Virus record (IMG/VR): IMGVR_UViG_3300009034_000001 | Coordinates: 177,415-241,414 of that record | Reading direction: 5' to 3' (one strand) | DNA: 64,000 bases | In this document: one piece after another, positions 1-64,000 of the stretch | How the letters are laid out: every line of letters starts with the position of its first letter | Numbering within the stretch: the first letter of the stretch is position 1 | The notes under the pieces: model-generated | What the model saw: the letters and a program-made list of their open reading frames with translations, nothing else | The model's database searches: none | What the model was told of the DNA's origin: nothing | Translations under genes and position numbers: made by a program

Positions 1-608
1 CTTATTTCCTCAATAACATTCCTAACTGGCCGAACTCTGCGAGTGCATCCAAAGAATTTTGTAACTGCACAAAAATCACAATTAAACGGGCAACCACGCG
101 CAGTTTCAATGGGATAACATATCTTCAATAACCGTTGTACTCGGTTGTCAAAGGAACTGAAATCTGATGGCGGAGTAATAGACAAATCACAAAACCTACT
201 ATGTCTGTACTTTTGGTTTAAATTAAAACTACTAAAGTCGTTTATTATTCGAGGTAATAGTATTTCAGCTTCGCCACATGCAACTGAGTCGACAAACTTT
301 GAGGCTTCATCAGAAAACATACTTGCATGCGGCCCACCATAGATAACAGTAGCCCCTTTTTCTTTAAAATAGCTTGAAAGTTCATATACTCGAGTACTTT
401 GGCAGGTCAAAGAAGTAAATATTACCAAGCGGTATTTTTTGTTAAAGTTGATATCTGAAAAACTTTCATCAACCGTGTCTACATTCCAGTCGTTAGGTAA
501 AAGTGCTTTCAATAAGCCAAGTGTCGTTGACAAAAGATAACTCCTTCTGGGTTTGATTATACGTTTACGATTGTCATATATGCCAGGTCGAACGCACAAA
601 ACCTTCAA
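1..608 (-). CDS. B12-binding domain radical SAM protein (3' end runs off the window)
   Basis: Manual translation from TTG 608 (GGAGG at 616-620): ...GATVIYGGPHASMF...VACGEAE...IETARGCPFNCDFC; cobalamin-binding GGxH motif plus CxxxCxxC. Absent from the ORF track because it has no stop in the window. Confidence 0.9.
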   Translation of the reverse strand, partial: MKVLCVRPGIYDNRKRIIKPRRSYLLSTTLGLLKALLPNDWNVDTVDESFSDINFNKKYRLVIFTSLTCQSTRVYELSSYFKEKGATVIYGGPHASMFSDEASKFVDSVACGEAEILLPRIINDFSSFNLNQKYRHSRFCDLSITPPSDFSSFDNRVQRLLKICYPIETARGCPFNCDFCAVTKFFGCTRRVRPVRNVIEEI

Positions 609-845
609 TACAATACCTCCAAGGTTGTAATTTTTACTCTTCTTCTGTTACGACGGTAACAGTTATATTATTGCCCAATTCCGTATCTTTCGGAACTGCA
701 AGACGAGTGTGTTTACACAAATTGTTTTTCTTATCGCCATTAATACTTACAGCGACAAAATTCTTTCTCTTCTTGGTTGTTTTTGAATATTTCATTTTTA
801 TTACCGTTTGAGCTCCCATGATCAAACCCTCCTTATTTGAAAAAA

Positions 846-1691
846 CTAATCTTCCTCTTCAGGTATCCATAACTTCCGCGTAAATGTAATATTCTGATTA
901 CATTTACTAATCCGGTTATTTACCAAACGGTCCATGTTGTTAATTGCCTGAGCAATTTTACTTTTAATCACCTCTACATCTTTAAGTTCCTTTGGTGAAA
1001 TTTCTACCTCAAACTTTCGAGACCTTGGCAACTCACCTACCAAGGTAATTCCTAAAATAGCATCACTGTATCTAGGCCGAGGGTAAGTTACCTCAATAGT
1101 ATAACTCTTCCAATAGTCAAAAAGTTCGGGCAACTTTTTGTCAGATTCAAATTTATAAATGACTTGTGGACACCATATTCGTGCGCCCGGCATAATGCCA
1201 TCAACAGCTTCCTCCAAATACTTCAACACAACCTGTAACTTGCTTTCACAAAACGCAGTCCTGTTCTTACTTACCTTTTCCCTTAGAGCCTCTGCGGCCT
1301 CTTGAAGTTCATATTCCTTGATGGAATTAGCCTTTGAGGCTGACAAAAGTGAGGAGAACGACTGTGTTGAAAACTCGGAAAACTCATAACAAAGAAATCG
1401 CCTTTCTATTTCCCTCCGTGCGTCATATCCCACATCAGTATACTTTGGACCAAGCGCTTCGGAAATAACTCGTTGAATACAATCTTGCCAGATTAGAAAT
1501 TTGCCATTGTTTAAACGTTCAACCAACAATCTAACCCAGCACGTCTTCGACTTAGATTGTGTATAGTAAGACAATCTACCATCAACGCGAAGATATTCAT
1601 CAACTGAACGATCGTGTCGTATCTGTAACCAGACTTCTAAATTTGGATAACCTTGAAGAACTTCTGACAGCCCTTGAATCAAGTCCATCAC
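846..1691 (-). CDS. Hypothetical protein (281 aa)
   Basis: Long ORF with RBS; no recognised motif. Confidence 0.7.
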   Translation of the reverse strand: MMDLIQGLSEVLQGYPNLEVWLQIRHDRSVDEYLRVDGRLSYYTQSKSKTCWVRLLVERLNNGKFLIWQDCIQRVISEALGPKYTDVGYDARREIERRFLCYEFSEFSTQSFSSLLSASKANSIKEYELQEAAEALREKVSKNRTAFCESKLQVVLKYLEEAVDGIMPGARIWCPQVIYKFESDKKLPELFDYWKSYTIEVTYPRPRYSDAILGITLVGELPRSRKFEVEISPKELKDVEVIKSKIAQAINNMDRLVNNRISKCNQNITFTRKLWIPEEED

Positions 1692-1699
1692 ATTCCTCC

Positions 1700-2287
1700 T
1701 TATACTTTATAAGTAGTTTGATTGAAAACATCTTTTATTTTTTTGAAATCACCTGGCCGGTCATCTAAATAGAAACTATTGTAAACCGTAAGTTCAATTT
1801 GTTTACCCAACTTGATTGGTTCACATTTGCCAAAAATTCTAATCATCCTCCGAATTCGATTTACAAGCGGCTTATGTTTCTGCGACCATGCAACTTCGAC
1901 CATATCTCTAGTTTGCCAAGGTGCAACTTCCAACTTGCCATATCCCAACGCACGATTCAACACTAAAGCAAAGGTTGTAACTCCAAACTTAAAGGAGTCT
2001 GGCAACCCTTTCCTCTTCCTCGTGCCGTCAATAATTTCAATCTTTCCGCCTTTTAACAGATGAATTACTGAACGATAAGACAACGAGTCTATCCTGAAGT
2101 AACCTTTCTTCTTCGAGTGTCCAAATTGTGATTGAAACATAGACACATCATCATAAGGCTCGAAGTATAAACCGTTTGTGCCGTTTGCAACGAGTAACGT
2201 GTCCACAATGTTAACCTCCTTATACTTACAAAGAAGTGTCGCCCCAATCAAAACAAGTAAAGGATGGAATATAACAGTTTCTACCAT
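1700..2287 (-). CDS. Hypothetical protein (195 aa)
   Basis: Long ORF in the gene chain; no recognised motif. Confidence 0.65.
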   Translation of the reverse strand: MVETVIFHPLLVLIGATLLCKYKEVNIVDTLLVANGTNGLYFEPYDDVSMFQSQFGHSKKKGYFRIDSLSYRSVIHLLKGGKIEIIDGTRKRKGLPDSFKFGVTTFALVLNRALGYGKLEVAPWQTRDMVEVAWSQKHKPLVNRIRRMIRIFGKCEPIKLGKQIELTVYNSFYLDDRPGDFKKIKDVFNQTTYKV

Positions 2288-2440
2288 AAATCAAAAAATC
2301 TTTTGCTTCCTTGAGATTATCAAAGATCATCGCAAATACATAATTCTTTGGACCAACGTTTGGATTCGTATTTCGATATACAATCCAAAAATCGCCTTCT
2401 TGGACCAATGTTGCGTATTTTATTTCGCGCATGACAACTA

Positions 2441-2836
2441 TCACCTCATGTCATATTCCTTTGCTAAATACGACTCCATATTTTCAACAGCGCGGCACAC
2501 ATCTTCCGCGGTATGAGTCCATGCCGGATTAACAGCCCGATCATCCAGATAGATATGGCACATAATTTTTGAACTAGAAGTATCCTCCTGAGGTTGATAT
2601 GGATTACAGTTGAAATGATCAATTGGAATTTTATTCGCTTTAATCCAAAGCTTTAATTTTGGAGTAATTATCCGAGTTGTGTCTAACACAATAATCCACC
2701 CTTTGGATTTCAACATCTTCAAGGCTTTAACTACCTTTTCTATTGGTTTCCCAATCTTACCAGCACTTCGGTAACCTCGTTTGTACTCTGCCAGAGTACC
2801 ATCCAAATCAACTCAACAATACTTCACGTTATACAT
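2441..2836 (-). CDS. HAD-superfamily phosphatase with in-frame TGA at codon 8 (Sec readthrough or nonsense lesion)
   Basis: GGAGG (2844-2848) then ATG 2836: MYNVKYC*VDLDGTLAEY...LDTTR...SKI..IYLDDRA; HAD motifs I-IV; TGA at 2813-2815. Confidence 0.8.
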
Positions 2837-5063
2837 TTTTGACCCTCCAAGGTTATTTCCGTTTCCACGGAAAGCCAGCATGGATAAAAGCTATCTCATA
2901 ATCTACATGACCAGAAACAAATTTACCTACAAAAAACCTTTCGGATTGATTTAAGTTTTTAACTGCCTTTTTGTATTCGTTTCTAAGAAGTTTATCTATC
3001 GGTTTTTCTAACTTCTGTGCTATATCTAATAGTTCTGCATAGGTCTTTGTTGTTTTACTCTTCATTTCTCAAACCTCCAAAGCGAGTGAAATTGTTATTA
3101 TAAGCGGTTCCGGATCCGCATGAGTATAGCCCTTCTTCGGGCGTTTTACTAAATAGTCACGACGGAAGTACGTTAATCTTATTAAACCTCCCTTAATTTC
3201 AACTTCATCAGGGATATCCAAATCGAAAGAAACAAGGCGACTCCTATCAGCATACTTCGCACGATATGTCAATTCCCTATACGATTCAGTACAGTCAAAT
3301 CTAACCTTTGACCCAAGTGCCCGGATCTCTTGTAGTCGAAGTCTACGTTTTTGTCCCTTGGTTGAAAAGATTACTTCCTTCCCAACAAAGGTCTGCAACT
3401 TTTGAAATACAGCATCATCAAACTCCGTTGCCCAAGCCATTATTCGACTCCTTATGTTCAAATTTTGTTGTTAAATCGGTTGAATTTCAACCGCTACGGG
3501 AGTTAAATGTTAATCAAAACAAAGTTTCATCTGTCAAAGTGACAATCCCGGAATTTCCGGAATTTCCGGAAATTAATAAACATCTACAATTTCGGGCTTT
3601 CCATTAAATTCAGTCCATTCTTTACAAGCTTGGTACACAGCCCTTGCAAATCCGGTCCAGTATGAAAACCTAGAATGTAAAAATGTTTCTTCTCCGGGTT
3701 TGAAATCTGATGCAACTTTGTGAATAAGGCTTAAAACTAACTGTTCAAACCCAACTTCAACCGCTGGAACTCCGTCGTAAAGTTTAGCTACGTTTAACAG
3801 GATAATTCGATGAAACCTTTCAACCTCTACCATTTCATCCGGTTCAACACGACAAAATTCGGGATGTAGCCTCAAATCCAAAAGGAAACGCTGAATTAAC
3901 ATATTGTGAAACTTTATGAAGTGGATTTTACCCTTGTGGGCCAAAGTCATCTTCACACCGGCTTTGGCACTGTTGACATCCTTTTCCTGTTTCATCGCGT
4001 TCTATACCCCCATATTTCATGTCGAGCAACTGTTTTTCAGACAAAGCCTCTTTCAATGATTGTTTATCCAGTTTCAAATTGAGATACAACTTTCCACCTT
4101 TCAAACTAGCACCCGACACATGTCCAATCTTATTAGAAAATTGCATCTCCAATGTCACCTCGGGACCATTTTTATTTAGTTTAGTCACAAGTTGATCCGC
4201 CGCCCTCTTAGAAAATCGCATCTTACTTAAATCCAAAATTACTGTGTAAACAGTCATTAATTTTTACCTCCTTACTAAAGCCATTCCAACGTCTGGATGA
4301 TATTCCCACAAATGTTTAACATGGTGTTGTAAGACTGAACGTTTAACATGGTAAATGTGTTTAGAACTCGGTTGAAACTTCAAAGGTGTTCCGCCAGATG
4401 GAGTACTTAAATTTACAGCCAGTACAACAAAAGTGTCATAGTTGCCAAGAATGTCGTAACTAAAATCGTCGGGTAAAGCAGTTTCTGTTGGCCACTTGCC
4501 CCACCGCAAGTAAACACCGGGCACTTCATCTCTAAATGCAATTGTCCGACCCTGTGAAAACATAAACGTCACCTCCTTATATCAAATGTTCTGGAGTTAA
4601 TTTACCTTCAATCAACATCCAAGAGAGGAACTGTTGAACTCGAAGTTTGTCAAAACCATACCTTTTTGTAAGTGTGAAATCAATTCTGTCAATATGGACT
4701 TTCTTAAATCCACTCTGTTCATCAAATATTTCCTCAAAAGACATTCCCTCGCCCTTCAACTTTACGTCAAATTTGTCAAGAAACTTCATAGCTAAGTCAA
4801 TAATTGCACCCTTGATTATCTCCTCCGACTTCCTTCCGAGTTCCGAATACAATGTCATAATCCTATCAACTAACTCTGAATGATCGAATTCATGCAAGTA
4901 TTCCACAACTATTCTGTCAGGATCAAAATTAGGTTTCCAACCGCGATCAAGGGCTTTGTCTATTACTACATCTCCAAGTGCACGTAACCTTTTAATTAAA
5001 AACGTCTTCCTCATTTTCATGTCGCTCTCCTCGACTCAATCTGATAATTGGAATCCAAAAAAT

Positions 5064-5474
5064 CTAGTCTGGAAGAACTTTCATCTCCGTAAAGACAGAA
5101 CAACGAGCAAATTCTGTGCCACCGTTAACTACAGTTGCAATGTCTTGTATACCTGTTGCAACAATATCTCTCACTTCAACCCTTCTTACAGCTAATTTTG
5201 TGAGGTCATCTGTCCAAATCTCAGCATGTAACTTTTTGTGGAAGCCATGGAAGCCGTACGGGTACGTTTCGGAAGTACCATCAGTGTGGATAACTCCTCG
5301 TTTTCGAGATTCTCGACACCTGTAGTCCATTTCCGATACCCACTTCCCAACCGGAACAATCTTGTTAGTATTTCCTTGACAATCAAGAAATAAATTACCT
5401 CGAGTGGTTAACCTAAAGACCTTCCAACAATACTTCCTTCTGGCCTTTCTTATTACTAGTTTATGTAAACACAT
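5064..5474 (-). CDS. Family B paralog 1 (MCL...KVF...GFHxF)
   Basis: Shares MCL start, YxxKVF, W.SE.DYR, GFHGFH and VEVRxIVAxGxQ with five other ORFs. Confidence 0.8.
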   Translation of the reverse strand: MCLHKLVIRKARRKYCWKVFRLTTRGNLFLDCQGNTNKIVPVGKWVSEMDYRCRESRKRGVIHTDGTSETYPYGFHGFHKKLHAEIWTDDLTKLAVRRVEVRDIVATGIQDIATVVNGGTEFARCSVFTEMKVLPD

Positions 5475-5511
5475 AACTACCTCCTACTAGTCAAACTTAC
5501 AACTAAGGTTA

Positions 5512-5787
5512 TTAAAAATTCATTGCACGATATTCATTTAATTGTGCGCCCATACCCAACGCAAAATTATAAACTTCAACTACGCGTTGCATATTCTTGC
5601 AATGAAACTCTTCAAAAGTTTTATGCACATCTTGGTCAGAACTTACATAAACAGGGTAGTCTTCCATACTAAACTCGTCGCATACGACAATCATATGTGT
5701 AGCGCCAGACTTCTTCCCGGCTTTAAACCAGGTGATAATGTCTTCTCTCGTAGCTATATCCATACTATACCCCCATTTACCAATCAA
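5512..5787 (-). CDS. Conserved phage hypothetical protein (GATHMIVVCD...DYPVYV...MQRVVEVY)
   Basis: Motif recalled from other phage hypothetical proteins; RBS present. Confidence 0.6.
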   Translation of the reverse strand: MIGKWGYSMDIATREDIITWFKAGKKSGATHMIVVCDEFSMEDYPVYVSSDQDVHKTFEEFHCKNMQRVVEVYNFALGMGAQLNEYRAMNF

Positions 5788-7377
5788 GATCGAATCTTAA
5801 AGACTGGGCCCAATCTAGTCCCCGAACGTAATAGAAGGGATTACCAAAAACAGTTCCAAACACATTCTTTAATGCATCTCGTAAGAGTGACTCATCAGTT
5901 CCAGGGAAATCTCGTTTGAGCTTTTCTAAGATAGAATCCATTTTTGAAGACAATCGAACTTTATGATTCTCAATCAAATTGGTAACATCTTCAGACAAGG
6001 TATCCAAAAAGTTGCCTACTTCTTCAATCAGATCATCTTCCATATCACATAGGTTCATGTTAGTCACCTCCTTGACGTTCTGTCTTTCAGTTTACCTTTA
6101 GTGCCAATTTCCTTAATGGAACTAACTAATATGTGATAGTTATTTTCTATTCTTGATCCAAAGACTCTAACAAAGTCAGTAGGATCAACTTCATCCACCA
6201 ATGTGCCATGTTCTTCCAAATCTCCTGGTACCAATCCAGCCTCGCCACACGGAATGCACTCAAATGTTAAAAGAGTCCGGCCACCTCGTTTCGTATTTCC
6301 CGGCCCTTGTCGGTAATAGTTAACATTAAAAGGAGTACTAACAGTATGAATAGCTTCGTTGTCAAAAATTACAAATTGATCGCCACATTTAATCAATGCA
6401 AGCTTTTCTGGATTTGGCTTTAGTGTATCATATTCGGTTCCGGATAGGTATTTCCTTCCAGTTTCATCATCAAGAGTAAATGAAGGAATTTTATATACTT
6501 TAGCTTTTATTAAAGTCACACTACCACCTCCTAATCGTCTTCCTCGTCTTTTTCTACTTCTTCAAAGGTTACAGAAGAATGTTCGGAAACATTAATCCCG
6601 CGTTTTTCCAATTCGCGAATAGCACTTTCGAAGAATAACAAATCGCCTGATGCATAACAATCTGAGTTGTGTATCGAGTCGTTAAGTTCGACTACCATCT
6701 CCTTCAATCTTTCGGTTTCAAATTCAGAAACATGCATTTGCCACCTCCTCATATACCATTTATCCAGCATAAAAACCTTCTCCAAAGTCGAGCCCATCTG
6801 CCAGTAATAGGAATGTAATACATACAAGTCCCATGACAATTCCAAGTTCTATAATCTCTGGTTTCCCATTCACTTGTAAAAGCATTCCTCAAGGCATTGA
6901 ACCGACACCTTTCTTTTGGTTTAAACCTAGGCTCAAAATCAACACATTTAATACAAAAAGACTTTTTTTCCGGGATGTTAAAAGCTTTGTTTACATCCCA
7001 TAGGTTTAAGCCCATCACAGAACCTCCATTTATGTCGATCTTCTTCTGGAAACAATGTCAATGTGTTGCTAAGAAAATGCCAAAAGCTATTCCTAGAATA
7101 AGTCCAAGAATGAATCCATTTCCTGGAACAAGCACGAAATTAGCAACCCGTGTGCAAAATGAGATCTTTTCTTCGTAGAAGCGACATTTGCCATCTCTAT
7201 TTTCCTCTGAAGGATTGATTCTTTTCCTTTCGCCTGGATAAGGATTCATTATTTTATAAAGTCTGCAGGTTTCCCAGAAGATCTCCAATGTCTACAGTTT
7301 TTACAATATACCTTATTTTCAGTTCCTTTTTTTGGCATCATCATCCTCTCCTTAGACATAGTCATGTACTAATATTT

Positions 7378-7764
7378 TCACTCATTAGTTACCTTTGGCA
7401 AAATCCGAATCTTTTTACAAACGAACACGGACAGGTTATTTGACCTATCAACATACTGCAAACCAAAAGCAACCGCCTTACTTATCTCGACTTTACGAAC
7501 TACCAAACGTCCAAACATTCGCATTCGGTGTTTCCATTTTAAAGCATCTTTCTTGGTATAAAAACAATGCCAACCATTCTCATATGTGCCCTGTTCATAT
7601 CCCAAACTAATACGCTTAGGGCCCTTAGCATTCAGCCAAACGTCTACTGGACGAACGGTGCCACAGCCAAAGTACTCCGACTTCAACTTATCTGCCATTA
7701 CAAAGAAAACTTTATAGCCATACCTCGGTTGATATTCGCTTTTCCTAAGATAATCCAAACACAT
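7378..7764 (-). CDS. Family B paralog 2
   Basis: MCL...YGYKVF...RP..VWL...GWHCF...KVEI...VFVCK. Confidence 0.8.
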   Translation of the reverse strand: MCLDYLRKSEYQPRYGYKVFFVMADKLKSEYFGCGTVRPVDVWLNAKGPKRISLGYEQGTYENGWHCFYTKKDALKWKHRMRMFGRLVVRKVEISKAVAFGLQYVDRSNNLSVFVCKKIRILPKVTNE

Positions 7765-9366
7765 TATACCACCCCCGCATCAGATTTTGAAGTAACAATG
7801 CCATCTCTAAGTAACTCTTTGAGTATCAAAGGGTCAAAGATACAGTGTATAACGCCTTCTAAGTCTGAACAAGTACGAATCCTAACATCACAAAGTTCTA
7901 ATTGATAGGAATAGACTAACTTTACAAATTCTCTGGTGTTTTTAACAAAAAACCCTTTGTCGTATGCTATATCAATCAGTTTGTGAATTACATCTTCGGG
8001 TATTACGTGTTTAATCCGCAAGCACATTTCCATATAATTTAACTCCTCCTAACACCTTGTTTTGTTGACCCTAGTTGATAACCACCACATTCGTTTTGGT
8101 TTTTGAGTTGTTTCCACCACCAATTCTTCACCTGCCGTAACGTACCACGGAAGAAAACTGTTCCATCTACACAATCACATACAATATACCTTCTTACTCT
8201 TTTCATATTCCAAATTTCCTTTCAAAATATGAGGCTGTAGACTGCGGTCTCCCTGTCCCATTTAACTTTCGACAGGACGTTTATGAATTATTGAAGTTAC
8301 CTCTCTCGGTAGAGGCTTTCCGAGTACTTCAACAACCAAGTGTGTCCTACGGGCTACGAAAGCACCTCTTCACAATAAAATCAATTACAATGTTAGCGTC
8401 GTCTTACCTAAAGCTTCTTTCACATCACTCAATAACGAACGAACGCATTTCGAGAAAGTTTGCGCACGACCATAAATTTCGGGATCAATTGATTTATGAT
8501 GTGCATGGAGACAATTTGGGCCTGCAACCTTTCTAGTTGCCTCATAAGCCTGATTTATGACTTCGGTAAGGTTATTTGCCCTCTTTTCATATTCGTCGAC
8601 CGAAGGTAAATATTCTAATATGTTCCCACACTCTAGCCACAACTGGGTTAGATATGTACGTGGACACATCCTTAATGTTGCAATTGACTCTTTGTGAATC
8701 CGCTCCATTTCCTTCTGAAACCCATCTGGCTCATCGTAGACAATCATCGTACTACGTTCCGTTTTCAATATAGAATACTTCTTGTCCGGAATATGCTTAC
8801 GCGATATAACAGGTAAACCTTCAAACTCAGTAATTTGGTCAGATCGCAATGTAGAGTCCATAATACCACCTCCTAATGTATTTTTTACTTCCATGGACAA
8901 TATCTTGTACGGTAGTCTTCTAAAACTGGGCCCCCACAACCGTAGGCATAATCATGCAATAGCCACGGGGCAAAACGAAGTAAGTACTCACTCATAGGCA
9001 TCTCTTGTAAACCGTAACCATAGTAAAGTTCATTTTTCAGCTCTGATTGAAAACGAAATTCAAATTCACCTATACATTTCTCATTGTTATTAAAGTACTT
9101 TCTTATCATCCCGCCGTCATTGTGCCAATACTCTTTAAAATAAATCTTAGTTTCACTTGCATCTTCCTTAATTGAAGGAATCCAACCTTCTACAACAAGA
9201 CAATTTCCAAGATCCGTAACCTTTTCAATAATAGCAAGATTTGGATCGACGGTTAGATCACTAGCAAGCAGATTTACGGCGATAAATGTCAAAAAAATCC
9301 ATAGGATTAATATGATCCATGACATTTTTTTACGCCTATCACACATAGACTAACCCCCCCAGAAGA

Positions 9367-9645
9367 TTATCGCGGTTCGGTTGAGGCTTGATCAGCAAAG
9401 TTCATGATTACCTCATCCCATATCTCGGCTAACCAACAGGCCTCCGTATATGAAATTCGGCCAACTTTACCTTCCCTAAGTTCATCTTGCTTATTCCGAT
9501 AAAACCGCGGGCCAAGTTGTAATTTACGTTTACCATTGCCATACGATCGAATAGAAACTCCTAAAATCGGATCTCGGCCTTCAAACCCGGCGCCTTTCAA
9601 CGTCCAAACTTTATGAACTTTATCTTTACTAGGTTCATAAGGCAT
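9367..9645 (-). CDS. PC4/YdbC-like small nucleic-acid-binding protein (paralog of 50313-50570)
   Basis: VSIRSYGNGKRKLQLGPRFY...EGKVGRISYTE; PC4-like beta-strand and helix pattern. Confidence 0.5.
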   Translation of the reverse strand: MPYEPSKDKVHKVWTLKGAGFEGRDPILGVSIRSYGNGKRKLQLGPRFYRNKQDELREGKVGRISYTEACWLAEIWDEVIMNFADQASTEPR

Positions 9646-9659
9646 ACCTATGCCACCTC

Positions 9660-10133
9660 CTAATCATATTCTTTCTTTAATACAGCCTCAACTTCAAGCA
9701 TGAAAGTCTCATTGATGTTGTAGTACTTTGTATCAAAAAGATCCAAACCATCAAGATACGAATCGTCATAACACTCCTGATCGGTATCATAACGTTGAAA
9801 TCGACTTGCTTTTTTGTGCTCCTTAAGGATATCTTCAACCCCTTCTAATATCTGAAGTACATCATTGAAGGTTGTTGTTTTACCGTCATAATTTGTTAAA
9901 AACAACTTTATATCATCCAACGCAATACTGTAACCATTATCAAACCACTGCGCGAAACCGCCATTCTCAACCTGATAGTTTAAATTTCCCAAGATTACAG
10001 CATTGTAATGTGCTGGGCTAAACTTTTCGTGTATCTCATCAAGGAATTGACTATAAGAGCAACGACCCTTTTTAGATTTCCAAAAGTCATAGGCCTCATC
10101 CATCAGTTTTTGATGTATATCGCACTTTTCCAT
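9660..10133 (-). CDS. DMP19/DUF4375-family protein (DNA-mimic-like)
   Basis: QVENGGFAQWFDN signature; acidic C-terminus ending LD.FD.KYY. Confidence 0.75.
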   Translation of the reverse strand: MEKCDIHQKLMDEAYDFWKSKKGRCSYSQFLDEIHEKFSPAHYNAVILGNLNYQVENGGFAQWFDNGYSIALDDIKLFLTNYDGKTTTFNDVLQILEGVEDILKEHKKASRFQRYDTDQECYDDSYLDGLDLFDTKYYNINETFMLEVEAVLKKEYD

Positions 10134-10555
10134 TAATGGATCCTCCTTTCTTTCTTCTTTTGTTCCTCCGGAGGTAATACTCTCATCTCTTTAAACACAG
10201 AAACAGGCACACGACGACGACCGAACATTTCTTGATGTCCGGTTGCCACAATTCGTCTTACCTCCACCAGGCATACAATCTGACCATACCCTTTCCAATC
10301 TTCTGCATCTGACTTAAGGTGGAAACCGTGGAAACCTGTTTTATACAGCTTTTCAGACCGAAGTGAATATATGAAATTATGTTTTCGATTTTTATAGCCT
10401 CTACGATCTTTCTCGTTAATCCAGACACCATACGGAATGGCTCGTTTCCTCACGCCCTTACAATCTGATAACAATCTATTTCTCAATCCCAAAGTGAAAA
10501 CTTTCCAGAAGTATCGTTTCCTTACACGTTTCTTTACAACAATGTCTAAACACAT
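10133..10555 (-). CDS. Family B paralog 3
   Basis: MCL...YFWKVF...WINEKDRR...GFHGFH...VEVRRIVATGHQ. Confidence 0.8.
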   Translation of the reverse strand: MCLDIVVKKRVRKRYFWKVFTLGLRNRLLSDCKGVRKRAIPYGVWINEKDRRGYKNRKHNFIYSLRSEKLYKTGFHGFHLKSDAEDWKGYGQIVCLVEVRRIVATGHQEMFGRRRVPVSVFKEMRVLPPEEQKKKERRIH

Positions 10556-10630
10556 GTGGTTACACCTCTCGGCGCAATGTGATTAAATAAGTCACAAGGC
10601 CGGTAAAATAAATGAAAATTTATTTGATAT

Positions 10631-10684
10631 AATATACATATGTTCCATTTTCGACCTCAAGGCGGACCAAAGAATAATTTTGTA
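10631..10684 (-). promoter_or_regulatory. Repeated early promoter, copy 1
   Basis: AT-rich UP element, GGTCC-N3-TTGAGG-N18-TATATT. Confidence 0.8.
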
Positions 10685-11213
10685 TCTTTCGGGGAGTCAA
10701 CTATGTGACCGTCTTTTTTAATTGTCTTCCAATTCTAGCAAGTTCTGTCGCACGATCAAGTCCCTCTTCAAATTCGTCATCAACGACCCACTCATCAGCA
10801 GAGTGTTCCAGTTCAGTATGTAGTACATCACTTATCAAATCCACAATGTAGTCAATTTTATGTGACTGACTAAGTTTATCCCAACCTTTTGGAAATATAG
10901 CCATTACAATTCACCTCCTCACACTATTAGGCCCAAACGAATAGTTTGGTCCGACAATCGATGAAGTACTTGGTTCTATTCTTAGACAATCAAGCCGGCA
11001 ACCCTTCTAAACTTATTTCTTATCGCATCGAAGGTTCTGTCCTTTAAACTATCCAACTTGCATAAATGTTTTACACATCTATGCTGAGTCCAACCATAAT
11101 ACATGTATTTAACATACACGCCTTCAACTAAGTTGGTTTCCCTTCGTGTCCAAGTGTTATTATCTTTTCTTTTCAATTTACCTCACCTCCTTTCTAATCA
11201 AGTTTATTACGTA

Positions 11214-11597
11214 CTACTCTTCCTGTGAATATAAAAAGTGTTCAACACCTGAGGTAATAGTTTGCGTTATCATATCCTTTGTGCCTTTAGATTCGCTATA
11301 GTGATTATGGAACGCAAGTACCAAGTTAGGCTTTCCCTCAACAAGCATTCGCCTGTTACGTATTGGCCCAGCTCCTCTTCCGTACTTCTTCCAATCTGCA
11401 TCAAACTGGAGACAAAGAATACCAAGTTCATCAGCAACTTCCTTCGCAAAGAGGTCAGCACCTCTGAACACCTTACCATTTTTATCTTTCTTTCCGCAAC
11501 CGCCTTGAATGATAACAGTTGGATTATACTCGGAAACCACTTCTTTAATAGTTTTCTTGTCAGTCCAATTTCGATCGCCACATACAAGTATTCGCAT
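11214..11597 (-). CDS. YspA/DUF2493-type SLOG-family protein
   Basis: ILVCGDRNW...IIQGG...GAD..A...ADWKKYGRGAGPIRNRRML...VLAF...SKGT. Confidence 0.85.
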   Translation of the reverse strand: MRILVCGDRNWTDKKTIKEVVSEYNPTVIIQGGCGKKDKNGKVFRGADLFAKEVADELGILCLQFDADWKKYGRGAGPIRNRRMLVEGKPNLVLAFHNHYSESKGTKDMITQTITSGVEHFLYSQEE

Positions 11598-12169
11598 TAT
11601 AACTCCCCAATTTGTATATTGGCTGGTAGAACGTAACCAGTATAATAACTTCGGGGACCGTATCTACCGCCTCCGTTGTGTGTAAACCAGCCTCCGTATG
11701 CAGTCCTACAAAACGTTATGTAAAAGCCATCTTCAAAGTACACCTTTCGGAACATATCCTTGCCTAGCAAATTTTTTGAATTCAAAATCTTTGTGACTTC
11801 GCCATGTTTCTTAGTATACCGCTCAATACAATCCTGAAGCGACCAAAGTTTAATCTTTCGTCCACCCGGAATAATATTTTCGTCAACATTAACTACTTTC
11901 ATGATTTCACGCCCCTTTCCAGACACGACGCCTATTATTAAAACGCTTTAAATGCAATTTTTGGAACCAAACATTTTTTAATAATCTTTTTAACAACTGT
12001 TTTCTTAACAATATGATTCTTGATCGACACGTATCCTTTTATTACCCACCAATCTTTATCAGTGCCCATTATCACGCCAACGCCCTTTTTTCCACTATAT
12101 GGACTTACATATTCTACTAAATCTCCCTTGTCTAATTTCAGCATCGCTAATTCCTCCGTTAAATTAATA

Positions 12170-12246
12170 TGGTGGAGCCAGCGGGATTTGAACCCACATT
12201 GCAGGCTTGAAAGGCCCGCGACCTGACCGGATTAGTCGATGGCTCC
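12170..12246 (-). tRNA. tRNA-Glu (anticodon TTC), CCA encoded
   Basis: Full cloverleaf: GGAGCCA/TGGCTCC acceptor, GACT/GGTC D-stem, CGGGC-CTTTCAA-GCCTG anticodon arm, GTGGG-TTCAAAT-CCCGC T-arm, ACCA end. Confidence 0.95.
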
Positions 12247-12688
12247 AGTTTAACAACTCGGACACATATTTCAACAAAGTATCTCAAACCTTTTCCTAAC
12301 CGGATTGTAAAATCTAATTTCGGTTATACATCTTGAACAAGTTCCAGTACTAACTTTAAAACAACTAATTTTGTTCCCAGGATAACCATCGGTGATATGA
12401 CGACTACACTGTTTGCAATATAGTGTCTGATTAAAACTACCTTTGACAAACTTTGATTCTGCCCTTTTACTAGCCATAAATGTTTTCCGGTGGTAGTGGC
12501 CGAATTTTAGATCCAGAAAACTGCCAGCCAAAAACTCTTATGATCTGACGCTGCGTTAGAAATTTAAACACGGAAAACTGTCCAATACCAATGCCAACCA
12601 AAAGGACAAGCACAAAGCCTAAATATATATACATTGTTAACCCCCCGCACAAATTAGCAAAAGACCAAGGTGAATGTTGATATCAATA

Positions 12689-13429
12689 TTACTTTGTCAA
12701 TAAGGCATTCGTTCCAACCTTGACAATTCGGCCACCCTGTTTCTTAAACTCGTTTCGGATGTAAAGTGCGAGTTGATTCCTTACTTTCCTCTTGTCAATC
12801 TTATAACTACTTAGTTGTGAAATCAACTCCTGTGTAAAATCTCGAAGCGCTTTCGTATCTCCGGGGTCCAATGAGTTTATCAACTTTGTAACTTCATCTT
12901 TCACCCAAGAACTCACGTACTCATCCTTCTTACGCATCGAACTCTTTGTACCTTTCATGCGCTTCTTTCCCTCATGATCCCTCACAATGTTGTTAAGTTT
13001 CTGAAGTACCATTTTAGTAACCTCCCGTGTAAGAAATTCCCCTTTATTACGATCCAATTCGGGGTAACCATGAATCCTCGCAAAAGCATTCGCTGATGAC
13101 TCGGTAATAGATTTCTTATTACGTTCAAATGTAATTTTATCCGCTGACCAATCAGCAAAATGACCTAATTCATGTAGAAATACTAAACCTAAATCGTTAA
13201 ATCTAACTGGACAAGGAACGCGCAAAATTATTAATCCATTACAATCAAACATCTCTCCGTACTTAACCAAGATTTGGCTAGGGCTAAATTGGCCAGAACA
13301 TCTAATTGAACGAGCATGTTTCAAATAAACAATCAACCCTTTTTTTGACAACACAACCTTCGAAGATATGTCTCTTAGAAAAAATACAATCAACTCATTT
13401 GGAAACCTGGACTCATTAATAACTTTCAT
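12689..13429 (-). CDS. HExxH metallopeptidase-like domain fused to a family D domain
   Basis: FLHELGHF motif; C-terminal 107 aa align with family D; internal GGAGGT and in-frame ATG at 13012. Confidence 0.7.
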   Translation of the reverse strand: MKVINESRFPNELIVFFLRDISSKVVLSKKGLIVYLKHARSIRCSGQFSPSQILVKYGEMFDCNGLIILRVPCPVRFNDLGLVFLHELGHFADWSADKITFERNKKSITESSANAFARIHGYPELDRNKGEFLTREVTKMVLQKLNNIVRDHEGKKRMKGTKSSMRKKDEYVSSWVKDEVTKLINSLDPGDTKALRDFTQELISQLSSYKIDKRKVRNQLALYIRNEFKKQGGRIVKVGTNALLTK

Positions 13430-13625
13430 TATCTAGTAAGTCTTATGGCTTCCTCGGAAGTAAAAACGGGCCCGTCGGTTTTTCGACTTGTTTACCGGAC
13501 CATACCACCAATTCCAAAAGTGTTGTGTTTGACAACAACTTACCCGGGTGTTGTAGCATGTAATCCGCTGCCAATTCGTCAAGATGCTTGTGTAATAGCT
13601 CATGTACTCCTTTATGTGTAAATTC

Positions 13626-13939
13626 AACTTCATGCATTGTTGCCACCTCCTAAACCATATTTACCTTCTTTTTCCCCTTCCGCTTTGGTTTTATCAATTC
13701 AAGGGTTAAAGATTCTTTACCTTTTTCAATAGCTTTAAGGACGTGTATAATAAACTCGTCTGCTTCGCCACAAATACTTCCGCACATATGCTTAATCTGT
13801 ATATAGTTTTTAAGTTTTATATGCACTTCGTCATCTAACCTAATGGTCAAGACCTTCATTAAAGCCCTCTATTCTTCTTCCTTGATTTTTTAACAACTTC
13901 ATGCATTGTTGCCACCGCCTAAACAATACTTACCTTCTT
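13626..13939. repeat. 45-bp direct repeat (13626-13670 and 13895-13939)
   Basis: aacttcatgcattgttgccacc... copies with 3 mismatches flanking the 13650-13859 gene. Confidence 0.9.
13650..13859 (-). CDS. Ribbon-helix-helix-like DNA-binding protein
   Basis: MKVLTIRLDDEVHIKLK: Arc/CopG-like N-terminus; basic tail. Confidence 0.5.
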   Translation of the reverse strand: MKVLTIRLDDEVHIKLKNYIQIKHMCGSICGEADEFIIHVLKAIEKGKESLTLELIKPKRKGKKKVNMV

Positions 13940-14382
13940 GTTAAAAGTAAAGCCAGTTTATAACGCACATCATCTACATATAAAAACGTTTGGCCAGCAC
14001 TTGGATGTGAAAATTCACGCCGCACGTAATGAACAACTTCCTTGTTCGGACCTAAACCAGTAAAACAAAGCGTCTTCGCTATCCGCACCTTCACTTTCCC
14101 GGTTGATGTTGTATGGAACGGACAGCCACAAGCACGAGCGAAAGAACACCTTTGTAGTACAAAGAATGCCTTTCCGATGTTGCCAAATCGATACCCACGT
14201 TGTTCAAGTGATTCAATATTTAAACGTGTAGCTTGTGTAACATCAGAAAGAGTAATAATTTTACCTGGCCCATTAAGTATCGTCCTCCCAAATGTAGTCT
14301 TCAGTATGACAAAGTCCACTTTCCTACTCTTCAACTCAGCTAATAACTCACCATTTGAACTACGCATAACTAATTTCTCCTG

Positions 14383-14880
14383 TTAAAAGATTTCGATATT
14401 AAATTCACAATCCATTACACCGTTAACCTTATCAATAAGCTTTCCAATTCCTTGGCCTCTCGTAAACAGATAGCATGTATTGCCATCTTTATCCAATCGG
14501 CTAGTAACATCAAGTGTAATATCCCATCGATCAAGAAACTTGGTACATGCAGTAGCCAAGCCTGCAGGACCTTCACCGCCATAACCACAAGCAAAACCAG
14601 TCGCGGTCCATCTAAAGCCATCCTGAAAAGTGATTTCTGTATATGGGTCGTCAGGATTAGGATATGGACTGTGGTAAATGAGTTTTACAATACCGTGTGC
14701 ACTAATCAATTTGGCAATATTCCTGAGACTTATAGCAGTAACTCCACACTCAGGCTCTAGTAATAATTCCTCGAATTTACTCTGTGTCTTCATACAAAAT
14801 GGACAGTAAGCTTCATCTGGCTTCAAAGCGGCCACACCAATCATATCACTCGATTTAAAACAAAAGATACATGTCTTCAC
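14383..14880 (-). CDS. Zn-finger plus GFxxGYGGEGP (DUF6166-like) hypothetical protein
   Basis: CxxC...CxxC N-terminus; GFACGYGGEGPAGLA motif. Confidence 0.45.
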   Translation of the reverse strand: MKTCIFCFKSSDMIGVAALKPDEAYCPFCMKTQSKFEELLLEPECGVTAISLRNIAKLISAHGIVKLIYHSPYPNPDDPYTEITFQDGFRWTATGFACGYGGEGPAGLATACTKFLDRWDITLDVTSRLDKDGNTCYLFTRGQGIGKLIDKVNGVMDCEFNIEIF

Positions 14881-15698
14881 GGTTACCTCCTTAAGTACAA
14901 ATATCTTTAACTAAACTTATGGTCACAAATGGCTTCGTATACTTTTTCTGGCTCCAGTCCGGTAATTCTCATTAGCCGGTCGGGACAGCCAACAACTTCT
15001 GCCTCTGAAATAACAGTTCCCAAAGTTGTCATCTCATCATGAGTTAAAATAACAATTTCACAATCGTCCCTTCTCATCTTGTCAAAAGCATCCGCCTTAT
15101 CAGTAGCTTCGACGGTCTCAATCCACACGGCGCCAACTATTCCCATAAGAATTCCCCAGTAACGCATTTCAATACCTCCTGTCGTGTATTATAACTTCCA
15201 ACTTTCCGTCAATTACATTTAAATGATACTCATAGCTCGGGTAATCAATGGAACCATTACCTATAAATCCACACTCCGGATCACAAGCCACTTCCAACAA
15301 TGAATGAAGTACTTCCCTTTGATTACCTTGTGCTTCCTTGATTAATTGTTCAAGGTAACTACGCACATTAGACGGGTAGCCGTCGGAAAATATTGTAAAA
15401 GAGTATTTTCCAAGGTAAATATTTGCACGAGTACTCATTTTCTAACCCCCTTTACTGACGTTAATCATCAAAGATTCATTTCACTTCAGACCGCCAACAC
15501 ATAGCAGATGACCCGACGATGACGGTAAACCACTGATTATCGATAAGTAAATCCAATCCTTCCCGGTAACTTCCACAGGGCGAATCACAAACAGGTAACC
15601 TTTCAACCTTTACAACTTCAGGATCGTCTTTACACGTTACCTCAAGTCGAGAGATAATTCTTTTAATAGCTTCTTTTTGCTTAGTCATATTCGTCTCC

Positions 15699-15980
15699 TT
15701 ACCACATTTCATTAAAAGTACGTTGTATCACACCGCATTTAAAATGGATTACACTATCCAAAGAAACCATTCTAAACTGCTTTTTAACTCTATCCCATAC
15801 AACCATTAGATCACGGTCCAATGGATTATAACTAAGGCCAACACCTTTGATACCTTTCTTAACGCCAATTCGAGCAAGCATTCTCCTCTGGGCCCCGTTA
15901 GTACGTTTAATAAATGAAATTGAAAAGAACTTCCCTTTCGTGTTGTCAATTAACGCTCTTACTTCATCAACCTTATACAT
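15699..15980 (-). CDS. SH3/WYL-like fold phage protein
   Basis: GKFFSISFIKR.NG..R.M.AR.GV...VVWD..KKQFRMV pattern typical of this phage family. Confidence 0.6.
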   Translation of the reverse strand: MYKVDEVRALIDNTKGKFFSISFIKRTNGAQRRMLARIGVKKGIKGVGLSYNPLDRDLMVVWDRVKKQFRMVSLDSVIHFKCGVIQRTFNEMW

Positions 15981-18448
15981 ATAACCCCCTTACAGACTAA
16001 TCAGGAACATCTCTTCCTCCTAGAAAACCGTACTCATAATCGCATTTAGGACACTTCCAATAATTAAATGTATCGTTGTAATCTCCAGTGTGAATCCCGT
16101 CAACAAAATGTTTCTTTGGTATCTCTGCGCCACAATGAGGACAGAAATAAGAATGATACCAACCTTTCCAGAAAAGACGCTTTTCAGGTTCGATTAACCT
16201 ATGTCTTATGAAGTCTAATTGTTTTACTCTTTCTTTAATCAGAGTTCTGTATTCTTTTTTCAAGGCACGTATTTCTGCTCGTCGCGCGTGTTCCTCACGA
16301 ATAAGTTTATCAATAACTTCATCTTTCATGACCTTTTCTCCATAGCTTTATCGGATTTTCTTATACATCTTAAGAAAGCCAAAAAACGTTCCAAGAATGC
16401 CCTATCGTGTGCATCAAACTGCGGATTTATACCAACATATTTTACAAGACCTCTCTTGACATAATCACTAACGGTGTCAAGTTCAACCAAATCAGTCCTA
16501 ACCTCTTCAGTAAATGTGTGACAATCAAAGCTAATCTTTACCCAGTCTTTCAAAACTGCGTGTATTAACTTCTCCCTATTCACAATTTCATAGTCAAGTT
16601 TTCCAAATAAATCAACTATAGATTGAACAACACTATCAGGAACATCCCACTCAATCTTTACACGTAACATATCAACATGCCTCCTAAATTACAAACTCTT
16701 CTGGCCTTACCATAATTGATTCGCCACAAGCCTTACAGGTTGTTATATAAGCTTTATCATCAACGACCGGGAAGCTGGAGTCACAATATGGACAGTAGAA
16801 ATAGTACGTGTCATCAATATTCCTCCCATACTTCATGACCTCACGTTTGAAACCTTTTAGTACTTTCGTGTCATAAACGTCACGTCCTATTTCGTAATAA
16901 TCCATAACATCATCGCCTGCATCAAAAGTGGTTATCCAAAAAAGATCTCTAACACCTAGAGATCCACGGACCAGAATTGCAACCGTTTCGCCCGTTTCCG
17001 GATCATCAACAGATATCCACCAGCCATTCTCACCGCGCTCAAGAAATTCAACAGCCTTAGACATTTTGCCAAAAAGAAAATAATCTGGGATATCACCAAA
17101 AGGTTGTAGTGACGTTCCAATAGTTAACTCAAATTCCTTGTCCTGACTATAATGAGGTTTCAAATTCATTAACTGCCCTCCTCAACGATTTTATAATAAT
17201 ATCCAATGCAACGTCGGTAGCTTGGACTTTTGCTGTTGTTATGGCCTAAGTTCTTCTGGAAATATCTCAAGTATGTCTTCGTAAGACGCCTTGTGAAGTG
17301 GATCGTTCCAAATTTCATTCTTTATCTGATCAACAGTATCGAAAACATGGAAAAAAGCGTGACTCACGCCATAATCAGCTAAATGAACCCAGAAGACGTA
17401 ATACTTCTTTCCATCAACAATAGCATTGCCAAACATGGAATAAAGTTCTTGTCGAAAGTCAGACCCGATAGGATCCATCATTTGTCCAATACGTTTTACA
17501 TCAAATTGAATGCCCTGGACGGTAAGAGTCAGGTCTTCATCAAACTCATCCCACAGCCAATCCGTACCCCGTGGAGCACCAACGCCTGCAGCTTCAAAAA
17601 TTGCGCTCACAATCTTTTCTTTAATGTCTTCCATAATTCTGCCTCCGTTAATCAAAAATTATGTTTCTATGATTCTAAGTTTTCCATATACAAACAACTG
17701 ACCGACCAACAAATTACTTTTATGTCTAAAAATCCACATCGTTCCCTCATCAGGATAATACTTTCCGATAGGAAAGGCCAAATCAAAAACTGTAATAGTT
17801 CCATCTACTGTAATTATAAATAACCACTTCGTTCTCCAGTTGTACACCAATTCCATCTTAACGCCCTCCTTCCGAAGTATAAGTTTTAGCACAATCTGGA
17901 CAAACGCCAATTTCAACCACGATTTCCCAACCTTCGGAGTTCCGTATTCCCTTGGTCTTCGTTTCGAAACGATACTTCTTTGGCCTAGTTTTTGTCACAA
18001 CTTTATGCTGTCTTACACCTGGTCCAATACTTTTGCCGCATTTTTGACAATTATACATAGATATCTACCTCATACAATTTTGTGTAATGGACTGTTAAAA
18101 ATGTTTTTTTAATAATGGAGTATCTTTATCTACCTAATCATCCACACCATGTAGACTCTAACCACTCGTCTAAGAGAGTGCCAGTTTTCACACCACATAA
18201 TACTTTTCTGATCCATTCTTCGTTTGCGGAACAAGCAGTTATGAAATCCCAATCTGTTTGTTGGTTCTTCCATAAGAAGAACCATGGACTTATTCCACTG
18301 TTTGGATGGTCATAATTTACCATGACAAACTCGTATCCAGAAGCAGAAGACATTTGGTAGATTTCAATTGTTGTCTCTTTGTCCAAACTTACTACAACTT
18401 TTCTCATCTTTGCTCCTTCACGCTAAATTTATTTAATTATTTTTTAAT

Positions 18449-18500
18449 AATATAAACATGTTCGGTCATAGACCTCAAGGCAGACCAAAAAATATTTTTA
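18449..18500 (-). promoter_or_regulatory. Repeated early promoter, copy 2
   Basis: AT-rich UP element, GGTCT-N3-TTGAGG-N18-TATATT. Confidence 0.8.
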
Positions 18501-19249
18501 AAACGAGGTCAACATTAATGAGACTTATTTCTACTTATAGCTACAATCCCAATATAACTCCGAATAGTCAATTTCATCATCACCAAAGTCTTTGAAGAAA
18601 GTACAATTGTAAAAGCCCGGCGTATCAACCGCATAGTAGCTACCTTTATACTGTATACCTCTAAGATGTTGACATAAGTAAGACCTACAACCCCAATTCA
18701 CAACGCAACCGTCTTCAGAGTTGTCGGGCCAAAAGCAACCATTGGGACCTGAGGCTTCAGCTGAAAACTTTTCATCCGGTATGTACATTTTCTTTCCTCC
18801 TTCTCATTTTCTCAACAATCCAATTAGGACAAAGGTATGATATCTTACGGGAGTAGGCGCAGCTCTTGCCAGCAGTAAAGCCACATTTGAAATTAGGTTT
18901 CAGAAACTCACAAGGCTTCCGATCTATTCTAATTTGTCCTTTCTTTATCCTTTTCATAATAATACGCTGACGTCACTACCAACAGTTTGTTCTTTAAAAT
19001 ATTTTTTGCCTGTCTTACTTTTTCAATCGTATCAGGATCATCCAAATCCCACCTCTCCAAAATGGTATTCAGCTCTGCATCGGGCAAATGATACTGTCCT
19101 CGTACTAAACCATGTTTATCCAATATTTCATAGACCGGTTCAACCCCAAGCCAGTCGACACAATTAGCTAGCCACTTGCCCAATTTGTGCTTCTGAGTCT
19201 TTGAGACCTCTGACTGATAACCTTTCATGACTTACCTCCTTGTGTTTGG

Positions 19250-19582
19250 CTATCCAAAACAGACCTTCCTCATTAATGCTTTAAGTGCACATTTATTACC
19301 GCGTAACCTATAGTTCCAACCGGATAAAAACTTTCCTTTATGTACAATATTTAAACAACCATAACTATCAGAATCTGGTTGAGGCACAAGCTTCCAAAGT
19401 GGACAATTATTACAATACGGCCTAGTTCGCGGCGGCCACACACTAAAGTCTTTGTAAAATCCAGCATCGATACAAAGTTGGCAGGAATGGATGCCTCCAA
19501 AAATTACACTCTTTCTTTCTATGGTTGAACAAACAAGGTCAAATACTCTTTTTTGAGTCCAACGCTTCCTTTGGTTGAACAT
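19250..19582 (-). CDS. Family A paralog 1
   Basis: Likely start ATG 19582 with RBS; WT.KRV...CxxC...CxxCPLW...C...KG...GNK.ALKAL. Confidence 0.8.
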   Translation of the reverse strand: MFNQRKRWTQKRVFDLVCSTIERKSVIFGGIHSCQLCIDAGFYKDFSVWPPRTRPYCNNCPLWKLVPQPDSDSYGCLNIVHKGKFLSGWNYRLRGNKCALKALMRKVCFG

Positions 19583-20048
19583 ACCTACGATACCTCCTTC
19601 TTTCTTTTCGAAGTGGCACAATCTTTTTAGAGAAAACGTAACAACGATACATATGTCCAAGTACTCTGTGAGGAACGCGTTTAACACGCATCACAATACA
19701 AACGAGTTTGAGTAAATCGATGTCTTCATAATCGTAAACATCGATACTTGGATTCACTTGTTGGTGTCCGCTACATGAAAATAAAGTGCCACAGCCCTGT
19801 TCACGGGCTCGCATTACAACGTCCCTGATTCCCGGGTCAATTTTGTCGTCAATAGCTGACGTCCAATAACTACGATAGTGTTTACGCTCGTTGTCAGAAT
19901 ACCTTTGGCATATATGATAACAAAAAGTTAATGATTTCAGCCTGTCATTGTGCACAATTGTTATAATTCTACATCGTTTGACGTCAACTGGACGATAACA
20001 AATGAAACACTGGGGCTCAACATTAATTATAATTTGTTCGTCGTGCAC
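19539..20048 (-). CDS. Protein with ID..I..V...T..SCSGH motif (TYW3-like N-terminus; paralog of 56445-56939)
   Basis: IDPGIRDVVMRAREQGCGTLFSCSGH. Confidence 0.45.
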   Translation of the reverse strand: MHDEQIIINVEPQCFICYRPVDVKRCRIITIVHNDRLKSLTFCYHICQRYSDNERKHYRSYWTSAIDDKIDPGIRDVVMRAREQGCGTLFSCSGHQQVNPSIDVYDYEDIDLLKLVCIVMRVKRVPHRVLGHMYRCYVFSKKIVPLRKERRRYRRYVQPKEALDSKKSI

Positions 20049-20375
20049 ACTTTCACTTCCTTGACTGATATCATATCTTCTGCTAACATCTCAATACAAT
20101 TCCAAAAGGTACTCAATGAACCACTACCTGTGGTCACTTTGTAATTGACTTTAGGTTCCGTGCAACAAACCTCAAACTCCCAGCATTGTGCTGGATAGCC
20201 AGTAATCCATATCTTTACTCGAGCCCCGGGAAAGACAACTTCGCCAAGAAAGTGCTTTTCGTGACATTTAATATCAAAAGGTTTTAGTCCAAGTTTTTTC
20301 AAAAGACCTAAATCCCACGAAAAAGGTGTTACCCTATCTAAGCAGTCCAACATATAATATCCCTCCTCCTTTGTA

Positions 20376-21110
20376 CTAACAATTACTTGGAATCAAATCC
20401 GGAAACTCCAGCTCCAAGAACGCTTTAACTCTAATCTTTAATCTAAGTTCCAGTTGCCTTATCCTTTCCCTTGAAAGTCCAAATTTATCTCCAATTGCTT
20501 GCAGTGTTTTTGGCTTTTCAGACATTAAACGATTTTCTAAGATATACCGGTCTCTACTTTTCAATGTTCTACGAAATGTAGCAAACTGTTTATTGAAAAA
20601 CTTTCTCTCATCGCGTTCAACAATCTTCAGGTCAGTAGACTTTTCTTCATCTATTACAAGGCCGATTTGAGCTTGCCGATCCGAAACCTCGAGCGAGTCA
20701 AGAGATACATCCCACTTTACATCTTCATTAATATCCGGCTTGGAAGGCCTAACTATACTCCGATTGTTTGCAATGAACCTCAACATCTTAGACTTAATCC
20801 AGAAGGAAGCGTAGTAAGAAAATTTCACTCCTCTAAATGGGTCAAACTTCTCCACAGCACGAATTAAACCCAAATTACCTTCTTGAATCAAATCTAAAAC
20901 GTTGATGCCAAACCTGTTATAGTATCCCAAAGCAATTTTTACCACTAGCCTCAAATTTGAAATCACTAATTTGTCCCTTGCACTAAGGTCATTACTTTTT
21001 GCATACCTCTTTGCAAGTTCCAGAACCTTTTCTGACGGTAATACTGGATTATGTTTTATCTCTGATAAATACAGCTGAAATGTCCTATTATGTATAGTTT
21101 CTGTAAACAT
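20376..21110 (-). CDS. RNA polymerase sigma-70-family factor, RpoH-like
   Basis: Region 1.2 YLSEI; region 2 SNLRLVVKIA...DLIQEGNLGLIRAVEKFDPFRGVKFSYYASFWI; region 4 TLQAIGDKFGLSRERIRQLE. Confidence 0.92.
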   Translation of the reverse strand: MFTETIHNRTFQLYLSEIKHNPVLPSEKVLELAKRYAKSNDLSARDKLVISNLRLVVKIALGYYNRFGINVLDLIQEGNLGLIRAVEKFDPFRGVKFSYYASFWIKSKMLRFIANNRSIVRPSKPDINEDVKWDVSLDSLEVSDRQAQIGLVIDEEKSTDLKIVERDERKFFNKQFATFRRTLKSRDRYILENRLMSEKPKTLQAIGDKFGLSRERIRQLELRLKIRVKAFLELEFPDLIPSNC

Positions 21111-22433
21111 TACTTATTAGCCATACCGGAGAGTTCCGGAAAAGACGTTCTATAATCTATGCGCATAGCTTGATGTAAAAACCGCTCCAATAACCGAATA
21201 GCAGCCTTTGGATTTTCTTGAATAAGCAAACTAAGTCGGTGTGTTATTTCCCAACAGTTGTTGCAAAGTCTAGTAGCGTGCAGAGCTTTTGGAGAGCCGC
21301 ATTCCTTACAGTAAAACGCCATCCCCCTTGGTATTGTTATTGGTGCCATACACTAACCCCCATTATAAAAGTTAACGGCATTACTTTCTTCGCCGCTCTG
21401 ATAGAACACAAGGGCTTGTCTTCTTGGTCTAAACATTTCAACTCTCACCAAAAGCTCAGGTCTGTCTTTACTTGCCCTATAAGCCTCATCAAGACACTGA
21501 TGCAAACTGGTATAATAGTGCCCTTGGCCTATCTCTACATATTCCCATCGCCACTCCACCATTACTTTTCCTCCTCTATCCTTCAAAAATTGTTTCAAAC
21601 ACTTCCTCCCACGGAGTCATAATATCGATAGACTTTGGTGGCCAACCTTCATTTGAATATACATTCAACGTTACGGACTCTCGACCACAATGTAAGCCGA
21701 AAGTAACATCACCATAACGCTCTTTTAGCGCTCTCTTAAGTTCTTCAAGTTTTTCTCGAAGGAACCAATCCCACTTGTTCAAATTTGGTTTATCTCTCCA
21801 ACTCATTCTTTCCTCCTTCATTACATTCCTCTTCCTTGTGTCTCTTAAGTATCCTTCTGGATAAAACAAATATGCCTAAACTCACCACAATAGCTATATA
21901 ACATATATATGTTACCAAGTTACCTAAAAATGCAAATTCCGTATGTTGAGTCATATCTCAGTACCTCCTAAACAATATCCTCATCAAAGTATTCAAAGTT
22001 TTCAGGATCGGAGCCGTACAATGTTCTCTTTAACTTCGCCTTAGCACTACAACCTTTTTCATCACAACTAACATTGTACATAATCTCAAGATATACACGA
22101 TTGACTTTGACCCAAGCCCTTGCGGATATAAGACCATTTGTAGTCCAGCAATGATTACACTGTTTTTTCATGAGACTCTCCCTTTACTGGATTTCTTCAA
22201 TTCCTGGAAACTTATTCAACATACCCAAATTATAAGTCACAGGCTCCGATTTAATAAGAACATGCATCTTGTAGAGGCCGTGTGGAACATCTTCAAATAT
22301 AAATTCTAACAGCCCAATCAGAACAAGGCCATTCTTCAACCTAACACTTATGGTTTTATCTGTTGTAAATCTCTTTAACATAAAAAGCCTCCTCGTTCCG
22401 AATGAGTAAATGAAAATTTATTTTTAATAATAT

Positions 22434-22487
22434 AATATACATATGTACCTTAACGAACTTCAAGGGGGTCCTTAAAATTTTTTTGTG
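22434..22487 (-). promoter_or_regulatory. Repeated early promoter, copy 3
   Basis: AT-rich UP element, GGACC-N3-TTGAAG-N18-TATATT. Confidence 0.8.
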
Positions 22488-22497
22488 CCTGTTCCTT

Positions 22498-22863
22498 CTA
22501 TTTACCTAAACAGACTTTTCTAGCTAATGCCTTTAAAGCACCCTTATTCTTATATAACTTCTTTTCCCAATCGGCCAACGTCACACCTTTATAAACAGCG
22601 GAAGTACATAAGCTACCAGTAAGCGATTTAAACCGAGACTCTGGATAAATATTCCAAAGAGGGCACCAAAAACACTTACTAGGCTTCCATTCGACCATGC
22701 AAGTGAATAACGTATTTGAGTCCTTACAGAGTTTACAAGCCTCTCCAAAGGGATGGCTAAAAAACATTCCATTGTATGTAATATTTTTCAGTACAAGCTC
22801 GTAAACACGTTGCTTTGTCCATCTTTTTGACTTTTTGATATCCAAATTTACCACCCCCTCCAA
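22498..22863 (-). CDS. Family A paralog 2
   Basis: CKLC...CFWCPLW...C..AVYKG...NKGALKALARKVCLG. Confidence 0.85.
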   Translation of the reverse strand: MEGVVNLDIKKSKRWTKQRVYELVLKNITYNGMFFSHPFGEACKLCKDSNTLFTCMVEWKPSKCFWCPLWNIYPESRFKSLTGSLCTSAVYKGVTLADWEKKLYKNKGALKALARKVCLGK

Positions 22864-23067
22864 GGAGACTTCCGTTCAAAATAAGCTATTTCAGCCTCCG
22901 TTGCTATAAGATGCCAAGTATATGGCATCAATCTTTCTATTTCACCCCAAGGGGAATCAATTTCATAAGCCTTATCTTCTGGCATACCGCATTTTTGAAT
23001 TAGCCAGTTGGTAGCCCATTCACCAAACCACTCCGGACTGTCACTCCAAACGCTCATAATACACCTC

Positions 23068-23385
23068 CTATCCTAGACAAACCTTTCTTGCTAACGCCCT
23101 TAATGCTCCACGATTTCCTTTAAGTCGATTCGTTATTTCACCTAGCCGTCTACCTTTATGTACATACAAACAACAAGCACTTTCAGAATCAGTATGAGGC
23201 AAATCAACAATATCCCTAAGTCGACAGTAGCCACAAAACTTCATAAACCTAAACGATTGAAAATCAGCTCGTTGTTTCGCGTCTATACAGAGCGGGCAGT
23301 CATTGGGAGCACTAAAGAATATACCGTACTTTTCAATATTGTTCAAAACAATCTTTAAGATATCCTCACGCGTATAACTACTCAT
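23068..23385 (-). CDS. Family A paralog 3
   Basis: NIEKYG...CPLC...CGYC...C..VHKG...GNRGALRALARKVCLG. Confidence 0.85.
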   Translation of the reverse strand: MSSYTREDILKIVLNNIEKYGIFFSAPNDCPLCIDAKQRADFQSFRFMKFCGYCRLRDIVDLPHTDSESACCLYVHKGRRLGEITNRLKGNRGALRALARKVCLG

Positions 23386-23640
23386 AATAAGCCCCCATTT
23401 TTAAGATTGTCGTAATACTCTTTCATACAACCCTTGTCACTTGGACACAACCCCCAAGTATCAGCCCATTTTCCATACGACTCATAAGCAGGCAGTGTAA
23501 ATGACTCTTTCCAGAATCTTCCACATAGACCACACCAATAGTGGTCGTACTTAACAGAAGGACAACCTGTAAGGAGCCAAGATAACCTATCAAATATCCT
23601 CCTTAACATCTGACACCTCCATTTCACAATAATTTTCTAA

Positions 23641-24011
23641 CTATCTTGGAATAAAGATTTCATTACATACAAATACACGCAATTTTCGTTGCCAGCCCTT
23701 TGCAATCACCTTTCGTATCTTTACTTTCTTTATTACGGGACTTCGCGGATACGGGAAATGGGAGTAGCCCAACTACGTGCGTCGCGTAAAGTATAAAAAC
23801 AATGCCAGCCATTTTTATACTCCTTTCCGAGCCAATCATGTAAAAATTGTTTGGGTTGTCCCACTGAAAAATCCTTAGCACGCAACCACTTACCTAAAGG
23901 TCGTGTCTTGCAACCGTAGAATTCGCCATACAAGCCATTAGCCGAGTCCACAAAGACTTTATAACCATACTTTGGTCGATACAAAGACGTGTCAAGTTGT
24001 CGAAGACACAT
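23641..24011 (-). pseudogene. Family B paralog 4, frameshifted near 23765
   Basis: Frame 1 ends at IREVP*; the family C-terminus (KKVKIRKVIAKGWQ...VFVCNEIFIPR*) continues in the -1 frame. Confidence 0.75.
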
Positions 24012-24022
24012 TTAACCACCCC

Positions 24023-24331
24023 CTAACCTAAAAAGACCTTCCTTGCTAATGCTCTAAGTGCTCCCTTTTTTCCTCTTAATTGTGAAGAGATATTGCGTAA
24101 TGACTTGTTTTTATGTTGTATCAAACAACAATCGGCATTCTCCGGCATTGGATACAGATCCCACAGCGGACAATAGTAACAGGCCCCCGACGGATAATTT
24201 AAAACTTCACCTCGACGTGAGTCTGCTTCATGACAAGCTTCGCATGTAGAAGAATCACCATATATGTCTCCAAAATTCTCGATGTTCTTTAAAGCAAGTT
24301 GAAAAACTCTTTTCTTTGTCCACTTTTTCAC
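24023..24331 (-). CDS. Family A paralog 4
   Basis: WTKKRV...CEAC...CYYCPLW...GALRALARKVFLG. Confidence 0.85.
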   Translation of the reverse strand: MKKWTKKRVFQLALKNIENFGDIYGDSSTCEACHEADSRRGEVLNYPSGACYYCPLWDLYPMPENADCCLIQHKNKSLRNISSQLRGKKGALRALARKVFLG

Positions 24332-25011
24332 TTCCTTTCACCTCCTTCTAGAATTTTTTCTTGCACAAAACAATCATATTCAATTGTACTGCCAAATCCC
24401 TTGTCGTTTACCCAAAATATGAACATATAATCATTTTCCATGTACAATTCCCGAAACGATTTATAGTGTAACAACCTATGCTCAAGTGGTAGTGTAAGGT
24501 CAATAACTATCTCACTGCCAACACTAGTTACCATAACAGCCACCAGGTGACCCTCACCCGTACTTTCGGGATCGCCGCGTAAGATAGCTTTTAGTAGCGG
24601 TCTTTCCAATAGTAACAATATTCCTACTTGATGTTCCGGGAAAATATATTTTAATGAAGCACCTACGAACATAGCTGCATCTTCACAATCACCAACTAGT
24701 CCATCTTTAACCGTTTGACTAGGTGACTTCCACCCATCGTTTTTGGCCAACGCTAGGTCAGTGTCAACAACGTAAGTAAAAGCCTTCAACATTTCAGTAA
24801 GTTCTTGCCCTGTTTGTGGCCTCACTTTCTCAAATGTCACACGGTCATCTTCAATGATACTATGAACAAATACTTCAAAATCCGTTTGTAGTTTATCTAT
24901 TGGACTACGCACTGTTTCGGGTTCATAGCAGGATGCACCGGCGTCTAACATTATCCAACAAAGTGTAAATAAAATGAGGCATCTAATGGCTTTCATGTTC
25001 CTATTCTTCAA
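24328..25011 (-). CDS. Transglutaminase-like cysteine proteinase (BTLCP-like) with signal peptide
   Basis: Hydrophobic N-terminus; W.SP.QT...GDCED; GHLVAV; downstream D completing a Cys-His-Asp triad. Confidence 0.75.
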   Translation of the reverse strand: MKNRNMKAIRCLILFTLCWIMLDAGASCYEPETVRSPIDKLQTDFEVFVHSIIEDDRVTFEKVRPQTGQELTEMLKAFTYVVDTDLALAKNDGWKSPSQTVKDGLVGDCEDAAMFVGASLKYIFPEHQVGILLLLERPLLKAILRGDPESTGEGHLVAVMVTSVGSEIVIDLTLPLEHRLLHYKSFRELYMENDYMFIFWVNDKGFGSTIEYDCFVQEKILEGGERK

Positions 25012-25061
25012 TTTAATTTTGTTACAGTTACATTGTTATGTTTCCAAACACGTTTCCATAA

Positions 25062-25412
25062 CTAACCTAGACAGACTTTCCTTGCTAAAGCTCTAAGCGC
25101 CCCCTTGTTTTTGTTAAGGAACATTGACCACATTCCAAGACTTTTACCCTTGTACTTATAATTAGCACAGTAAAACTTACCACGTTGACTAACACTGGGA
25201 GGTCTAACAAGTTGCCAAATTGGACAATGGTCACATAGTGTAGTGCTTCCATACGTTCCGCTATTGTACCACAGATCTCTTGCATCATGACACAACTGAC
25301 AAGTGCGAACTAATCCAAAGAGTCCGCCTGTATCTTCAATATTTTGTAAAACTTGTTTATAAACTGCTTCACGCGGCCATTTCTCCATTATTAGCACCTC
25401 CTTTTCAATCAA
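25062..25412 (-). CDS. Family A paralog 5
   Basis: CQLC...CDHCPIW...C..YKYKG...NKGALRALARKVCLG. Confidence 0.85.
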   Translation of the reverse strand: MIEKEVLIMEKWPREAVYKQVLQNIEDTGGLFGLVRTCQLCHDARDLWYNSGTYGSTTLCDHCPIWQLVRPPSVSQRGKFYCANYKYKGKSLGMWSMFLNKNKGALRALARKVCLG

Positions 25413-25950
25413 TTAATGTTGCCCACGTCATACAATTTATTTTCATTGCCTTGCGCTTGCTTGAAACACAAATATCAATACGTTCCGTAAATCTCCTATT
25501 CATCAAATCAGCGATCCAAAACTTTCCAAAACCCTCAATGTAAACACATTTTGGCGGTTGCCACCCTTTTCTAAATAAATCCCAAGATACAGCCACAGTT
25601 CCACCAGGTCGAGGTTTTAACATAAAAGCCGTATGAAATGGGTCACTGTCTGTTTCAGCTTTATCAAGAGTATAAGCAGTAATAGTTACATACTTAACTT
25701 TGTACGTTTCCAACTCGGAAATTCGAGCTTCATGGTCAGCTAAACGTATTCCCATTGCGGCCAATTTCGACTCCATATTACTTAATCGTTCTTGAGGACT
25801 TACAAACCCACGTTGGCTTTCAAGTTTACCTTTAAGTTTATATGTGTTATCAACTGCAAGAGCAAAAAAGACGAATAAGCCAACCATAAAGGCGAGTCCG
25901 CCAACAGCACATACAATGAAAACAACAAATCTTCCAATATGCTTACACAT
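25405..25950 (-). CDS. Membrane-anchored 3D-domain protein (lytic-transglycosylase-like)
   Basis: N-terminal TM helix and coiled coil, then VTITAY...TDSDPF.TA...VAVS.D...YIEGFG...D.M...RIDI. Confidence 0.8.
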   Translation of the reverse strand: MCKHIGRFVVFIVCAVGGLAFMVGLFVFFALAVDNTYKLKGKLESQRGFVSPQERLSNMESKLAAMGIRLADHEARISELETYKVKYVTITAYTLDKAETDSDPFHTAFMLKPRPGGTVAVSWDLFRKGWQPPKCVYIEGFGKFWIADLMNRRFTERIDICVSSKRKAMKINCMTWATLID

Positions 25951-26350
25951 TTTTTTTACCTCCCAACTCTCTTCTTATTTACTTGGTTTTTTCTTACGTA
26001 AGCGCCTTATCAGTTCCCACGCAACTTCACATTCAATTGTACGACCGCCTCTAATTTCTTCGCACCGCTTTAAACTATCTTCTAATCCCTTGATCGACTT
26101 TTTTTCAAATTTCCGTAAATCACTTCCCATTCTTCACCCTCCAATCTTGAATTACTTCTTATCTAAGCCCGTAAACATCTTCCACAGTTTGGGCTTCTTC
26201 AATCCTTTCAGTGCTTCCGGAGAGTAGCCTTCAACTATGAGAGCTTCACGTAACTGCTTAGACTTAAGCAAAAAATATAGTTCAGGTTTTGAACGTAAAA
26301 CGTTTTTAACCAATACAAACATCATCTCCTCCGTACATTGATATATCTAC

Positions 26351-26545
26351 TCAACCAACGTCTACATATTCCGTACAAAGTTGCAAAACTTCATCATAAG
26401 AGTGAGCTCCCAAAGCTTTCTTTGAAAATTCATCCGCCCGCTGTTTCAACCCGGCCCTTTTCAAAGTTTTAGCAACTATTCCAATTATGTTAAAAACGTT
26501 TCCGTCCTGACCAATCAGTTTACATTTAGGTTTATTACTCATCAC
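26351..26545 (-). CDS. Conserved phage hypothetical protein (L.GQDGNVF.IIG...SYDEVL)
   Basis: Motif recalled from widespread phage small proteins. Confidence 0.6.
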   Translation of the reverse strand: MMSNKPKCKLIGQDGNVFNIIGIVAKTLKRAGLKQRADEFSKKALGAHSYDEVLQLCTEYVDVG

Positions 26546-27912
26546 AAAGAAACCTCCTTTATAGTTATTTCATCCTCTCACGCTTTTTGAATGTTATCAT
26601 CTTCGTCCACGAAGATTATTTCATCACATTCATCACCCAGATAGTGCATTCCACATTCTTCGTCATCACAAAGATGTATTCCGCTTGTTGGCGTGCTTCT
26701 CGTTGCAGGTTCCTCACAATAGGAGCACTTCGGAATTTCGCCTACTTCCCAGAGATACCCAGAACTTTCATAATGTCCAGCCATTTGACACCTCCTTCTT
26801 TCTACAGATGTTTTGCGAGTTCGTTATAAAACGTCACACTCGCTACTCCCCGACTGTCACCTATATAACGTTGACTGTAAGGTCTCATTGACTCGCCAAC
26901 GCCAACTTCAAACGTGCCGTCAGTAAACTCAATCAAACAAATAACCTCCTCCGCAAAGCCAAACTCGACCGTTAGTATATTTTCAACTTTTCGGTCTTCA
27001 ATAATACCTTTCCAACCATCGCCAATATTTTCCAATTCTTTGCCATATATCAGATATATTTCAAACTCCCTCATCTCACATCTCCTTATATGTTGCATTT
27101 AAACGTTAAAATTATTAGAAGATCCACCAAACAAATTTGACGCCTAATGCAACACATGCCCCCTTATAAGCCCACGCAAATGAATCTATCAAAAATCCTA
27201 ACACGTCACCTATTACTTCGCCAACATCAATGTTGTTGTTCATAATGTCATCCTCCCTTTAAGAATTCAATTGCCAAAATTGTTACTATTAACGCCCACA
27301 TGAGCCATGTCCATCTAATTCCAAATATCATAGATGCCTCCTCCACAAGTTATTTATTTCCCGTTTTTACCTGAACAGAAGTCATCTGCAAGCGTTGCAG
27401 CAATTTCAAACGAATAACCACTAATCTCTTCTACTTCATACTCTCCACGAACCTCCACTTGGTCCCCAGGTTCGGGTTTGTCGGATGAAAAGAAGAAGTA
27501 AGTTCTATCCTCGCAGACGTTTCCATTACTTTCTAACAAAGCGCATAAGTATATACGCATTGTGCTAATCCTCCTTCTATTTATTTCCTTTTTATAGCCA
27601 CGCCCATAGCCTTTGCTTCTCTTTCAAGAACCTCCGGATGAAACTGTGAAAAGTGTTCAATTACGGCACACCTTTCGCGTCTCTTAAGCGTTTTTCCGTT
27701 GGGACTTTTCATATCAAGTCGAATTCGGTAAGAAACATCTATCTTGACACCACATAAATTACAAGTGCCTTCCTTCCTGATAATCTCCGACCACTTGCTA
27801 TTAAGAGATCCACACCTCGGACATGCTGGTTCAGTTGAATCCTGCTCAAAATGTTGCTCCACACTTATGACAATACCATCTGGTCATTTCTCCTCCCTAG
27901 ATAGTTCAAAAA

Positions 27913-28158
27913 TTACCTAATTCGGCCTTTTTCAACAGCTGACTTAATTCTGGCCTTCTCGTAAAGTGTTCTCACTGCAGCTTCCAATCTAGTCATCGCA
28001 ATATGGTCAAAGAAACGCTCGTCGCATTTTGTGCACTCAATCCATTCAAGTCCACATATTCTTTCATTAACTTCAGGTAGTCTAAGTGGATAATTGCCCT
28101 CGCGGGCTACCATTTCCCCACCACAAAGCGGACAGACGGTGTTGACCAGTTTCTTCAC
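27913..28158 (-). CDS. YgiT-type zinc finger (MqsA antitoxin N-terminal-like), no HTH
   Basis: CPLCGGEM...I.GL....CTKCDERFFD.....RLE. Confidence 0.75.
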   Translation of the reverse strand: MKKLVNTVCPLCGGEMVAREGNYPLRLPEVNERICGLEWIECTKCDERFFDHIAMTRLEAAVRTLYEKARIKSAVEKGRIR

Positions 28159-28174
28159 TAATTAGTCACCTCCT

Positions 28175-28393
28175 TTATTTTCCACGATGACTGCGTTTAC
28201 TTGCCTTCAGAGGATTTATCATCTTACCAGTCTTTTTATCTTTAATAAGTGTCGGAGCCATTGGGCACCGTTCGCCTAAAGGATGTCCAGGCTCACGCCA
28301 TTTTCTCTCAGGATATAAATACACCTTACACTTCCCACCCTCAATATGAAGACAATCGTCATCAATACACCTCTGGATTATCTCACCGCCCAT
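28175..28393 (-). CDS. PxxKW-family cysteine-rich protein
   Basis: C..Y..PERKW....CPMA...K.INPLKASKR matches the PxxKW family pattern known from Desulfobacterota. Confidence 0.75.
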   Translation of the reverse strand: MGGEIIQRCIDDDCLHIEGGKCKVYLYPERKWREPGHPLGERCPMAPTLIKDKKTGKMINPLKASKRSHRGK

Positions 28394-28655
28394 AAGCTTC
28401 CCTCCTCACACAATGACTTTTTTAGAAATTATCTATAAGTTTTCTGATTGATGGATTCCGAATTTCAACCTCGTCAAGATTTTGGGGAAACAACAACACA
28501 GCAAATTGGTCTTCAAGGCTCATACCATCATAGCACACACGAATAAAACGTGCTCTCTCGTCACGACTTAATTTTCCAAACCAAGTAAAGAAACCCATGT
28601 TTTGTAGTTCACGTTCCATACTACCACCCTCCTATGACAGTTAAATAAGGAAAAA

Positions 28656-29006
28656 CTATTTCAATATTTTGACAGCTAACGCTCTAAGTGCGCCTTTATT
28701 GCCGTGTAACTTACTATCCAATTCAGTCAGACGTTTACCTTTATGTAAATAATTGACACATTGGTTAGAACTACCCTTCAACTCCAAAGGTTGTTTGAAA
28801 ATATTCCACAGAGGACACAAATCACAAACATCCTCGTCAATATCCAAGGTTAAATAACGTGTCCACCTTTCATCCTCCGCCTCGTGGCACATTTTACACG
28901 GAACACTATACATAGAGCCATAACTCTCGATGTTGCCAAATACCAATCTTAATACTCTACTTTTTGTAAACTTCGGCCTTCTCCTTCTGGGAAACATAAA
29001 CATCAC
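28656..29006 (-). CDS. Family A paralog 6
   Basis: NIESYGS...CKMC...CDLCPLW...C.NYLHKG...GNKGALRAL. Confidence 0.85.
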   Translation of the reverse strand: MMFMFPRRRRPKFTKSRVLRLVFGNIESYGSMYSVPCKMCHEAEDERWTRYLTLDIDEDVCDLCPLWNIFKQPLELKGSSNQCVNYLHKGKRLTELDSKLHGNKGALRALAVKILK

Positions 29007-29150
29007 CTCCTAAGTACTAATCATCAGGCGTAAAACCTTTACAGCCTTTACAGCCTTTACTGCTTGTACTGCTATCGCAAATCAAAAATGCTATAAACAT
29101 CACCAAACCAAAGAAAATTGAGAGTACAATTTCCATAACGTCGCCCCCAC

Positions 29151-29498
29151 TTAGCCCGACAATATTTTAGTAGCAACCGCTTTTAGTGCCCCTTTGTTAG
29201 GAAACAAAAGCTCATCCCAGGTGGATAACGATCTGCCTTTATATCGATATTCATAACATTGACCCTCAGTGCCTTTCAAATCCCTAGGTTGTGATAGTAC
29301 ATCCCATAACGGACAGTAATCACAATGACAAGAGTCTATTCCAAGAAGAGAGCCGGGTGGGTTATATATGTCGATATTGGGATAGCGCTTCGTTGATGCA
29401 CGGCACAATGCACAACCGCAGCCAAAAAAGGATTTATGTTGATCGATATTACGATACACTAACTGAAGTATTTTGTCCTTAGTCCACTTCCTTGGCAT
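29151..29498 (-). CDS. Family A paralog 7
   Basis: CALC...CDYCPLW...C..YRYKG...NKGALKAV. Confidence 0.85.
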   Translation of the reverse strand: MPRKWTKDKILQLVYRNIDQHKSFFGCGCALCRASTKRYPNIDIYNPPGSLLGIDSCHCDYCPLWDVLSQPRDLKGTEGQCYEYRYKGRSLSTWDELLFPNKGALKAVATKILSG

Positions 29499-29514
29499 TT
29501 AAACTTTCACCTCC

Positions 29515-29832
29515 TTAACTATCCTTCTTTGTTAAGTTGTTAACTAACGCAAGCAATAATGCTCGTAGTGCAGGTTTATTGTTACGTAATTTAGAATCCA
29601 AACTATGCAAGATTTTGCCTTTATATTTAATATTTGCGCAATCCGACATATATGGAATCGACTGTTTTAAATACCTCCAAAGTGGACAGACGTCACACTG
29701 GGAGTGGTCAAAACCAGCATGTTCCTCGGCTTCAACACAAAGTAGGCAAGTAAACGGATCTCCATATAAAGAGCCATCGCGTTCAATGTTACGCTCGACG
29801 CACCTTATAATAGATTTCTTCGATAGCTTCAT
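29515..29832 (-). CDS. Family A paralog 8
   Basis: KKSIIRCVERNIE...CLLC...CDVCPLW...C.NIKYKG...NKPALRALL. Confidence 0.85.
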   Translation of the reverse strand: MKLSKKSIIRCVERNIERDGSLYGDPFTCLLCVEAEEHAGFDHSQCDVCPLWRYLKQSIPYMSDCANIKYKGKILHSLDSKLRNNKPALRALLLALVNNLTKKDS

Positions 29833-29847
29833 TTTTTTTAGCCTCCT

Positions 29848-30171
29848 TTAGCTAAAGTGATTAATAAGTCCCCTTAACAACGCCAGTAACGCCGGCTTAT
29901 TTCCCCTTAGCTTTTTATTATGAACCCAAAGCGGGTTACCTTTATATCGTATAATAGAACAGCCGCTTTCAGCATCCGTACGACAGCCCAATTCCGGCAT
30001 TGTCACATAATCCCACAACGGACAGAAATTACACTTATAAGCAGAAAGATGTCCACGCCTGTTAAAAGCAATACTACAAAGTAAACAGTTAAAACGACTA
30101 AACAAAGAACCATGCATTTTAATGTTTCGCTCGACGAAATTTATAAGGTTTTCCTTTGAAATCTTATGCAT
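29848..30171 (-). CDS. Family A paralog 9
   Basis: CLLC...CNFCPLW...C..IRYKG...GNKPALLALL. Confidence 0.85.
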   Translation of the reverse strand: MHKISKENLINFVERNIKMHGSLFSRFNCLLCSIAFNRRGHLSAYKCNFCPLWDYVTMPELGCRTDAESGCSIIRYKGNPLWVHNKKLRGNKPALLALLRGLINHFS

Positions 30172-30588
30172 CTTCTAACTCCTTCCCAAATATAGCATTC
30201 CAAACTATTCAAGTCCTTTGAACCATCTTTCGTCAAATTGCACGGGGCGGCCCGTCCCTAGACTTAAACGCTCTAAATTTAAGTCGGCGAACCTTGACTC
30301 CTTTGCCCAAGTATTAGAACACCGATAACTTCGCGAACAAACCGGAGATGATCCGCTCGTGTCAGGTACCAATAAGTAGGAAAGGAACCTAGTTCAAAGA
30401 GAGTCTCACCGTCACCCCGTAAATCCACAATACTACAATGTTCCGGAGAGGCGTTGACCAAATGTGTTACTGAGTTCCATGTGTGATGTGGCCACCCGGA
30501 TGACCTATTAAAGCCTCTCTGATAAGACTCAAGTATAATATCAAGAGCACATACCATCTCTGAATATAACATCTTCTGTAACTGTACC

Positions 30589-31017
30589 TTATTTAACTGT
30601 ATCTGCAACCTGTTTCTCTATAAAAATCTGTTTACATACAGTAACACTATGACTTTCCATGCCACTAAATGTGCTGAAACATTGATTCCCAACACAAACT
30701 GGTTCTTTTACCCTTACCCTCCAAATCTCGTGATTATGGTCGTATCCAAAACGTCCTTTCTGTTTTAGTCGAGCCTTTACATCCTTCAAACTATGGTAAA
30801 CATGAAAACCTCGAAGATAACACGTACGACCTTCATCTCTTAAGGATATTGTTTCCTTACGAAAATTACCAATGTAATCTTTTTCATGTAACCATTGGTG
30901 TCTAGGCCTAACTTTACTTCTGTTTATAAATTCGCCATAAAGTTTACCGTTTATCCGAGCAAAAACCTTATAACCTTGCTTCACTGGCCGTTTATTTGTC
31001 ACTACAGATAAACACAT
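30589..31017 (-). CDS. Family B paralog 5
   Basis: MCLS...GYKVF...GKLYGE...RP..WLHEKDY...GFHVYH...VTVCKQIFI. Confidence 0.85.
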   Translation of the reverse strand: MCLSVVTNKRPVKQGYKVFARINGKLYGEFINRSKVRPRHQWLHEKDYIGNFRKETISLRDEGRTCYLRGFHVYHSLKDVKARLKQKGRFGYDHNHEIWRVRVKEPVCVGNQCFSTFSGMESHSVTVCKQIFIEKQVADTVK

Positions 31018-31050
31018 TTAATGCCCTCCTTTAACTGTGCCTATTACAAG

Positions 31051-31494
31051 CTACTTCTTATATACAGGAATTCGTTCTTCTATAAAAATCTGCTTACAAA
31101 CCGTAACATTTTGCCTCACCATTTCACCACCCATATGAAGGCGATAGTTTTGAACCCCATTACAAGTAGGCTCTTTTATCTTAACCTTCCATATTTCGTA
31201 ACTACCTCTACGCGCTTCGTAGGGGTAAGTCATTTTCCGACGAAGTCGAGCCTTGGCATCCTTCAAACTATGGTATACATGAAAACCCATAAGGTACTTA
31301 TGAAAACCTCTATCTCTTAAGAACATTATATCCTCCCAATAGCTATCTCTGTAGTCTTTTTCATGTAACCACCGGCGTTTTGGTCTAACCTGTTCGTTAC
31401 TTACATATTCTCCATACAGTTTGCCATGAAGCTGAAAGAAGATCTTGTAACCTTGTTTCACCGATCTTCTATTTATTACGGTTGATAAACACAT
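31051..31494 (-). CDS. Family B paralog 6 (tandem duplicate of paralog 5)
   Basis: Same motifs; identical 26-nt RBS/start junction at about 31008-31032 and 31484-31509. Confidence 0.85.
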   Translation of the reverse strand: MCLSTVINRRSVKQGYKIFFQLHGKLYGEYVSNEQVRPKRRWLHEKDYRDSYWEDIMFLRDRGFHKYLMGFHVYHSLKDAKARLRRKMTYPYEARRGSYEIWKVKIKEPTCNGVQNYRLHMGGEMVRQNVTVCKQIFIEERIPVYKK

Positions 31495-32259
31495 TTAATG
31501 CCCTCCTTTGCTTTTCAGGAAATCAACTGCGACCTTACCTCTACCTTTTAGTGCTCGCAATTGATGTACTTGTCAATAGACCTCTTTTTCTGATTTCTCT
31601 CAGTACCTCTATCTTTTTCGCTTGCAATTTTTTGATTTCCAAACGTGTATCCGTACCATCTAGTTTGCCATATCCCCAACCAGCCGCAAAATCTGCAAGC
31701 TTAAAGTCAATCTGATTAATTAACCTTTCATAATAATCGACTAGTTCCTCATCAGAAAGATCTGTGTGTTTTACATTAAGAAATCCTGCTGTTTCAGGCG
31801 TAATGCAACCAAACACAACAAAAACCGTCCAGAAAAGGAAATAGACTACTAAAGCAGCCTTTATTATTTTTAGCGCCATGACTTTCCTCCCATTATGTTA
31901 AATGAATATAAAAAGATTTACTTTAATTAGTTAACCTGCTCTAATTTAACACTCATTTTTAATAAAGCTTGAATTAAAGTAGCTGCAGTAGTACCCTCTA
32001 AACAGCCGCCTTTTACCTCCTCAACATGTAAACTTCCTGCTGCAACACGGAATTTCCTGCCCTGTAACCAACTAAAACGAATGGCATCTACTTCAGACAT
32101 AGTATCCAATTTTGTAATTCGCTCATGGTAAGGTAAAGTCCTAAAAACTATCTCAACCACCTCATCCTTTGTCATTAACATTCCTATTCACCCCCTTTAA
32201 GTGTGAGTATCACAAATTAACATGAAAAGATATAAACGTGTCTATACTTCTTTTTATGC

Positions 32260-32787
32260 TTAAAATGTTCCTTGCGTCTTTGGAAGCCTATCATATAGCT
32301 TTGCTTTCAGTTCTACTACTTGTTGTTTCAGGTTTTTGATAGTTCTCTCATTGCCGCCTTCTTCACAAATTAATTCATGCTGAAGACGATAACATTTAGC
32401 CTTCAAAGAAGATATTTCCTTCCGCAAGCACTCAACATTAGTAGCATCACAAACCAATGCACGTCTAAGCTGATTTCGACTTTTGATCTCTTTCAACAGT
32501 CTGAACCTGAGCTTTATGATTGTGTTTCTTTGGTATTCTACAGTATATTCCTGGTCGTTCCTTTCTACGCAGGTAGATTTACGCCGAAGTCTATAACATT
32601 CATCCTTCAAAGAAGATATTTCCTTCTTCAAACGTCCAACATTAGCAACATCACCGACTTGTTTTAAAGTGACAATAACGCGTTGAATACTACTAATGTC
32701 CCAATCTCGAACAACGCCACCGTACTCAAGTTTTCTTGCTAACCTTTTTAGTATTTCAATCTGGTCACATATAGTTGCTGCATACAT
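32260..32787 (-). CDS. Coiled-coil protein with an internal repeat
   Basis: LKKEISSLKDECYRL and LRKEISSLKAKCYRL; repeat also visible at DNA level. Confidence 0.7.
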   Translation of the reverse strand: MYAATICDQIEILKRLARKLEYGGVVRDWDISSIQRVIVTLKQVGDVANVGRLKKEISSLKDECYRLRRKSTCVERNDQEYTVEYQRNTIIKLRFRLLKEIKSRNQLRRALVCDATNVECLRKEISSLKAKCYRLQHELICEEGGNERTIKNLKQQVVELKAKLYDRLPKTQGTF

Positions 32788-34410
32788 AATAAGCTACCTC
32801 CTTCTAATATTCTTATGATTTCTCTGTTTTGTTACCTTTAATGTCTATCCTCGTCTTCAAAAGCTTCCTTATAATTCCGGTCTGCTTCGTCAATCACCTC
32901 ATGTGCCATGGTATTCGGTTTTGAGATTCTCCCTCCCGTAATATGCATATATACTTTGCTTACTTCTCCCATTACCATGCTGTAATCGTGAAGCTCTCGT
33001 TTAACCAAGTCAACATCAAGATTGCCATCCTTTTTGCAAACGAGGTCTCGCCAGAAATTTTCAAACGTTTTTTCATATTCTTCCATAATTATACCCCCAG
33101 AATTATTTTTACAATTCCAAGATTTGTAGCCTATTTCGCAAAGGCTTCCAACTGGCACATAAACTCGCCTATCTTGACTTCCACATCTTTTAAATGGGCT
33201 GCAAAGACTCGTAGCTTTTCAACATCGGAAGCAGGTTCAATGCCTCTAATCGCAAGTTTGTCTGCTACTCGTTCTAACAGATCAATTCGTTCTCTTAGAT
33301 TTGCTAACATGTCACGTTACCTCCCTAATACAATTAATACATGGGCCATCAGGAATCAAAGTAAACTCCTCCCGATATTCGCAATCATCTTTATCCCATT
33401 GGCACATGTATATGGTCTTCTTACGATGTTCCTTTACATTTAAAGTTTCATGAACATCTATTCCAGCAACTGCAACCATATACTTGCAGGTTTCAACTAA
33501 AGACCTTCTACATCTTGCCACTTTTGTTACTTTTTCCATTAAATTACACCTTTCTCTTTATAAGCTCTCATCTATAACTTCCCCTGTTTCATCATCTGTA
33601 ATCCTACCATTCCAATCTCTTACAAACTTTGCTCTAAGTTTTTCACGAAGAGATAACTCTTCTATTGCCTCTTGTTTGGTAGGAGCCTTTACCCGAAGAA
33701 ACTCTACAATAGTTCTTGTGAAGTTAAAAGTTGGCATTTTATTCCCTCCCCTTGTTTAATGTGAATGCTCTCTGTACTTAGAAAACTCGACAAAAAACGC
33801 TCTAAAATTATCATCGGAAAGGCCATCGAGCAGCTTAATAATTACCTTAAGCATATCTCTTATGTTAATGGAGATTAATCCGGGGGGAACCTTTTTAACC
33901 AACACATTATAGCAATACTGATGGACCTCTTCCATTATTTCTTGAATGGTAGCATCGGCCTCAAACGTTGAGCCATAATCTTCATTTTCCAACAAAGCAA
34001 GTATTCTTCCTCTTACCTTCATTGGTAGAACGTAGCACATCTCTCCCACCCCCTTAAGAAGCTGTTGGCATCAGCAAGCCGGTCAACTCCATGTAGCATT
34101 TATCACACAAAAGAATTTCCCAGACTCCTTCGTAAAAGACGATTACTACCGTTGCCTTATTTACATTACAAGCAACACAGTTATATCGCCCGTTTGATTT
34201 AACTATCTTTATCACTTGCGCGCTCCCTTAACTTATTCTTTATCGATTATATCGAAAGAAGCGGGTTCTGTCATAACAGCAAGCGGCACAGTATCCCAAT
34301 CTTTGACTTTTGGTGATGCAACACGATGAAAATCGAGAAGAAACTGTTGTGCTTCGTGATTCAAATCATGAAAGTAAATCTCCACATCATTTGATAAAGT
34401 TATCTTCATG

Positions 34411-34734
34411 TTATTTCTTGGCCCCCTTCGAATAGAAATTTATTAAACCTCTTAAAAACGCTCGTAGCGCAGGTTTATTTCCTTCCAACCTACTTTCAAT
34501 AGTAAACACAGCTTCTCCCTTGTATTTCAGGTGGCTACAAGCGGCTTCCAAACCGCAAAACTTTGGTTTTGGTAAATAATCCCATAATGGACAGTACTTA
34601 CATGTAAAATATTCCGTGGGAGACGTTCTCTTGTCAGCCTCAATACAAAGTTTACAGCTATGTAAACCTCCACTGAATGAGCCATATTTCTCGATGTTAT
34701 TTTTTATAAACTGAATAATTGTTGACTTCTTCAT
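34411..34734 (-). CDS. Family A paralog 10
   Basis: Family motifs; first of a 7-gene tandem array. Confidence 0.9.
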   Translation of the reverse strand: MKKSTIIQFIKNNIEKYGSFSGGLHSCKLCIEADKRTSPTEYFTCKYCPLWDYLPKPKFCGLEAACSHLKYKGEAVFTIESRLEGNKPALRAFLRGLINFYSKGAKK

Positions 34735-35063
34735 TTATGTCTTCCTCCTTTATTTTTATACTCGTTGATGAGTCCATTTAACATTGCACGTAGTGCAGGT
34801 TTATTTCCTGTCAACCTGGAATCCAACACAACCAACTTTTCTCCTTTATATTTAAGATTAAAACATTCGGCCCCATAATGTTCAAACTCTGGTTTTGGCG
34901 CGTAATCCCATAGTGGACAAACTTGACATACATCACGGACATCACGAAACAGCAACTTCGCTTCAGCTTCTCTACAAAATATGCAACCACGACGACCGCC
35001 CCAAAGGGAACCACTTTTCTCTATATTACCTCTTAAAAACCGAATAATGGTTGACTTCCTCAT
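34731..35063 (-). CDS. Family A paralog 11
   Basis: Family motifs. Confidence 0.9.
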   Translation of the reverse strand: MRKSTIIRFLRGNIEKSGSLWGGRRGCIFCREAEAKLLFRDVRDVCQVCPLWDYAPKPEFEHYGAECFNLKYKGEKLVVLDSRLTGNKPALRAMLNGLINEYKNKGGRHK

Positions 35064-35067
35064 TTAT

Positions 35068-35382
35068 TTAATCCTCCTTGTCAAAATGTTTAATTAGTCC
35101 ATTTAATAAAGCTCGAAGTGCCGGTTTGTTTCCTTCCAACCTCATTTCAATCTCAAACAACGCTTTTCCATTATACTTAAGATTTGCACAGCTAGCTTGA
35201 TAACTACGACACTTTGGTTTTGGTATATAATCCCATAGTGGACAGACCTTGCATGCAAGCCAATCCGGTGGGGACATCCTCTTTTGAGCCTCGGCACAAA
35301 GTTTACAGTTAGATAAATTACAAAATGAGCCATATTTCTCAATATTATTTTTTACAAACCGAATAATGGTTGACTTTCTCAT
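35068..35382 (-). CDS. Family A paralog 12
   Basis: Family motifs. Confidence 0.9.
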   Translation of the reverse strand: MRKSTIIRFVKNNIEKYGSFCNLSNCKLCAEAQKRMSPPDWLACKVCPLWDYIPKPKCRSYQASCANLKYNGKALFEIEMRLEGNKPALRALLNGLIKHFDKED

Positions 35383-35386
35383 TTAT

Positions 35387-35719
35387 TTAATCCTCCTTGT
35401 CAAAATGCTTAATTAGTCCATTTAATAAAGCTCGAAGTGCCGGTTTGTTTCCACGCAACTTGAAATCAATCGTATTCAATGTTTCCCCTTTATAACTAAT
35501 CCACCCACAGCTATATTCATTAGTTGGTATGTAATCCCACAGAGGACAAGCAACACACCTACACCTGCCATAATGGTAGGTATTATTAGGATCAAACCTT
35601 TTATCAGCCTCCCAACAAAGCATGCATCCACAGCTCAATTCAAATGCTTTCCTGCAGAATAACGAGCCATACCTCTCAATATTATTCTTAACAAATCGAA
35701 TAATGGTTGACTTCCTCAT
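35387..35719 (-). CDS. Family A paralog 13
   Basis: Family motifs. Confidence 0.9.
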   Translation of the reverse strand: MRKSTIIRFVKNNIERYGSLFCRKAFELSCGCMLCWEADKRFDPNNTYHYGRCRCVACPLWDYIPTNEYSCGWISYKGETLNTIDFKLRGNKPALRALLNGLIKHFDKED

Positions 35720-35723
35720 TTAT

Positions 35724-36035
35724 TTAATCCTCCTTGCCAAAGTGATTAACTAACCCATTTAACAATGCTCGAAGTGCTGGTTTGTTTCCAGCCAACTTGT
35801 TTTCCCAAACTAGTAACGGTTCTCCTTTATAACTAATCCACCCGCAGGCAGGCGTAATATCACACTTTGGTTTTGATATGAAATCCCATAGTGAACAAAC
35901 TTCACAGATATTACAAAACGCGGGCTTCCTCAATTTAGCTTCTGCGCAAAGTATACAATCACTCAATCCACCAAAGAGGGAACCACGACTTTCGATGTTT
36001 CCTTTTACATACCGAATAATTGTTGCCTCCTTCAT
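35724..36035 (-). CDS. Family A paralog 14
   Basis: Family motifs. Confidence 0.9.
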   Translation of the reverse strand: MKEATIIRYVKGNIESRGSLFGGLSDCILCAEAKLRKPAFCNICEVCSLWDFISKPKCDITPACGWISYKGEPLLVWENKLAGNKPALRALLNGLVNHFGKED

Positions 36036-36352
36036 TATTTTCTCCCTTTACTAGCCAAATTGACCAATCCATTCAACACCGCGCGTAATGCTGGTTTGTT
36101 TCCTTCCAATCTCATATCCAACACGCACAATCTTTCGCCTTTGTATTTAATCTTGCCACATGGGGATTCAAAACCTTCATACTTTGGTTTTGGAAAATAA
36201 TCCCATAATGAACATGCATCACAGGAATTCCAAAATAAAGCTTTCCGCTTTTTTGCTTCGTTACAAAGTACGCAACCAACTGTGCCACCGAAGAGAGAGC
36301 CATAACTCTCGATGTTTTCTTTCACACATAGAATAATTGTTGATTTTTTCAT
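36035..36352 (-). CDS. Family A paralog 15
   Basis: Family motifs. Confidence 0.9.
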   Translation of the reverse strand: MKKSTIILCVKENIESYGSLFGGTVGCVLCNEAKKRKALFWNSCDACSLWDYFPKPKYEGFESPCGKIKYKGERLCVLDMRLEGNKPALRAVLNGLVNLASKGRK

Positions 36353-36684
36353 CTACTAAGTCCTCCTTTATTAAACGAGTTGACAACCCCATTTAACAAC
36401 GCACGCAGTGCGGGTTTGTTTCCTTTGAGAGTGTCACTCCAATAAGCTAGCCTCATCCCTTTATACAATATATCCTCGCAGTAAGGACTTATATTACCTA
36501 TCAAAACAGGGTCACTTATATAATCCCACAGGGGACAGAAACTGCACTTTGGTGTCAGTCCCGAGGTTTTTGCACGGCGCGCTGAAGCTACCAAACAAAT
36601 TTTACAAATAGACGCGAGCCCGTATAAAGAGCCATGTGTATTGATGTTTTTCTCAACACACCTTATAATTGATTTCAGGTTCAT
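36349..36684 (-). CDS. Family A paralog 16
   Basis: Family motifs. Confidence 0.9.
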   Translation of the reverse strand: MNLKSIIRCVEKNINTHGSLYGLASICKICLVASARRAKTSGLTPKCSFCPLWDYISDPVLIGNISPYCEDILYKGMRLAYWSDTLKGNKPALRALLNGVVNSFNKGGLSR

Positions 36685-36898
36685 TTACTTCCACCTCCTC
36701 TTTAAATACTACATGTGTTTCCACAGCTCCACAGCATCCTTCATAATTGTAGGTTTCCTCGAAAGAAGCATCAGTGGAATATTTATTATAGCTGCAATCA
36801 CAACAAGTATCGGGAAGAAGATAGGAGTGATTGTCCACTTAATACTCTGTTTCACAATTATTTCGCCCCCTTCTTAATTTACCATCTTTTTAAACACA

Positions 36899-37129
36899 TC
36901 AATGCCCTATACGAAAAGTCTTTCTTAAAATAATTGAGACTCTCACCAATAAACTTAGATGTCTAGCCTTCCATTCAGCACTTAGTTTCCTCCAACTACA
37001 ATGGAGACAAAAGTCTTCTGGATAACCTACCCGAATAGTGCCAGAACAGACTGGACAAGCTCTAAATAACTTATATATCTCGACCTTGCCTTCTTTAGCT
37101 ACCAACGTGGACCCTCTACGTTTGGCCAA
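36899..37129 (-). CDS. Zn-ribbon protein (paralog of 48601-48807)
   Basis: CPVCSG....GYPEDFCLHCSW. Confidence 0.65.
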   Translation of the reverse strand: MAKRRGSTLVAKEGKVEIYKLFRACPVCSGTIRVGYPEDFCLHCSWRKLSAEWKARHLSLLVRVSIILRKTFRIGH

Positions 37130-38071
37130 AGTAATGCCACACCTGAGCAGTTAGTTCATCAATTGCACGCTGCCGTTCTTCAGCTCTCCGTTTCCAGAAA
37201 GATACCTGCTTTTCATGGTGGCAATTCAACCATTCCAAATCCTGTTCTAAATCAATAACCTCATCGATCCACTTATCTATTACTTTCTTGACTGACATTA
37301 ATCCTCCTCCTTAAGCTCCAGGCACCCCTAGTAGTTTACAAAGAAAGACAACTACAAGAATACCTGCAGACAGACCTACCCAAAAGCTAAATGGATCCAC
37401 TTTATGGCTTAACGGCTTCTCACAATGCTCACAAAATCTCATCTCAAACCTCCTAAAGATCCGGCGTCCAATCTTCAACCGTTGTTTTAAGTTTCCAACA
37501 CAGTTTAAAAACTATCAACCGGCATTTTGGCAAACTTAACTTTGGATAACGCTCATGAATCCTCTTCGATAGCTCTTCTACAATTTGCTCATCTGAATAA
37601 CCAGCTTCTTTCAAGCTATCAATATCACGTTCAATATACACATTTCCATAGCTCATCTCAAACCTCCCGTTTTTTAGCCTTTAGAACCATCATGGGCGGC
37701 CCTAAAGGAAACATATACATCTGTTTGAACTTTTCAAGTTCGCAATTTAACCAGTCGATTTCCCTCCAAAGTTTCTCAACTTCCAGCCGCTTCTCATTCT
37801 CTATTCTCAAATTGCTAGGCGGACAAAAGATACACGCCATAAGATACCTCCTTTATTTCTTCCCATCGCCCCAACGTATTCCATTCTTGCATCTTTCTAG
37901 TAAATCATTAATACTCTGTAGCTCAGAATCAATTTCTTGAATCTGACTAATAATTGCCTTAGCAACAACTATATCGAATTGTAACACAATGGTAGCTAGG
38001 TGTTTCTCTTTTAGTTCTTTAGCACTTAATATTATACCATCTATCAATTCAGCTAGCGCTTTTTCTTTCAT

Positions 38072-38275
38072 TTAATAGCCTCCACGCTCTAAAGCATCAG
38101 CACATTCATTGCACTGATAACCTTTGGCTACATCCAATGGAGTAAGTCGATTTGGTTTTCCACAATTAGGACACGGATGTTTCCTTGGATTCTTCTTTGT
38201 AGCTGCACGAAGAGCACTTCCTCCGCCCGGATCCGCAAAGCCAACCCCGTCAATGAGCATCTCTTCATCATGCAT
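38072..38275 (-). CDS. Conserved phage Zn-ribbon protein
   Basis: FADPGG.SALRAA...PCPNCG..NRLT..D...GYQC..CAD. Confidence 0.6.
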   Translation of the reverse strand: MHDEEMLIDGVGFADPGGGSALRAATKKNPRKHPCPNCGKPNRLTPLDVAKGYQCNECADALERGGY

Positions 38276-40146
38276 CTCTTTGATACCTCCTTAAAAGAAT
38301 TTAATTAAGAACCAATAAGTGCCCATCCCAGAACCAAGAAAAATGTTGCCACCAATACACAAATAATACATATACATATTTTCTCACGTCTATTGTATAG
38401 AGGCTCCCTACTAACTCCCGGGAACCTTACATCACCAGCCTCTTCATGCTTCCTTAACTTATGTAGAACGACATTTATCTTTTCAGTAGCTTCCTCATCT
38501 ATTTGCATAAATCTACAATACGCAGACTCAATCCGCTTTGCACCTTGTACCACACGGTTAATAAGTTCAATCTGTTCACAATTAAGTTCTCCCTTCTTAG
38601 CTAACCTGGCGACTGTAACTGCGGCAAACTTATTAGCTAACTTAGTTAATCTCGGATTATGCATATCTTATCACTCTCCTCGAATTGCGTTTCGGATTTT
38701 TCTGATATACAATTGTTTAAGGTCTTTGTAAAGCTGCCTTTTATTTTTTCCGGAAAGCAAGACCTTCCCGCTTCCAACTCCAAAACACTCCATCCGTGCT
38801 TCTCGCTCAGAGTTGACTTTCGAACTTACTCTGATAAGTGAACCATATTCAACAACATAGTACTTCTTTGCCATCTTAAATCACCTCCCAAACTAAATAT
38901 CTTTAATAGTATGTACCTTTTTCGGAAAGATTCTTCCCAGTCCACTATCGTACGTTTTGTATAAAGCGTATCCAAAAATGCCTCCAATGATTATGCACAC
39001 CACGCTATACAGTATGGCCGCCAAGAAAGCAATCCACTGAACCAACAGCTGGTCAGGGTATTTCAACAACAAATTTTTATACACCTGGGAAACAACCCAA
39101 ATGCCATATAAAGAGCCTGTCCAACAAAGTATGCAAGTTATCAAACCTAGCACCTTACAAGATACTTTTTGGAGTAAATTCATCCTTTTATCCCTCCTTT
39201 ATCTTTAGCAATTACTCATTAAACTTATTAAGCTGACGCGCAATATTCTCAAGTTGAGTAGCAATAGCAGCTAATCCAGTTAGAAGCGCTCGCGCAGTTG
39301 TTAGCAGAACCAACTTGTCATTGGTCGGCCCTGTTAGCTTTAGTTTCGACATATCTTCAAAAGACAAAGATTTTTCGATAATATCGTCGAGAGTCTTAAT
39401 CTGTGTTTCAACCTTCTTGTCCATTGGTTTCTCCTTGTTACAAAAAATTAGGTACAGTATAAACACACCATATAAACATTCCTACTAACTACTTGTGCTT
39501 CCGTCTGCGAAAAAACTTTCTGCGCTTGCCTTTTGTTTTCCAAACAGGCATTACATATTCCTCCACCAACCAATTTCTTCAGAGCATTTCTTTAGTCCAA
39601 TGTACATCCAGAAATGTGATACGAGCAACTTAAAAATAATGAAAAGTATTAGAAATAGTTCAATCATATCAATTCCTCCTTATCGTTTCTTTGGAAATCT
39701 CATACCGACGTCATCAAGCCTACAAGCACATACATCACCAGACAATCCTAACTCACACATAGCACCGTCAACAGCATTATAAAATGGCACGCCTCTAATG
39801 TCTGTAACCTCATAAATGCCAATTACTTCAAAAGGGTCATCCGCTGTCGGATACCTATTAGTAAACCAACAGCACTTATTAACTTTAATCGAGTCAGGGT
39901 TAGGATCAGCTTCCCTATCTTCTACTAAAAATATTCTCATAACTTTCTACCTCCTTCATGTTGAATTAAACATAATCTTTCGGCCCGTAAATAATCGAGT
40001 AATCACTAAAGCTGTGTACGAATTGTGAAACCATGTAACCCAATAATGCACAAATGGCTACCACCAAAATAAGTCTAAATACTAACCCGGATTTCCCTTT
40101 TAGTTTAAGCCAAAATAAACGCATCATTTCACACCTCACACTCTTT

Positions 40147-40455
40147 CTAACCAAAGTAATTATCTAATCCCTTTAGTAGTGCTCGTAGTGCTGGTCTATT
40201 TCCAGCTAGCCTAGAGTTCAAGACATGAAGATTCTTACCTTTGTATTTAATCTGATCACATCCACAAATATACGTTGGCCACTCTGGTCGAGGCATGTGG
40301 TCCCACAGGGGACACCACGCACAACTTGAGCCACAACTTGTGCCTTTCCTAGCCATGGCAACATCACACAATGCACAATCGAGCGGATGCCCATACAAAG
40401 AGCCATGGTTCGAGATGTTATTCCTTAAAAAACGAATAATCGCTGTCTTATTCAT
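40147..40455 (-). CDS. Family A paralog 17
   Basis: Family motifs; first of a 5-gene tandem array. Confidence 0.9.
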   Translation of the reverse strand: MNKTAIIRFLRNNISNHGSLYGHPLDCALCDVAMARKGTSCGSSCAWCPLWDHMPRPEWPTYICGCDQIKYKGKNLHVLNSRLAGNRPALRALLKGLDNYFG

Positions 40456-40781
40456 TTCTTTATTTCCTCCTTACCAAAACGCGTAATTAATCCATTCAAG
40501 AGTGCACGTAGTGCTGGTCTATTTCCAACTAGAATACAATCAATCGCCAACAAAGACCTTCCCTTATATACAATCCCAGAGCAGCTATAATTACTAGTAG
40601 GTATGTAATCCCACAACGGACAATCCATACAAGTTCCCTCATAGACATCAGGGTCAAAGTCGGGGTTAAACCGCTTATCGGCCTCTTTACAAATCACACA
40701 ACCCGCCATTTCCTTACTGAACAACGAGCCATACTCTTCAATATTCCTCTTGACACATCTTATAATGGTTGTCTTCTTCAT
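40452..40781 (-). CDS. Family A paralog 18
   Basis: Family motifs. Confidence 0.9.
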   Translation of the reverse strand: MKKTTIIRCVKRNIEEYGSLFSKEMAGCVICKEADKRFNPDFDPDVYEGTCMDCPLWDYIPTSNYSCSGIVYKGRSLLAIDCILVGNRPALRALLNGLITRFGKEEIKK

Positions 40782-41098
40782 CTTTTTATTTCCTCCTTGC
40801 CAAAGTAATTAACTAATCCATTTAGCAGCGCTCGTAGTGCTGGTTTGTTTCCACGCAATCTATGCTCAAATTTGTACAGAGTTGTTCCTTTATGCCAAAT
40901 ATCTGCACAATCGGCTCTGTGACCCGGTGGTTTTGGCATGATATCCCATAATTGACAGTTATTACATTCAGATGTACCCAGTGAAGTTTTCCGCTTTTCT
41001 GCTTCCTTACACAAAACACAATTAAACGGGTCGCCATATAAAGAGCCATACGTCTCAATATTACGTTTTACAAGGCTAATAATAACTGACTTCTTCAT
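40778..41098 (-). CDS. Family A paralog 19
   Basis: Family motifs. Confidence 0.9.
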   Translation of the reverse strand: MKKSVIISLVKRNIETYGSLYGDPFNCVLCKEAEKRKTSLGTSECNNCQLWDIMPKPPGHRADCADIWHKGTTLYKFEHRLRGNKPALRALLNGLVNYFGKEEIKR

Positions 41099-41424
41099 TT
41101 ATTAAGTCCTCCTTTTTCAAACAAGTTGATAACCCCATTTAACAATGCTCGTAGTGCTGGTTTGTTTCCTTCCAGCTCGGAATCAATCGAAATCAACGGT
41201 TTCCCTTTATACCTAATCCACCCACAGCTATTATCACTAGTAGATATGTAATCCCACAGAGGACAAGCAACACACCTACACCTGCCATAATGGTGGGAAT
41301 TATTAGGGTTAAATCTTTTACCTGCCACATCACAAAGTGCACAGGTTGTAAGTTTATCACTAAATAACGAGCCATACTTCTCGATATTCCTCTTGACACA
41401 TCTTATAATGACTGACTTCTTCAT
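41095..41424 (-). CDS. Family A paralog 20
   Basis: Family motifs. Confidence 0.9.
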   Translation of the reverse strand: MKKSVIIRCVKRNIEKYGSLFSDKLTTCALCDVAGKRFNPNNSHHYGRCRCVACPLWDYISTSDNSCGWIRYKGKPLISIDSELEGNKPALRALLNGVINLFEKGGLNK

Positions 41425-41759
41425 TTGTTTAATTCTCCTTTATTAAAAGCGTTGATAAGTCCATTTAATAACGCTCGAAGAGCTGGTTTATTGCCATTCA
41501 AGAAGTAATCAGAAGCAAAAAGTTTTGCTCCTTTGTAGAGAATGTCAGAACATTCTGAATACCTACCAGATGGTCTTGTTATGTGATTCCACAATGGACA
41601 GAGGTCACATTCAAGTACCATTTCGAAAACCTTCCAATCCGTTTGAGAAGCACGCTTTTGTGCTCCCTTACAAAGAATGCAATCATCTGGAATTCCGTAT
41701 AACGACCCATACTTCTCAATATTCCTTTTGATGCATCTTATAATAGCTGAAACCTTCAT
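41421..41759 (-). CDS. Family A paralog 21
   Basis: Family motifs. Confidence 0.9.
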   Translation of the reverse strand: MKVSAIIRCIKRNIEKYGSLYGIPDDCILCKGAQKRASQTDWKVFEMVLECDLCPLWNHITRPSGRYSECSDILYKGAKLFASDYFLNGNKPALRALLNGLINAFNKGELNK

Positions 41760-42287
41760 ATCGGCATCCCCCTATCATATCTTGTATTGCGCACTACTGT
41801 GTCCTTATCAACAGTATATCTCACTTTACACAATGTGCATTTAAAAGCCAAATCACCACAAGCATATGAAGCACAACCTCTAGAATGTAATACTAAATTT
41901 GTGCCACAATCAGGACAAATTCCATGTTCTACGCATTCCTTTCTAAACTTTCTACGCTTTAGTATAACAACTGGATCATTCATCATCCTTACCTCCACTA
42001 TATTTTAACGTCTATATCTAAATATTCTAGAAGCAAACGAGCACACGCAACCACAGCTGCCCAACATCTTCTTGCGTCTACAAGTGAATCGAATTTATAC
42101 TCTTCATCCTCCGGATGAAGAAATTTGTGACGCAGACATGTGCCACTTTCATCCCATTCTTCCTCAACGATAGATATGCGTACTTTATATCTCCACATTT
42201 TTCCTCCAATCCATTTGTGATTTTCTTTACTGTGGTAGGTTCATAATAATTGTAGGTTAATTTTTTTTAGTTAAATTGATTTTATAT

Positions 42288-42341
42288 AATATACCAATTT
42301 TTAGGTTTAACTTCAAGGGGGACCCTAAAATATTTTTGTAC
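42288..42341 (-). promoter_or_regulatory. Repeated early promoter, copy 4
   Basis: GTACAAAAATATTTTAG-GGTCC-N3-TTGAAG-N17-TATATT. Confidence 0.85.
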
Positions 42342-42484
42342 TGTGTTGATATGTCATCCCTTGTTAACCTTTTGGCCAAGTTGCTATCAGTAAAGTGACC
42401 ATTGCAGCCCAAAACAACAATCTCCATCCCCACTTGCCCATCATAACCTCCTATTGAGTAATATACTCTTTCAAATCAACAAAT

Positions 42485-42805
42485 TTACCGGGGGTCACCC
42501 GATACCGAAACTTTCATCCAAACTTCGCCGTTGAAGAGGTCAGAAACAAAATGTCTACCATTGCATTTATTATCAAGATAACATTCAGTAGTCTTCCCGT
42601 CAGAACCCGAAGCCAGAAAGATGTCACTACACATGGTAAATTCTTCCTTGAAGACTTTGTTGCCTCTCCCCCCAGGAACAATATAACGTCTAACCGCAAA
42701 ATCCTTTTTTAGCTTGTGCCTCTCATCATAGAGAACTCTAATCCAACGATTGAATTTAAAATGTTCTCTTTCGTACCTTTCCTTTAATGTAGATTGATCA
42801 CACAT
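42485..42805 (-). CDS. Family C paralog 1
   Basis: MCD..TLKERY...W.RV..DERHKLK...VRRY...F....DIFL...KTTECY...FVSDLFNGEVW. Confidence 0.88.
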   Translation of the reverse strand: MCDQSTLKERYEREHFKFNRWIRVLYDERHKLKKDFAVRRYIVPGGRGNKVFKEEFTMCSDIFLASGSDGKTTECYLDNKCNGRHFVSDLFNGEVWMKVSVSGDPR

Positions 42806-42849
42806 CTTTTGTGTCCTCCTTCTAAATAAGTTTAATCAAACCAAATTAT

Positions 42850-43176
42850 TTAACAATCTGCATCCTCACAAATCCAAACTTCGCCATTAAAGAGAAGACT
42901 AACAAAACCGGTCCGACATGTCATAACGGCATCATGATACAAATAATGCTCGGTTGTCTTCCCGGCGCTCTCAGTCAGAAAAATATCCGAATCCATCCAA
43001 AATTGGTACAAACTGACTTTGTCATTCCCCACGGGAGGGATAACATAACGCCTAACAAACACGCCAGTTTTTAGTTTGTGCCTCTCATCGTAAGGGACTC
43101 TAATCCAACGAGGAACGCATTTATCTTTAATCTGTTCCCTTTCATACCTTTCCTTTAATGTAGATTGATCGCACAT
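42850..43176 (-). CDS. Family C paralog 2
   Basis: Family motifs. Confidence 0.88.
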   Translation of the reverse strand: MCDQSTLKERYEREQIKDKCVPRWIRVPYDERHKLKTGVFVRRYVIPPVGNDKVSLYQFWMDSDIFLTESAGKTTEHYLYHDAVMTCRTGFVSLLFNGEVWICEDADC

Positions 43177-43206
43177 CTTTTGTATCCTCCCTCTAAATAA
43201 GTTTAA

Positions 43207-43548
43207 TCAAACCTGAGACCAAATACGCATCCAAACTTCGCCACGGAAGAGGTCTCCAACATAACCCCTTTTTCCAATCGATGCTTGTCCAGGCAAAATT
43301 TCATCATGGTACATATAAGCAGTTGTTGTCCTCCCGTTGTAACCCTTTGTAAGAAAAATGTCAGAATCCATCCAAAAGTCATGTACTTCAACATGGTCAC
43401 TCCCAGTAGGGACAAAATAGCGCCTAACCCTAGTACCCGATTTTAGCTTGTGTCGCTCATCAAAGGGAACCAGAACCCAACTAGGAACGCATTTATCTTT
43501 ATTCTGTTCCCTTTCATGTCTTTCCTTTAATGAAAGTTTAATACACAT
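43207..43548 (-). CDS. Family C paralog 3
   Basis: Family motifs. Confidence 0.88.
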   Translation of the reverse strand: MCIKLSLKERHEREQNKDKCVPSWVLVPFDERHKLKSGTRVRRYFVPTGSDHVEVHDFWMDSDIFLTKGYNGRTTTAYMYHDEILPGQASIGKRGYVGDLFRGEVWMRIWSQV

Positions 43549-43592
43549 CGTTTATACCTCCTTTCGGTGGTTAATAAAACCAAGTTATTTAT

Positions 43593-43997
43593 TCAGCAAC
43601 CCGTGAGCACCAAAATCCAAACTTCATCCATAAACAGATCCTGAACAAAACCACTCCGTCCCCCTATATTTTTCGAGTCCTTAACAAAACCCTTCCGTTC
43701 CCCCATCTTACTCGAGGGTACTGGCCCAGGCGGAGGATGATACAAATAACACTCCGTAGTCTTCCCGTTGTAACCCTCCGTCAGAAAAATGTCCGAATCA
43801 AGCCAAAATTCTTGCATGGAGACTTTGCCACTATTTCCCACCTTAACGTAGCGCCTAACAAACATACCAGCTTTTAGCTGGTGTCTCCGTTCAAAGGGAA
43901 CCATAATCCAACGAGGAACGCACGTTTTCTGTTGCTTTTCATATCTTTCCTTTAATGTAACTTTAAAAAAATCAGTAGCTGCTGGAAAATCGAACAT
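43593..43997 (-). CDS. Family C paralog 4 (with Pro/Gly-rich insertion)
   Basis: Family motifs plus HPPPGPVPSSKMGERKG insert. Confidence 0.88.
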   Translation of the reverse strand: MFDFPAATDFFKVTLKERYEKQQKTCVPRWIMVPFERRHQLKAGMFVRRYVKVGNSGKVSMQEFWLDSDIFLTEGYNGKTTECYLYHPPPGPVPSSKMGERKGFVKDSKNIGGRSGFVQDLFMDEVWILVLTGC

Positions 43998-44711
43998 TAC
44001 TTATTCCCCCCTTTCATTACTTTAAAAAAGACTGGATATGGCTCTTCTAATATGATAAAGAAAACCTTTATCATTTGGTAGTGTATAAAGCATAAGCCCA
44101 TTTGCAATCTTGCGAACAAAGTACTCTTCGCCTTTATAGTGAAAACAATAACACGTGTTGAGTGCCATATCATCGGTGTTGACTTCTACTACGCCCTGTC
44201 GTATTCCAATCGGCCATTGCGTTTCCATCTATATCCGCCCCCTATTTAATATGATTTATTACACATTCTACTGTCATAACAGCAGCAAATGCCGTTATGA
44301 CTGAAATAACCACATAATAAAGTATACCCATTAGTTTCTTCATTTCAAACTCCGTTGTTTATTCTGATTTACTCAAAAGGGAATACATCTGCCAACAGTG
44401 AACTTACATTCACCACTAAAGACTCTTCCGAGTCAGAACCCTTGTTATATCCCAGCCAGTCACCGCCCCTATCGCTATCCATCCACCACTGACCATCACC
44501 AAGTTCGTTCTCGACTTGTTTTTTCCAACTTTTTAACAATTCTCTTAATTTCTTTTCCATCTTTACCCTCTCTTCATCTTTTTTGGCTTTATCCAAAACA
44601 TCTTTTTGCTTATCATATAATTCCTTGCAACGCTTCTTAAAAGACCTTTTGCCATCTTCCCTCAAAAGGTCTATCAAAGTGATTTCTCCCATGATTTCAT
44701 CTCCTTCTATC

Positions 44712-44945
44712 TTACGTTACAATAAGTCCAAATACGACCGCAATGCTCGCTCCGAACCATGTGCACCACAAATCGTCCCACTCAGGCGTTCCATAACCTA
44801 ACATATCTAACAATTCCTTTGCCACGCCAAATGCGAATCCGGCAAAATAAAGTGGCGACCATGCCATTCCTAACAAAGATAGCATACAACCCACTATAAG
44901 ATGCGCTATTTTATCTCTTCTCAATGTAATATCCCAATGACCCAT
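44712..44945 (-). CDS. Small membrane protein (VanZ/DUF2279-like DK..H...KE..D motif)
   Basis: DKIAH...hydrophobic helices...KELLD..G.G...DL. Confidence 0.5.
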   Translation of the reverse strand: MGHWDITLRRDKIAHLIVGCMLSLLGMAWSPLYFAGFAFGVAKELLDMLGYGTPEWDDLWCTWFGASIAVVFGLIVT

Positions 44946-45028
44946 ATAAAATCCCCCATATTTTTTTTGCCCGTCCCAAATTAAATAATACAGTTAAAGA
45001 TATGTCGTTTACCTCCTTTTCGTACTCC

Positions 45029-45174
45029 GAGGGAATCAAACCCTCATCCGCTATTGTCATACTAGGGCTCACGGCTACTAGAAACATCATGAGTCATTAC
45101 ACGACACAGCACAATGTTACCGTGAGCCCGGCACCCCCTCGATCTCCGCCTTTCCGCAGATGCCGCAAGGCGGA
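45029..45174 (-). ncRNA. Candidate structured RNA element
   Basis: GC-rich intergenic stretch with three stems: TCCGCCTT/AAGGCGGA, GGGCTCACGG/CCGTGAGCCC and GAGGG-TTTGATT-CCCTC. Confidence 0.35.
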
Positions 45175-45244
45175 AGCCTACTCAAACACAGATATAGCTG
45201 ACACGGCCAGTCCAAATTCAAACACCTCCATATAAACCGCACTG

Positions 45245-45562
45245 CTACTCGTACACGTACATCATCCATACTTCGCAGTTAAAGAGGTCACTAACATAAT
45301 ACTTGGTGACATCACCTTTTCGGTTATAACATTCTTCAGTTACCGAGTTATAGTTTGGAGCCAAATAGATGTCAGTACCCATAGTAAATTCTTTCATATA
45401 GACACAAGTACTTCCTGCTGTAAGGATAAAAGCTCTGACTACCTTATCCTTCTTCAATACATGTCTTTGGTCATAAGGCACATGACACCAACGGTCATAG
45501 TGTGGTACCTGCTCTCTGAGCCATCGATCTCTTAAACATGGTTTATCATCCATTTCTTTCAC
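45245..45562 (-). CDS. Family C paralog 5
   Basis: Family motifs (FTMGTDIYL, YVSDLFNCEVW). Confidence 0.88.
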   Translation of the reverse strand: MKEMDDKPCLRDRWLREQVPHYDRWCHVPYDQRHVLKKDKVVRAFILTAGSTCVYMKEFTMGTDIYLAPNYNSVTEECYNRKGDVTKYYVSDLFNCEVWMMYVYE

Positions 45563-45586
45563 CTCTTTTAAATATACTCCGTACTG

Positions 45587-45892
45587 TTACGCGTACATCC
45601 GCCATACCTCTCCGTTAAAAAGGTCACTAACAAAATATTCGATATCACAACCTCTTTTCTTATAACATTCCGTAGTTAACTTGGAAAAGCCTCCTGACGA
45701 TAAATAGATGTCAGTACCCATAGTAAATTCTTCCATGTGAACACAATCTCTTCCAAATGGAACGGCATAACATCTAATCCTAATGCCCTTCTTTAATAAA
45801 TGTCTCTGGTCGTGACGCACTTGAGTCCAATAACAATCGACAGGTGACTGTTCCTTCATGTATCTATCTCTTAAAGTAGGTTCGCCGCACAA
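45587..45892 (-). CDS. Family C paralog 6
   Basis: Family motifs. Confidence 0.88.
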   Translation of the reverse strand: MCGEPTLRDRYMKEQSPVDCYWTQVRHDQRHLLKKGIRIRCYAVPFGRDCVHMEEFTMGTDIYLSSGGFSKLTTECYKKRGCDIEYFVSDLFNGEVWRMYA

Positions 45893-45916
45893 TTTCTTTC
45901 ACCTCCTTTATTCTCA

Positions 45917-46222
45917 CTAAATATCTTTACTTTTTATCCACACCTCTCCGTTAAACAGATCACTAACAAAGCGTACGTCACTGTAGCCGTATTCCCTATA
46001 GTATTGAATGGTTTTTAAGTTAGTGCCCTTTCCCAAATAGATATCTGTGGCCATAGTGAATTCTTCCACGATGACTTCTTGAGTTCCAATTGGTATAATG
46101 TAACGCCTTACCCTAGTGCCACTCTTTAATAAATGTCTTTTGTTATAGGGTACACATTTCCAGTTGTCATTATCGTATGTCTCCCTGAGATGCCGATCCC
46201 TTAAACAAGGTTTGTCACACAT
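45917..46222 (-). CDS. Family C paralog 7
   Basis: Family motifs. Confidence 0.88.
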   Translation of the reverse strand: MCDKPCLRDRHLRETYDNDNWKCVPYNKRHLLKSGTRVRRYIIPIGTQEVIVEEFTMATDIYLGKGTNLKTIQYYREYGYSDVRFVSDLFNGEVWIKSKDI

Positions 46223-46273
46223 ATCTTTTCACCCCCTTTTAGGTCTGATTGTCGAACCAATCACTATTAATCA

Positions 46274-46343
46274 ATACCGGAACACCCGCCACCGTATCGG
46301 CGCGCCACGGCATTTAACCGCCGAATAACAAGTGTTCCGGTAT
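46274..46343. repeat. 12-bp perfect inverted repeat enclosing a GC-rich sub-hairpin
   Basis: ataccggaacac (46274-46285) and gtgttccggtat (46332-46343). Confidence 0.85.
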
Positions 46344-46351
46344 ATCTTTCT

Positions 46352-46516
46352 TTAACCAAATAATGGATGTTCCGATATATCTTTCTTTTCGCCGTCCCCA
46401 ATGGTTCCTACGGATCCCCAAAATATCTTACCCGCAAGGTGAAAACCCAACCCAAATGCAAACCCAAGTACCACGGTAAGTCCAAACAAAACCGCCAATT
46501 CATGTACATCAAACAT
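46352..46516 (-). CDS. Small membrane protein (54 aa, below the ORF-track cutoff)
   Basis: GGAGG RBS; MFDVHELAVLFGLTVVLGFAFGLGFHLAGKIFWG... Confidence 0.6.
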   Translation of the reverse strand: MFDVHELAVLFGLTVVLGFAFGLGFHLAGKIFWGSVGTIGDGEKKDISEHPLFG

Positions 46517-48600
46517 CTTTACCCTCCTTTTTTGGCTCTACGTTAATCAGTACCGTGCCGGAAGCATAAACGACTTTTCCATCTTTATAATGTACTTCCC
46601 AAAAAGGGTTGTTTGGCTCTGGTGTACATATATGAGTAATGCCGCCAGTCACCAAGAGTCTGTCCCCAACCCTAAAGGTCATTACTACTTTATTTTCCTT
46701 TTCTATTTCAATAAATTCTCGACTCATAATTCTATGCCTCCTGCCAAAGTTTTTTTTACTCATACTAAATAGCTTGAAGCCTTAACCCGAGTTCTTCTTT
46801 TGTAAGATGAAGTTCATCTATTCTCTTTTTTGACTTATACACTATCCCAAATCCCGTCCCGTCTACAAACAGTAGTCTGAAGTCCTCGAATTCGTTTGAA
46901 TGTTTATTTAGGCTTGCTAACATCTGTTTTTCATCTAGCGCCTTTGATAACCGCCACATACTCTACCCTCCTAAAATGGCTTTTAGACATCTTCCCCTTC
47001 GCCTGCATCTAACACGGCCAGTTTCTATATTTTGCAAATAACACTCCGCATTATAAGTTCGCGGTTTAGTAAATCCCGGTCCCCCGTTCTTATAAGCAAC
47101 GTCCGACAATTGCATGTAGCTCGGGACAGATATCATAGTAAAGAATCTTCTTACCCGTTGCCATAACCCCTCCACGCCTCTAGAATCTTTTCATAACCAC
47201 CGGACAATCACCTTCATAACAAACACACTTACCCGCATCGACGCACGTAAAGTTTGTTACCTCCGTTACCGCGTTATCAAGATCCTCTTCAAGCATCTCG
47301 CTTAGGTTGTAACGAATGTCTTCTACCTCAATGTCATCCGTGGCTCTAATGATAAAAGTTCTCATAATCACCAACCTCCTCGGTACCCTACCTCCTCATC
47401 TCCTTACCACCCCCCTGCATTTTTTTTGCAAAAAGCTCCATACCACCACGGCCCGATATGAAAACGTCCCCGGCTTGATGGGGCTTCCTACGCAGTATCC
47501 GAATAAGTGGCACTAAAACACCGGAAATCAAGGGGGCCTCTGACGCTCTAGGGCACCTCTGAACTAAAGAACTGTAACTCTGTAGAACTAATGATCTGAT
47601 CACCTGTCTCTCCTATTCTACTTCTGTATCTGAGCAAGAGGGTGCTTGAACTCTAACATGGCAAAATCTGCCACATCTACCAAATACTTTTTATTTCCTG
47701 TTGATAAATACTTCCCCAAGCGAGCTATCAAGCAGTTTATATGATTGTATTCGGGATGTGTTTTTATATACTCTTCATTCGCGCCGTACTTCCTAAGACC
47801 GTGCCTTGAAGTATAGTATATCATTTCTCCGATAAACTCTGCTGAGATTTCTCTGCTCTCCTTTTGGGTCATCTGACCGAGCATTTCTATTAATCGAGTA
47901 ATCATATTAGCTTACCTCCTCTCGCTTCTTATCAAAAGAAGCCTTATCTCTGTAGTTCTTTATCTTCTTATTGCATGTATAGCAATACTTCGCACCTTCT
48001 TTTATATAGAACTGATAGATTCTTCCTTTGTGCTCACAATTCACTTGCTTATTCCTTTTTAGTCTCTGATTGTCAGAAAAAACCATCCTCACCATCTAGC
48101 CTCGACAGAATGTCCTCAGCGATGTTGTCAAGAGCCTCACTGTAAAAATCATAACCATAAGCCAGATCGTCTACATACTCACACAAAACCTGCTTAATAA
48201 TTCTTATCTTCTCATTCTTTGTCATGGCTGGATCCTTCCCGTATATCTTCTTTTTGTTACTCTTTCTTTCATGGTATACCTCCTTCTTTCTTTTCGACAT
48301 ACCATATTTCCACTGACCTTAACCAACCGTGGTCATTGTATATAGTGTGCACCCTTATAATCTTAATGTCTTTCCGTTCCAGGAATCCCTTGACCTTTTC
48401 ACGGAACTCATGCTTACCCCTGAAAGTTAATTCGATTTCTAGGAAGTAGACTTTTACATCCTCTTCTTCGATTTCCGTCATACAGGTGGTACACCTTAAA
48501 TTCATCCTGGCCAGAGCATCATTGAATCCTATTGAAAGTCCAACCAGTGCTACAATCAGAACAAAAATTAGTATCAATTTTTTCATTATACACCTCCTCT

Positions 48601-48807
48601 CTAAAATTGATATAATATGTAAACCAAGCCTAAGAGAATAATCAGAACGAACCAAAGTAAACCTGCTTCTATTCTGCTTTGGCTATTTGTATCCTTACCC
48701 TCTTCAGTCCAGCAATACTTCCAGCTACAGTTGCTACAGTGATCATCTGGGTAGCCTAAGACAACTTTGCCAGAACAGAGAGGACAGACATCATGTAACT
48801 TAAACAT
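48601..48807 (-). CDS. Zn-ribbon plus TM protein (paralog of 36899-37129)
   Basis: CPLCSG....GYPDDHCSNCSW plus C-terminal TM helix. Confidence 0.65.
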   Translation of the reverse strand: MFKLHDVCPLCSGKVVLGYPDDHCSNCSWKYCWTEEGKDTNSQSRIEAGLLWFVLIILLGLVYILYQF

Positions 48808-50312
48808 CTCTATACCTCCTGTCTGTAGATATTCTTCTTTGTATCTCTACACATCATGATACTCTTGCCGCCTTTCATAATAAAGCCTGCCCTCTTCAGC
48901 TCATTCAAAACAAATATAGCTGGATGCTCGGCGGTTCGAATCTCATCGATAGTGAGTATACACTCTCTATAACTTTTCTGTTCCATACCTCCCCTCTACA
49001 TCTTGTTTGTTATTTTTGTTGCACCTGTTATCTCATCATATTCCTCGGCGTACCCTATTCGTTCTATCGTAACGATTACATCAACATCTGATAACTTGAG
49101 ACCTTCTATCTCAGCTACCACTTGCTGCATGGTGCCAATCAGAACTGTCCTCTCACCCTCTACATCAAATCTTTTTGCCATGTTCATGCCTCCTTACAAG
49201 TTCAAATCACTTCTCCTTCTTTAACTCACGTAGGATATCATCTAACAGGTCAGTAGCATCATCTAACTTGAAGAAAATGAGTAATCCTATAATGCACATT
49301 ACTAGTTCCATGTCTTATCTAGCCCCCTTTAGCTTTTTAGAAGGTTTTGTTCTGTTCCATTTATTTTTTCTCTGTACCATAACTTTAATCATTCGATAAT
49401 CCCCATGAGGAAAAAGATTGCTCATTTCTTTCACACACTGTTCAGCCAATACTTTGGATGGAAAAATTGCATAACTGTTCTCATAAAGAATTATGTGGTT
49501 CCAAAGAATAACCGCATAAGCCCATTCCTTTGCAGGATTAATCATATAGCCACAAAACTTTATTGGTTTATCACCTTTCATCTTTCTAACCTGTCTTCAA
49601 TTAACTTATGTACATATCCCAGTTCTATTATCTCACCCTCTATAACCCTAATGTACGATCTTACTGAAAACTCTCCGATAGCTGGATAACGATCTGTAAT
49701 GATTTCTACTATTCTATCTTTAGAATATGCAGCTTCCCATAGCTCCAATATATCTTCTCGAATCTGTTTATCCATAGATATTTACCTCACCTTCACTTCT
49801 TTTTATCCCAAAGTTTCTTAGCTTTAGCAGTTTCTGTAGGATGAACCCCTTCTAAATGTTTTCTAATATCTTTAAGCGATTTAAAGTGACTTAACCCACA
49901 TAGTTTGCATGTGTAAGTATTGAACGTCAGAATCATCTTAGTTACCTCCTTAAACCTGCTTGTTTCAGTCTGAGGAGTAGTTCTCTATGAAAAATTTTGT
50001 GCTCCTCGGCGCTACCCCAATCAACACCAGTACTATTAAGATAATCGTTGCCAAGATTTGTATATAGATGGTCTAATACAAATTTACCTATCGCGTGCCA
50101 ATTATAGCTCTTCCGAGGAGGTGTTTTGTTAGGATATCTCTTCAAAACCAGTGGATCCATAAAGTTATCTTTCCTTTCATCTTCCATAAAGTTTCACCTC
50201 CCAAATAAGCAAGGTAGGTGGCTAAATAGGCGATCCTTTCATATACCCTCATCCAACCACCCAAAGCTTCCGTTTCCTATGCCACCTACCCGTGTAAAAC
50301 ATCTTGCCGATG

Positions 50313-50570
50313 TTAACTCGAAGCAAGTTCTGCGAACTTTGCTTCAATTACAACGTTTAGCCCTAGTAGCCATGTTATCTCTTCGTGGGACAGTCGTCCA
50401 ACCTTACCTTCTTTCATCTTGCCTTCCTTATCCGCCCAATACCTAGGTCCTATCTGGAACCTTAAAGGCCCGTTGTTGTAAGTACAGATAGATGCACTAA
50501 GAATAGGTATCCCATCTTTCTCGAGGGTTTCCATCCAATAAGTTTTATTCTTCTGTGGATCGAACGCCAT
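50313..50570 (-). CDS. PC4/YdbC-like protein (paralog of 9367-9645)
   Basis: PILSASI.TYNNG..RFQIGPRY...EGKVGRLS..E. Confidence 0.5.
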   Translation of the reverse strand: MAFDPQKNKTYWMETLEKDGIPILSASICTYNNGPLRFQIGPRYWADKEGKMKEGKVGRLSHEEITWLLGLNVVIEAKFAELASS

Positions 50571-53500
50571 AGTATTTTACCTCCTTTATGATTTATAATT
50601 CAATACTTCCTTTACAAACTGATCTCCAAGTTTATCTTCGGTCTCAGAACTAAGTAGTCTGCCAAAAACAGGCGGAGCCCACACGTACACCTTTATCTTT
50701 TCTGATGCACGTAAACTCTCACCCCAGCTGTTATGTACCAACGTAACAACGCCGTTCCAGAAACAAATTACATTGTCATCATCAATCCAAAGGAACGATC
50801 CTGATGGGTGGTTTGGATGCCTTAAAGCATTATCTAACAGTTCAAGTACGTCTGTGTCCTTGTCAAACCAATACTTTAAAATATAACCTGCTTGCACATT
50901 ACCTCACCTCCTTCCAATAGGATCTTTTAGTTTATCTAGTGGCGCTAGTTCATAGGTTAATCTTATTTCATTCACTTTATCTAGCGTCAGTTGTTCTTCT
51001 GCGGTATAATAAGACAAGCCACATTCTATACACTTCCCACTCTCAGATGGATGTGGTTCCACATCTGAATAGGTCATTAAAGTATAAACGCCCCCACACC
51101 TTAAGCAGTTTGTAGAATCACTGTATCCAGACATGTTGTTATCACCCCCTTATGTTAGCTTCCCCAAAACTTCTTCAGCTGACTTACCAGTAATTTCTTC
51201 AGCCCATGCAATAGCATCATTCCACCAATACATAACTAAGTCGAAGATTCCTTCTAGCCTGGGGTCTAAGTTCTGTTCCTTTAGAGCTTCAGTAATAGAT
51301 TCAGACAAGGTTTTAGAATATTCTCCTGGAAAGTATATTGCTAAAGGATCTTTTTCTTCTGCTGGTTCCTTGTAACTTGCCTCACGAATCTGGGCTGACC
51401 TAAAGATTACATTAGCTATTTCCAACAGTGTGATTGTTTCTGACAAATTACTCACCTCCTTTCCTAAGCTACTTTTACTAAAACTAACTCCAACTTCCCA
51501 TGGCTAAACCTCGCAAGAGTTATACCCTTGCTTTCCGACAAAATTTGAAGCTTATTAACTGAGATAAACCCCACTAACTCGGCTGATGCCTTAAAAGATG
51601 CTCTCCGATCATAGTACATGTCAATATACCTAATTTTTACTTTGTATCTATCCGAAATAGTATCGTATAATACTTCCTCTACGATACAATCAGCATATCC
51701 ATCAGCACGTAATCTCACAAGGACTTCATTATTCTTTTTTAAATTACTTGCCTTTAAAACATGCGACATTCCCTTCCACCTCCTTTTCTTAACTAACCGC
51801 CATTTACTATATCCTCCAGTGACACAACACCCACACCCTGTTGTGTTCTTTCTAGGATACTATGTTTATTCGAAGGATTGTCAAGATCCTTAACGTCCGC
51901 CGTCAAAACTTCACAACCCGCAGCTGTCAGTTGGTCCACAAGGTCGACAATTCCACTTTCCCAAACAGCTTCAACACCAGAAATACGGAACCAATAGAAA
52001 GTGCACTTACCACTTGAACGCGGCACAGGTACTAGCCGAACTTCTCCCGAGTATTCAATATGTAATCCCCAACTAGGAGCAGAGAACAATGCCATCCAAT
52101 GATGTAACTTATGGCTCCCTTTAGTTACTACATCGAAAGGCATCCAACCTTCTATTTGCACACGATGACAATTTGCCATACTTATGTCACCCCCTTCTAT
52201 ATTCTACCTGTAAATAAAAGATAAAACACAACAGCAGCAAAACAACTATATAGTACCATAAACACTTTATTAGGCCACGTCCATATCTTATCTTCTTTTC
52301 TAGTCCAATTTCTTTTCACGCTTTACCTCCTCGCCTTTAATGAAACTTAAATGCGGAATTATAAGGAACAGCTCTCTTTGCCGCATCTTCTGCGGCAATC
52401 ATGCTATTTACTTCCTTAGCGGAGAAGTGGAATAAACGATGTTGATTAGTATCGCCTTGCTTAACAGCTATTTGATAACACTCTTCACAAATCCGTTTCT
52501 GTAAGTCTTCAGTTAAGCCTACGTTGTCCATTATTTGTACGCCTTCGGGTCCGACAAGTACCGATACAGTATTAGGTAGTTGTAGAAGCTCCTCAATTGA
52601 CAACTTCTCCAACTCACTGTCACAACTGTTACACTTTTTTACTTCTTTGTTTTCCACGTAACACCTCCTTTAATGACGACGGACCAACAATGCCTCTTCC
52701 AGAAAGAAAGAATGGAAATTCTGAATCTTTATAAATACTCAGTGGCCATAATACGGCTTTGCCTACAATAAGTGTGTAATCCATTGCATCAATCAGTTCC
52801 GGTGAATGTAAAGTCAGATTATAATAAGATGTCACTTTAGAAGCTGGGAAGAACCTTAGGCCAATGTTATTACCCAGCCTTTTCAATTCCGGCATGCGAT
52901 ATGCCATTCTTTACCACCTCCTCTTCCTTCTATATAGTAACCGGAAGACCAAGTAGTATATACAGAACGAAAATAAAAAGGAAATTCCAACACTTTCAAT
53001 AAAGATCTTCCACATTGTTTATTCACCTCCCGTCAAACTTAATCTTTAAACATTAAAGGAAACGCACGTCTATCGAAACCATATCTCTCAATTTGGTTAA
53101 ACCTTACCTCTGAAAGCCAGAAACCTTTCTTTGGTTTCTTAAACCCAAGTTTATAATCCAAATAATCCTTCAACGCTAGAGCTGTCTCATCTTCAATCTC
53201 TTTTTTAATTTGCTGGGCTCGTCCTTGATGTTTATGAACTTTCTTTGTAGCTTTATTAAGTTCGTGTTCCCTTATTACGTCTAACAACCTTTTAAATGTC
53301 ATAAACTACCTCCCGCACCTGGAGTTCTTTTTAAAGACTTTGTTCAGTGAGTCACAAATGTCTGTACACATTCTGTCATTCACCTTGCCATCAACAAAGG
53401 GACCCCTGCCAGTAGTTTTAACACTTAGGTAGTCAATTAGCCAAACAATGTGTTCCCCTGCCAAAGGAACCATATACACTTGTTTTTGATTAAGGCCCAT

Positions 53501-53588
53501 TGTTACACCTCCCCATCGTTTTCCTTTTTGGAATGTAGGGAGCTCTTTAAAGAGCCCCCTACTCAGTCAGGTCACCCCGGTGAGGGTT

Positions 53589-53930
53589 TTACTTCGTCAA
53601 GTAAGCACGGTTACCCACGCGGATTATCTGGCCGCCGTCGATCTTCTTGTACTCATTCCGGATGTACAGCACGATTTGGTTTGTGAACTTCTTCAGGTCA
53701 CCTACCTCGGCTGTGTCCAATGTTGCTACCACCTCATCGGCAAAGTCTCTCAGCTGCACGGCATCGCCATCTTCCATCCGATTCCACAGAGCCTTTACTT
53801 CGGCCCTGACCTTTGTGGAAGTACAATTCTCGAAGTTTCTCTTGGAACCGTTTTTGGATTCGCGGGCCTCAACCTGCTCTTCGTGATCCTTGACAACCTC
53901 GTCCAATTTTTTGAATCCGTTCTCTGCCAT
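53589..53930 (-). CDS. Family D protein (possible winged helix)
   Basis: FKKLDEVV..HE...ST.VR.EVK...GD.VQLRDF...LYIRNE...GG.I.RVGNRAYLT. Confidence 0.8.
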   Translation of the reverse strand: MAENGFKKLDEVVKDHEEQVEARESKNGSKRNFENCTSTKVRAEVKALWNRMEDGDAVQLRDFADEVVATLDTAEVGDLKKFTNQIVLYIRNEYKKIDGGQIIRVGNRAYLTK

Positions 53931-54234
53931 CTTGTATCACCTCCTTTATACTCAGTACCCTGAGTTTATTTATTAACCGAAACTTCATATTATGCCTTAT
54001 CCTTATCCTTATCCTCATCCGTTGCCAAAAGGTCTTCCTCAGCCTTTACAGCCAAGTTCAAATACTTTTCAGCCTTCTTATCATCTCCCTCCGCCTCGGA
54101 CTTGAGAGCCACTGCAAAGGCAAGTTTCACTTTTAACGGAAGATCCCTAACGCCAATTTCCTCTTTAATTGCCAAAATTTCCAATGCCATCTTTAATCAC
54201 CCCCCACAAGTTAATGTTTTATTTTTATATAATA

Positions 54235-54289
54235 AATATAATTATCACCACGGCCGAACCTCAAGCGGGACCAAAATATATTTTTGTAC
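54235..54289 (-). promoter_or_regulatory. Repeated early promoter, copy 5
   Basis: GTACAAAAATATATTTT-GGTCC-N3-TTGAGG-N18-TATATT. Confidence 0.85.
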
Positions 54290-55695
54290 GTAGGTATAAT
54301 AAATGTCCTTTATAATTTCATACAACCAACCTCGATTTCTTGCACAAGATTCAATAACTCATTACCTCACTATTTTAATTTGAACCTTTTGGGCCCGAGT
54401 AACCTAACACCAAGGTTTAAAACCCATCTGGCAAATAAACTTAATAGTAGGACAACCGTTGTGCCAAATTAGTTTTCCGGATGGATAAATGCCAAGCCCA
54501 GCTTCAGCAGAGAACAGTACATACTTATCAACATCTGGACAATAACCAACGATACAATAGTTTTCCTTATGTCCAGAAGCTATTTCACAATCGAAGTCAA
54601 CGCCAATTGAAATAGCTAATACATTGCCAGTTCTATCCTCAGCCCGGAATATCTCAGGTTTGGACCTTGGGAACTGCTTAGTCAAGTCTTCAGCCAATCG
54701 TCCTATTGCTTGTTCTGCACTCTTTAACGACACTATTCTCACCTCCTCTTAACCGTACTTCCATACATTGGCTAACTCATTAAGTTGTTTAGCCAGAACC
54801 TGCATAGCATCCCAAACAATCCTTGGTTCGTGAGTATTGTGTTTCTGAAACCACACAACCCAATCCGTCAGCTGTTCGGCAACCAGGACACCCTTGTCCT
54901 CACGTAAAGAATCGCTTAACTTTGGATGCTTCATTAGTTTAGAGAACTTGTTTATGCCGGGTATCATAACTACACCTCCTCTTCATCATTTTCTTCTCCC
55001 GGAGTTAATACACCTTCATGTTCCAATTGAGCTTTCAGGTTTGACAATGATTCATCAAGTTCCTGTAAAACTACTGACTTACCCTTTTTAATCATATCAT
55101 CAATATCGGGTAACTTAATCTCTTCTGACATGATGTGCACCTCCTTGCTTATCTGTCTTTATCTTATGGCACTTGTAACACCTAATCCAATCCGGGTGTT
55201 CTTCTTCATGACGTTTCTTCAAGAACCCGCCACAATCAATACACGTCTTTGTTTTACTCAGTTCATTATATGGGTAGCTCTTCTTTGGCATACTTTCTCA
55301 CCTCCTTTTTTCGTTAACCTCCCATACATGTAATCTCTGACCACCAAGGCCTGTATAAGCCGAAAGTATCACTATTGTTTTCAAGCCGATACATTTCGGT
55401 CTGCCAACATATATAACCCAACCAGCTCTCTTTGCCCTTGAATCTCCCTCCCCATAGTATTTATCCACATGGTAAGTTGCATTTCCAATTTTAGTCAACA
55501 ACCCAACTTCTTTCCAACTGTCTCTCAACTGACGAGCAAGTTTTAGATTCCGTGTGGTGAGCGTGTATAACTCATTACACACAGCAATTAAAAAATGTAC
55601 ATCCTGTTGAAAATTCTCTCTTCCTGTCCTCATAGCTTTAAACCTCCTTTTTTATATCCCCCTCAATTAATTTTTTTAGTTAAATTGTTTAATAT

Positions 55696-55749
55696 AATAT
55701 ACTACTTTTTAAAATTAACCTCAAGAGGGACCTAAAAATATTTTTGTAC
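55696..55749 (-). promoter_or_regulatory. Repeated early promoter, copy 6
   Basis: GTACAAAAATATTTTTA-GGTCC-N3-TTGAGG-N17-TATATT. Confidence 0.85.
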
Positions 55750-56444
55750 TAACGTTATTTGGTGCATCCTCTTTGCATCCTTTTTACCCTCCTTTTATTT
55801 TGTAGTCTTGTTACATCCAGAACCTTATCAAAGTTCCTTTACTTTAAGTTTGAACCTTTTTTGCTGATGATATCACCTCCTTTAAAATTTCTTGTCTTTA
55901 AACTTTGGAGTTTGATATAACATGTCAAGTACATCCTTGACAAGTAAATCAACCAAGCAATCTTTACAGACTACCATTGAACCATCCTCATCGAAACAGC
56001 GTGGATCCGAACCGCCCAAGTCAGTTATTGCTAAGTTAGTTTCATCAAACTCCGGTGGGTAAAGTTGTTCGACAATATGTGCCGTCCACTTATCCACCCA
56101 AGCATGATCCTCTTTACTAACATCTTCTAAACAAGTGAAACACTTGTAGTAGTTTACCAGTACAGCTGGCTTTAACTTTTCTTGTTTCACCGTTTTTTCA
56201 CCTCCTTTAAATTTCAAGTACTTTAGTAACCAAAAGTTGGCCAATGTTGTTTTCACCTCGGATATAGTCGCAGGCACTATTCCAATCATTTAGCTCCGCT
56301 AACTCTTCAGGAATCCAATGCGTAGCCTGCCTCATATAAGCAAGCATCTGTTCCTTTGCGCGCTCTTCCGTTGATTCAATAATAGCCGCCCGGATCTCGG
56401 TAGCATCATCGTTTAACATTATAGCCACATATACTGCCATAATC

Positions 56445-56939
56445 TTAATCACCTCCTTTATTACTTATTATTGTTTCTATCACTCGTGATACTTCCAAAA
56501 TGCATCGCTTCCATAACTCGGGATCCTTATACCCATGGAGATAGTTAATTTCAACGCTCCCATGTACGCCCTTTTTCCTTCCGGTCAATTCGCTCGGGAA
56601 GATTGACAACTGAACCGAAGCAACGCTCAGTAAACAGTAACGGCTTTGATTAAACGGAAATTGTTTACATACAGTCAAAAACCTAGTTAGCCTATTCAGA
56701 TCCACAGTAAAATTCACCCATGTTGGCCCTCGGTCCTCGCAATCAGGATGCCCCCAACAGCTAGCAAATGTTCTACAGCCAGGTAACTTGTTCATTGTTT
56801 GAACCAACTGCAGTATTTCTGGATCCATTGATACACCCCTAGTGTATAATCCCAATTTCTTCACCTCCCTTTCTTTAATTGATTTTTGTGTCTGGAAGCA
56901 AGTCAGCCATACTTTTAATCTCAATAACTTTTCCTTCAA
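56445..56939 (-). CDS. Protein with D..I..LV..N...T..SC.GH motif (TYW3-like; paralog of 19539-20048)
   Basis: MDPEILQLVQTMNKLPGCRTFASCWGH. Confidence 0.5.
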   Translation of the reverse strand: MKEKLLRLKVWLTCFQTQKSIKEREVKKLGLYTRGVSMDPEILQLVQTMNKLPGCRTFASCWGHPDCEDRGPTWVNFTVDLNRLTRFLTVCKQFPFNQSRYCLLSVASVQLSIFPSELTGRKKGVHGSVEINYLHGYKDPELWKRCILEVSRVIETIISNKGGD

Positions 56940-57677
56940 CTCTCAGGTCTCTAAGCGCCTTCACATATAGCACTTCCTTCTGGTACGGAACCATGCCCTT
57001 CTTGGTCTTCCGCTGTCGGGTCACTGTATACCTAATCCCATGAATATCTTTACAATCGTCGCACTGGAGAAAATCAATGTAACCTTGTTTGTACGGATTG
57101 TAAGTCCTGCCCTTTGATGGCTTCCTCAACTCATAAGGCTGGAAGACCACTTGAGTAACTCTTTTCTCCTGTTTACAGAAATTACATCTTGCATGTAGCA
57201 CGTTACCACCTCCCTTTATTTGCAGCCACACCCGATTGTTGACTCACACCCTGGTTTGAATTCAAAGGTATGGTCACAACAGTATTGTTTAATGTAAGCA
57301 TCATCCATGGACGTAAGGGTATTCCTTAACTTTTTCAACCCTTCCACTAAATCCTCGTCCGAGGATAGAAACCAGCTCACTTCAAGCCAGCGTTGCCCGT
57401 TTGTTTCTTTGATCCCTCTTTTAAGGATCCAACTTAGTGCTGCTTCCCTCTGGTCATTCATGAAAACTGACCTGCAGTATGGACACTTACTTGATGCCTC
57501 TGCGCCACATTTTTTACAATGACAGTTAGCCATGATATCACCTCCCCTCTTTACTTACTTTTTTGTTTGTAGTCTTTGTTGCCTGGAACCTCATTACTTC
57601 GTTCCTCACTTTAAAGTTTGAACCTTTTTTCGTTGTTTTGGGTGCCCCCTCTCCGGAGGCACCCGCACGAGTCAGGT

Positions 57678-58148
57678 CTAGACCGATAAGTACGCACGTG
57701 CACCAACACGCGTGATTGTTCCGCTCAAGCGATTCCACTCATTGCGAACGTACAGGGTCAGACGATCCTTAGTCTTCTTCTCATCCAAGCCACTTGTTCC
57801 CAGTTGGTCATAGAGCGTTCCAACAAACTCGCGCAACTGGATTGTGTCACCAGCACCCATCTCAGACATCAGATTTCTAACTTCAGTCCGTATCCATGTT
57901 GAAACCGCGAACTCATTAGCCTGACCGTTCGAACTAGTTTCGGCATGAGCCTTTTTCTCCTCGTGCTCAACGATTACGTCTTCTAGTTTCCTAAACATTG
58001 ATATCACCTCCTTTTTCCCCCACACCTTGGTGGGTATATTTTTTTCCTCATAACACTGTCCAATCTTTTTGTAAGGACAGTTGGGACACCCACACCGATC
58101 CACTCGCCCGTACCTCTCAAAAATCTCTTCCTCGTACCTACAACCCAT
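57678..58148 (-). CDS. Family D protein (core start 57998; optional Cys-rich N-terminal extension)
   Basis: Family D motifs; GGAGGT and in-frame ATG at 57998. Confidence 0.8.
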   Translation of the reverse strand: MGCRYEEEIFERYGRVDRCGCPNCPYKKIGQCYEEKNIPTKVWGKKEVISMFRKLEDVIVEHEEKKAHAETSSNGQANEFAVSTWIRTEVRNLMSEMGAGDTIQLREFVGTLYDQLGTSGLDEKKTKDRLTLYVRNEWNRLSGTITRVGARAYLSV

Positions 58149-58273
58149 TCTTTATTTTTCCTTCCCCTGGGTCCGGCACCGCATCCGGATCCTCCTTTAC
58201 CGGTTTTTTGTTGCATTCCTTCGCCGTGTGTAGGGGGAACCTTTTACAGTCCCCCCACCGGGTCAAGTCCTAC

Positions 58274-58726
58274 TTAAATTGTCAAAAAGGCTCTGGAACC
58301 TACCCTGACAATCCTTCCACCCATGTCCTTCCAACAATTCCTTATATAGAGGACCATCCTGTCGTCCAATTTCTTTCTTGGAATTGTTGTTGAACCTTCC
58401 ACCTGGTCCGTGAGTCCTGAGCTAAAATCCCTCAATTTAATACACTCACCTTCCACCAGGTTTCCTAAAAGTACCTTACACTCATTCCGGACCCAAGTAC
58501 TAACATATTCACTTTGGTCCTTGGTCGTGCCATTTCCCTGGACAACCTTTTTGTCCTCATACTCCCGGACAACGTCGTCCAATTTTTTAAATGTGTTTTC
58601 CATAGTCCCGTCCTCCTTTTTATTTGGATTTTGGTGTCCCTGCAATAAGTTTTCCATGTCCCCTCCTTTTTCGGGCCCGTTTATATTTTTTTGTCCGGAC
58701 CCAATTTTTTTATTCCACCTTAACAT
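58274..58726 (-). CDS. Family D protein with three nested in-frame starts (58726, 58657, 58603)
   Basis: Family D motifs; each ATG is preceded by its own SD-like sequence. Confidence 0.8.
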   Translation of the reverse strand: MLRWNKKIGSGQKNINGPEKGGDMENLLQGHQNPNKKEDGTMENTFKKLDDVVREYEDKKVVQGNGTTKDQSEYVSTWVRNECKVLLGNLVEGECIKLRDFSSGLTDQVEGSTTIPRKKLDDRMVLYIRNCWKDMGGRIVRVGSRAFLTI

Positions 58727-58779
58727 TTAATACCTTCCTTTTATTTTATTATAATATATTTCCCCTATGAACGTCCGGA

Positions 58780-59100
58780 GAGTTATCCGACAACGGATAT
58801 AGAACCTTACCTCTGTACCTCTAACTGTAGAATTAGATCTATATCTCTAGACGTATAGTCAAGATGGATTCTATAGGCATTTAATATATAATAGACTGCT
58901 ATATAGTCTAAAACTATAGTTAACTCTAAGACTCTAGAGATCATTGTATCTATAACTCTTTTACTAAGGATTTCTTATTACTTATGTAGAATTGATATAG
59001 CGGATATCTATATAGATATGGAGTAGAATAAGGATCTACTATACTAGACTCTTTATATAGCATCTCTCTGGGAACTAAGCTTTCCCTTAAGCTTTCTTTC
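58780..59100. other. Long AT-rich noncoding block enriched in TAG/CTA and short palindromes (candidate terminus, pac site or origin)
   Basis: No ORF; about 30 TAG/CTA triplets in about 280 bp (hand count); 16-bp palindrome at 59004-59019. Confidence 0.5.
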
Positions 59101-59348
59101 GGCCCATTTACTTAACAATCATCGAAACTCTCATTCTCTGTTTCTTTTTTGGCAGCCCAATTGTAGTTTACTGGTTCATAGTCGAGGCAGGTATGTGTTT
59201 CCTTATTATACCGAGGTGCTTTAAGAATACACTCTCGTAAAAGAGCTGTTGTGTAACGGTATTGAATACAAAATTTGCAATCACTCATCCTTTATACCTC
59301 CTTTAAACTTCCAATGAGGCCAAGAACGAATATGACATATAGTTTCCT

Positions 59349-59726
59349 TTAGTCTTCATCTAGCATATAAATATACTGTCGTGCGATTTCACATAGAGCA
59401 ACAAATACAGCATCTTTATCACGTTCAAGCTGTCCTAACTCGATATACGGAACGAGGTCGGGGTGTGTCTTTTTTTCACGGCTGTATTCCACTCCGTACA
59501 CCCACCCCATTGTAAAATATGCCTGCATCCAGCTTCCGTGTAGCTCTTCTGGCGAGCGAGAACGCTGCTCTCCACACTGTCGCTCTATCACTTCACGGAA
59601 CTGTGCCTTGAATGACTCTTCACGTTCGTCCCATAGCACTGGTATTACTGGAGCATTTGCAGATTGTGCTGCTAGCCTTGCAGCATCGTACACAAACCTT
59701 GCTCGTCGCTCAATTAGTTCTTTCAT
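59349..59726 (-). CDS. RyR-domain protein
   Basis: H.SWM......GW.YG.....KKTHPDLVPY.EL...E..KD. Confidence 0.8.
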   Translation of the reverse strand: MKELIERRARFVYDAARLAAQSANAPVIPVLWDEREESFKAQFREVIERQCGEQRSRSPEELHGSWMQAYFTMGWVYGVEYSREKKTHPDLVPYIELGQLERDKDAVFVALCEIARQYIYMLDED

Positions 59727-60370
59727 CTCTATTTCCTCCTCTTATAAATTCACACATCTCTGAATCACTGAATGGTTCCTGTTCTTTCATTATCTTAACT
59801 CACAAGGGTAAAGTTCAATTTCCCACTTACACCAAGCTGGTCGTACTAAAATGTATTGACCATCTATATCAGTTATAAATCCATAAACCTTTCCTTTAGA
59901 CAATCTGTGTCTCAAGTGGAAAATGTCTTGCCTTATAATCTCAACTCTTTGACCTACTTTCATCCTTCATCCTCCTTTGTTGCGTTCAGTCTGGTGAATC
60001 ATATTCAGGAGTGTATCTGGTCATATTATAAATACGGAATGCCTTATCCGCGGGAAGTTTAATCAAATACTTTGTGTTCACTGGCGCATCATGACCTCTG
60101 GTGGCAATAATGGCAACACCGTCGCTTTTCATTTCCAAAACTTCTGTAATAAGGTTCGTCATCCAAGCCTCATGCTCGTTATTATAAAAAACAATGTCTC
60201 CCTTTTTAATTTTACTCATCATGCACCTCCTTTACCAACCCTTATCGTATCCGTGAATAATACAGCCCCATCTAATCCATGCTGTGTATAACCACCAAAG
60301 AATTAATCGGACTAGGCCAATTGGCCATGTAATGAAATAGAACAAGTACTTGTTCATAACCCCTCCTTTA

Positions 60371-60580
60371 CTATCTCTCAAGTGGACTCTTTATTATCAT
60401 CCACCTCTTTACTTTACTAACTCTTATTCCATTCTTATACACACTTTCGAAAGAGTTCTTTAATGCCTCTCTGATGTCATTTATGCTTATCTTCTCACCG
60501 TAGTGTTCTCTTGACTCTTCCTGATCTATTGCTACTATGTAATTTTGGATCATCTTAACCTCCTTTCTAAGCTGAGTCAA
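60371..60580 (-). CDS. Hypothetical protein (tandem paralog of 60591-60926)
   Basis: MIQ.Y.V.IDQ.E...INDIR.AL...YK.GIRV.KVK.WM. Confidence 0.7.
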   Translation of the reverse strand: MTQLRKEVKMIQNYIVAIDQEESREHYGEKISINDIREALKNSFESVYKNGIRVSKVKRWMIIKSPLER

Positions 60581-60590
60581 CTTAACAGCT

Positions 60591-60926
60591 CTATGAATCC
60601 AGCTTCTTTTTTATTTCTCCCAAATTTATTATTGACTCTATTTTCATCCATGACTTTACTTTCTTAACCCTTATTCCTTTCTTATAAAACCCCGCATAAA
60701 AATACATTCGCAAGGCAGTTCTGATATCATTTATAGTTACTTTTCCATCATAATACCTCTTCACCTCATTCCACTTTTTTGCTTCATCCTGATCTATTGA
60801 TACTAAATAACTTTGGATCATCTTAATCACCTCTCTTGTAATTCTCCTGAACCGATGTTTTACAACTGCCACAGCGCCATGTAACATAAATATTTGAGCC
60901 ATCTTTATCAGTGTCAATGTCCTCAA
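60591..60926 (-). CDS. Hypothetical protein (tandem paralog of 60371-60580)
   Basis: Same motifs; true start is likely the internal MIQSY. Confidence 0.7.
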   Translation of the reverse strand: MRTLTLIKMAQIFMLHGAVAVVKHRFRRITREVIKMIQSYLVSIDQDEAKKWNEVKRYYDGKVTINDIRTALRMYFYAGFYKKGIRVKKVKSWMKIESIINLGEIKKKLDS

Positions 60927-61341
60927 TCCACAAAAAACTCTCGCAGACAGGGCAAGTCATATCATCTCTTAAATGCATAAGTCTGTCTTCACAACTCATC
61001 TTTACCTCCTTTATCTTACCAATGTCTTGTTATAAAGCCTAGTACAAATAATCCGCAAGCACCTATAGCTAATATATAGAATACTGCAAGTACACTAAAA
61101 ATTATTTTTGCTGTTGATCTCATCTCTAATACCTCCTATTTAGGGACATGGTGTGCTTAGATGATGAAATGCAAGAATAGCTAAACAGCCTGCAGCTATC
61201 AATATGCAGTAGCCAAGTATGCAGCCTACTGTCTTGAATGTCACCCCTGCTATTACCTTTACCTTTACCTTCATATCCATTCCTCCCCACGTTCTTCAAA
61301 TTCCTTATAAAAAAAACAATGTATCCCTTTTTTAATTTCAC

Positions 61342-61983
61342 TCATCTCCTTTTTCGCCTATAGCCTCCTTTGTTGTGTTTAGGTTTTTCATAAATACTTA
61401 CAATCTCAGCTCCTAGAATTTTCTCCATCCTTTTCAAGGCAAATTCATGTGCCTGTTCATCAAAGTCTGCCACACCCTCCTTTAATACGTACACCTTATA
61501 ATCACGATCTCTTAGGTCACTAGTAGTTTCCATTACACATATGGAGGTACATACGCCTACTATATATACTTCATCAATTCTCTCATGATCTAAAATCCCT
61601 TCCAAATGAGTATTATAAAAGGCAGAAAAGCGCCTCTTCCTAACAAGATAGTCATTTGGTACTACCTTTAGAGAATCGACAATCTCCGCACCTTTTGTGC
61701 CTTCAATGCAGTGTTTAGGAAATCGTTCAAATTCCAAATCGTTCTCTTGATGAGAATCTGTCACAAATATAATAACTGCGCCTGCTTTCCTCATATGATC
61801 TAGAGTTTTTTCTATAAAGGAGATAATCCCTCTTGCACTTTCACCGCAGTAAAGGGATCCGTTCTCCTCAATGAAGTCCTTTAACATATCTACAATAATG
61901 AATGCCTTCCGAGGTACTTTTTCCGCACAATATCGAAGTTCTTCACTTGACCATTGTTTTGACATCCTCGCTCCTCCCTTCAT
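61342..61983 (-). CDS. Isochorismatase-family cysteine hydrolase, nicotinamidase (PncA)-like
   Basis: IVDMLKDF, TDSH, FPKHCIEGTKGA, KRRFSAF, GVCTSICV: Asp-Lys-Cys triad plus metal ligands. Confidence 0.88.
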   Translation of the reverse strand: MKGGARMSKQWSSEELRYCAEKVPRKAFIIVDMLKDFIEENGSLYCGESARGIISFIEKTLDHMRKAGAVIIFVTDSHQENDLEFERFPKHCIEGTKGAEIVDSLKVVPNDYLVRKRRFSAFYNTHLEGILDHERIDEVYIVGVCTSICVMETTSDLRDRDYKVYVLKEGVADFDEQAHEFALKRMEKILGAEIVSIYEKPKHNKGGYRRKRR

Positions 61984-62213
61984 GAAATTCCTCTGCCTTT
62001 TGATAGTTCTCTGCTACACTACCACCATGAGATACAGCCGTAATGATCGATATCCAACTGTCACTATCTATTATTAACTTAATAACACCTCTATGTCCGT
62101 GTACTGGTAAATATCCATTTTCAATACATACATCTCCATTTGGTAGCCTGCTGAAATACCAGCCATTTTCATAATGAAATCTATCCATCTTATTAAGCCT
62201 CCTGTTGAATAAT

Positions 62214-62438
62214 TTATTTCCACACTGCTGCTTCTACACAGGATTCAAAGTACTCTTTGTTCTTAGCTATTAAACATTCTTCACTACATATATAAGCACA
62301 AAAATCTATTTCTAGCCAAGTAGTAAGTTCTTTACAATTCCAACATGGACGAGGATCCTTTCCTTTCAACATTCCATTATACTGATGTAAGTATTTAGCC
62401 TTTGGGTACTTTTTATCAAATTTCACTTCATCCTCCAA
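62214..62438 (-). CDS. Zn-finger protein (paralog of 62993-63208)
   Basis: KFDKKYP.A.YL.Q...MLKGK...PCWNCKELTTW...CSEECL..KNKEY. Confidence 0.75.
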   Translation of the reverse strand: MEDEVKFDKKYPKAKYLHQYNGMLKGKDPRPCWNCKELTTWLEIDFCAYICSEECLIAKNKEYFESCVEAAVWK

Positions 62439-62480
62439 TGCTTTAATCTGAACTACAATTTAAGCTTACTTTTACTTCAA

Positions 62481-62963
62481 TCACTTAACTTCCCTTATGT
62501 AACCTCTCTTCACCATCTCGGGATACTCACCAAAACCACCATCGCTATAACCACGTAGAGGTATAAGCCGCTTACCGCCTGTTCCTCTAACACGATACAG
62601 AGTGGCGCCACTTTTAGCAACAATTCCATAGTATCTTACAATTCCCTTGGGCAGTCTATGAGCAAAGTGAGCAATATCCCTTCTATCACCAACTGAAAGC
62701 ACATGAGAAGGAAGCGAGCCGAATGAGGTACTACCTCCTGGGTGAGTATGAAAGTTAACTAGGTGCTTCTTCCAATCAAAACGTATCCTCATTGTAACAC
62801 CAGTATCATCTCCTTTACTAACAGAAGCTCTATCAAACTTGCCAGACTTGAGAATATAAATGCCAGCCTCGCGTATGGTTACACCTTTAGTCCTTAGTTG
62901 AGTAAACATTGTTCTAAGTTGAGCTCTCGTCATAAGTCTTCCACATCTTCTTTTTCTAGCCAT
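62481..62963 (-). CDS. JAB/MPN-like metalloprotein
   Basis: RE.G....FHTHP...S..D spacing; followed by YYGIV strand. Confidence 0.6.
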   Translation of the reverse strand: MARKRRCGRLMTRAQLRTMFTQLRTKGVTIREAGIYILKSGKFDRASVSKGDDTGVTMRIRFDWKKHLVNFHTHPGGSTSFGSLPSHVLSVGDRRDIAHFAHRLPKGIVRYYGIVAKSGATLYRVRGTGGKRLIPLRGYSDGGFGEYPEMVKRGYIREVK

Positions 62964-62992
62964 TATATTATCCTAACTTACAAAATGCAGAT

Positions 62993-63208
62993 TTACCTTT
63001 CATCTTGCCTGCCAAATGCTTCACAATATTCTTTATTCTTAATGGCTAAACATTCTTCGCTGCACAGGTAAGCTTGAAAATCCATATCTACCCAAGTAGT
63101 AAGTTCCTTACAATTCCAACATGGCTGAGGATTGTCCTCTTTGCCCTTCAACATACTACCGCACTGCTTTAAATATTCAGCGTTTGGATATTTCTTATCA
63201 AATTTCAT
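62993..63208 (-). CDS. Zn-finger protein (paralog of 62214-62438)
   Basis: Same motifs. Confidence 0.75.
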   Translation of the reverse strand: MKFDKKYPNAEYLKQCGSMLKGKEDNPQPCWNCKELTTWVDMDFQAYLCSEECLAIKNKEYCEAFGRQDER

Positions 63209-63436
63209 CTCCTTATCTCCTTAACCACACAAATTTCTTTAATCTATACCAATAGGTAGGCTTGAAGTATGGACAATTCCCTTTGCTGTTATATAAACTC
63301 CTTTGTTCATAGTTTATAACGCCCGTGTATTTATTACTAGGAACGTGACTACACATAGTTGAAGTGCTTCTGTTTAAACAATCTTTACAGTATACTTTCA
63401 GGCTAACCATTTTTTGTCCTCCTTATCAAAACTGAC

Positions 63437-64000
63437 TTAAGTGGCTATCAGTTTTTTGAACCCCTCTTCGTTTAATATCTTGACACCCAGTGTCTTTGCC
63501 TTCTCAAGCTTGGATCCAGCTTCTTTACCTACCACTACGAAATCGGTCTTACGACTAACCGAAGAACCAACCAAACCTCCCAACCCCTGAACTATACGTC
63601 TGGCCTCGTCTCTGGTAAAAGACTCTTGTTTACCGGTAAACACAAAAGTTTTGCCCAAAAGTGCAGATTTAATAGCCACTACTTTCTTTTCCTTAACAAT
63701 CTCCACGCCTGCTTTAAGTATCCTTTCTATGATATTTAAGTTGTTCTTATCTTTAAAAAATCCCACTACACTCTTGGCAACCTCTGGTCCTATCTCTTCA
63801 ATGGTCATAAGTTCCTCTTCTCCTGCCCTAAGTGCCTTTATACCCGCGAAATTATCTGCCAATACTTGGGCCACATGCCCGCCCACATGGCGGATTCCCA
63901 GAGCATATAAAAACCTGCCTAAGGTGGTCTTTTTGCTCCTTTCGATGGCCTCCATGATGTTTTGGGCAGACTTCTCAGCCATGCGCTCTAGATTGGCCAG
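63437..64000 (-). CDS. ligA: NAD-dependent DNA ligase, C-terminal HhH and BRCT part (5' end outside the window)
   Basis: LERMAEKSAQN...RFLYALGIRHVG...IGPEVA.S...GKTFVFTG...VSRKTDFVVVG..AGSKL.KA..LGV. Confidence 0.95.
   Translation of the reverse strand: MANLERMAEKSAQNIMEAIERSKKTTLGRFLYALGIRHVGGHVAQVLADNFAGIKALRAGEEELMTIEEIGPEVAKSVVGFFKDKNNLNIIERILKAGVEIVKEKKVVAIKSALLGKTFVFTGKQESFTRDEARRIVQGLGGLVGSSVSRKTDFVVVGKEAGSKLEKAKTLGVKILNEEGFKKLIAT

What the first reader, a model, noticed from the sequence alone, without database searches (positions are those of the whole stretch)
42485..46222. Family C: seven paralogs of a second unknown protein in two tandem arrays
Seen: a 4-gene and a 3-gene array with consensus MCD..TL+.R...W..V....RH.LK....R.Y.......F....DI(F/Y)L....TT.CY.....(F/Y)VSDLF.GEVW. 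Variable segments lie between conserved strands, and one copy has a Pro-rich insert. There is no similarity to family A. Inference: a beta-rich scaffold forming an independent diversified repertoire.
Basis: partly seen in the sequence, partly recalled or inferred. Interest (0 to 1): 0.62.

Follow-up and report, generated by a model that had tools for sequence, protein, structure and literature searches.

The report
Seven-copy orphan β-barrel family, jumbo phage

Summary
Seven co-oriented minus-strand genes of 101-134 aa lie in a 4-gene array (42485-43997) and a 3-gene array (45245-46222). Each has its own Shine-Dalgarno site. They are 36-62% identical, with 23 invariant columns. These are the only copies in the 241,415-bp viral genome, an uncultured jumbo phage from sediment whose PolA is about 26% identical to the nearest cultured phage.

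An exhaustive HMM search of 1.84 billion representatives found only two outside relatives. One is a single-copy 121-aa gene in an unrelated myovirus-like contig. The other is the C-terminal domain of a 360-aa protein on a contig that also carries nuclease, ADP-ribosylglycohydrolase and type I R-M genes. Pfam, PHROGs, NCBIfam, PADLOC and PDB sequence searches gave nothing.

AlphaFold2 (pLDDT 86) predicts an N-terminal helix plus an SH3/Tudor-like barrel. The best structural match is Z 6.9, which is in the generic range.

The two arrays are separate clades (97/96 support). dN/dS is about 0.35 in secondary-structure elements and about 0.8 in coil. Three loops sit near 1. The copies are old and kept under selection, but positive selection is not shown.

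Most likely these are non-structural binding modules of the phage's accessory arm, acting in host takeover or counter-defence. That function is inferred, not shown. No expression data exist.

The parts
42485..42805 (-). C1, family C paralog, 106 aa (last gene of array 1)
   Evidence: Intact ORF with SD. Profile E 4e-42. 61% identical to C2.
42850..43176 (-). C2, family C paralog, 108 aa; the copy that was folded
   Evidence: AF2 model m5549171e2744, pLDDT 86.
43207..43548 (-). C3, family C paralog, 113 aa
43593..43997 (-). C4, family C paralog, 134 aa. It has an N-terminal extension and a ~20-aa insert in the loop before the C-terminal motif.
   Evidence: The insert is a Pro-rich piece plus a 39-nt internal tandem duplication at 43639-43716.
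45245..45553 (-). C5, family C paralog, 102 aa (ATG start at 45553)
   Evidence: Matches database protein P0004, 102 aa.
45587..45892 (-). C6, family C paralog, 101 aa, TTG start
   Evidence: SD AAGGAGGTGA lies 7 nt upstream of the TTG.
45917..46222 (-). C7, family C paralog, 101 aa (first gene of array 2 in the direction of transcription)
43998..45244 (-). 1.25-kb spacer between the arrays. It holds unrelated small ORFs (68 aa at 44022-44228, 107 aa at 44369-44692, 77-aa membrane protein at 44712-44945) and a 299-nt ORF-free stretch (44946-45244).
   Evidence: No family C remnant by tblastn or nhmmer. The 107-aa ORF is not a member: hhalign probability 5%. The fold z-score of the 299-nt stretch is -1.6 and it has no Rfam match.
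46240..46345 (-). Strong RNA/DNA hairpin immediately upstream of C7
   Evidence: The 46223-46360 stretch folds at dG -50 kcal/mol with z -4.85, and 0 of 200 shuffles fold as well. Its role as terminator or regulator is not tested.
42486..42504 (-). Terminator-like stem-loop overlapping the C1 stop codon. A sigma-70-like promoter match follows at 42316-42288.
   Evidence: Consensus scan only. Counts of such sites equal the shuffled expectation, so this is weak.

Best explanation
SHOWN.
- Family C is a phage-specific family of about 100-aa soluble proteins. They are hydrophilic (GRAVY -0.40 to -0.76); no signal-peptide or transmembrane predictor was run.
- They are predicted to fold as a conserved N-terminal helix packed on an SH3/Tudor-like beta-barrel.
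- The family grew by local tandem duplication into two arrays, each a separate clade, with unit periods of 336-372 nt.
- There are later gene-conversion-like patches and one internal 39-nt duplication.
- The copies are old: dS is 0.7-1.0 within arrays and saturated between them.
- All seven are intact and translatable.
- They are under purifying selection on the core, while three loops and the termini drift at about the neutral rate.
- They sit in a 64-kb arm of about 190 mostly tiny, same-strand genes of an uncultured 241-kb jumbo phage. The arm also holds a 20-member Cys-rich family, a sigma-70-type factor and a DMP19-like (DNA-mimic) protein.

INFERRED.
- The genes are read from polycistronic transcripts of this accessory arm.
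- They encode non-structural small binding modules that engage a host macromolecule, in host takeover or counter-defence.
- The conserved face (TL+ERY helix, RH.LK helix, SDI[FY]L, FVSDLFNGEVW) would provide a common function.
- The variable loops would let the paralogs cover different target variants.
For: Real genes:
- SD sites and intact frames.
- dN/dS 0.38-0.71 overall, 0.35 in secondary-structure elements and 0.79 in coil.
- A confident fold from only 9 sequences.

Local expansion:
- The array 1 | array 2 split has 97/96 support.
- A 92%-identical 88-nt patch is shared by C1 and C2.
- There are exactly seven copies in the genome.

Accessory context:
- 42 of 188 window genes belong to paralog families.
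- The arm encodes a sigma-70 r2+r4 protein and a DMP19-like protein.
- The replication and morphogenesis genes that were identified (PolA, Lon-like protease, prohead protease) lie elsewhere in the genome.

Mobility and a possible link to conflict systems:
- The only outside relatives are a single-copy gene in an unrelated GC-31% myovirus-like contig, and the C-terminal domain of a 360-aa protein.
- That 360-aa protein is flanked by Endonuclease_1, ADP-ribosylglycohydrolase, HTH_17 and HsdM/HsdS genes.

Fold class: SH3/Tudor-like barrels such as CarD, the UvrD C-terminal domain, TraI 634-710 and bL19 are typically protein- or nucleic-acid-binding adaptors.

Precedent: T4 overcomes toxIN by tandem amplification of the small inhibitor gene tifA (PMC9391042).
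Against: - There is no functional evidence of any kind.
- No RNA run holds the locus.
- No promoter signal rises above chance.
- Fold matches are below the noise mark: best Z 6.9, where unmatched models typically reach 7-8.
- No anti-defence or defence family matches.
- Loops at omega about 1 are what any small protein shows, so a 'specificity repertoire' is not demonstrated.
- The defence-island reading of the P0009 contig rests on precomputed Pfam neighbours only.
- The host is unknown.
Confidence: 0.4

Rival explanations
1. Nucleic-acid-binding regulators or chaperones. The barrel would work like Sm/Hfq, bL19, KOW or cold-shock-type domains and bind phage or host RNA or DNA. The invariant basic residues (Arg10, Arg29-His30, Lys33 and Arg39 in C1 numbering) would form the binding face.
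For: The structural neighbours include bL19 (Z 5.4-5.8), RimP C-domain (5.8), an Sm-like variant 2e12 (5.0), an Hfq-like protein 2qtx (4.4) and an LSm domain 4a54 (4.9). Five invariant basic residues lie in or next to the two conserved helices. Five of the seven copies have pI at or above 7.6.
Against: pI ranges from 5.9 to 9.2 and two copies are net acidic. No LSM, KOW or S1 Pfam match appears even at E up to 1. All the Z values are in the generic range. The self-association test gave no verdict.
Confidence: 0.2
2. Minor virion or assembly proteins, such as decoration, internal or ejected proteins. Paralogous sets of such proteins are known from large myoviruses of the phiKZ type (this comparison is from my own knowledge).
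For: Jumbo phages do carry paralog sets among virion proteins (own knowledge, not tested here). In its own phage, the relative P0008 lies about 5-8 kb from baseplate, tail-tube and sheath genes.
Against: In this genome the arrays lie in the small-gene arm, more than 100 kb from the prohead protease and the large structural-size ORFs. No PHROG structural family matches. The proteins are small, soluble and vary in charge.
Confidence: 0.1
3. Simple dosage amplification of one function, or decaying or spurious duplicates with no distinct roles.
For: The layout is tandem, and there are gene-conversion-like patches. The T4 tifA amplification is a precedent.
Against: The copies are only 36-62% identical, with dS 0.7 to saturated. 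Dosage amplifications are near-identical and unstable. All seven keep intact frames, SD sites and 23 invariant residues, with omega below 1, so they are not decaying.
Confidence: 0.07

Closest known systems
TraI relaxase (F/R1 plasmid), residues 634-710, part of the translocation-signal domain (PDB 5n8o, 9f0x, 4l0j)
   Same: This is the best structural match. Z is 6.9 with rmsd 2.4 Å over 74 aligned residues, covering model residues 22-108. It is a small SH3-like barrel used as an interaction module.
   Different: Sequence identity is 10%. Z is below the level (7-8) that unmatched models typically reach. In TraI the barrel is embedded in a 1,700-aa helicase/relaxase, whereas family C is free-standing. 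No sequence-level relationship was found.
CarD / TRCF (Mfd) RNAP-interacting domain and the UvrD C-terminal Tudor domain
   Same: Tudor/SH3-like barrel of similar size. Matches are CarD 4l5g at Z 5.6 (59 aligned, 2.6 Å), Mfd 6ac6 at Z 5.0 and UvrD 6yhz at Z 5.0. ESM-Atlas clusters carrying CarD_TRCF_RID score TM about 0.52. The same arm encodes a sigma factor, so redirecting RNAP is a conceivable theme.
   Different: The PF02559 model finds nothing in the phage genome at E up to 10, although it rings in 12 of 14 control genomes, 10 of them over the curated cut-off. Family C has an extra N-terminal helix and extra strands. RNAP binding was not tested.
DUF7699 (PF24766), an ESM-Atlas cluster partly from Uroviricota
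   Same: It is among the closest predicted-structure neighbours of similar length. TM is 0.57/0.55 with 79 residues aligned at 3.1 Å.
   Different: The PF24766 model gives no hit in the genome at E up to 10, and Pfam scans give none. The function of DUF7699 is itself unknown.
Tandem amplification of small counter-defence genes in large phages (T4 dmd-tifA, PMC9391042)
   Same: A small accessory gene is multiplied head-to-tail in a large lytic phage by recombination at short homologies. This gives a plausible origin and selective setting for the arrays.
   Different: The tifA arrays are fresh, identical repeats raised under laboratory selection, and they destabilise the genome. Family C copies are ancient, diverged and individually conserved. 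There is no sequence or fold relation to TifA, and no anti-defence activity is shown here.
The 20-member Cys-rich family in the same arm
   Same: Both have a gene size near 105 aa, lie on the same strand in the same arm, and are organised as tandem arrays.
   Different: The two are unrelated: hhalign probability is 0.2%. The Cys-rich family has five invariant cysteines, whereas family C has no invariant Cys.

Membership tests
Any curated protein family (Pfam-A, PHROGs, NCBIfam, PADLOC, PDB sequences) | Significant profile match | tested here: not met
   Pfam gave 0 families at E up to 1 for all 7 copies. PHROGs gave only single-member hits at E 0.0035 and 0.053. NCBIfam and PADLOC gave none. 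A PDB profile search gave 0 hits at E up to 10.
CarD_TRCF_RID (PF02559) | Match to the family HMM | tested here: not met
   No hit in the whole phage genome at E up to 10. The control rings in 12 of 14 genomes, 10 of them over the curated cut-off.
CarD_TRCF_RID (PF02559) | Tudor-like five-strand barrel superposable on CarD or Mfd RID | tested here: inconclusive
   Z is 5.0-5.6 with 59-64 residues aligned at 2.6-3.1 Å. This is below the Z 8 level at which a match stands out from common arrangements.
CarD_TRCF_RID (PF02559) | Binding to the RNA polymerase beta subunit | not testable with these tools
   The host and its RNAP are unknown, so no complex was attempted.
DUF7699 (PF24766) | Match to the family HMM | tested here: not met
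   No hit at E up to 10. There is only a TM 0.57 resemblance between predicted models.
Sm/LSm/Hfq ring-forming barrels | Sm1/Sm2 sequence motifs (Pfam LSM or Hfq match) | tested here: not met
   No Pfam match. Structural Z is only 4.4-5.0 to 2e12, 4a54 and 2qtx.
Sm/LSm/Hfq ring-forming barrels | Self-association into rings | tested here: inconclusive
   The homodimer prediction scored 0.26 against a mark of 0.42, which is 'no answer'. A heptamer exceeds the tool's chain limit.
Tandemly expanded accessory gene family of a large phage | Several intact paralogs in head-to-tail arrays, same strand, each translatable, under purifying selection | tested here: met

The most novel reading that the evidence does not exclude
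Family C is a previously unrecognised class of phage counter-defence or host-takeover binders built on an SH3/Tudor-like barrel. The seven paralogs would form a specificity repertoire, each neutralising a different variant of a host factor such as an immune protein or RNA polymerase. Bacteria would use the same module as the C-terminal recognition domain of a defence-island protein (P0009). A wilder variant is that the seven copies assemble into a hetero-oligomeric, Sm-like ring.
Probability: 0.15. Interest if true: 0.6.

Novelty: new member of a known kind. Interest (0 to 1): 0.33.

Why it matters
Jumbo phages devote large arms to tiny genes of unknown function. Tandemly expanded families are the most tractable entry points, because selection has plainly acted on them. 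Family C is close to an orphan: seven copies here and two remote relatives among about 15 billion proteins. It nevertheless gives a confident fold, so it is a clean candidate for a structure-plus-pull-down study once a host is known. If the paralogs bind distinct host targets, the family would show how a phage builds a binding repertoire by duplication. If they do not, it is one more lineage-specific family of dark matter.

Tried and rejected
Searches for relatives that found nothing:
- Phage GenBank by megablast and tblastn.
- IMG/VR pattern scan.
- A second word-index search with the broadened profile, which found no new members.

The P0009 fusion partner:
- Its N-terminal 250 residues have no relatives.
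- They gave no atlas hit.
- The single-sequence AF2 model was unusable, at pLDDT 32.

ESM-Atlas search with C2: the Atlas's own model of C2 is poor (pLDDT 0.41), so I disregarded its structural rows.

Self-association of C2: complex prediction with 2 copies scored 0.26 against a mark of 0.42. That is no verdict, and I do not use it for or against binding.

Decayed eighth copy in the 299-nt gap at 44946-45244: rejected. tblastn and nhmmer gave nothing.

The 107-aa ORF at 44369-44692 as a divergent member (it has a 'QWWMDSD' echo): rejected. hhalign probability is 5%.

Structured RNA in the gaps: no Rfam hits at gathering score or at E up to 1. The 299-nt gap has z -1.6.

Promoters and terminators: site counts equal the shuffled expectation.

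Expression: no RNA run holds the locus. Two sediment DNA runs hold only short, identical, low-depth contigs.

Copy-number variation: the second IMG/VR record (173 kb) is G000:1245-174352 at 100% identity and stops before the arm, so it is uninformative.

Tree with the two outside relatives as outgroups: unresolved because of long branches. The order of duplication is therefore not rooted.

Other notes:
- Only genetic code 11 was used.
- Read laying was given 4,701 bases.
Full report
OBSERVATION

The stated interval holds seven ORFs on the minus strand:
- C1 42485-42805
- C2 42850-43176
- C3 43207-43548
- C4 43593-43997
- C5 45245-45553
- C6 45587-45892
- C7 45917-46222

They form a 4-gene array and a 3-gene array separated by 1.25 kb. 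Gaps inside the arrays are only 24-44 nt. Each gene is preceded at 6-9 nt by a GGAGG-type Shine-Dalgarno site.

Pairwise identity is 36-62%.

Against the family profile the copies score E 1e-38 to 1e-44. A DNA profile finds exactly these seven places in the genome and nothing else.

Three corrections apply:
- C5 most likely starts at the ATG at 45553.
- C6 uses TTG as its start codon.
- The C4 'Pro-rich insert' also includes a 39-nt internal tandem duplication (43639-43716) that re-encodes the G-x-x-G-F-V-x-D segment.

WHERE IT LIES

The window is the last 64 kb of a 241,415-bp IMG/VR viral record that CheckV rates 98% complete.

A simple ORF model gives 470 genes, 424 of them on the minus strand, at 39.6% GC. 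The genome encodes several recognisable proteins:
- a family-A DNA polymerase fused to a UDG-like domain
- a LonB-like protease
- a prohead protease
- a GT2 glycosyltransferase

The polymerase is only about 26% identical to the nearest GenBank phage. This is a very divergent, uncultured jumbo phage.

Two sediment-metagenome DNA runs hold short, identical, low-depth contigs of the locus. No RNA run does. A second IMG/VR record equals genome positions 1245-174352 at 100% identity and stops 3 kb before the window, so it says nothing about the arm.

The arm holds about 188 mostly tiny genes, 42 of them in paralog families. The largest is a 20-member Cys-rich family. Family C is second, and a 6-member family is third.

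Recognisable genes in the arm:
- a sigma-70 r2+r4 protein
- a DMP19-like protein
- an isochorismatase
- a Rit1-like domain
- a ligase-type HhH+BRCT protein
- tRNA-Glu

RELATIVES

Family C has no match in Pfam, PHROGs, NCBIfam, PADLOC or PDB sequences. It also has none in GenBank phages or IMG/VR.

Any novelty claim rests on absence of relatives, so I ran the exhaustive HMM search of 1.84 billion representatives. It returned the phage's own copies plus two proteins.

P0008 (121 aa, E 1.8e-6):
- It is a single-copy gene among small genes next to T4-type baseplate, tube and sheath genes, on a GC-31% contig seen in several samples.
- In the parts I hold, that contig shares nothing else convincing with this phage; the only other hit is one weak match (E 7.7e-4).

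P0009 (360 aa, E 3.2e-5):
- It carries the domain at residues 256-347.
- It lies between Endonuclease_1 and ADP-ribosylglycohydrolase genes, on a 15.8-kb contig that also has HTH_17 and HsdM/HsdS.
- Its N-terminal 250 residues are themselves an orphan and could not be folded.

A second word-index search with the broadened profile added nothing.

Family C is unrelated to the 20-member family: hhalign probability is 0.2%.

STRUCTURE

AlphaFold2 on the 9-row alignment gives pLDDT 86 and pTM 0.76 for C2. The predicted elements, in order, are:
- helix 7-14
- strand 24-26
- helix 29-34
- strands 40-45, 55-61, 66-70, 73-81 and 87-91
- helix 92-95
- strand 99-103

Foldseek against the PDB and BFVD gives nothing at E up to 1e-3.

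Exhaustive VIA alignment and the re-ranked Foldseek list give a best Z of 6.5-6.9, to TraI residues 634-710 (74 residues, 2.4-2.9 Å). Next come RimP-C, bL19, CarD, Mfd-RID, UvrD-Tudor, chromo/Tudor barrels and Sm-like variants at Z 5-5.8. The tool's own calibration says unmatched models typically reach Z 7-8. So this places family C in the SH3/Tudor-like small-barrel class and no further.

ESM-Atlas neighbours (DUF7699, CarD_TRCF_RID clusters, DUF3310, an NCLDV cluster) have TM 0.50-0.59. The PF24766 and PF02559 models find nothing in the genome at E up to 10.

The proteins are hydrophilic (GRAVY -0.40 to -0.76). No signal-peptide or transmembrane predictor was run. pI ranges from 5.9 to 9.2.

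EVOLUTION

The two arrays are separate clades, with 97/96 support in the seven-taxon tree. The tree with outgroups is unresolved.

Nei-Gojobori estimates:
- dS is 0.7-1.0 and dN/dS is 0.38-0.71 within array 1.
- dN/dS is 0.44 for C5/C6.
- dS is saturated between the arrays.

Partitioning by predicted secondary structure avoids circularity. It gives omega 0.35 in helices and strands, and 0.79 in coil:
- The N-terminal helix is at 0.18.
- The strand-1/helix-2 block is at 0.33.
- The linker 15-23, the loops 46-54 and 82-86, and both termini are at about 1.0-1.4.
- The segment counts are small (5-16 codons). The data show constraint on the core and roughly neutral loops, not positive selection.

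Local patches of 90-96% nucleotide identity point to gene conversion or recent recombination within the arrays. One example is 88 nt covering the SD and 5' end of C1 and C2.

There is no decayed eighth copy in the 299-nt ORF-free gap downstream of array 2. The 107-aa ORF between the arrays is not a member.

EXPRESSION SIGNALS

Promoter-like and terminator-like sites are no more frequent than in shuffled sequence.

A very stable hairpin lies just upstream of C7 (dG -50 kcal/mol, z -4.85). A terminator-like stem overlaps the C1 stop, followed by a TTGAAG-17-TATATT match. These features are consistent with a transcription unit running from about 46.3 to about 42.4 kb, but that is inference.

INTERPRETATION

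Shown:
- The family is real and nearly orphan.
- It is tandemly expanded and long-maintained.
- It is predicted to be a small SH3/Tudor-like barrel with a conserved helical N-terminus.

Inferred, with confidence about 0.4: these are non-structural accessory proteins that act as binding modules in host takeover or counter-defence, with the paralogs diverging in their loops. The support is contextual:
- the accessory arm also holds a sigma factor and a DNA-mimic-like gene;
- the family occurs in an unrelated phage;
- the domain is fused in a protein on a contig rich in nuclease and R-M genes;
- the fold class is adaptor-like;
- tifA amplification in T4 is a precedent (PMC9391042).

Rivals:
- nucleic-acid-binding regulators (0.2)
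- minor virion proteins (0.1)
- dosage or decaying duplicates (0.07)

A homodimer prediction gave no verdict and is not used either way.

VERDICT

The thing is a new protein family of a known kind: a lineage-specific tandem paralog family in a jumbo-phage accessory arm. Its fold class is common and its function is unknown. Interest is modest.

Noticed in passing
window 22498-41759 (arrays at 34411-36684 and 40147-41759, plus scattered copies): A 20-member family of ~105-aa proteins with five invariant cysteines and a conserved C-terminal N[KR]PALRALLNGL motif. It is the largest paralog family in the genome, has no Pfam match, and is unrelated to family C.
   Followed up: partly
window 5064-5474, 7378-7764, 10133-10555, 23733-24011, 30589-31017, 31051-31494: A third paralog family of six members, 92-147 aa, scattered across the arm.
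   Followed up: no
window 20376-21110 (-): A phage-encoded sigma-70-family protein with regions 2 and 4. Its best partial NCBIfam similarities are to RpoH/RpoS-type factors, all far below the curated cut-offs.
   Followed up: partly
window 9660-10133 (-): A 157-aa protein matching Pfam DMP19-like (DNA-mimic protein family) at E 1.1e-7, above the curated cut-off. It is a candidate anti-restriction or regulator-decoy gene.
   Followed up: no
window 61342-61983 (-), 63437-64000 (-), 1700-2287 (-): An isochorismatase/nicotinamidase-like hydrolase (E 6e-44), a ligase-type HhH_2+BRCT protein that runs off the window end, and a weak Rit1-like domain. These are NAD- or nucleic-acid-related functions sitting among the tiny genes.
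   Followed up: no
window 46223-46388 (-): A very stable hairpin upstream of C7 (dG -50 kcal/mol, z -4.85). It is preceded by a 33-nt tandem repeat (46321-46353 and 46356-46388) that duplicates the 3' end of the upstream small membrane-protein gene.
   Followed up: partly
window 44946-45244: A 299-nt stretch without a credible ORF on the coding strand, richer in GC than its surroundings and containing a long internal hairpin. It has no Rfam match, and the overall fold z-score is only -1.6.
   Followed up: partly
window 43639-43716 (inside C4): A 39-nt internal tandem duplication, 79% identical, that creates part of the C4 insert. It shows that duplication operates below the gene level too.
   Followed up: yes
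position 2 of C1, C2, C3, C6 and C7: Cys immediately after the initiator Met in five of seven copies (MCD/MCI/MCG), with no signal peptide. No other cysteine is invariant. The significance is unknown.
   Followed up: no
G001 = IMGVR_UViG_3300009034_000002 (loci L021, L023, L024): An independent assembly of the same phage from another sample is 100% identical over genome positions 1245-174352 and breaks about 3 kb before the small-gene arm. The break could reflect population variation in the arm or only assembly limits.
   Followed up: partly
window 12170-12246 (-): tRNA-Glu (anticodon TTC), the only tRNA in the window.
   Followed up: no

What the first reader, a model, noticed from the sequence alone, without database searches (positions are those of the whole stretch)
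58249..58776. GTCC/GGAC motif saturation inside and around the candidate first early gene
Seen: about 20 GTCC/GGAC tetramers in about 530 bp (hand count; roughly 2-3 expected from composition), in both coding and leader DNA, several as GGWCC or CCGGAC. The same core forms the promoter box. Inference: an array of protein-binding or modification sites superimposed on a gene, such as an autoregulatory sink, an entry or packaging signal, or restriction/methylase decoys on first-injected DNA.
Basis: partly seen in the sequence, partly recalled or inferred. Interest (0 to 1): 0.62.

Follow-up and report, generated by a model that had tools for sequence, protein, structure and literature searches.

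The report
GTCC box array recoded into phage gene
One small gene of a 241-kb sediment phage, with its promoter and tail, carries about ten times more copies of the four-letter word GTCC/GGAC than expected, written in through synonymous codon choices, so it most likely serves as a landing pad on the DNA for a phage protein, but no relatives exist to prove this.

Summary
The interval 58249-58776 holds exactly 20 GTCC/GGAC. The genome mean is 2.4 per 528 bp (sd 1.7), and the next best window has 10, inside a protein tandem repeat.

The array is written at synonymous sites. The 150-codon gene at 58274-58726 (minus strand) has 17 copies against 2.9 expected from its protein sequence and genome codon usage. 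It uses 17 of 28 possible positions. Codons outside the motif are ordinary. Four paralogs lack the motif.

GGAC and its reverse complement GTCC are the top two of 256 tetramers and are enriched about equally (5.8x and 6.3x). This points to recognition on duplex DNA rather than on mRNA.

- The gene product models as a winged-helix domain with a basic recognition helix and wing.
- A perfect palindrome GTCCGGAC sits in the leader, and GTCCGG abuts the -35 region.
- Directly upstream lies the genome's longest non-coding stretch, with a second unique array of 15 CTATA/TATAG.

Best reading, by inference: a cis-acting array of protein-binding boxes at the phage's main control region, acting as an operator and possibly as an origin. 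The "first-injected DNA" idea has no support, because the contig is a circular assembly. Nothing supports the restriction-decoy idea. No relatives exist anywhere searched, so conservation cannot be tested.

The parts
58171..58780 (.). GTCC/GGAC box array: 21 copies (16 GTCC and 5 GGAC on the + strand), irregularly spaced. It covers the promoter edge, leader and whole CDS of gene A and about 100 bp past its stop.
   Evidence: No periodicity was found. No extended consensus beyond a frequent GG after GTCC.
58274..58726 (-). Gene A, a 150-codon ORF. In-frame starts with strong AAGGAGG ribosome sites lie at 58657 and 58603. The C-terminal 109 residues form the conserved 'family D' domain, modelled as a winged helix.
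   Evidence: sequence; paralog alignment; model (pLDDT 76, core above 90); fold matches; basic helix 3 plus wing, pI 9.8-10.9.
58693..58700 (.). Perfect palindrome GTCCGGAC (two boxes head to head) in the leader. One of only three copies in the genome.
58743..58780 (-). Sigma-70-like promoter: -35 TTCATA at 58771-58766, -10 TAAAAT at 58748-58743, and also TATAAT at 58753-58748. A GTCCGG box (58773-58778) abuts the -35 hexamer.
   Evidence: consensus match only; no transcript data
58702..58761 (.). A 60-bp stretch of 83% A+T between the two arrays, in the top 0.02% of the genome.
58797..59065 (.). Second array: 15 CTATA/TATAG pentamers, several as CTATAG or CTATATAG palindromes, in non-coding DNA without the usual strand skew. 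It is part of the longest non-coding stretch of the genome (58727-59348).
   Evidence: genome mean 0.49, sd 0.85, next best 5
58233..58256 (-). G/C stem-loop (GGGGGA...UCCCCC) just after gene A's stop, containing one box. There is no U-tract after it.
57678..58148 (-). Paralog B, the next gene downstream. Its winged-helix domain is at 57678-57998, and there is a possible Cys-rich N-terminal extension. It has no motif excess (4 observed, 3.7 expected).
53589..53930 (-). Paralog D (113 aa). No motif excess.
12689..13429 (-). Paralog C (246 aa; the family D domain is at the C-terminus). No motif excess.

Best explanation
The locus is a cis-acting array of short protein-binding boxes (core GTCC, read on duplex DNA in either orientation). 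The array has been written into the promoter, leader, coding sequence and 3' flank of a small phage gene by synonymous recoding.

The most likely reader is a phage winged-helix protein, and the obvious candidates are the gene's own product and its four paralogs. In this model, the best sites are filled first: the palindrome GTCCGGAC in the leader and GTCCGG at the -35. The roughly 20 weaker single boxes then let the protein coat about 600 bp cooperatively. This would shut down or tune the transcription unit that starts here. Together with the adjacent A+T-rich stretch and the CTATA/TATAG array, it would build the phage's main nucleoprotein control region.

Shown: the enrichment, its synonymous origin, its orientation independence, its uniqueness in the genome, and the winged-helix model.

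Inferred: that a protein binds the boxes, which protein it is, and what the complex does.
For: (1) Selection acts on nucleotides, not on the protein.
- 17 boxes in the CDS against 2.9 expected under codon resampling, 0 of 20,000.
- 61% of all synonymous opportunities are used.
- Codon bias is confined to the motif codons.
- The paralogs at 40% identity lack the motif.
- Gene-wise z is 8.2 against a next best of 3.2 among 425 genes.

(2) The target looks like duplex DNA.
- Of 256 tetramers tested without bias, GGAC (z 7.5) and its reverse complement GTCC (z 5.3) are the top two.
- Their fold enrichments over the codon-based expectation are nearly equal: 12 against 2.08 and 5 against 0.80.
- Boxes continue outside the CDS, including one beside the -35.

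(3) The layout resembles an operator. A perfect palindrome of two boxes sits in the leader, GTCCGG boxes flank the promoter, and TCCGGA occurs four times against 0.19 expected.

(4) The encoded domain models as helix-strand-helix-helix-hairpin. Nearly all top structural matches are winged-helix domains. The recognition helix (LY[IV]RN) is the best-conserved segment across the paralogs, and helix 3 plus wing is strongly basic.

(5) It is a single-locus element. There is no second island and no GTCCGGAC at other promoters, which suits a cis-acting site rather than a regulon.

(6) There is precedent. The TP228 parH/OF region holds 20 degenerate 4-bp boxes in both orientations that ParG coats cooperatively, and it serves as both operator and centromere (PMC3130281).
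Against: - There is no binding data of any kind.
- A 4-bp core carries very little information, and no extended consensus or helical phasing was found.
- Winged-helix domains also mediate protein-protein and RNA contacts, and the structural Z-scores (up to 7.5) are only middling.
- A simple autoregulatory operator does not need about 20 sites spread through a CDS.
- The family exists only in this one phage, so neither the array nor the protein-site pairing can be checked by covariation.
- The mRNA also folds better than shuffles (z = -4.55), so an RNA-level role is not excluded.
Confidence: 0.42

Rival explanations
1. Replication origin. The CTATA/TATAG array, the A+T-rich stretch and the GTCC array inside an adjacent winged-helix gene together form the phage's ori. 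This would follow the known pattern of origins lying inside or next to the initiator gene, such as lambda ori in gene O (my own knowledge). It overlaps with the best explanation, because the boxes would still be protein-binding sites.
For: - The two strongest non-coding word islands of the genome lie side by side, at the longest non-coding stretch.
- A 60-bp stretch of 83% A+T lies between them.
- GC skew at fourfold-degenerate sites switches somewhere in 235-241 kb, and the locus is at 235.6-236.5 kb. A second switch lies near 76-96 kb. The sign fits an origin at the former (about p = 0.01 by block shuffles).
- Some nearest predicted-structure clusters carry Pox_D5/SF3-helicase-associated winged helices (TM about 0.5, weak).
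- No lambda-O-type initiator or DnaA above the cut-off was found elsewhere in the genome.
Against: - The skew breakpoint is broad and could reflect early against late gene classes rather than replication.
- Known iterons are longer, more alike and regularly spaced.
- No helicase, primase or loader gene is adjacent.
- Five paralogs of a 109-residue domain is odd for an initiator.
Confidence: 0.2
2. RNA-level signal. GGAC words in the mRNA could be targets of a sequence-specific endoribonuclease or RNA-binding protein, or they could pair with GUCC words to fold the transcript. Either way they would control the stability or translation of this first transcript.
For: - The sense strand carries most copies (GGAC 16 of 21).
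- GGA as a whole is about three times enriched: 40 against 13.5.
- The 521-nt RNA folds at z = -4.55 against shuffles.
- Four of the five GUCC pair with GGAC in the minimum-energy fold.
- There is precedent for a cleavage word that is unusually abundant in one mRNA: S. aureus MazF, UACAU and sraP (reference 19 of PMC7470975).
Against: - GUCC is enriched by the same factor as GGAC, although an RNA reader of GGAC has no use for it.
- The numbers are unbalanced for pure pairing (12 against 5 in the CDS).
- Complementary words will pair in any prediction.
- One box lies upstream of the predicted transcription start.
- There is no Rfam match, and the phage has no CsrA.
Confidence: 0.15
3. Modification or restriction-related cluster. 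The boxes would be sites of a host or phage DNA methyltransferase, another modifying enzyme or a nuclease, clustered to time or mark this region. The precedent is the GATC clusters at E. coli oriC and the P1 pac site (my own knowledge). A variant is that the cluster acts as a decoy.
For: A short word, either orientation and irregular spacing are what enzyme sites look like. TCCGGA, GGWCC and CCGG sub-words are also enriched.
Against: - The word is not avoided or otherwise unusual genome-wide (O/E 0.87 and 0.94), and palindromes are not avoided.
- No N6/N4 or C5 methyltransferase domain was found in the phage.
- No enzyme with this specificity turned up in the literature search.
- I know of no precedent for decoy function.
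Confidence: 0.08
4. Packaging (pac) or DNA-entry signal recognised by the small terminase or the ejection machinery.
For: Pac sites of several phages are arrays of short repeats inside a gene (my own knowledge). The assembly is circular, as expected for a permuted, headful-packaged genome.
Against: - The only terminase-like match is weak and lies 132 kb away.
- The gene has four paralogs and no oligomerisation domain typical of small terminases.
- The contig ends say nothing about the physical ends.
- No read data cover the array.
Confidence: 0.07
5. No function. The array would be a by-product of a mutational quirk, a recent transfer from a genome with other codon habits, or an assembly artefact.
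For: There is a single genome, no relatives and no expression data.
Against: - Third-position composition outside the motif codons equals the genome's, so foreign codon usage is excluded.
- Enrichment is specific to one word and its complement.
- The same 6.45 kb occurs identically on a second contig of the metagenome.
- I know of no mutational process that creates a non-palindromic tetramer in both orientations and in all three codon phases.
Confidence: 0.05

Closest known systems
TP228 parH/OF centromere-operator bound by ParG (PMC3130281)
   Same: About 20 degenerate 4-bp boxes, in direct and inverted orientation, with orientation largely irrelevant. The array lies at and upstream of the promoter of the genes concerned, is coated cooperatively by a small DNA-binding protein, and serves as operator and as a higher-order assembly site.
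   Different: Here the boxes are irregular, spread over about 600 bp and mostly inside a coding sequence. The candidate reader is a winged helix, and the phage has no ParA-type or tubulin-type motor.
Origins embedded in or next to the initiator gene, such as lambda ori in gene O and iteron plasmids with an autoregulated rep gene (my own knowledge)
   Same: Binding sites are superimposed on the coding sequence of a winged-helix DNA-binding protein, an A+T-rich stretch lies adjacent, and inverted sites at the promoter allow autoregulation.
   Different: Iterons are 17-22 bp, few in number and nearly identical. Here the core is 4 bp and occurs about 20 times. The protein is only about 110-150 residues and has no detectable similarity to any initiator family.
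GATC clusters at E. coli oriC and in the P1 pac site (my own knowledge)
   Same: A tetranucleotide is over-represented roughly tenfold in a few hundred bp at irregular spacing, marking a unique cis-acting locus.
   Different: GATC is palindromic and is read through methylation state. Here the word is non-palindromic, and no methyltransferase was found.
mRNA enriched in a ribonuclease word: S. aureus MazF, UACAU and sraP (cited in PMC7470975)
   Same: One transcript carries an unusual excess of a short word.
   Different: That signal is strand-specific at the RNA level. Here the reverse complement is equally enriched.

Membership tests
Winged-helix DNA-binding proteins (product of gene A and its paralogs) | A helix-strand-helix-helix-hairpin topology, with helix 3 as the recognition helix. 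| tested here: met
   AlphaFold2 model, pLDDT 76 with a core above 90: H34-48, E54-56, H57-71, H76-93, E97-101, E104-108. Nearly all top Foldseek and VIA matches are winged helices, at E 0.02-0.4 and Z up to 7.5.
Winged-helix DNA-binding proteins (product of gene A and its paralogs) | Sequence membership in a curated family. | tested here: not met
   No Pfam or PHROG hit. The exhaustive profile search finds only this phage's own five copies.
Winged-helix DNA-binding proteins (product of gene A and its paralogs) | Actual binding to DNA, and specifically to GTCC. | not testable with these tools
   There is only indirect support: a basic helix 3 plus wing and conserved Arg-Asn in helix 3.
Iteron-type replication origin | Several near-identical direct repeats of about 17-22 bp with helical phasing. 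| tested here: not met
   No extended consensus around the boxes and no significant periodicity.
Iteron-type replication origin | An A+T-rich unwinding element adjacent to the repeats. | tested here: met
   58702-58761 is 83% A+T, in the top 0.02% of the genome.
Iteron-type replication origin | A strand-skew switch at the site. | tested here: inconclusive
   The breakpoint in fourfold-site GC skew falls somewhere in 235-241 kb (about p = 0.01). It is broad and confounded with gene class.
Partition centromere (parS/parH/tubC type) | A cognate motor gene (ParA, ParM or TubZ) in the replicon. | tested here: not met
   No AAA_31 (ParA-type) or tubulin-family match in the 98%-complete genome. ParM was not tested.
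Restriction or methylation target cluster | The word is avoided elsewhere in the genome, or a cognate methyltransferase is present. | tested here: not met
   O/E is 0.87 for GTCC and 0.94 for GGAC, and palindromes are not avoided. There is no N6_N4 or C5 methyltransferase domain. Other methyltransferase families were not tested.
CsrA/Rsm-type GGA sponge RNA | Many GGA words presented in single-stranded loops of one RNA, together with a CsrA partner. | tested here: inconclusive
   GGA occurs 40 times in 620 nt against 13.5 expected. However, about half of the GGAC words are paired in the predicted fold, and the complement GUCC is equally enriched. There is no Rfam match and no CsrA in the phage. 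The host is unknown.
pac site within a small-terminase gene | The site lies in or beside the terminase genes. | tested here: not met
   The only terminase-like match (13 bits, below the cut-off) is at genome 103.7-104.2 kb, 132 kb away.

The most novel reading that the evidence does not exclude
A phage gene has been recoded at about 60% of its synonymous opportunities so that the gene itself is the assembly platform for its own winged-helix product (a lineage-specific, five-member family). Together with a neighbouring CTATA/TATAG array, it would form a new kind of origin and early-control region, built from about 20 four-base boxes rather than from long iterons.
Probability: 0.25. Interest if true: 0.7.

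Novelty: new variant of a known kind. Interest (0 to 1): 0.55.

Why it matters
Arrays of very short boxes that recruit many copies of a small DNA-binding protein are known from a few plasmid centromeres and operators, where they sit in non-coding DNA. Here the same kind of array appears to have been pushed into a coding sequence until most available synonymous positions were used. That is a clear, measurable case of a second code overriding codon choice.

The array also marks, without any homology, the probable control centre of an otherwise unannotatable 241-kb phage: the early promoter and perhaps the origin. The phage's early genes have no relatives.

The test is cheap. It needs one 600-bp fragment, one recoded control and one 110-residue protein.

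Tried and rejected
**Searches for relatives, all empty**
- Phage GenBank by DNA and by protein.
- IMG/VR by protein.
- Word-indexed protein search (the query itself only).
- Exhaustive profile search of 1.84 billion representatives. It found only the phage's own five paralogs and one spurious repeat protein.
- JGI metagenome contigs.
- Protein-atlas search by features.

**Other contigs and reads**
- The IMG/VR contig found through the DNA polymerase (100% identical, 173 kb) lacks this region.
- A second contig of the same metagenome is identical over 6.45 kb, so it gives no variation.
- The one public study that holds any of the stretch (a sediment metagenome) has only two 200-nt contigs beside the array and none across it. 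The other laid pieces belong to unrelated RyR-domain genes.

**Features tested and not found**
- Periodicity or helical phasing of the boxes: none.
- Longer repeat units: none beyond 10-15-mers.
- A GTCC-containing promoter box shared by other genes. The recurrent GTCC-containing 9-10-mers are protein tandem repeats.
- T7-type promoters in the TATAG array.
- Rfam families.
- General codon optimisation or foreign origin of the gene: rejected.
- Literature searches for GGAC/GTCC as a phage or methyltransferase word: nothing useful.

**Homodimer prediction**
The homodimer prediction for the winged-helix domain gave no verdict (score 0.13, below the mark). It is not evidence either way.

Full report
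**Setting.** The window is the last 64 kb of a 241,415-bp virus record, G000:C1:177415-241414. The record is JGI metagenome 3300009034, contig Ga0115863_1000006, with a CheckV completeness of 98%.
- Almost all genes lie on the minus strand: 242 of 268 ORFs of 100 aa or more.
- G+C is 39.6%, and ribosome sites are of the AAGGAGGT type.
- A head-maturation protease, a family-A DNA polymerase and an NAD-dependent ligase mark it as a large tailed phage.
- Its polymerase is at most 28% identical to any deposited phage.
- The contig ends overlap by 44 nt and the ligase gene runs across them. The record is therefore a circular assembly, and its ends are not physical DNA ends.

**The observation.** The count is exact: 15 GTCC and 5 GGAC on the + strand in 58249-58776.
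- Over the whole genome, 528-bp windows hold 2.39 ± 1.74 copies. The maximum of 20 is here, and the next best window has 10.
- The runner-up windows are tandem repeats inside structural proteins.
- GTCC is the most enriched tetramer of 58160-58780: 16 against 1.64, p = 3e-11.
- Shuffles that keep the local dinucleotide content reach at most 15, against 21 observed.
- All 4-mers and 5-mers were scanned over the genome. Only an acidic low-complexity run in the scaffold/protease gene and the neighbouring CTATA/TATAG island score higher.

**The array is written at synonymous sites.** The ORF at 58274-58726 (minus strand, 150 codons) belongs to a five-member paralog family found only in this phage.
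- Resampling synonymous codons with genome usage gives 2.9 boxes for this protein. The gene has 17, a value reached by 0 of 20,000 resamplings.
- Of the 28 dipeptides where a box is possible, 17 carry one.
- Asp is GAC in 10 of 11 cases (genome 29%), and Val is GTC in 5 of 12 (genome 9%).
- Codons not touching a box have ordinary third-position composition, and the other NNY codons are not shifted. This excludes general codon optimisation and foreign origin.
- The paralogs, 40% identical in protein, carry no excess.
- Among all 425 predicted genes, this one stands alone at z about 8.2, against a next best of 3.2.

**DNA or RNA?** An unbiased codon-resampling test was run over all 256 tetramers. 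GGAC (z 7.5) and its reverse complement GTCC (z 5.3) are the two top words. Their fold enrichments are nearly equal: 12 against 2.08 and 5 against 0.80. The 3:1 excess of one orientation is what the strong strand skew and the available dipeptides allow. Boxes also lie outside the CDS, at 58171, 58249, 58267 and at 58773 beside the -35 hexamer. An equal pull on a word and its complement is what recognition on duplex DNA predicts.

An RNA reader of GGAC would not need GUCC. Pairing of GGAC with GUCC does lower the predicted folding energy (z = -4.55; four of five GUCC pair with GGAC). But the numbers are unbalanced, and complementary words pair in any prediction. I therefore rank the RNA reading lower, without excluding it.

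**Anatomy of the array.**
- There is no consensus beyond the four bases, except that six boxes read GTCCGG.
- TCCGGA occurs four times against 0.19 expected.
- One site, 58693-58700, is the perfect palindrome GTCCGGAC. It is one of three in the genome, and the other two are inside distant genes.
- There is no periodicity.
- The palindrome lies in the leader, downstream of a sigma-70-like promoter (58771-58743), and a GTCCGG box abuts the -35.
- Two ribosome-site-plus-ATGGAAAAC modules 54 nt apart give in-frame starts at 58657 and 58603. The conserved domain begins at the latter.

**The protein.** There are no Pfam or PHROG hits.
- The four-sequence alignment folds with pLDDT 76 (core above 90) as helix-strand-helix-helix-hairpin.
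- Nearly all top Foldseek and VIA-align matches are winged-helix domains: E2F/DP, Cdt1, Z-alpha, SarX, BlaI/MecI, TubR and AspA. The scores are middling (E 0.02-0.4; Z up to 7.5).
- The nearest predicted-structure clusters include winged helices attached to D5/SF3 primase-helicases (TM about 0.5).
- Helix 3 carries the family's most conserved segment (LY[IV]RN), and helix 3 plus wing has a pI of 9.8-10.9 in every paralog.
- This makes the family plausible nucleic-acid binders. It does not show that they bind, or that they bind GTCC.

**The neighbourhood.** Upstream of the promoter lies the longest non-coding stretch of the genome, 58727-59348.
- It holds 15 CTATA/TATAG in 330 bp, against a genome mean of 0.49, sd 0.85 and a next best of 5.
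- Between the two arrays, 58702-58761 is 83% A+T, in the top 0.02% of the genome.
- GC skew at fourfold-degenerate sites can be compared along the genome because all genes share a strand. It changes level somewhere in 235-241 kb and again near 76-96 kb (about p = 0.01 by block shuffles). The sign is that expected if forks leave from the former.
- The locus is at 235.6-236.5 kb. This hints at an origin, but the breakpoint is broad and coincides with the change from late to early genes.
- No lambda-O-type initiator and no DnaA above the cut-off were found.

**What it is not.**
- Not first-injected DNA by any evidence here: the assembly is circular.
- Not a restriction-avoidance or decoy pattern. 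The word and palindromic 4-mers are at normal frequency genome-wide, and no N6/N4 or C5 methyltransferase was found.
- Not a partition site of a known type: no ParA-type or tubulin-type motor.
- Not beside the terminase: the only weak match is 132 kb away.
- Not a regulon motif: there is no second island and no palindrome at other promoters.
- Not an assembly artefact of one contig: an independent contig of the same metagenome is identical over 6.45 kb.

**Best explanation and comparison.** I take the locus to be a cis-acting array of protein-binding boxes on duplex DNA. Its most likely readers are the gene's own winged-helix product or its paralogs. The palindromic and GTCCGG sites at the promoter would act as an operator, and the many single boxes would support cooperative coating of about 600 bp. 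Together with the A+T-rich stretch and the CTATA/TATAG array, this would be the phage's main control region, possibly its origin.

The closest documented analogue is the TP228 parH/OF region. It holds 20 degenerate 4-bp boxes in both orientations, is coated cooperatively by ParG, and serves as operator and centromere, with orientation largely irrelevant (PMC3130281). The present array differs in four ways:
- it is irregular;
- it is about four times longer;
- it lies mostly inside a coding sequence;
- it is paired with a winged-helix protein rather than a ribbon-helix-helix protein, with no partition motor.

It therefore works like such arrays but is not a member of that system. Origins embedded in initiator genes (lambda O, from my own knowledge) share the idea of sites inside the gene of a winged-helix protein, but they use long iterons.

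**Limits.** All functional statements are inference. No relative of the gene or locus exists in any collection searched. No reads cover the array. The homodimer job gave no verdict. The within-genome synonymous test stands in for it, and the result is unambiguous.

Noticed in passing
window 58797-59065: A second unique word island sits directly upstream of the GTCC array: 15 CTATA/TATAG pentamers in 330 bp of non-coding DNA, several as CTATAG or CTATATAG palindromes. The genome mean is 0.49 and the next best window has 5. The region lacks the genome's usual C>G strand skew.
   Followed up: partly
window 63957-64000 and genome 1-44; ligase at window 63437-64000 plus genome 1-1498: The contig ends overlap by 44 nt (43 identical, plus a masked last base), and the NAD-dependent DNA ligase gene runs across the junction. 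The record is a circular assembly, although IMG/VR lists it as linear.
   Followed up: yes
window 58595-58674: Two near-identical modules, AAAAAGGAGG-N5-7-ATGGAAAAC, lie 54 nt apart and give two in-frame Met-Glu-Asn starts (58657 and 58603) for gene A. This suggests two protein isoforms or a duplicated translation start.
   Followed up: no
window 12689-13429, 53589-53930, 57678-58148, 58274-58726; genome 175173-175418 (L009:5001-5543): A five-member paralog family of a roughly 105-residue winged-helix-like domain is found only in this phage among 1.84 billion representative proteins. One copy (C) is fused to an N-terminal domain with an HExxH-like motif (HELGH), and another (B) may carry a Cys-rich N-terminal extension.
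   Followed up: partly
whole genome (fourfold-degenerate sites); breakpoints at about genome 235-241 kb and 76-96 kb: Sense-strand GC skew at fourfold sites is about +0.10 between 76 and 239 kb and about -0.03 in the remaining arc. This could be a replication signal, with an origin near 239 kb, or a difference between early and late gene classes.
   Followed up: partly
window 57624, 55856, 54386 (minus strand): A recurring box, AAAAAAGGTTCAAAC(T)TTAAAGT, lies in three short intergenic gaps of the early region downstream of gene A. It may be a promoter or regulatory element of another class.
   Followed up: no
window 1-64000: The 64-kb window has only one ORF of 250 aa or more and one tRNA (tRNA-Glu, 12170-12246, minus strand). 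It is a dense field of small ORFan genes, many with CxxC pairs typical of zinc ribbons, for example 57216-57533, 56875-57231 and 55115-55291.
   Followed up: no
genome 58.6-59.2 kb (L001), outside the window: The strongest word island of the genome (AGGAA/GAGGA, 24 copies per 500 bp) lies inside the 565-aa head-maturation-protease-like gene. It is probably an acidic Glu-rich low-complexity segment. I did not read the sequence.
   Followed up: no
window 59349-59726: The gene just upstream of the non-coding stretch encodes a RyR-domain protein (Pfam E = 1e-8). Diverged copies of this domain from other organisms are abundant in the sediment metagenome runs, and they account for most of the contig pieces laid there.
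   Followed up: no
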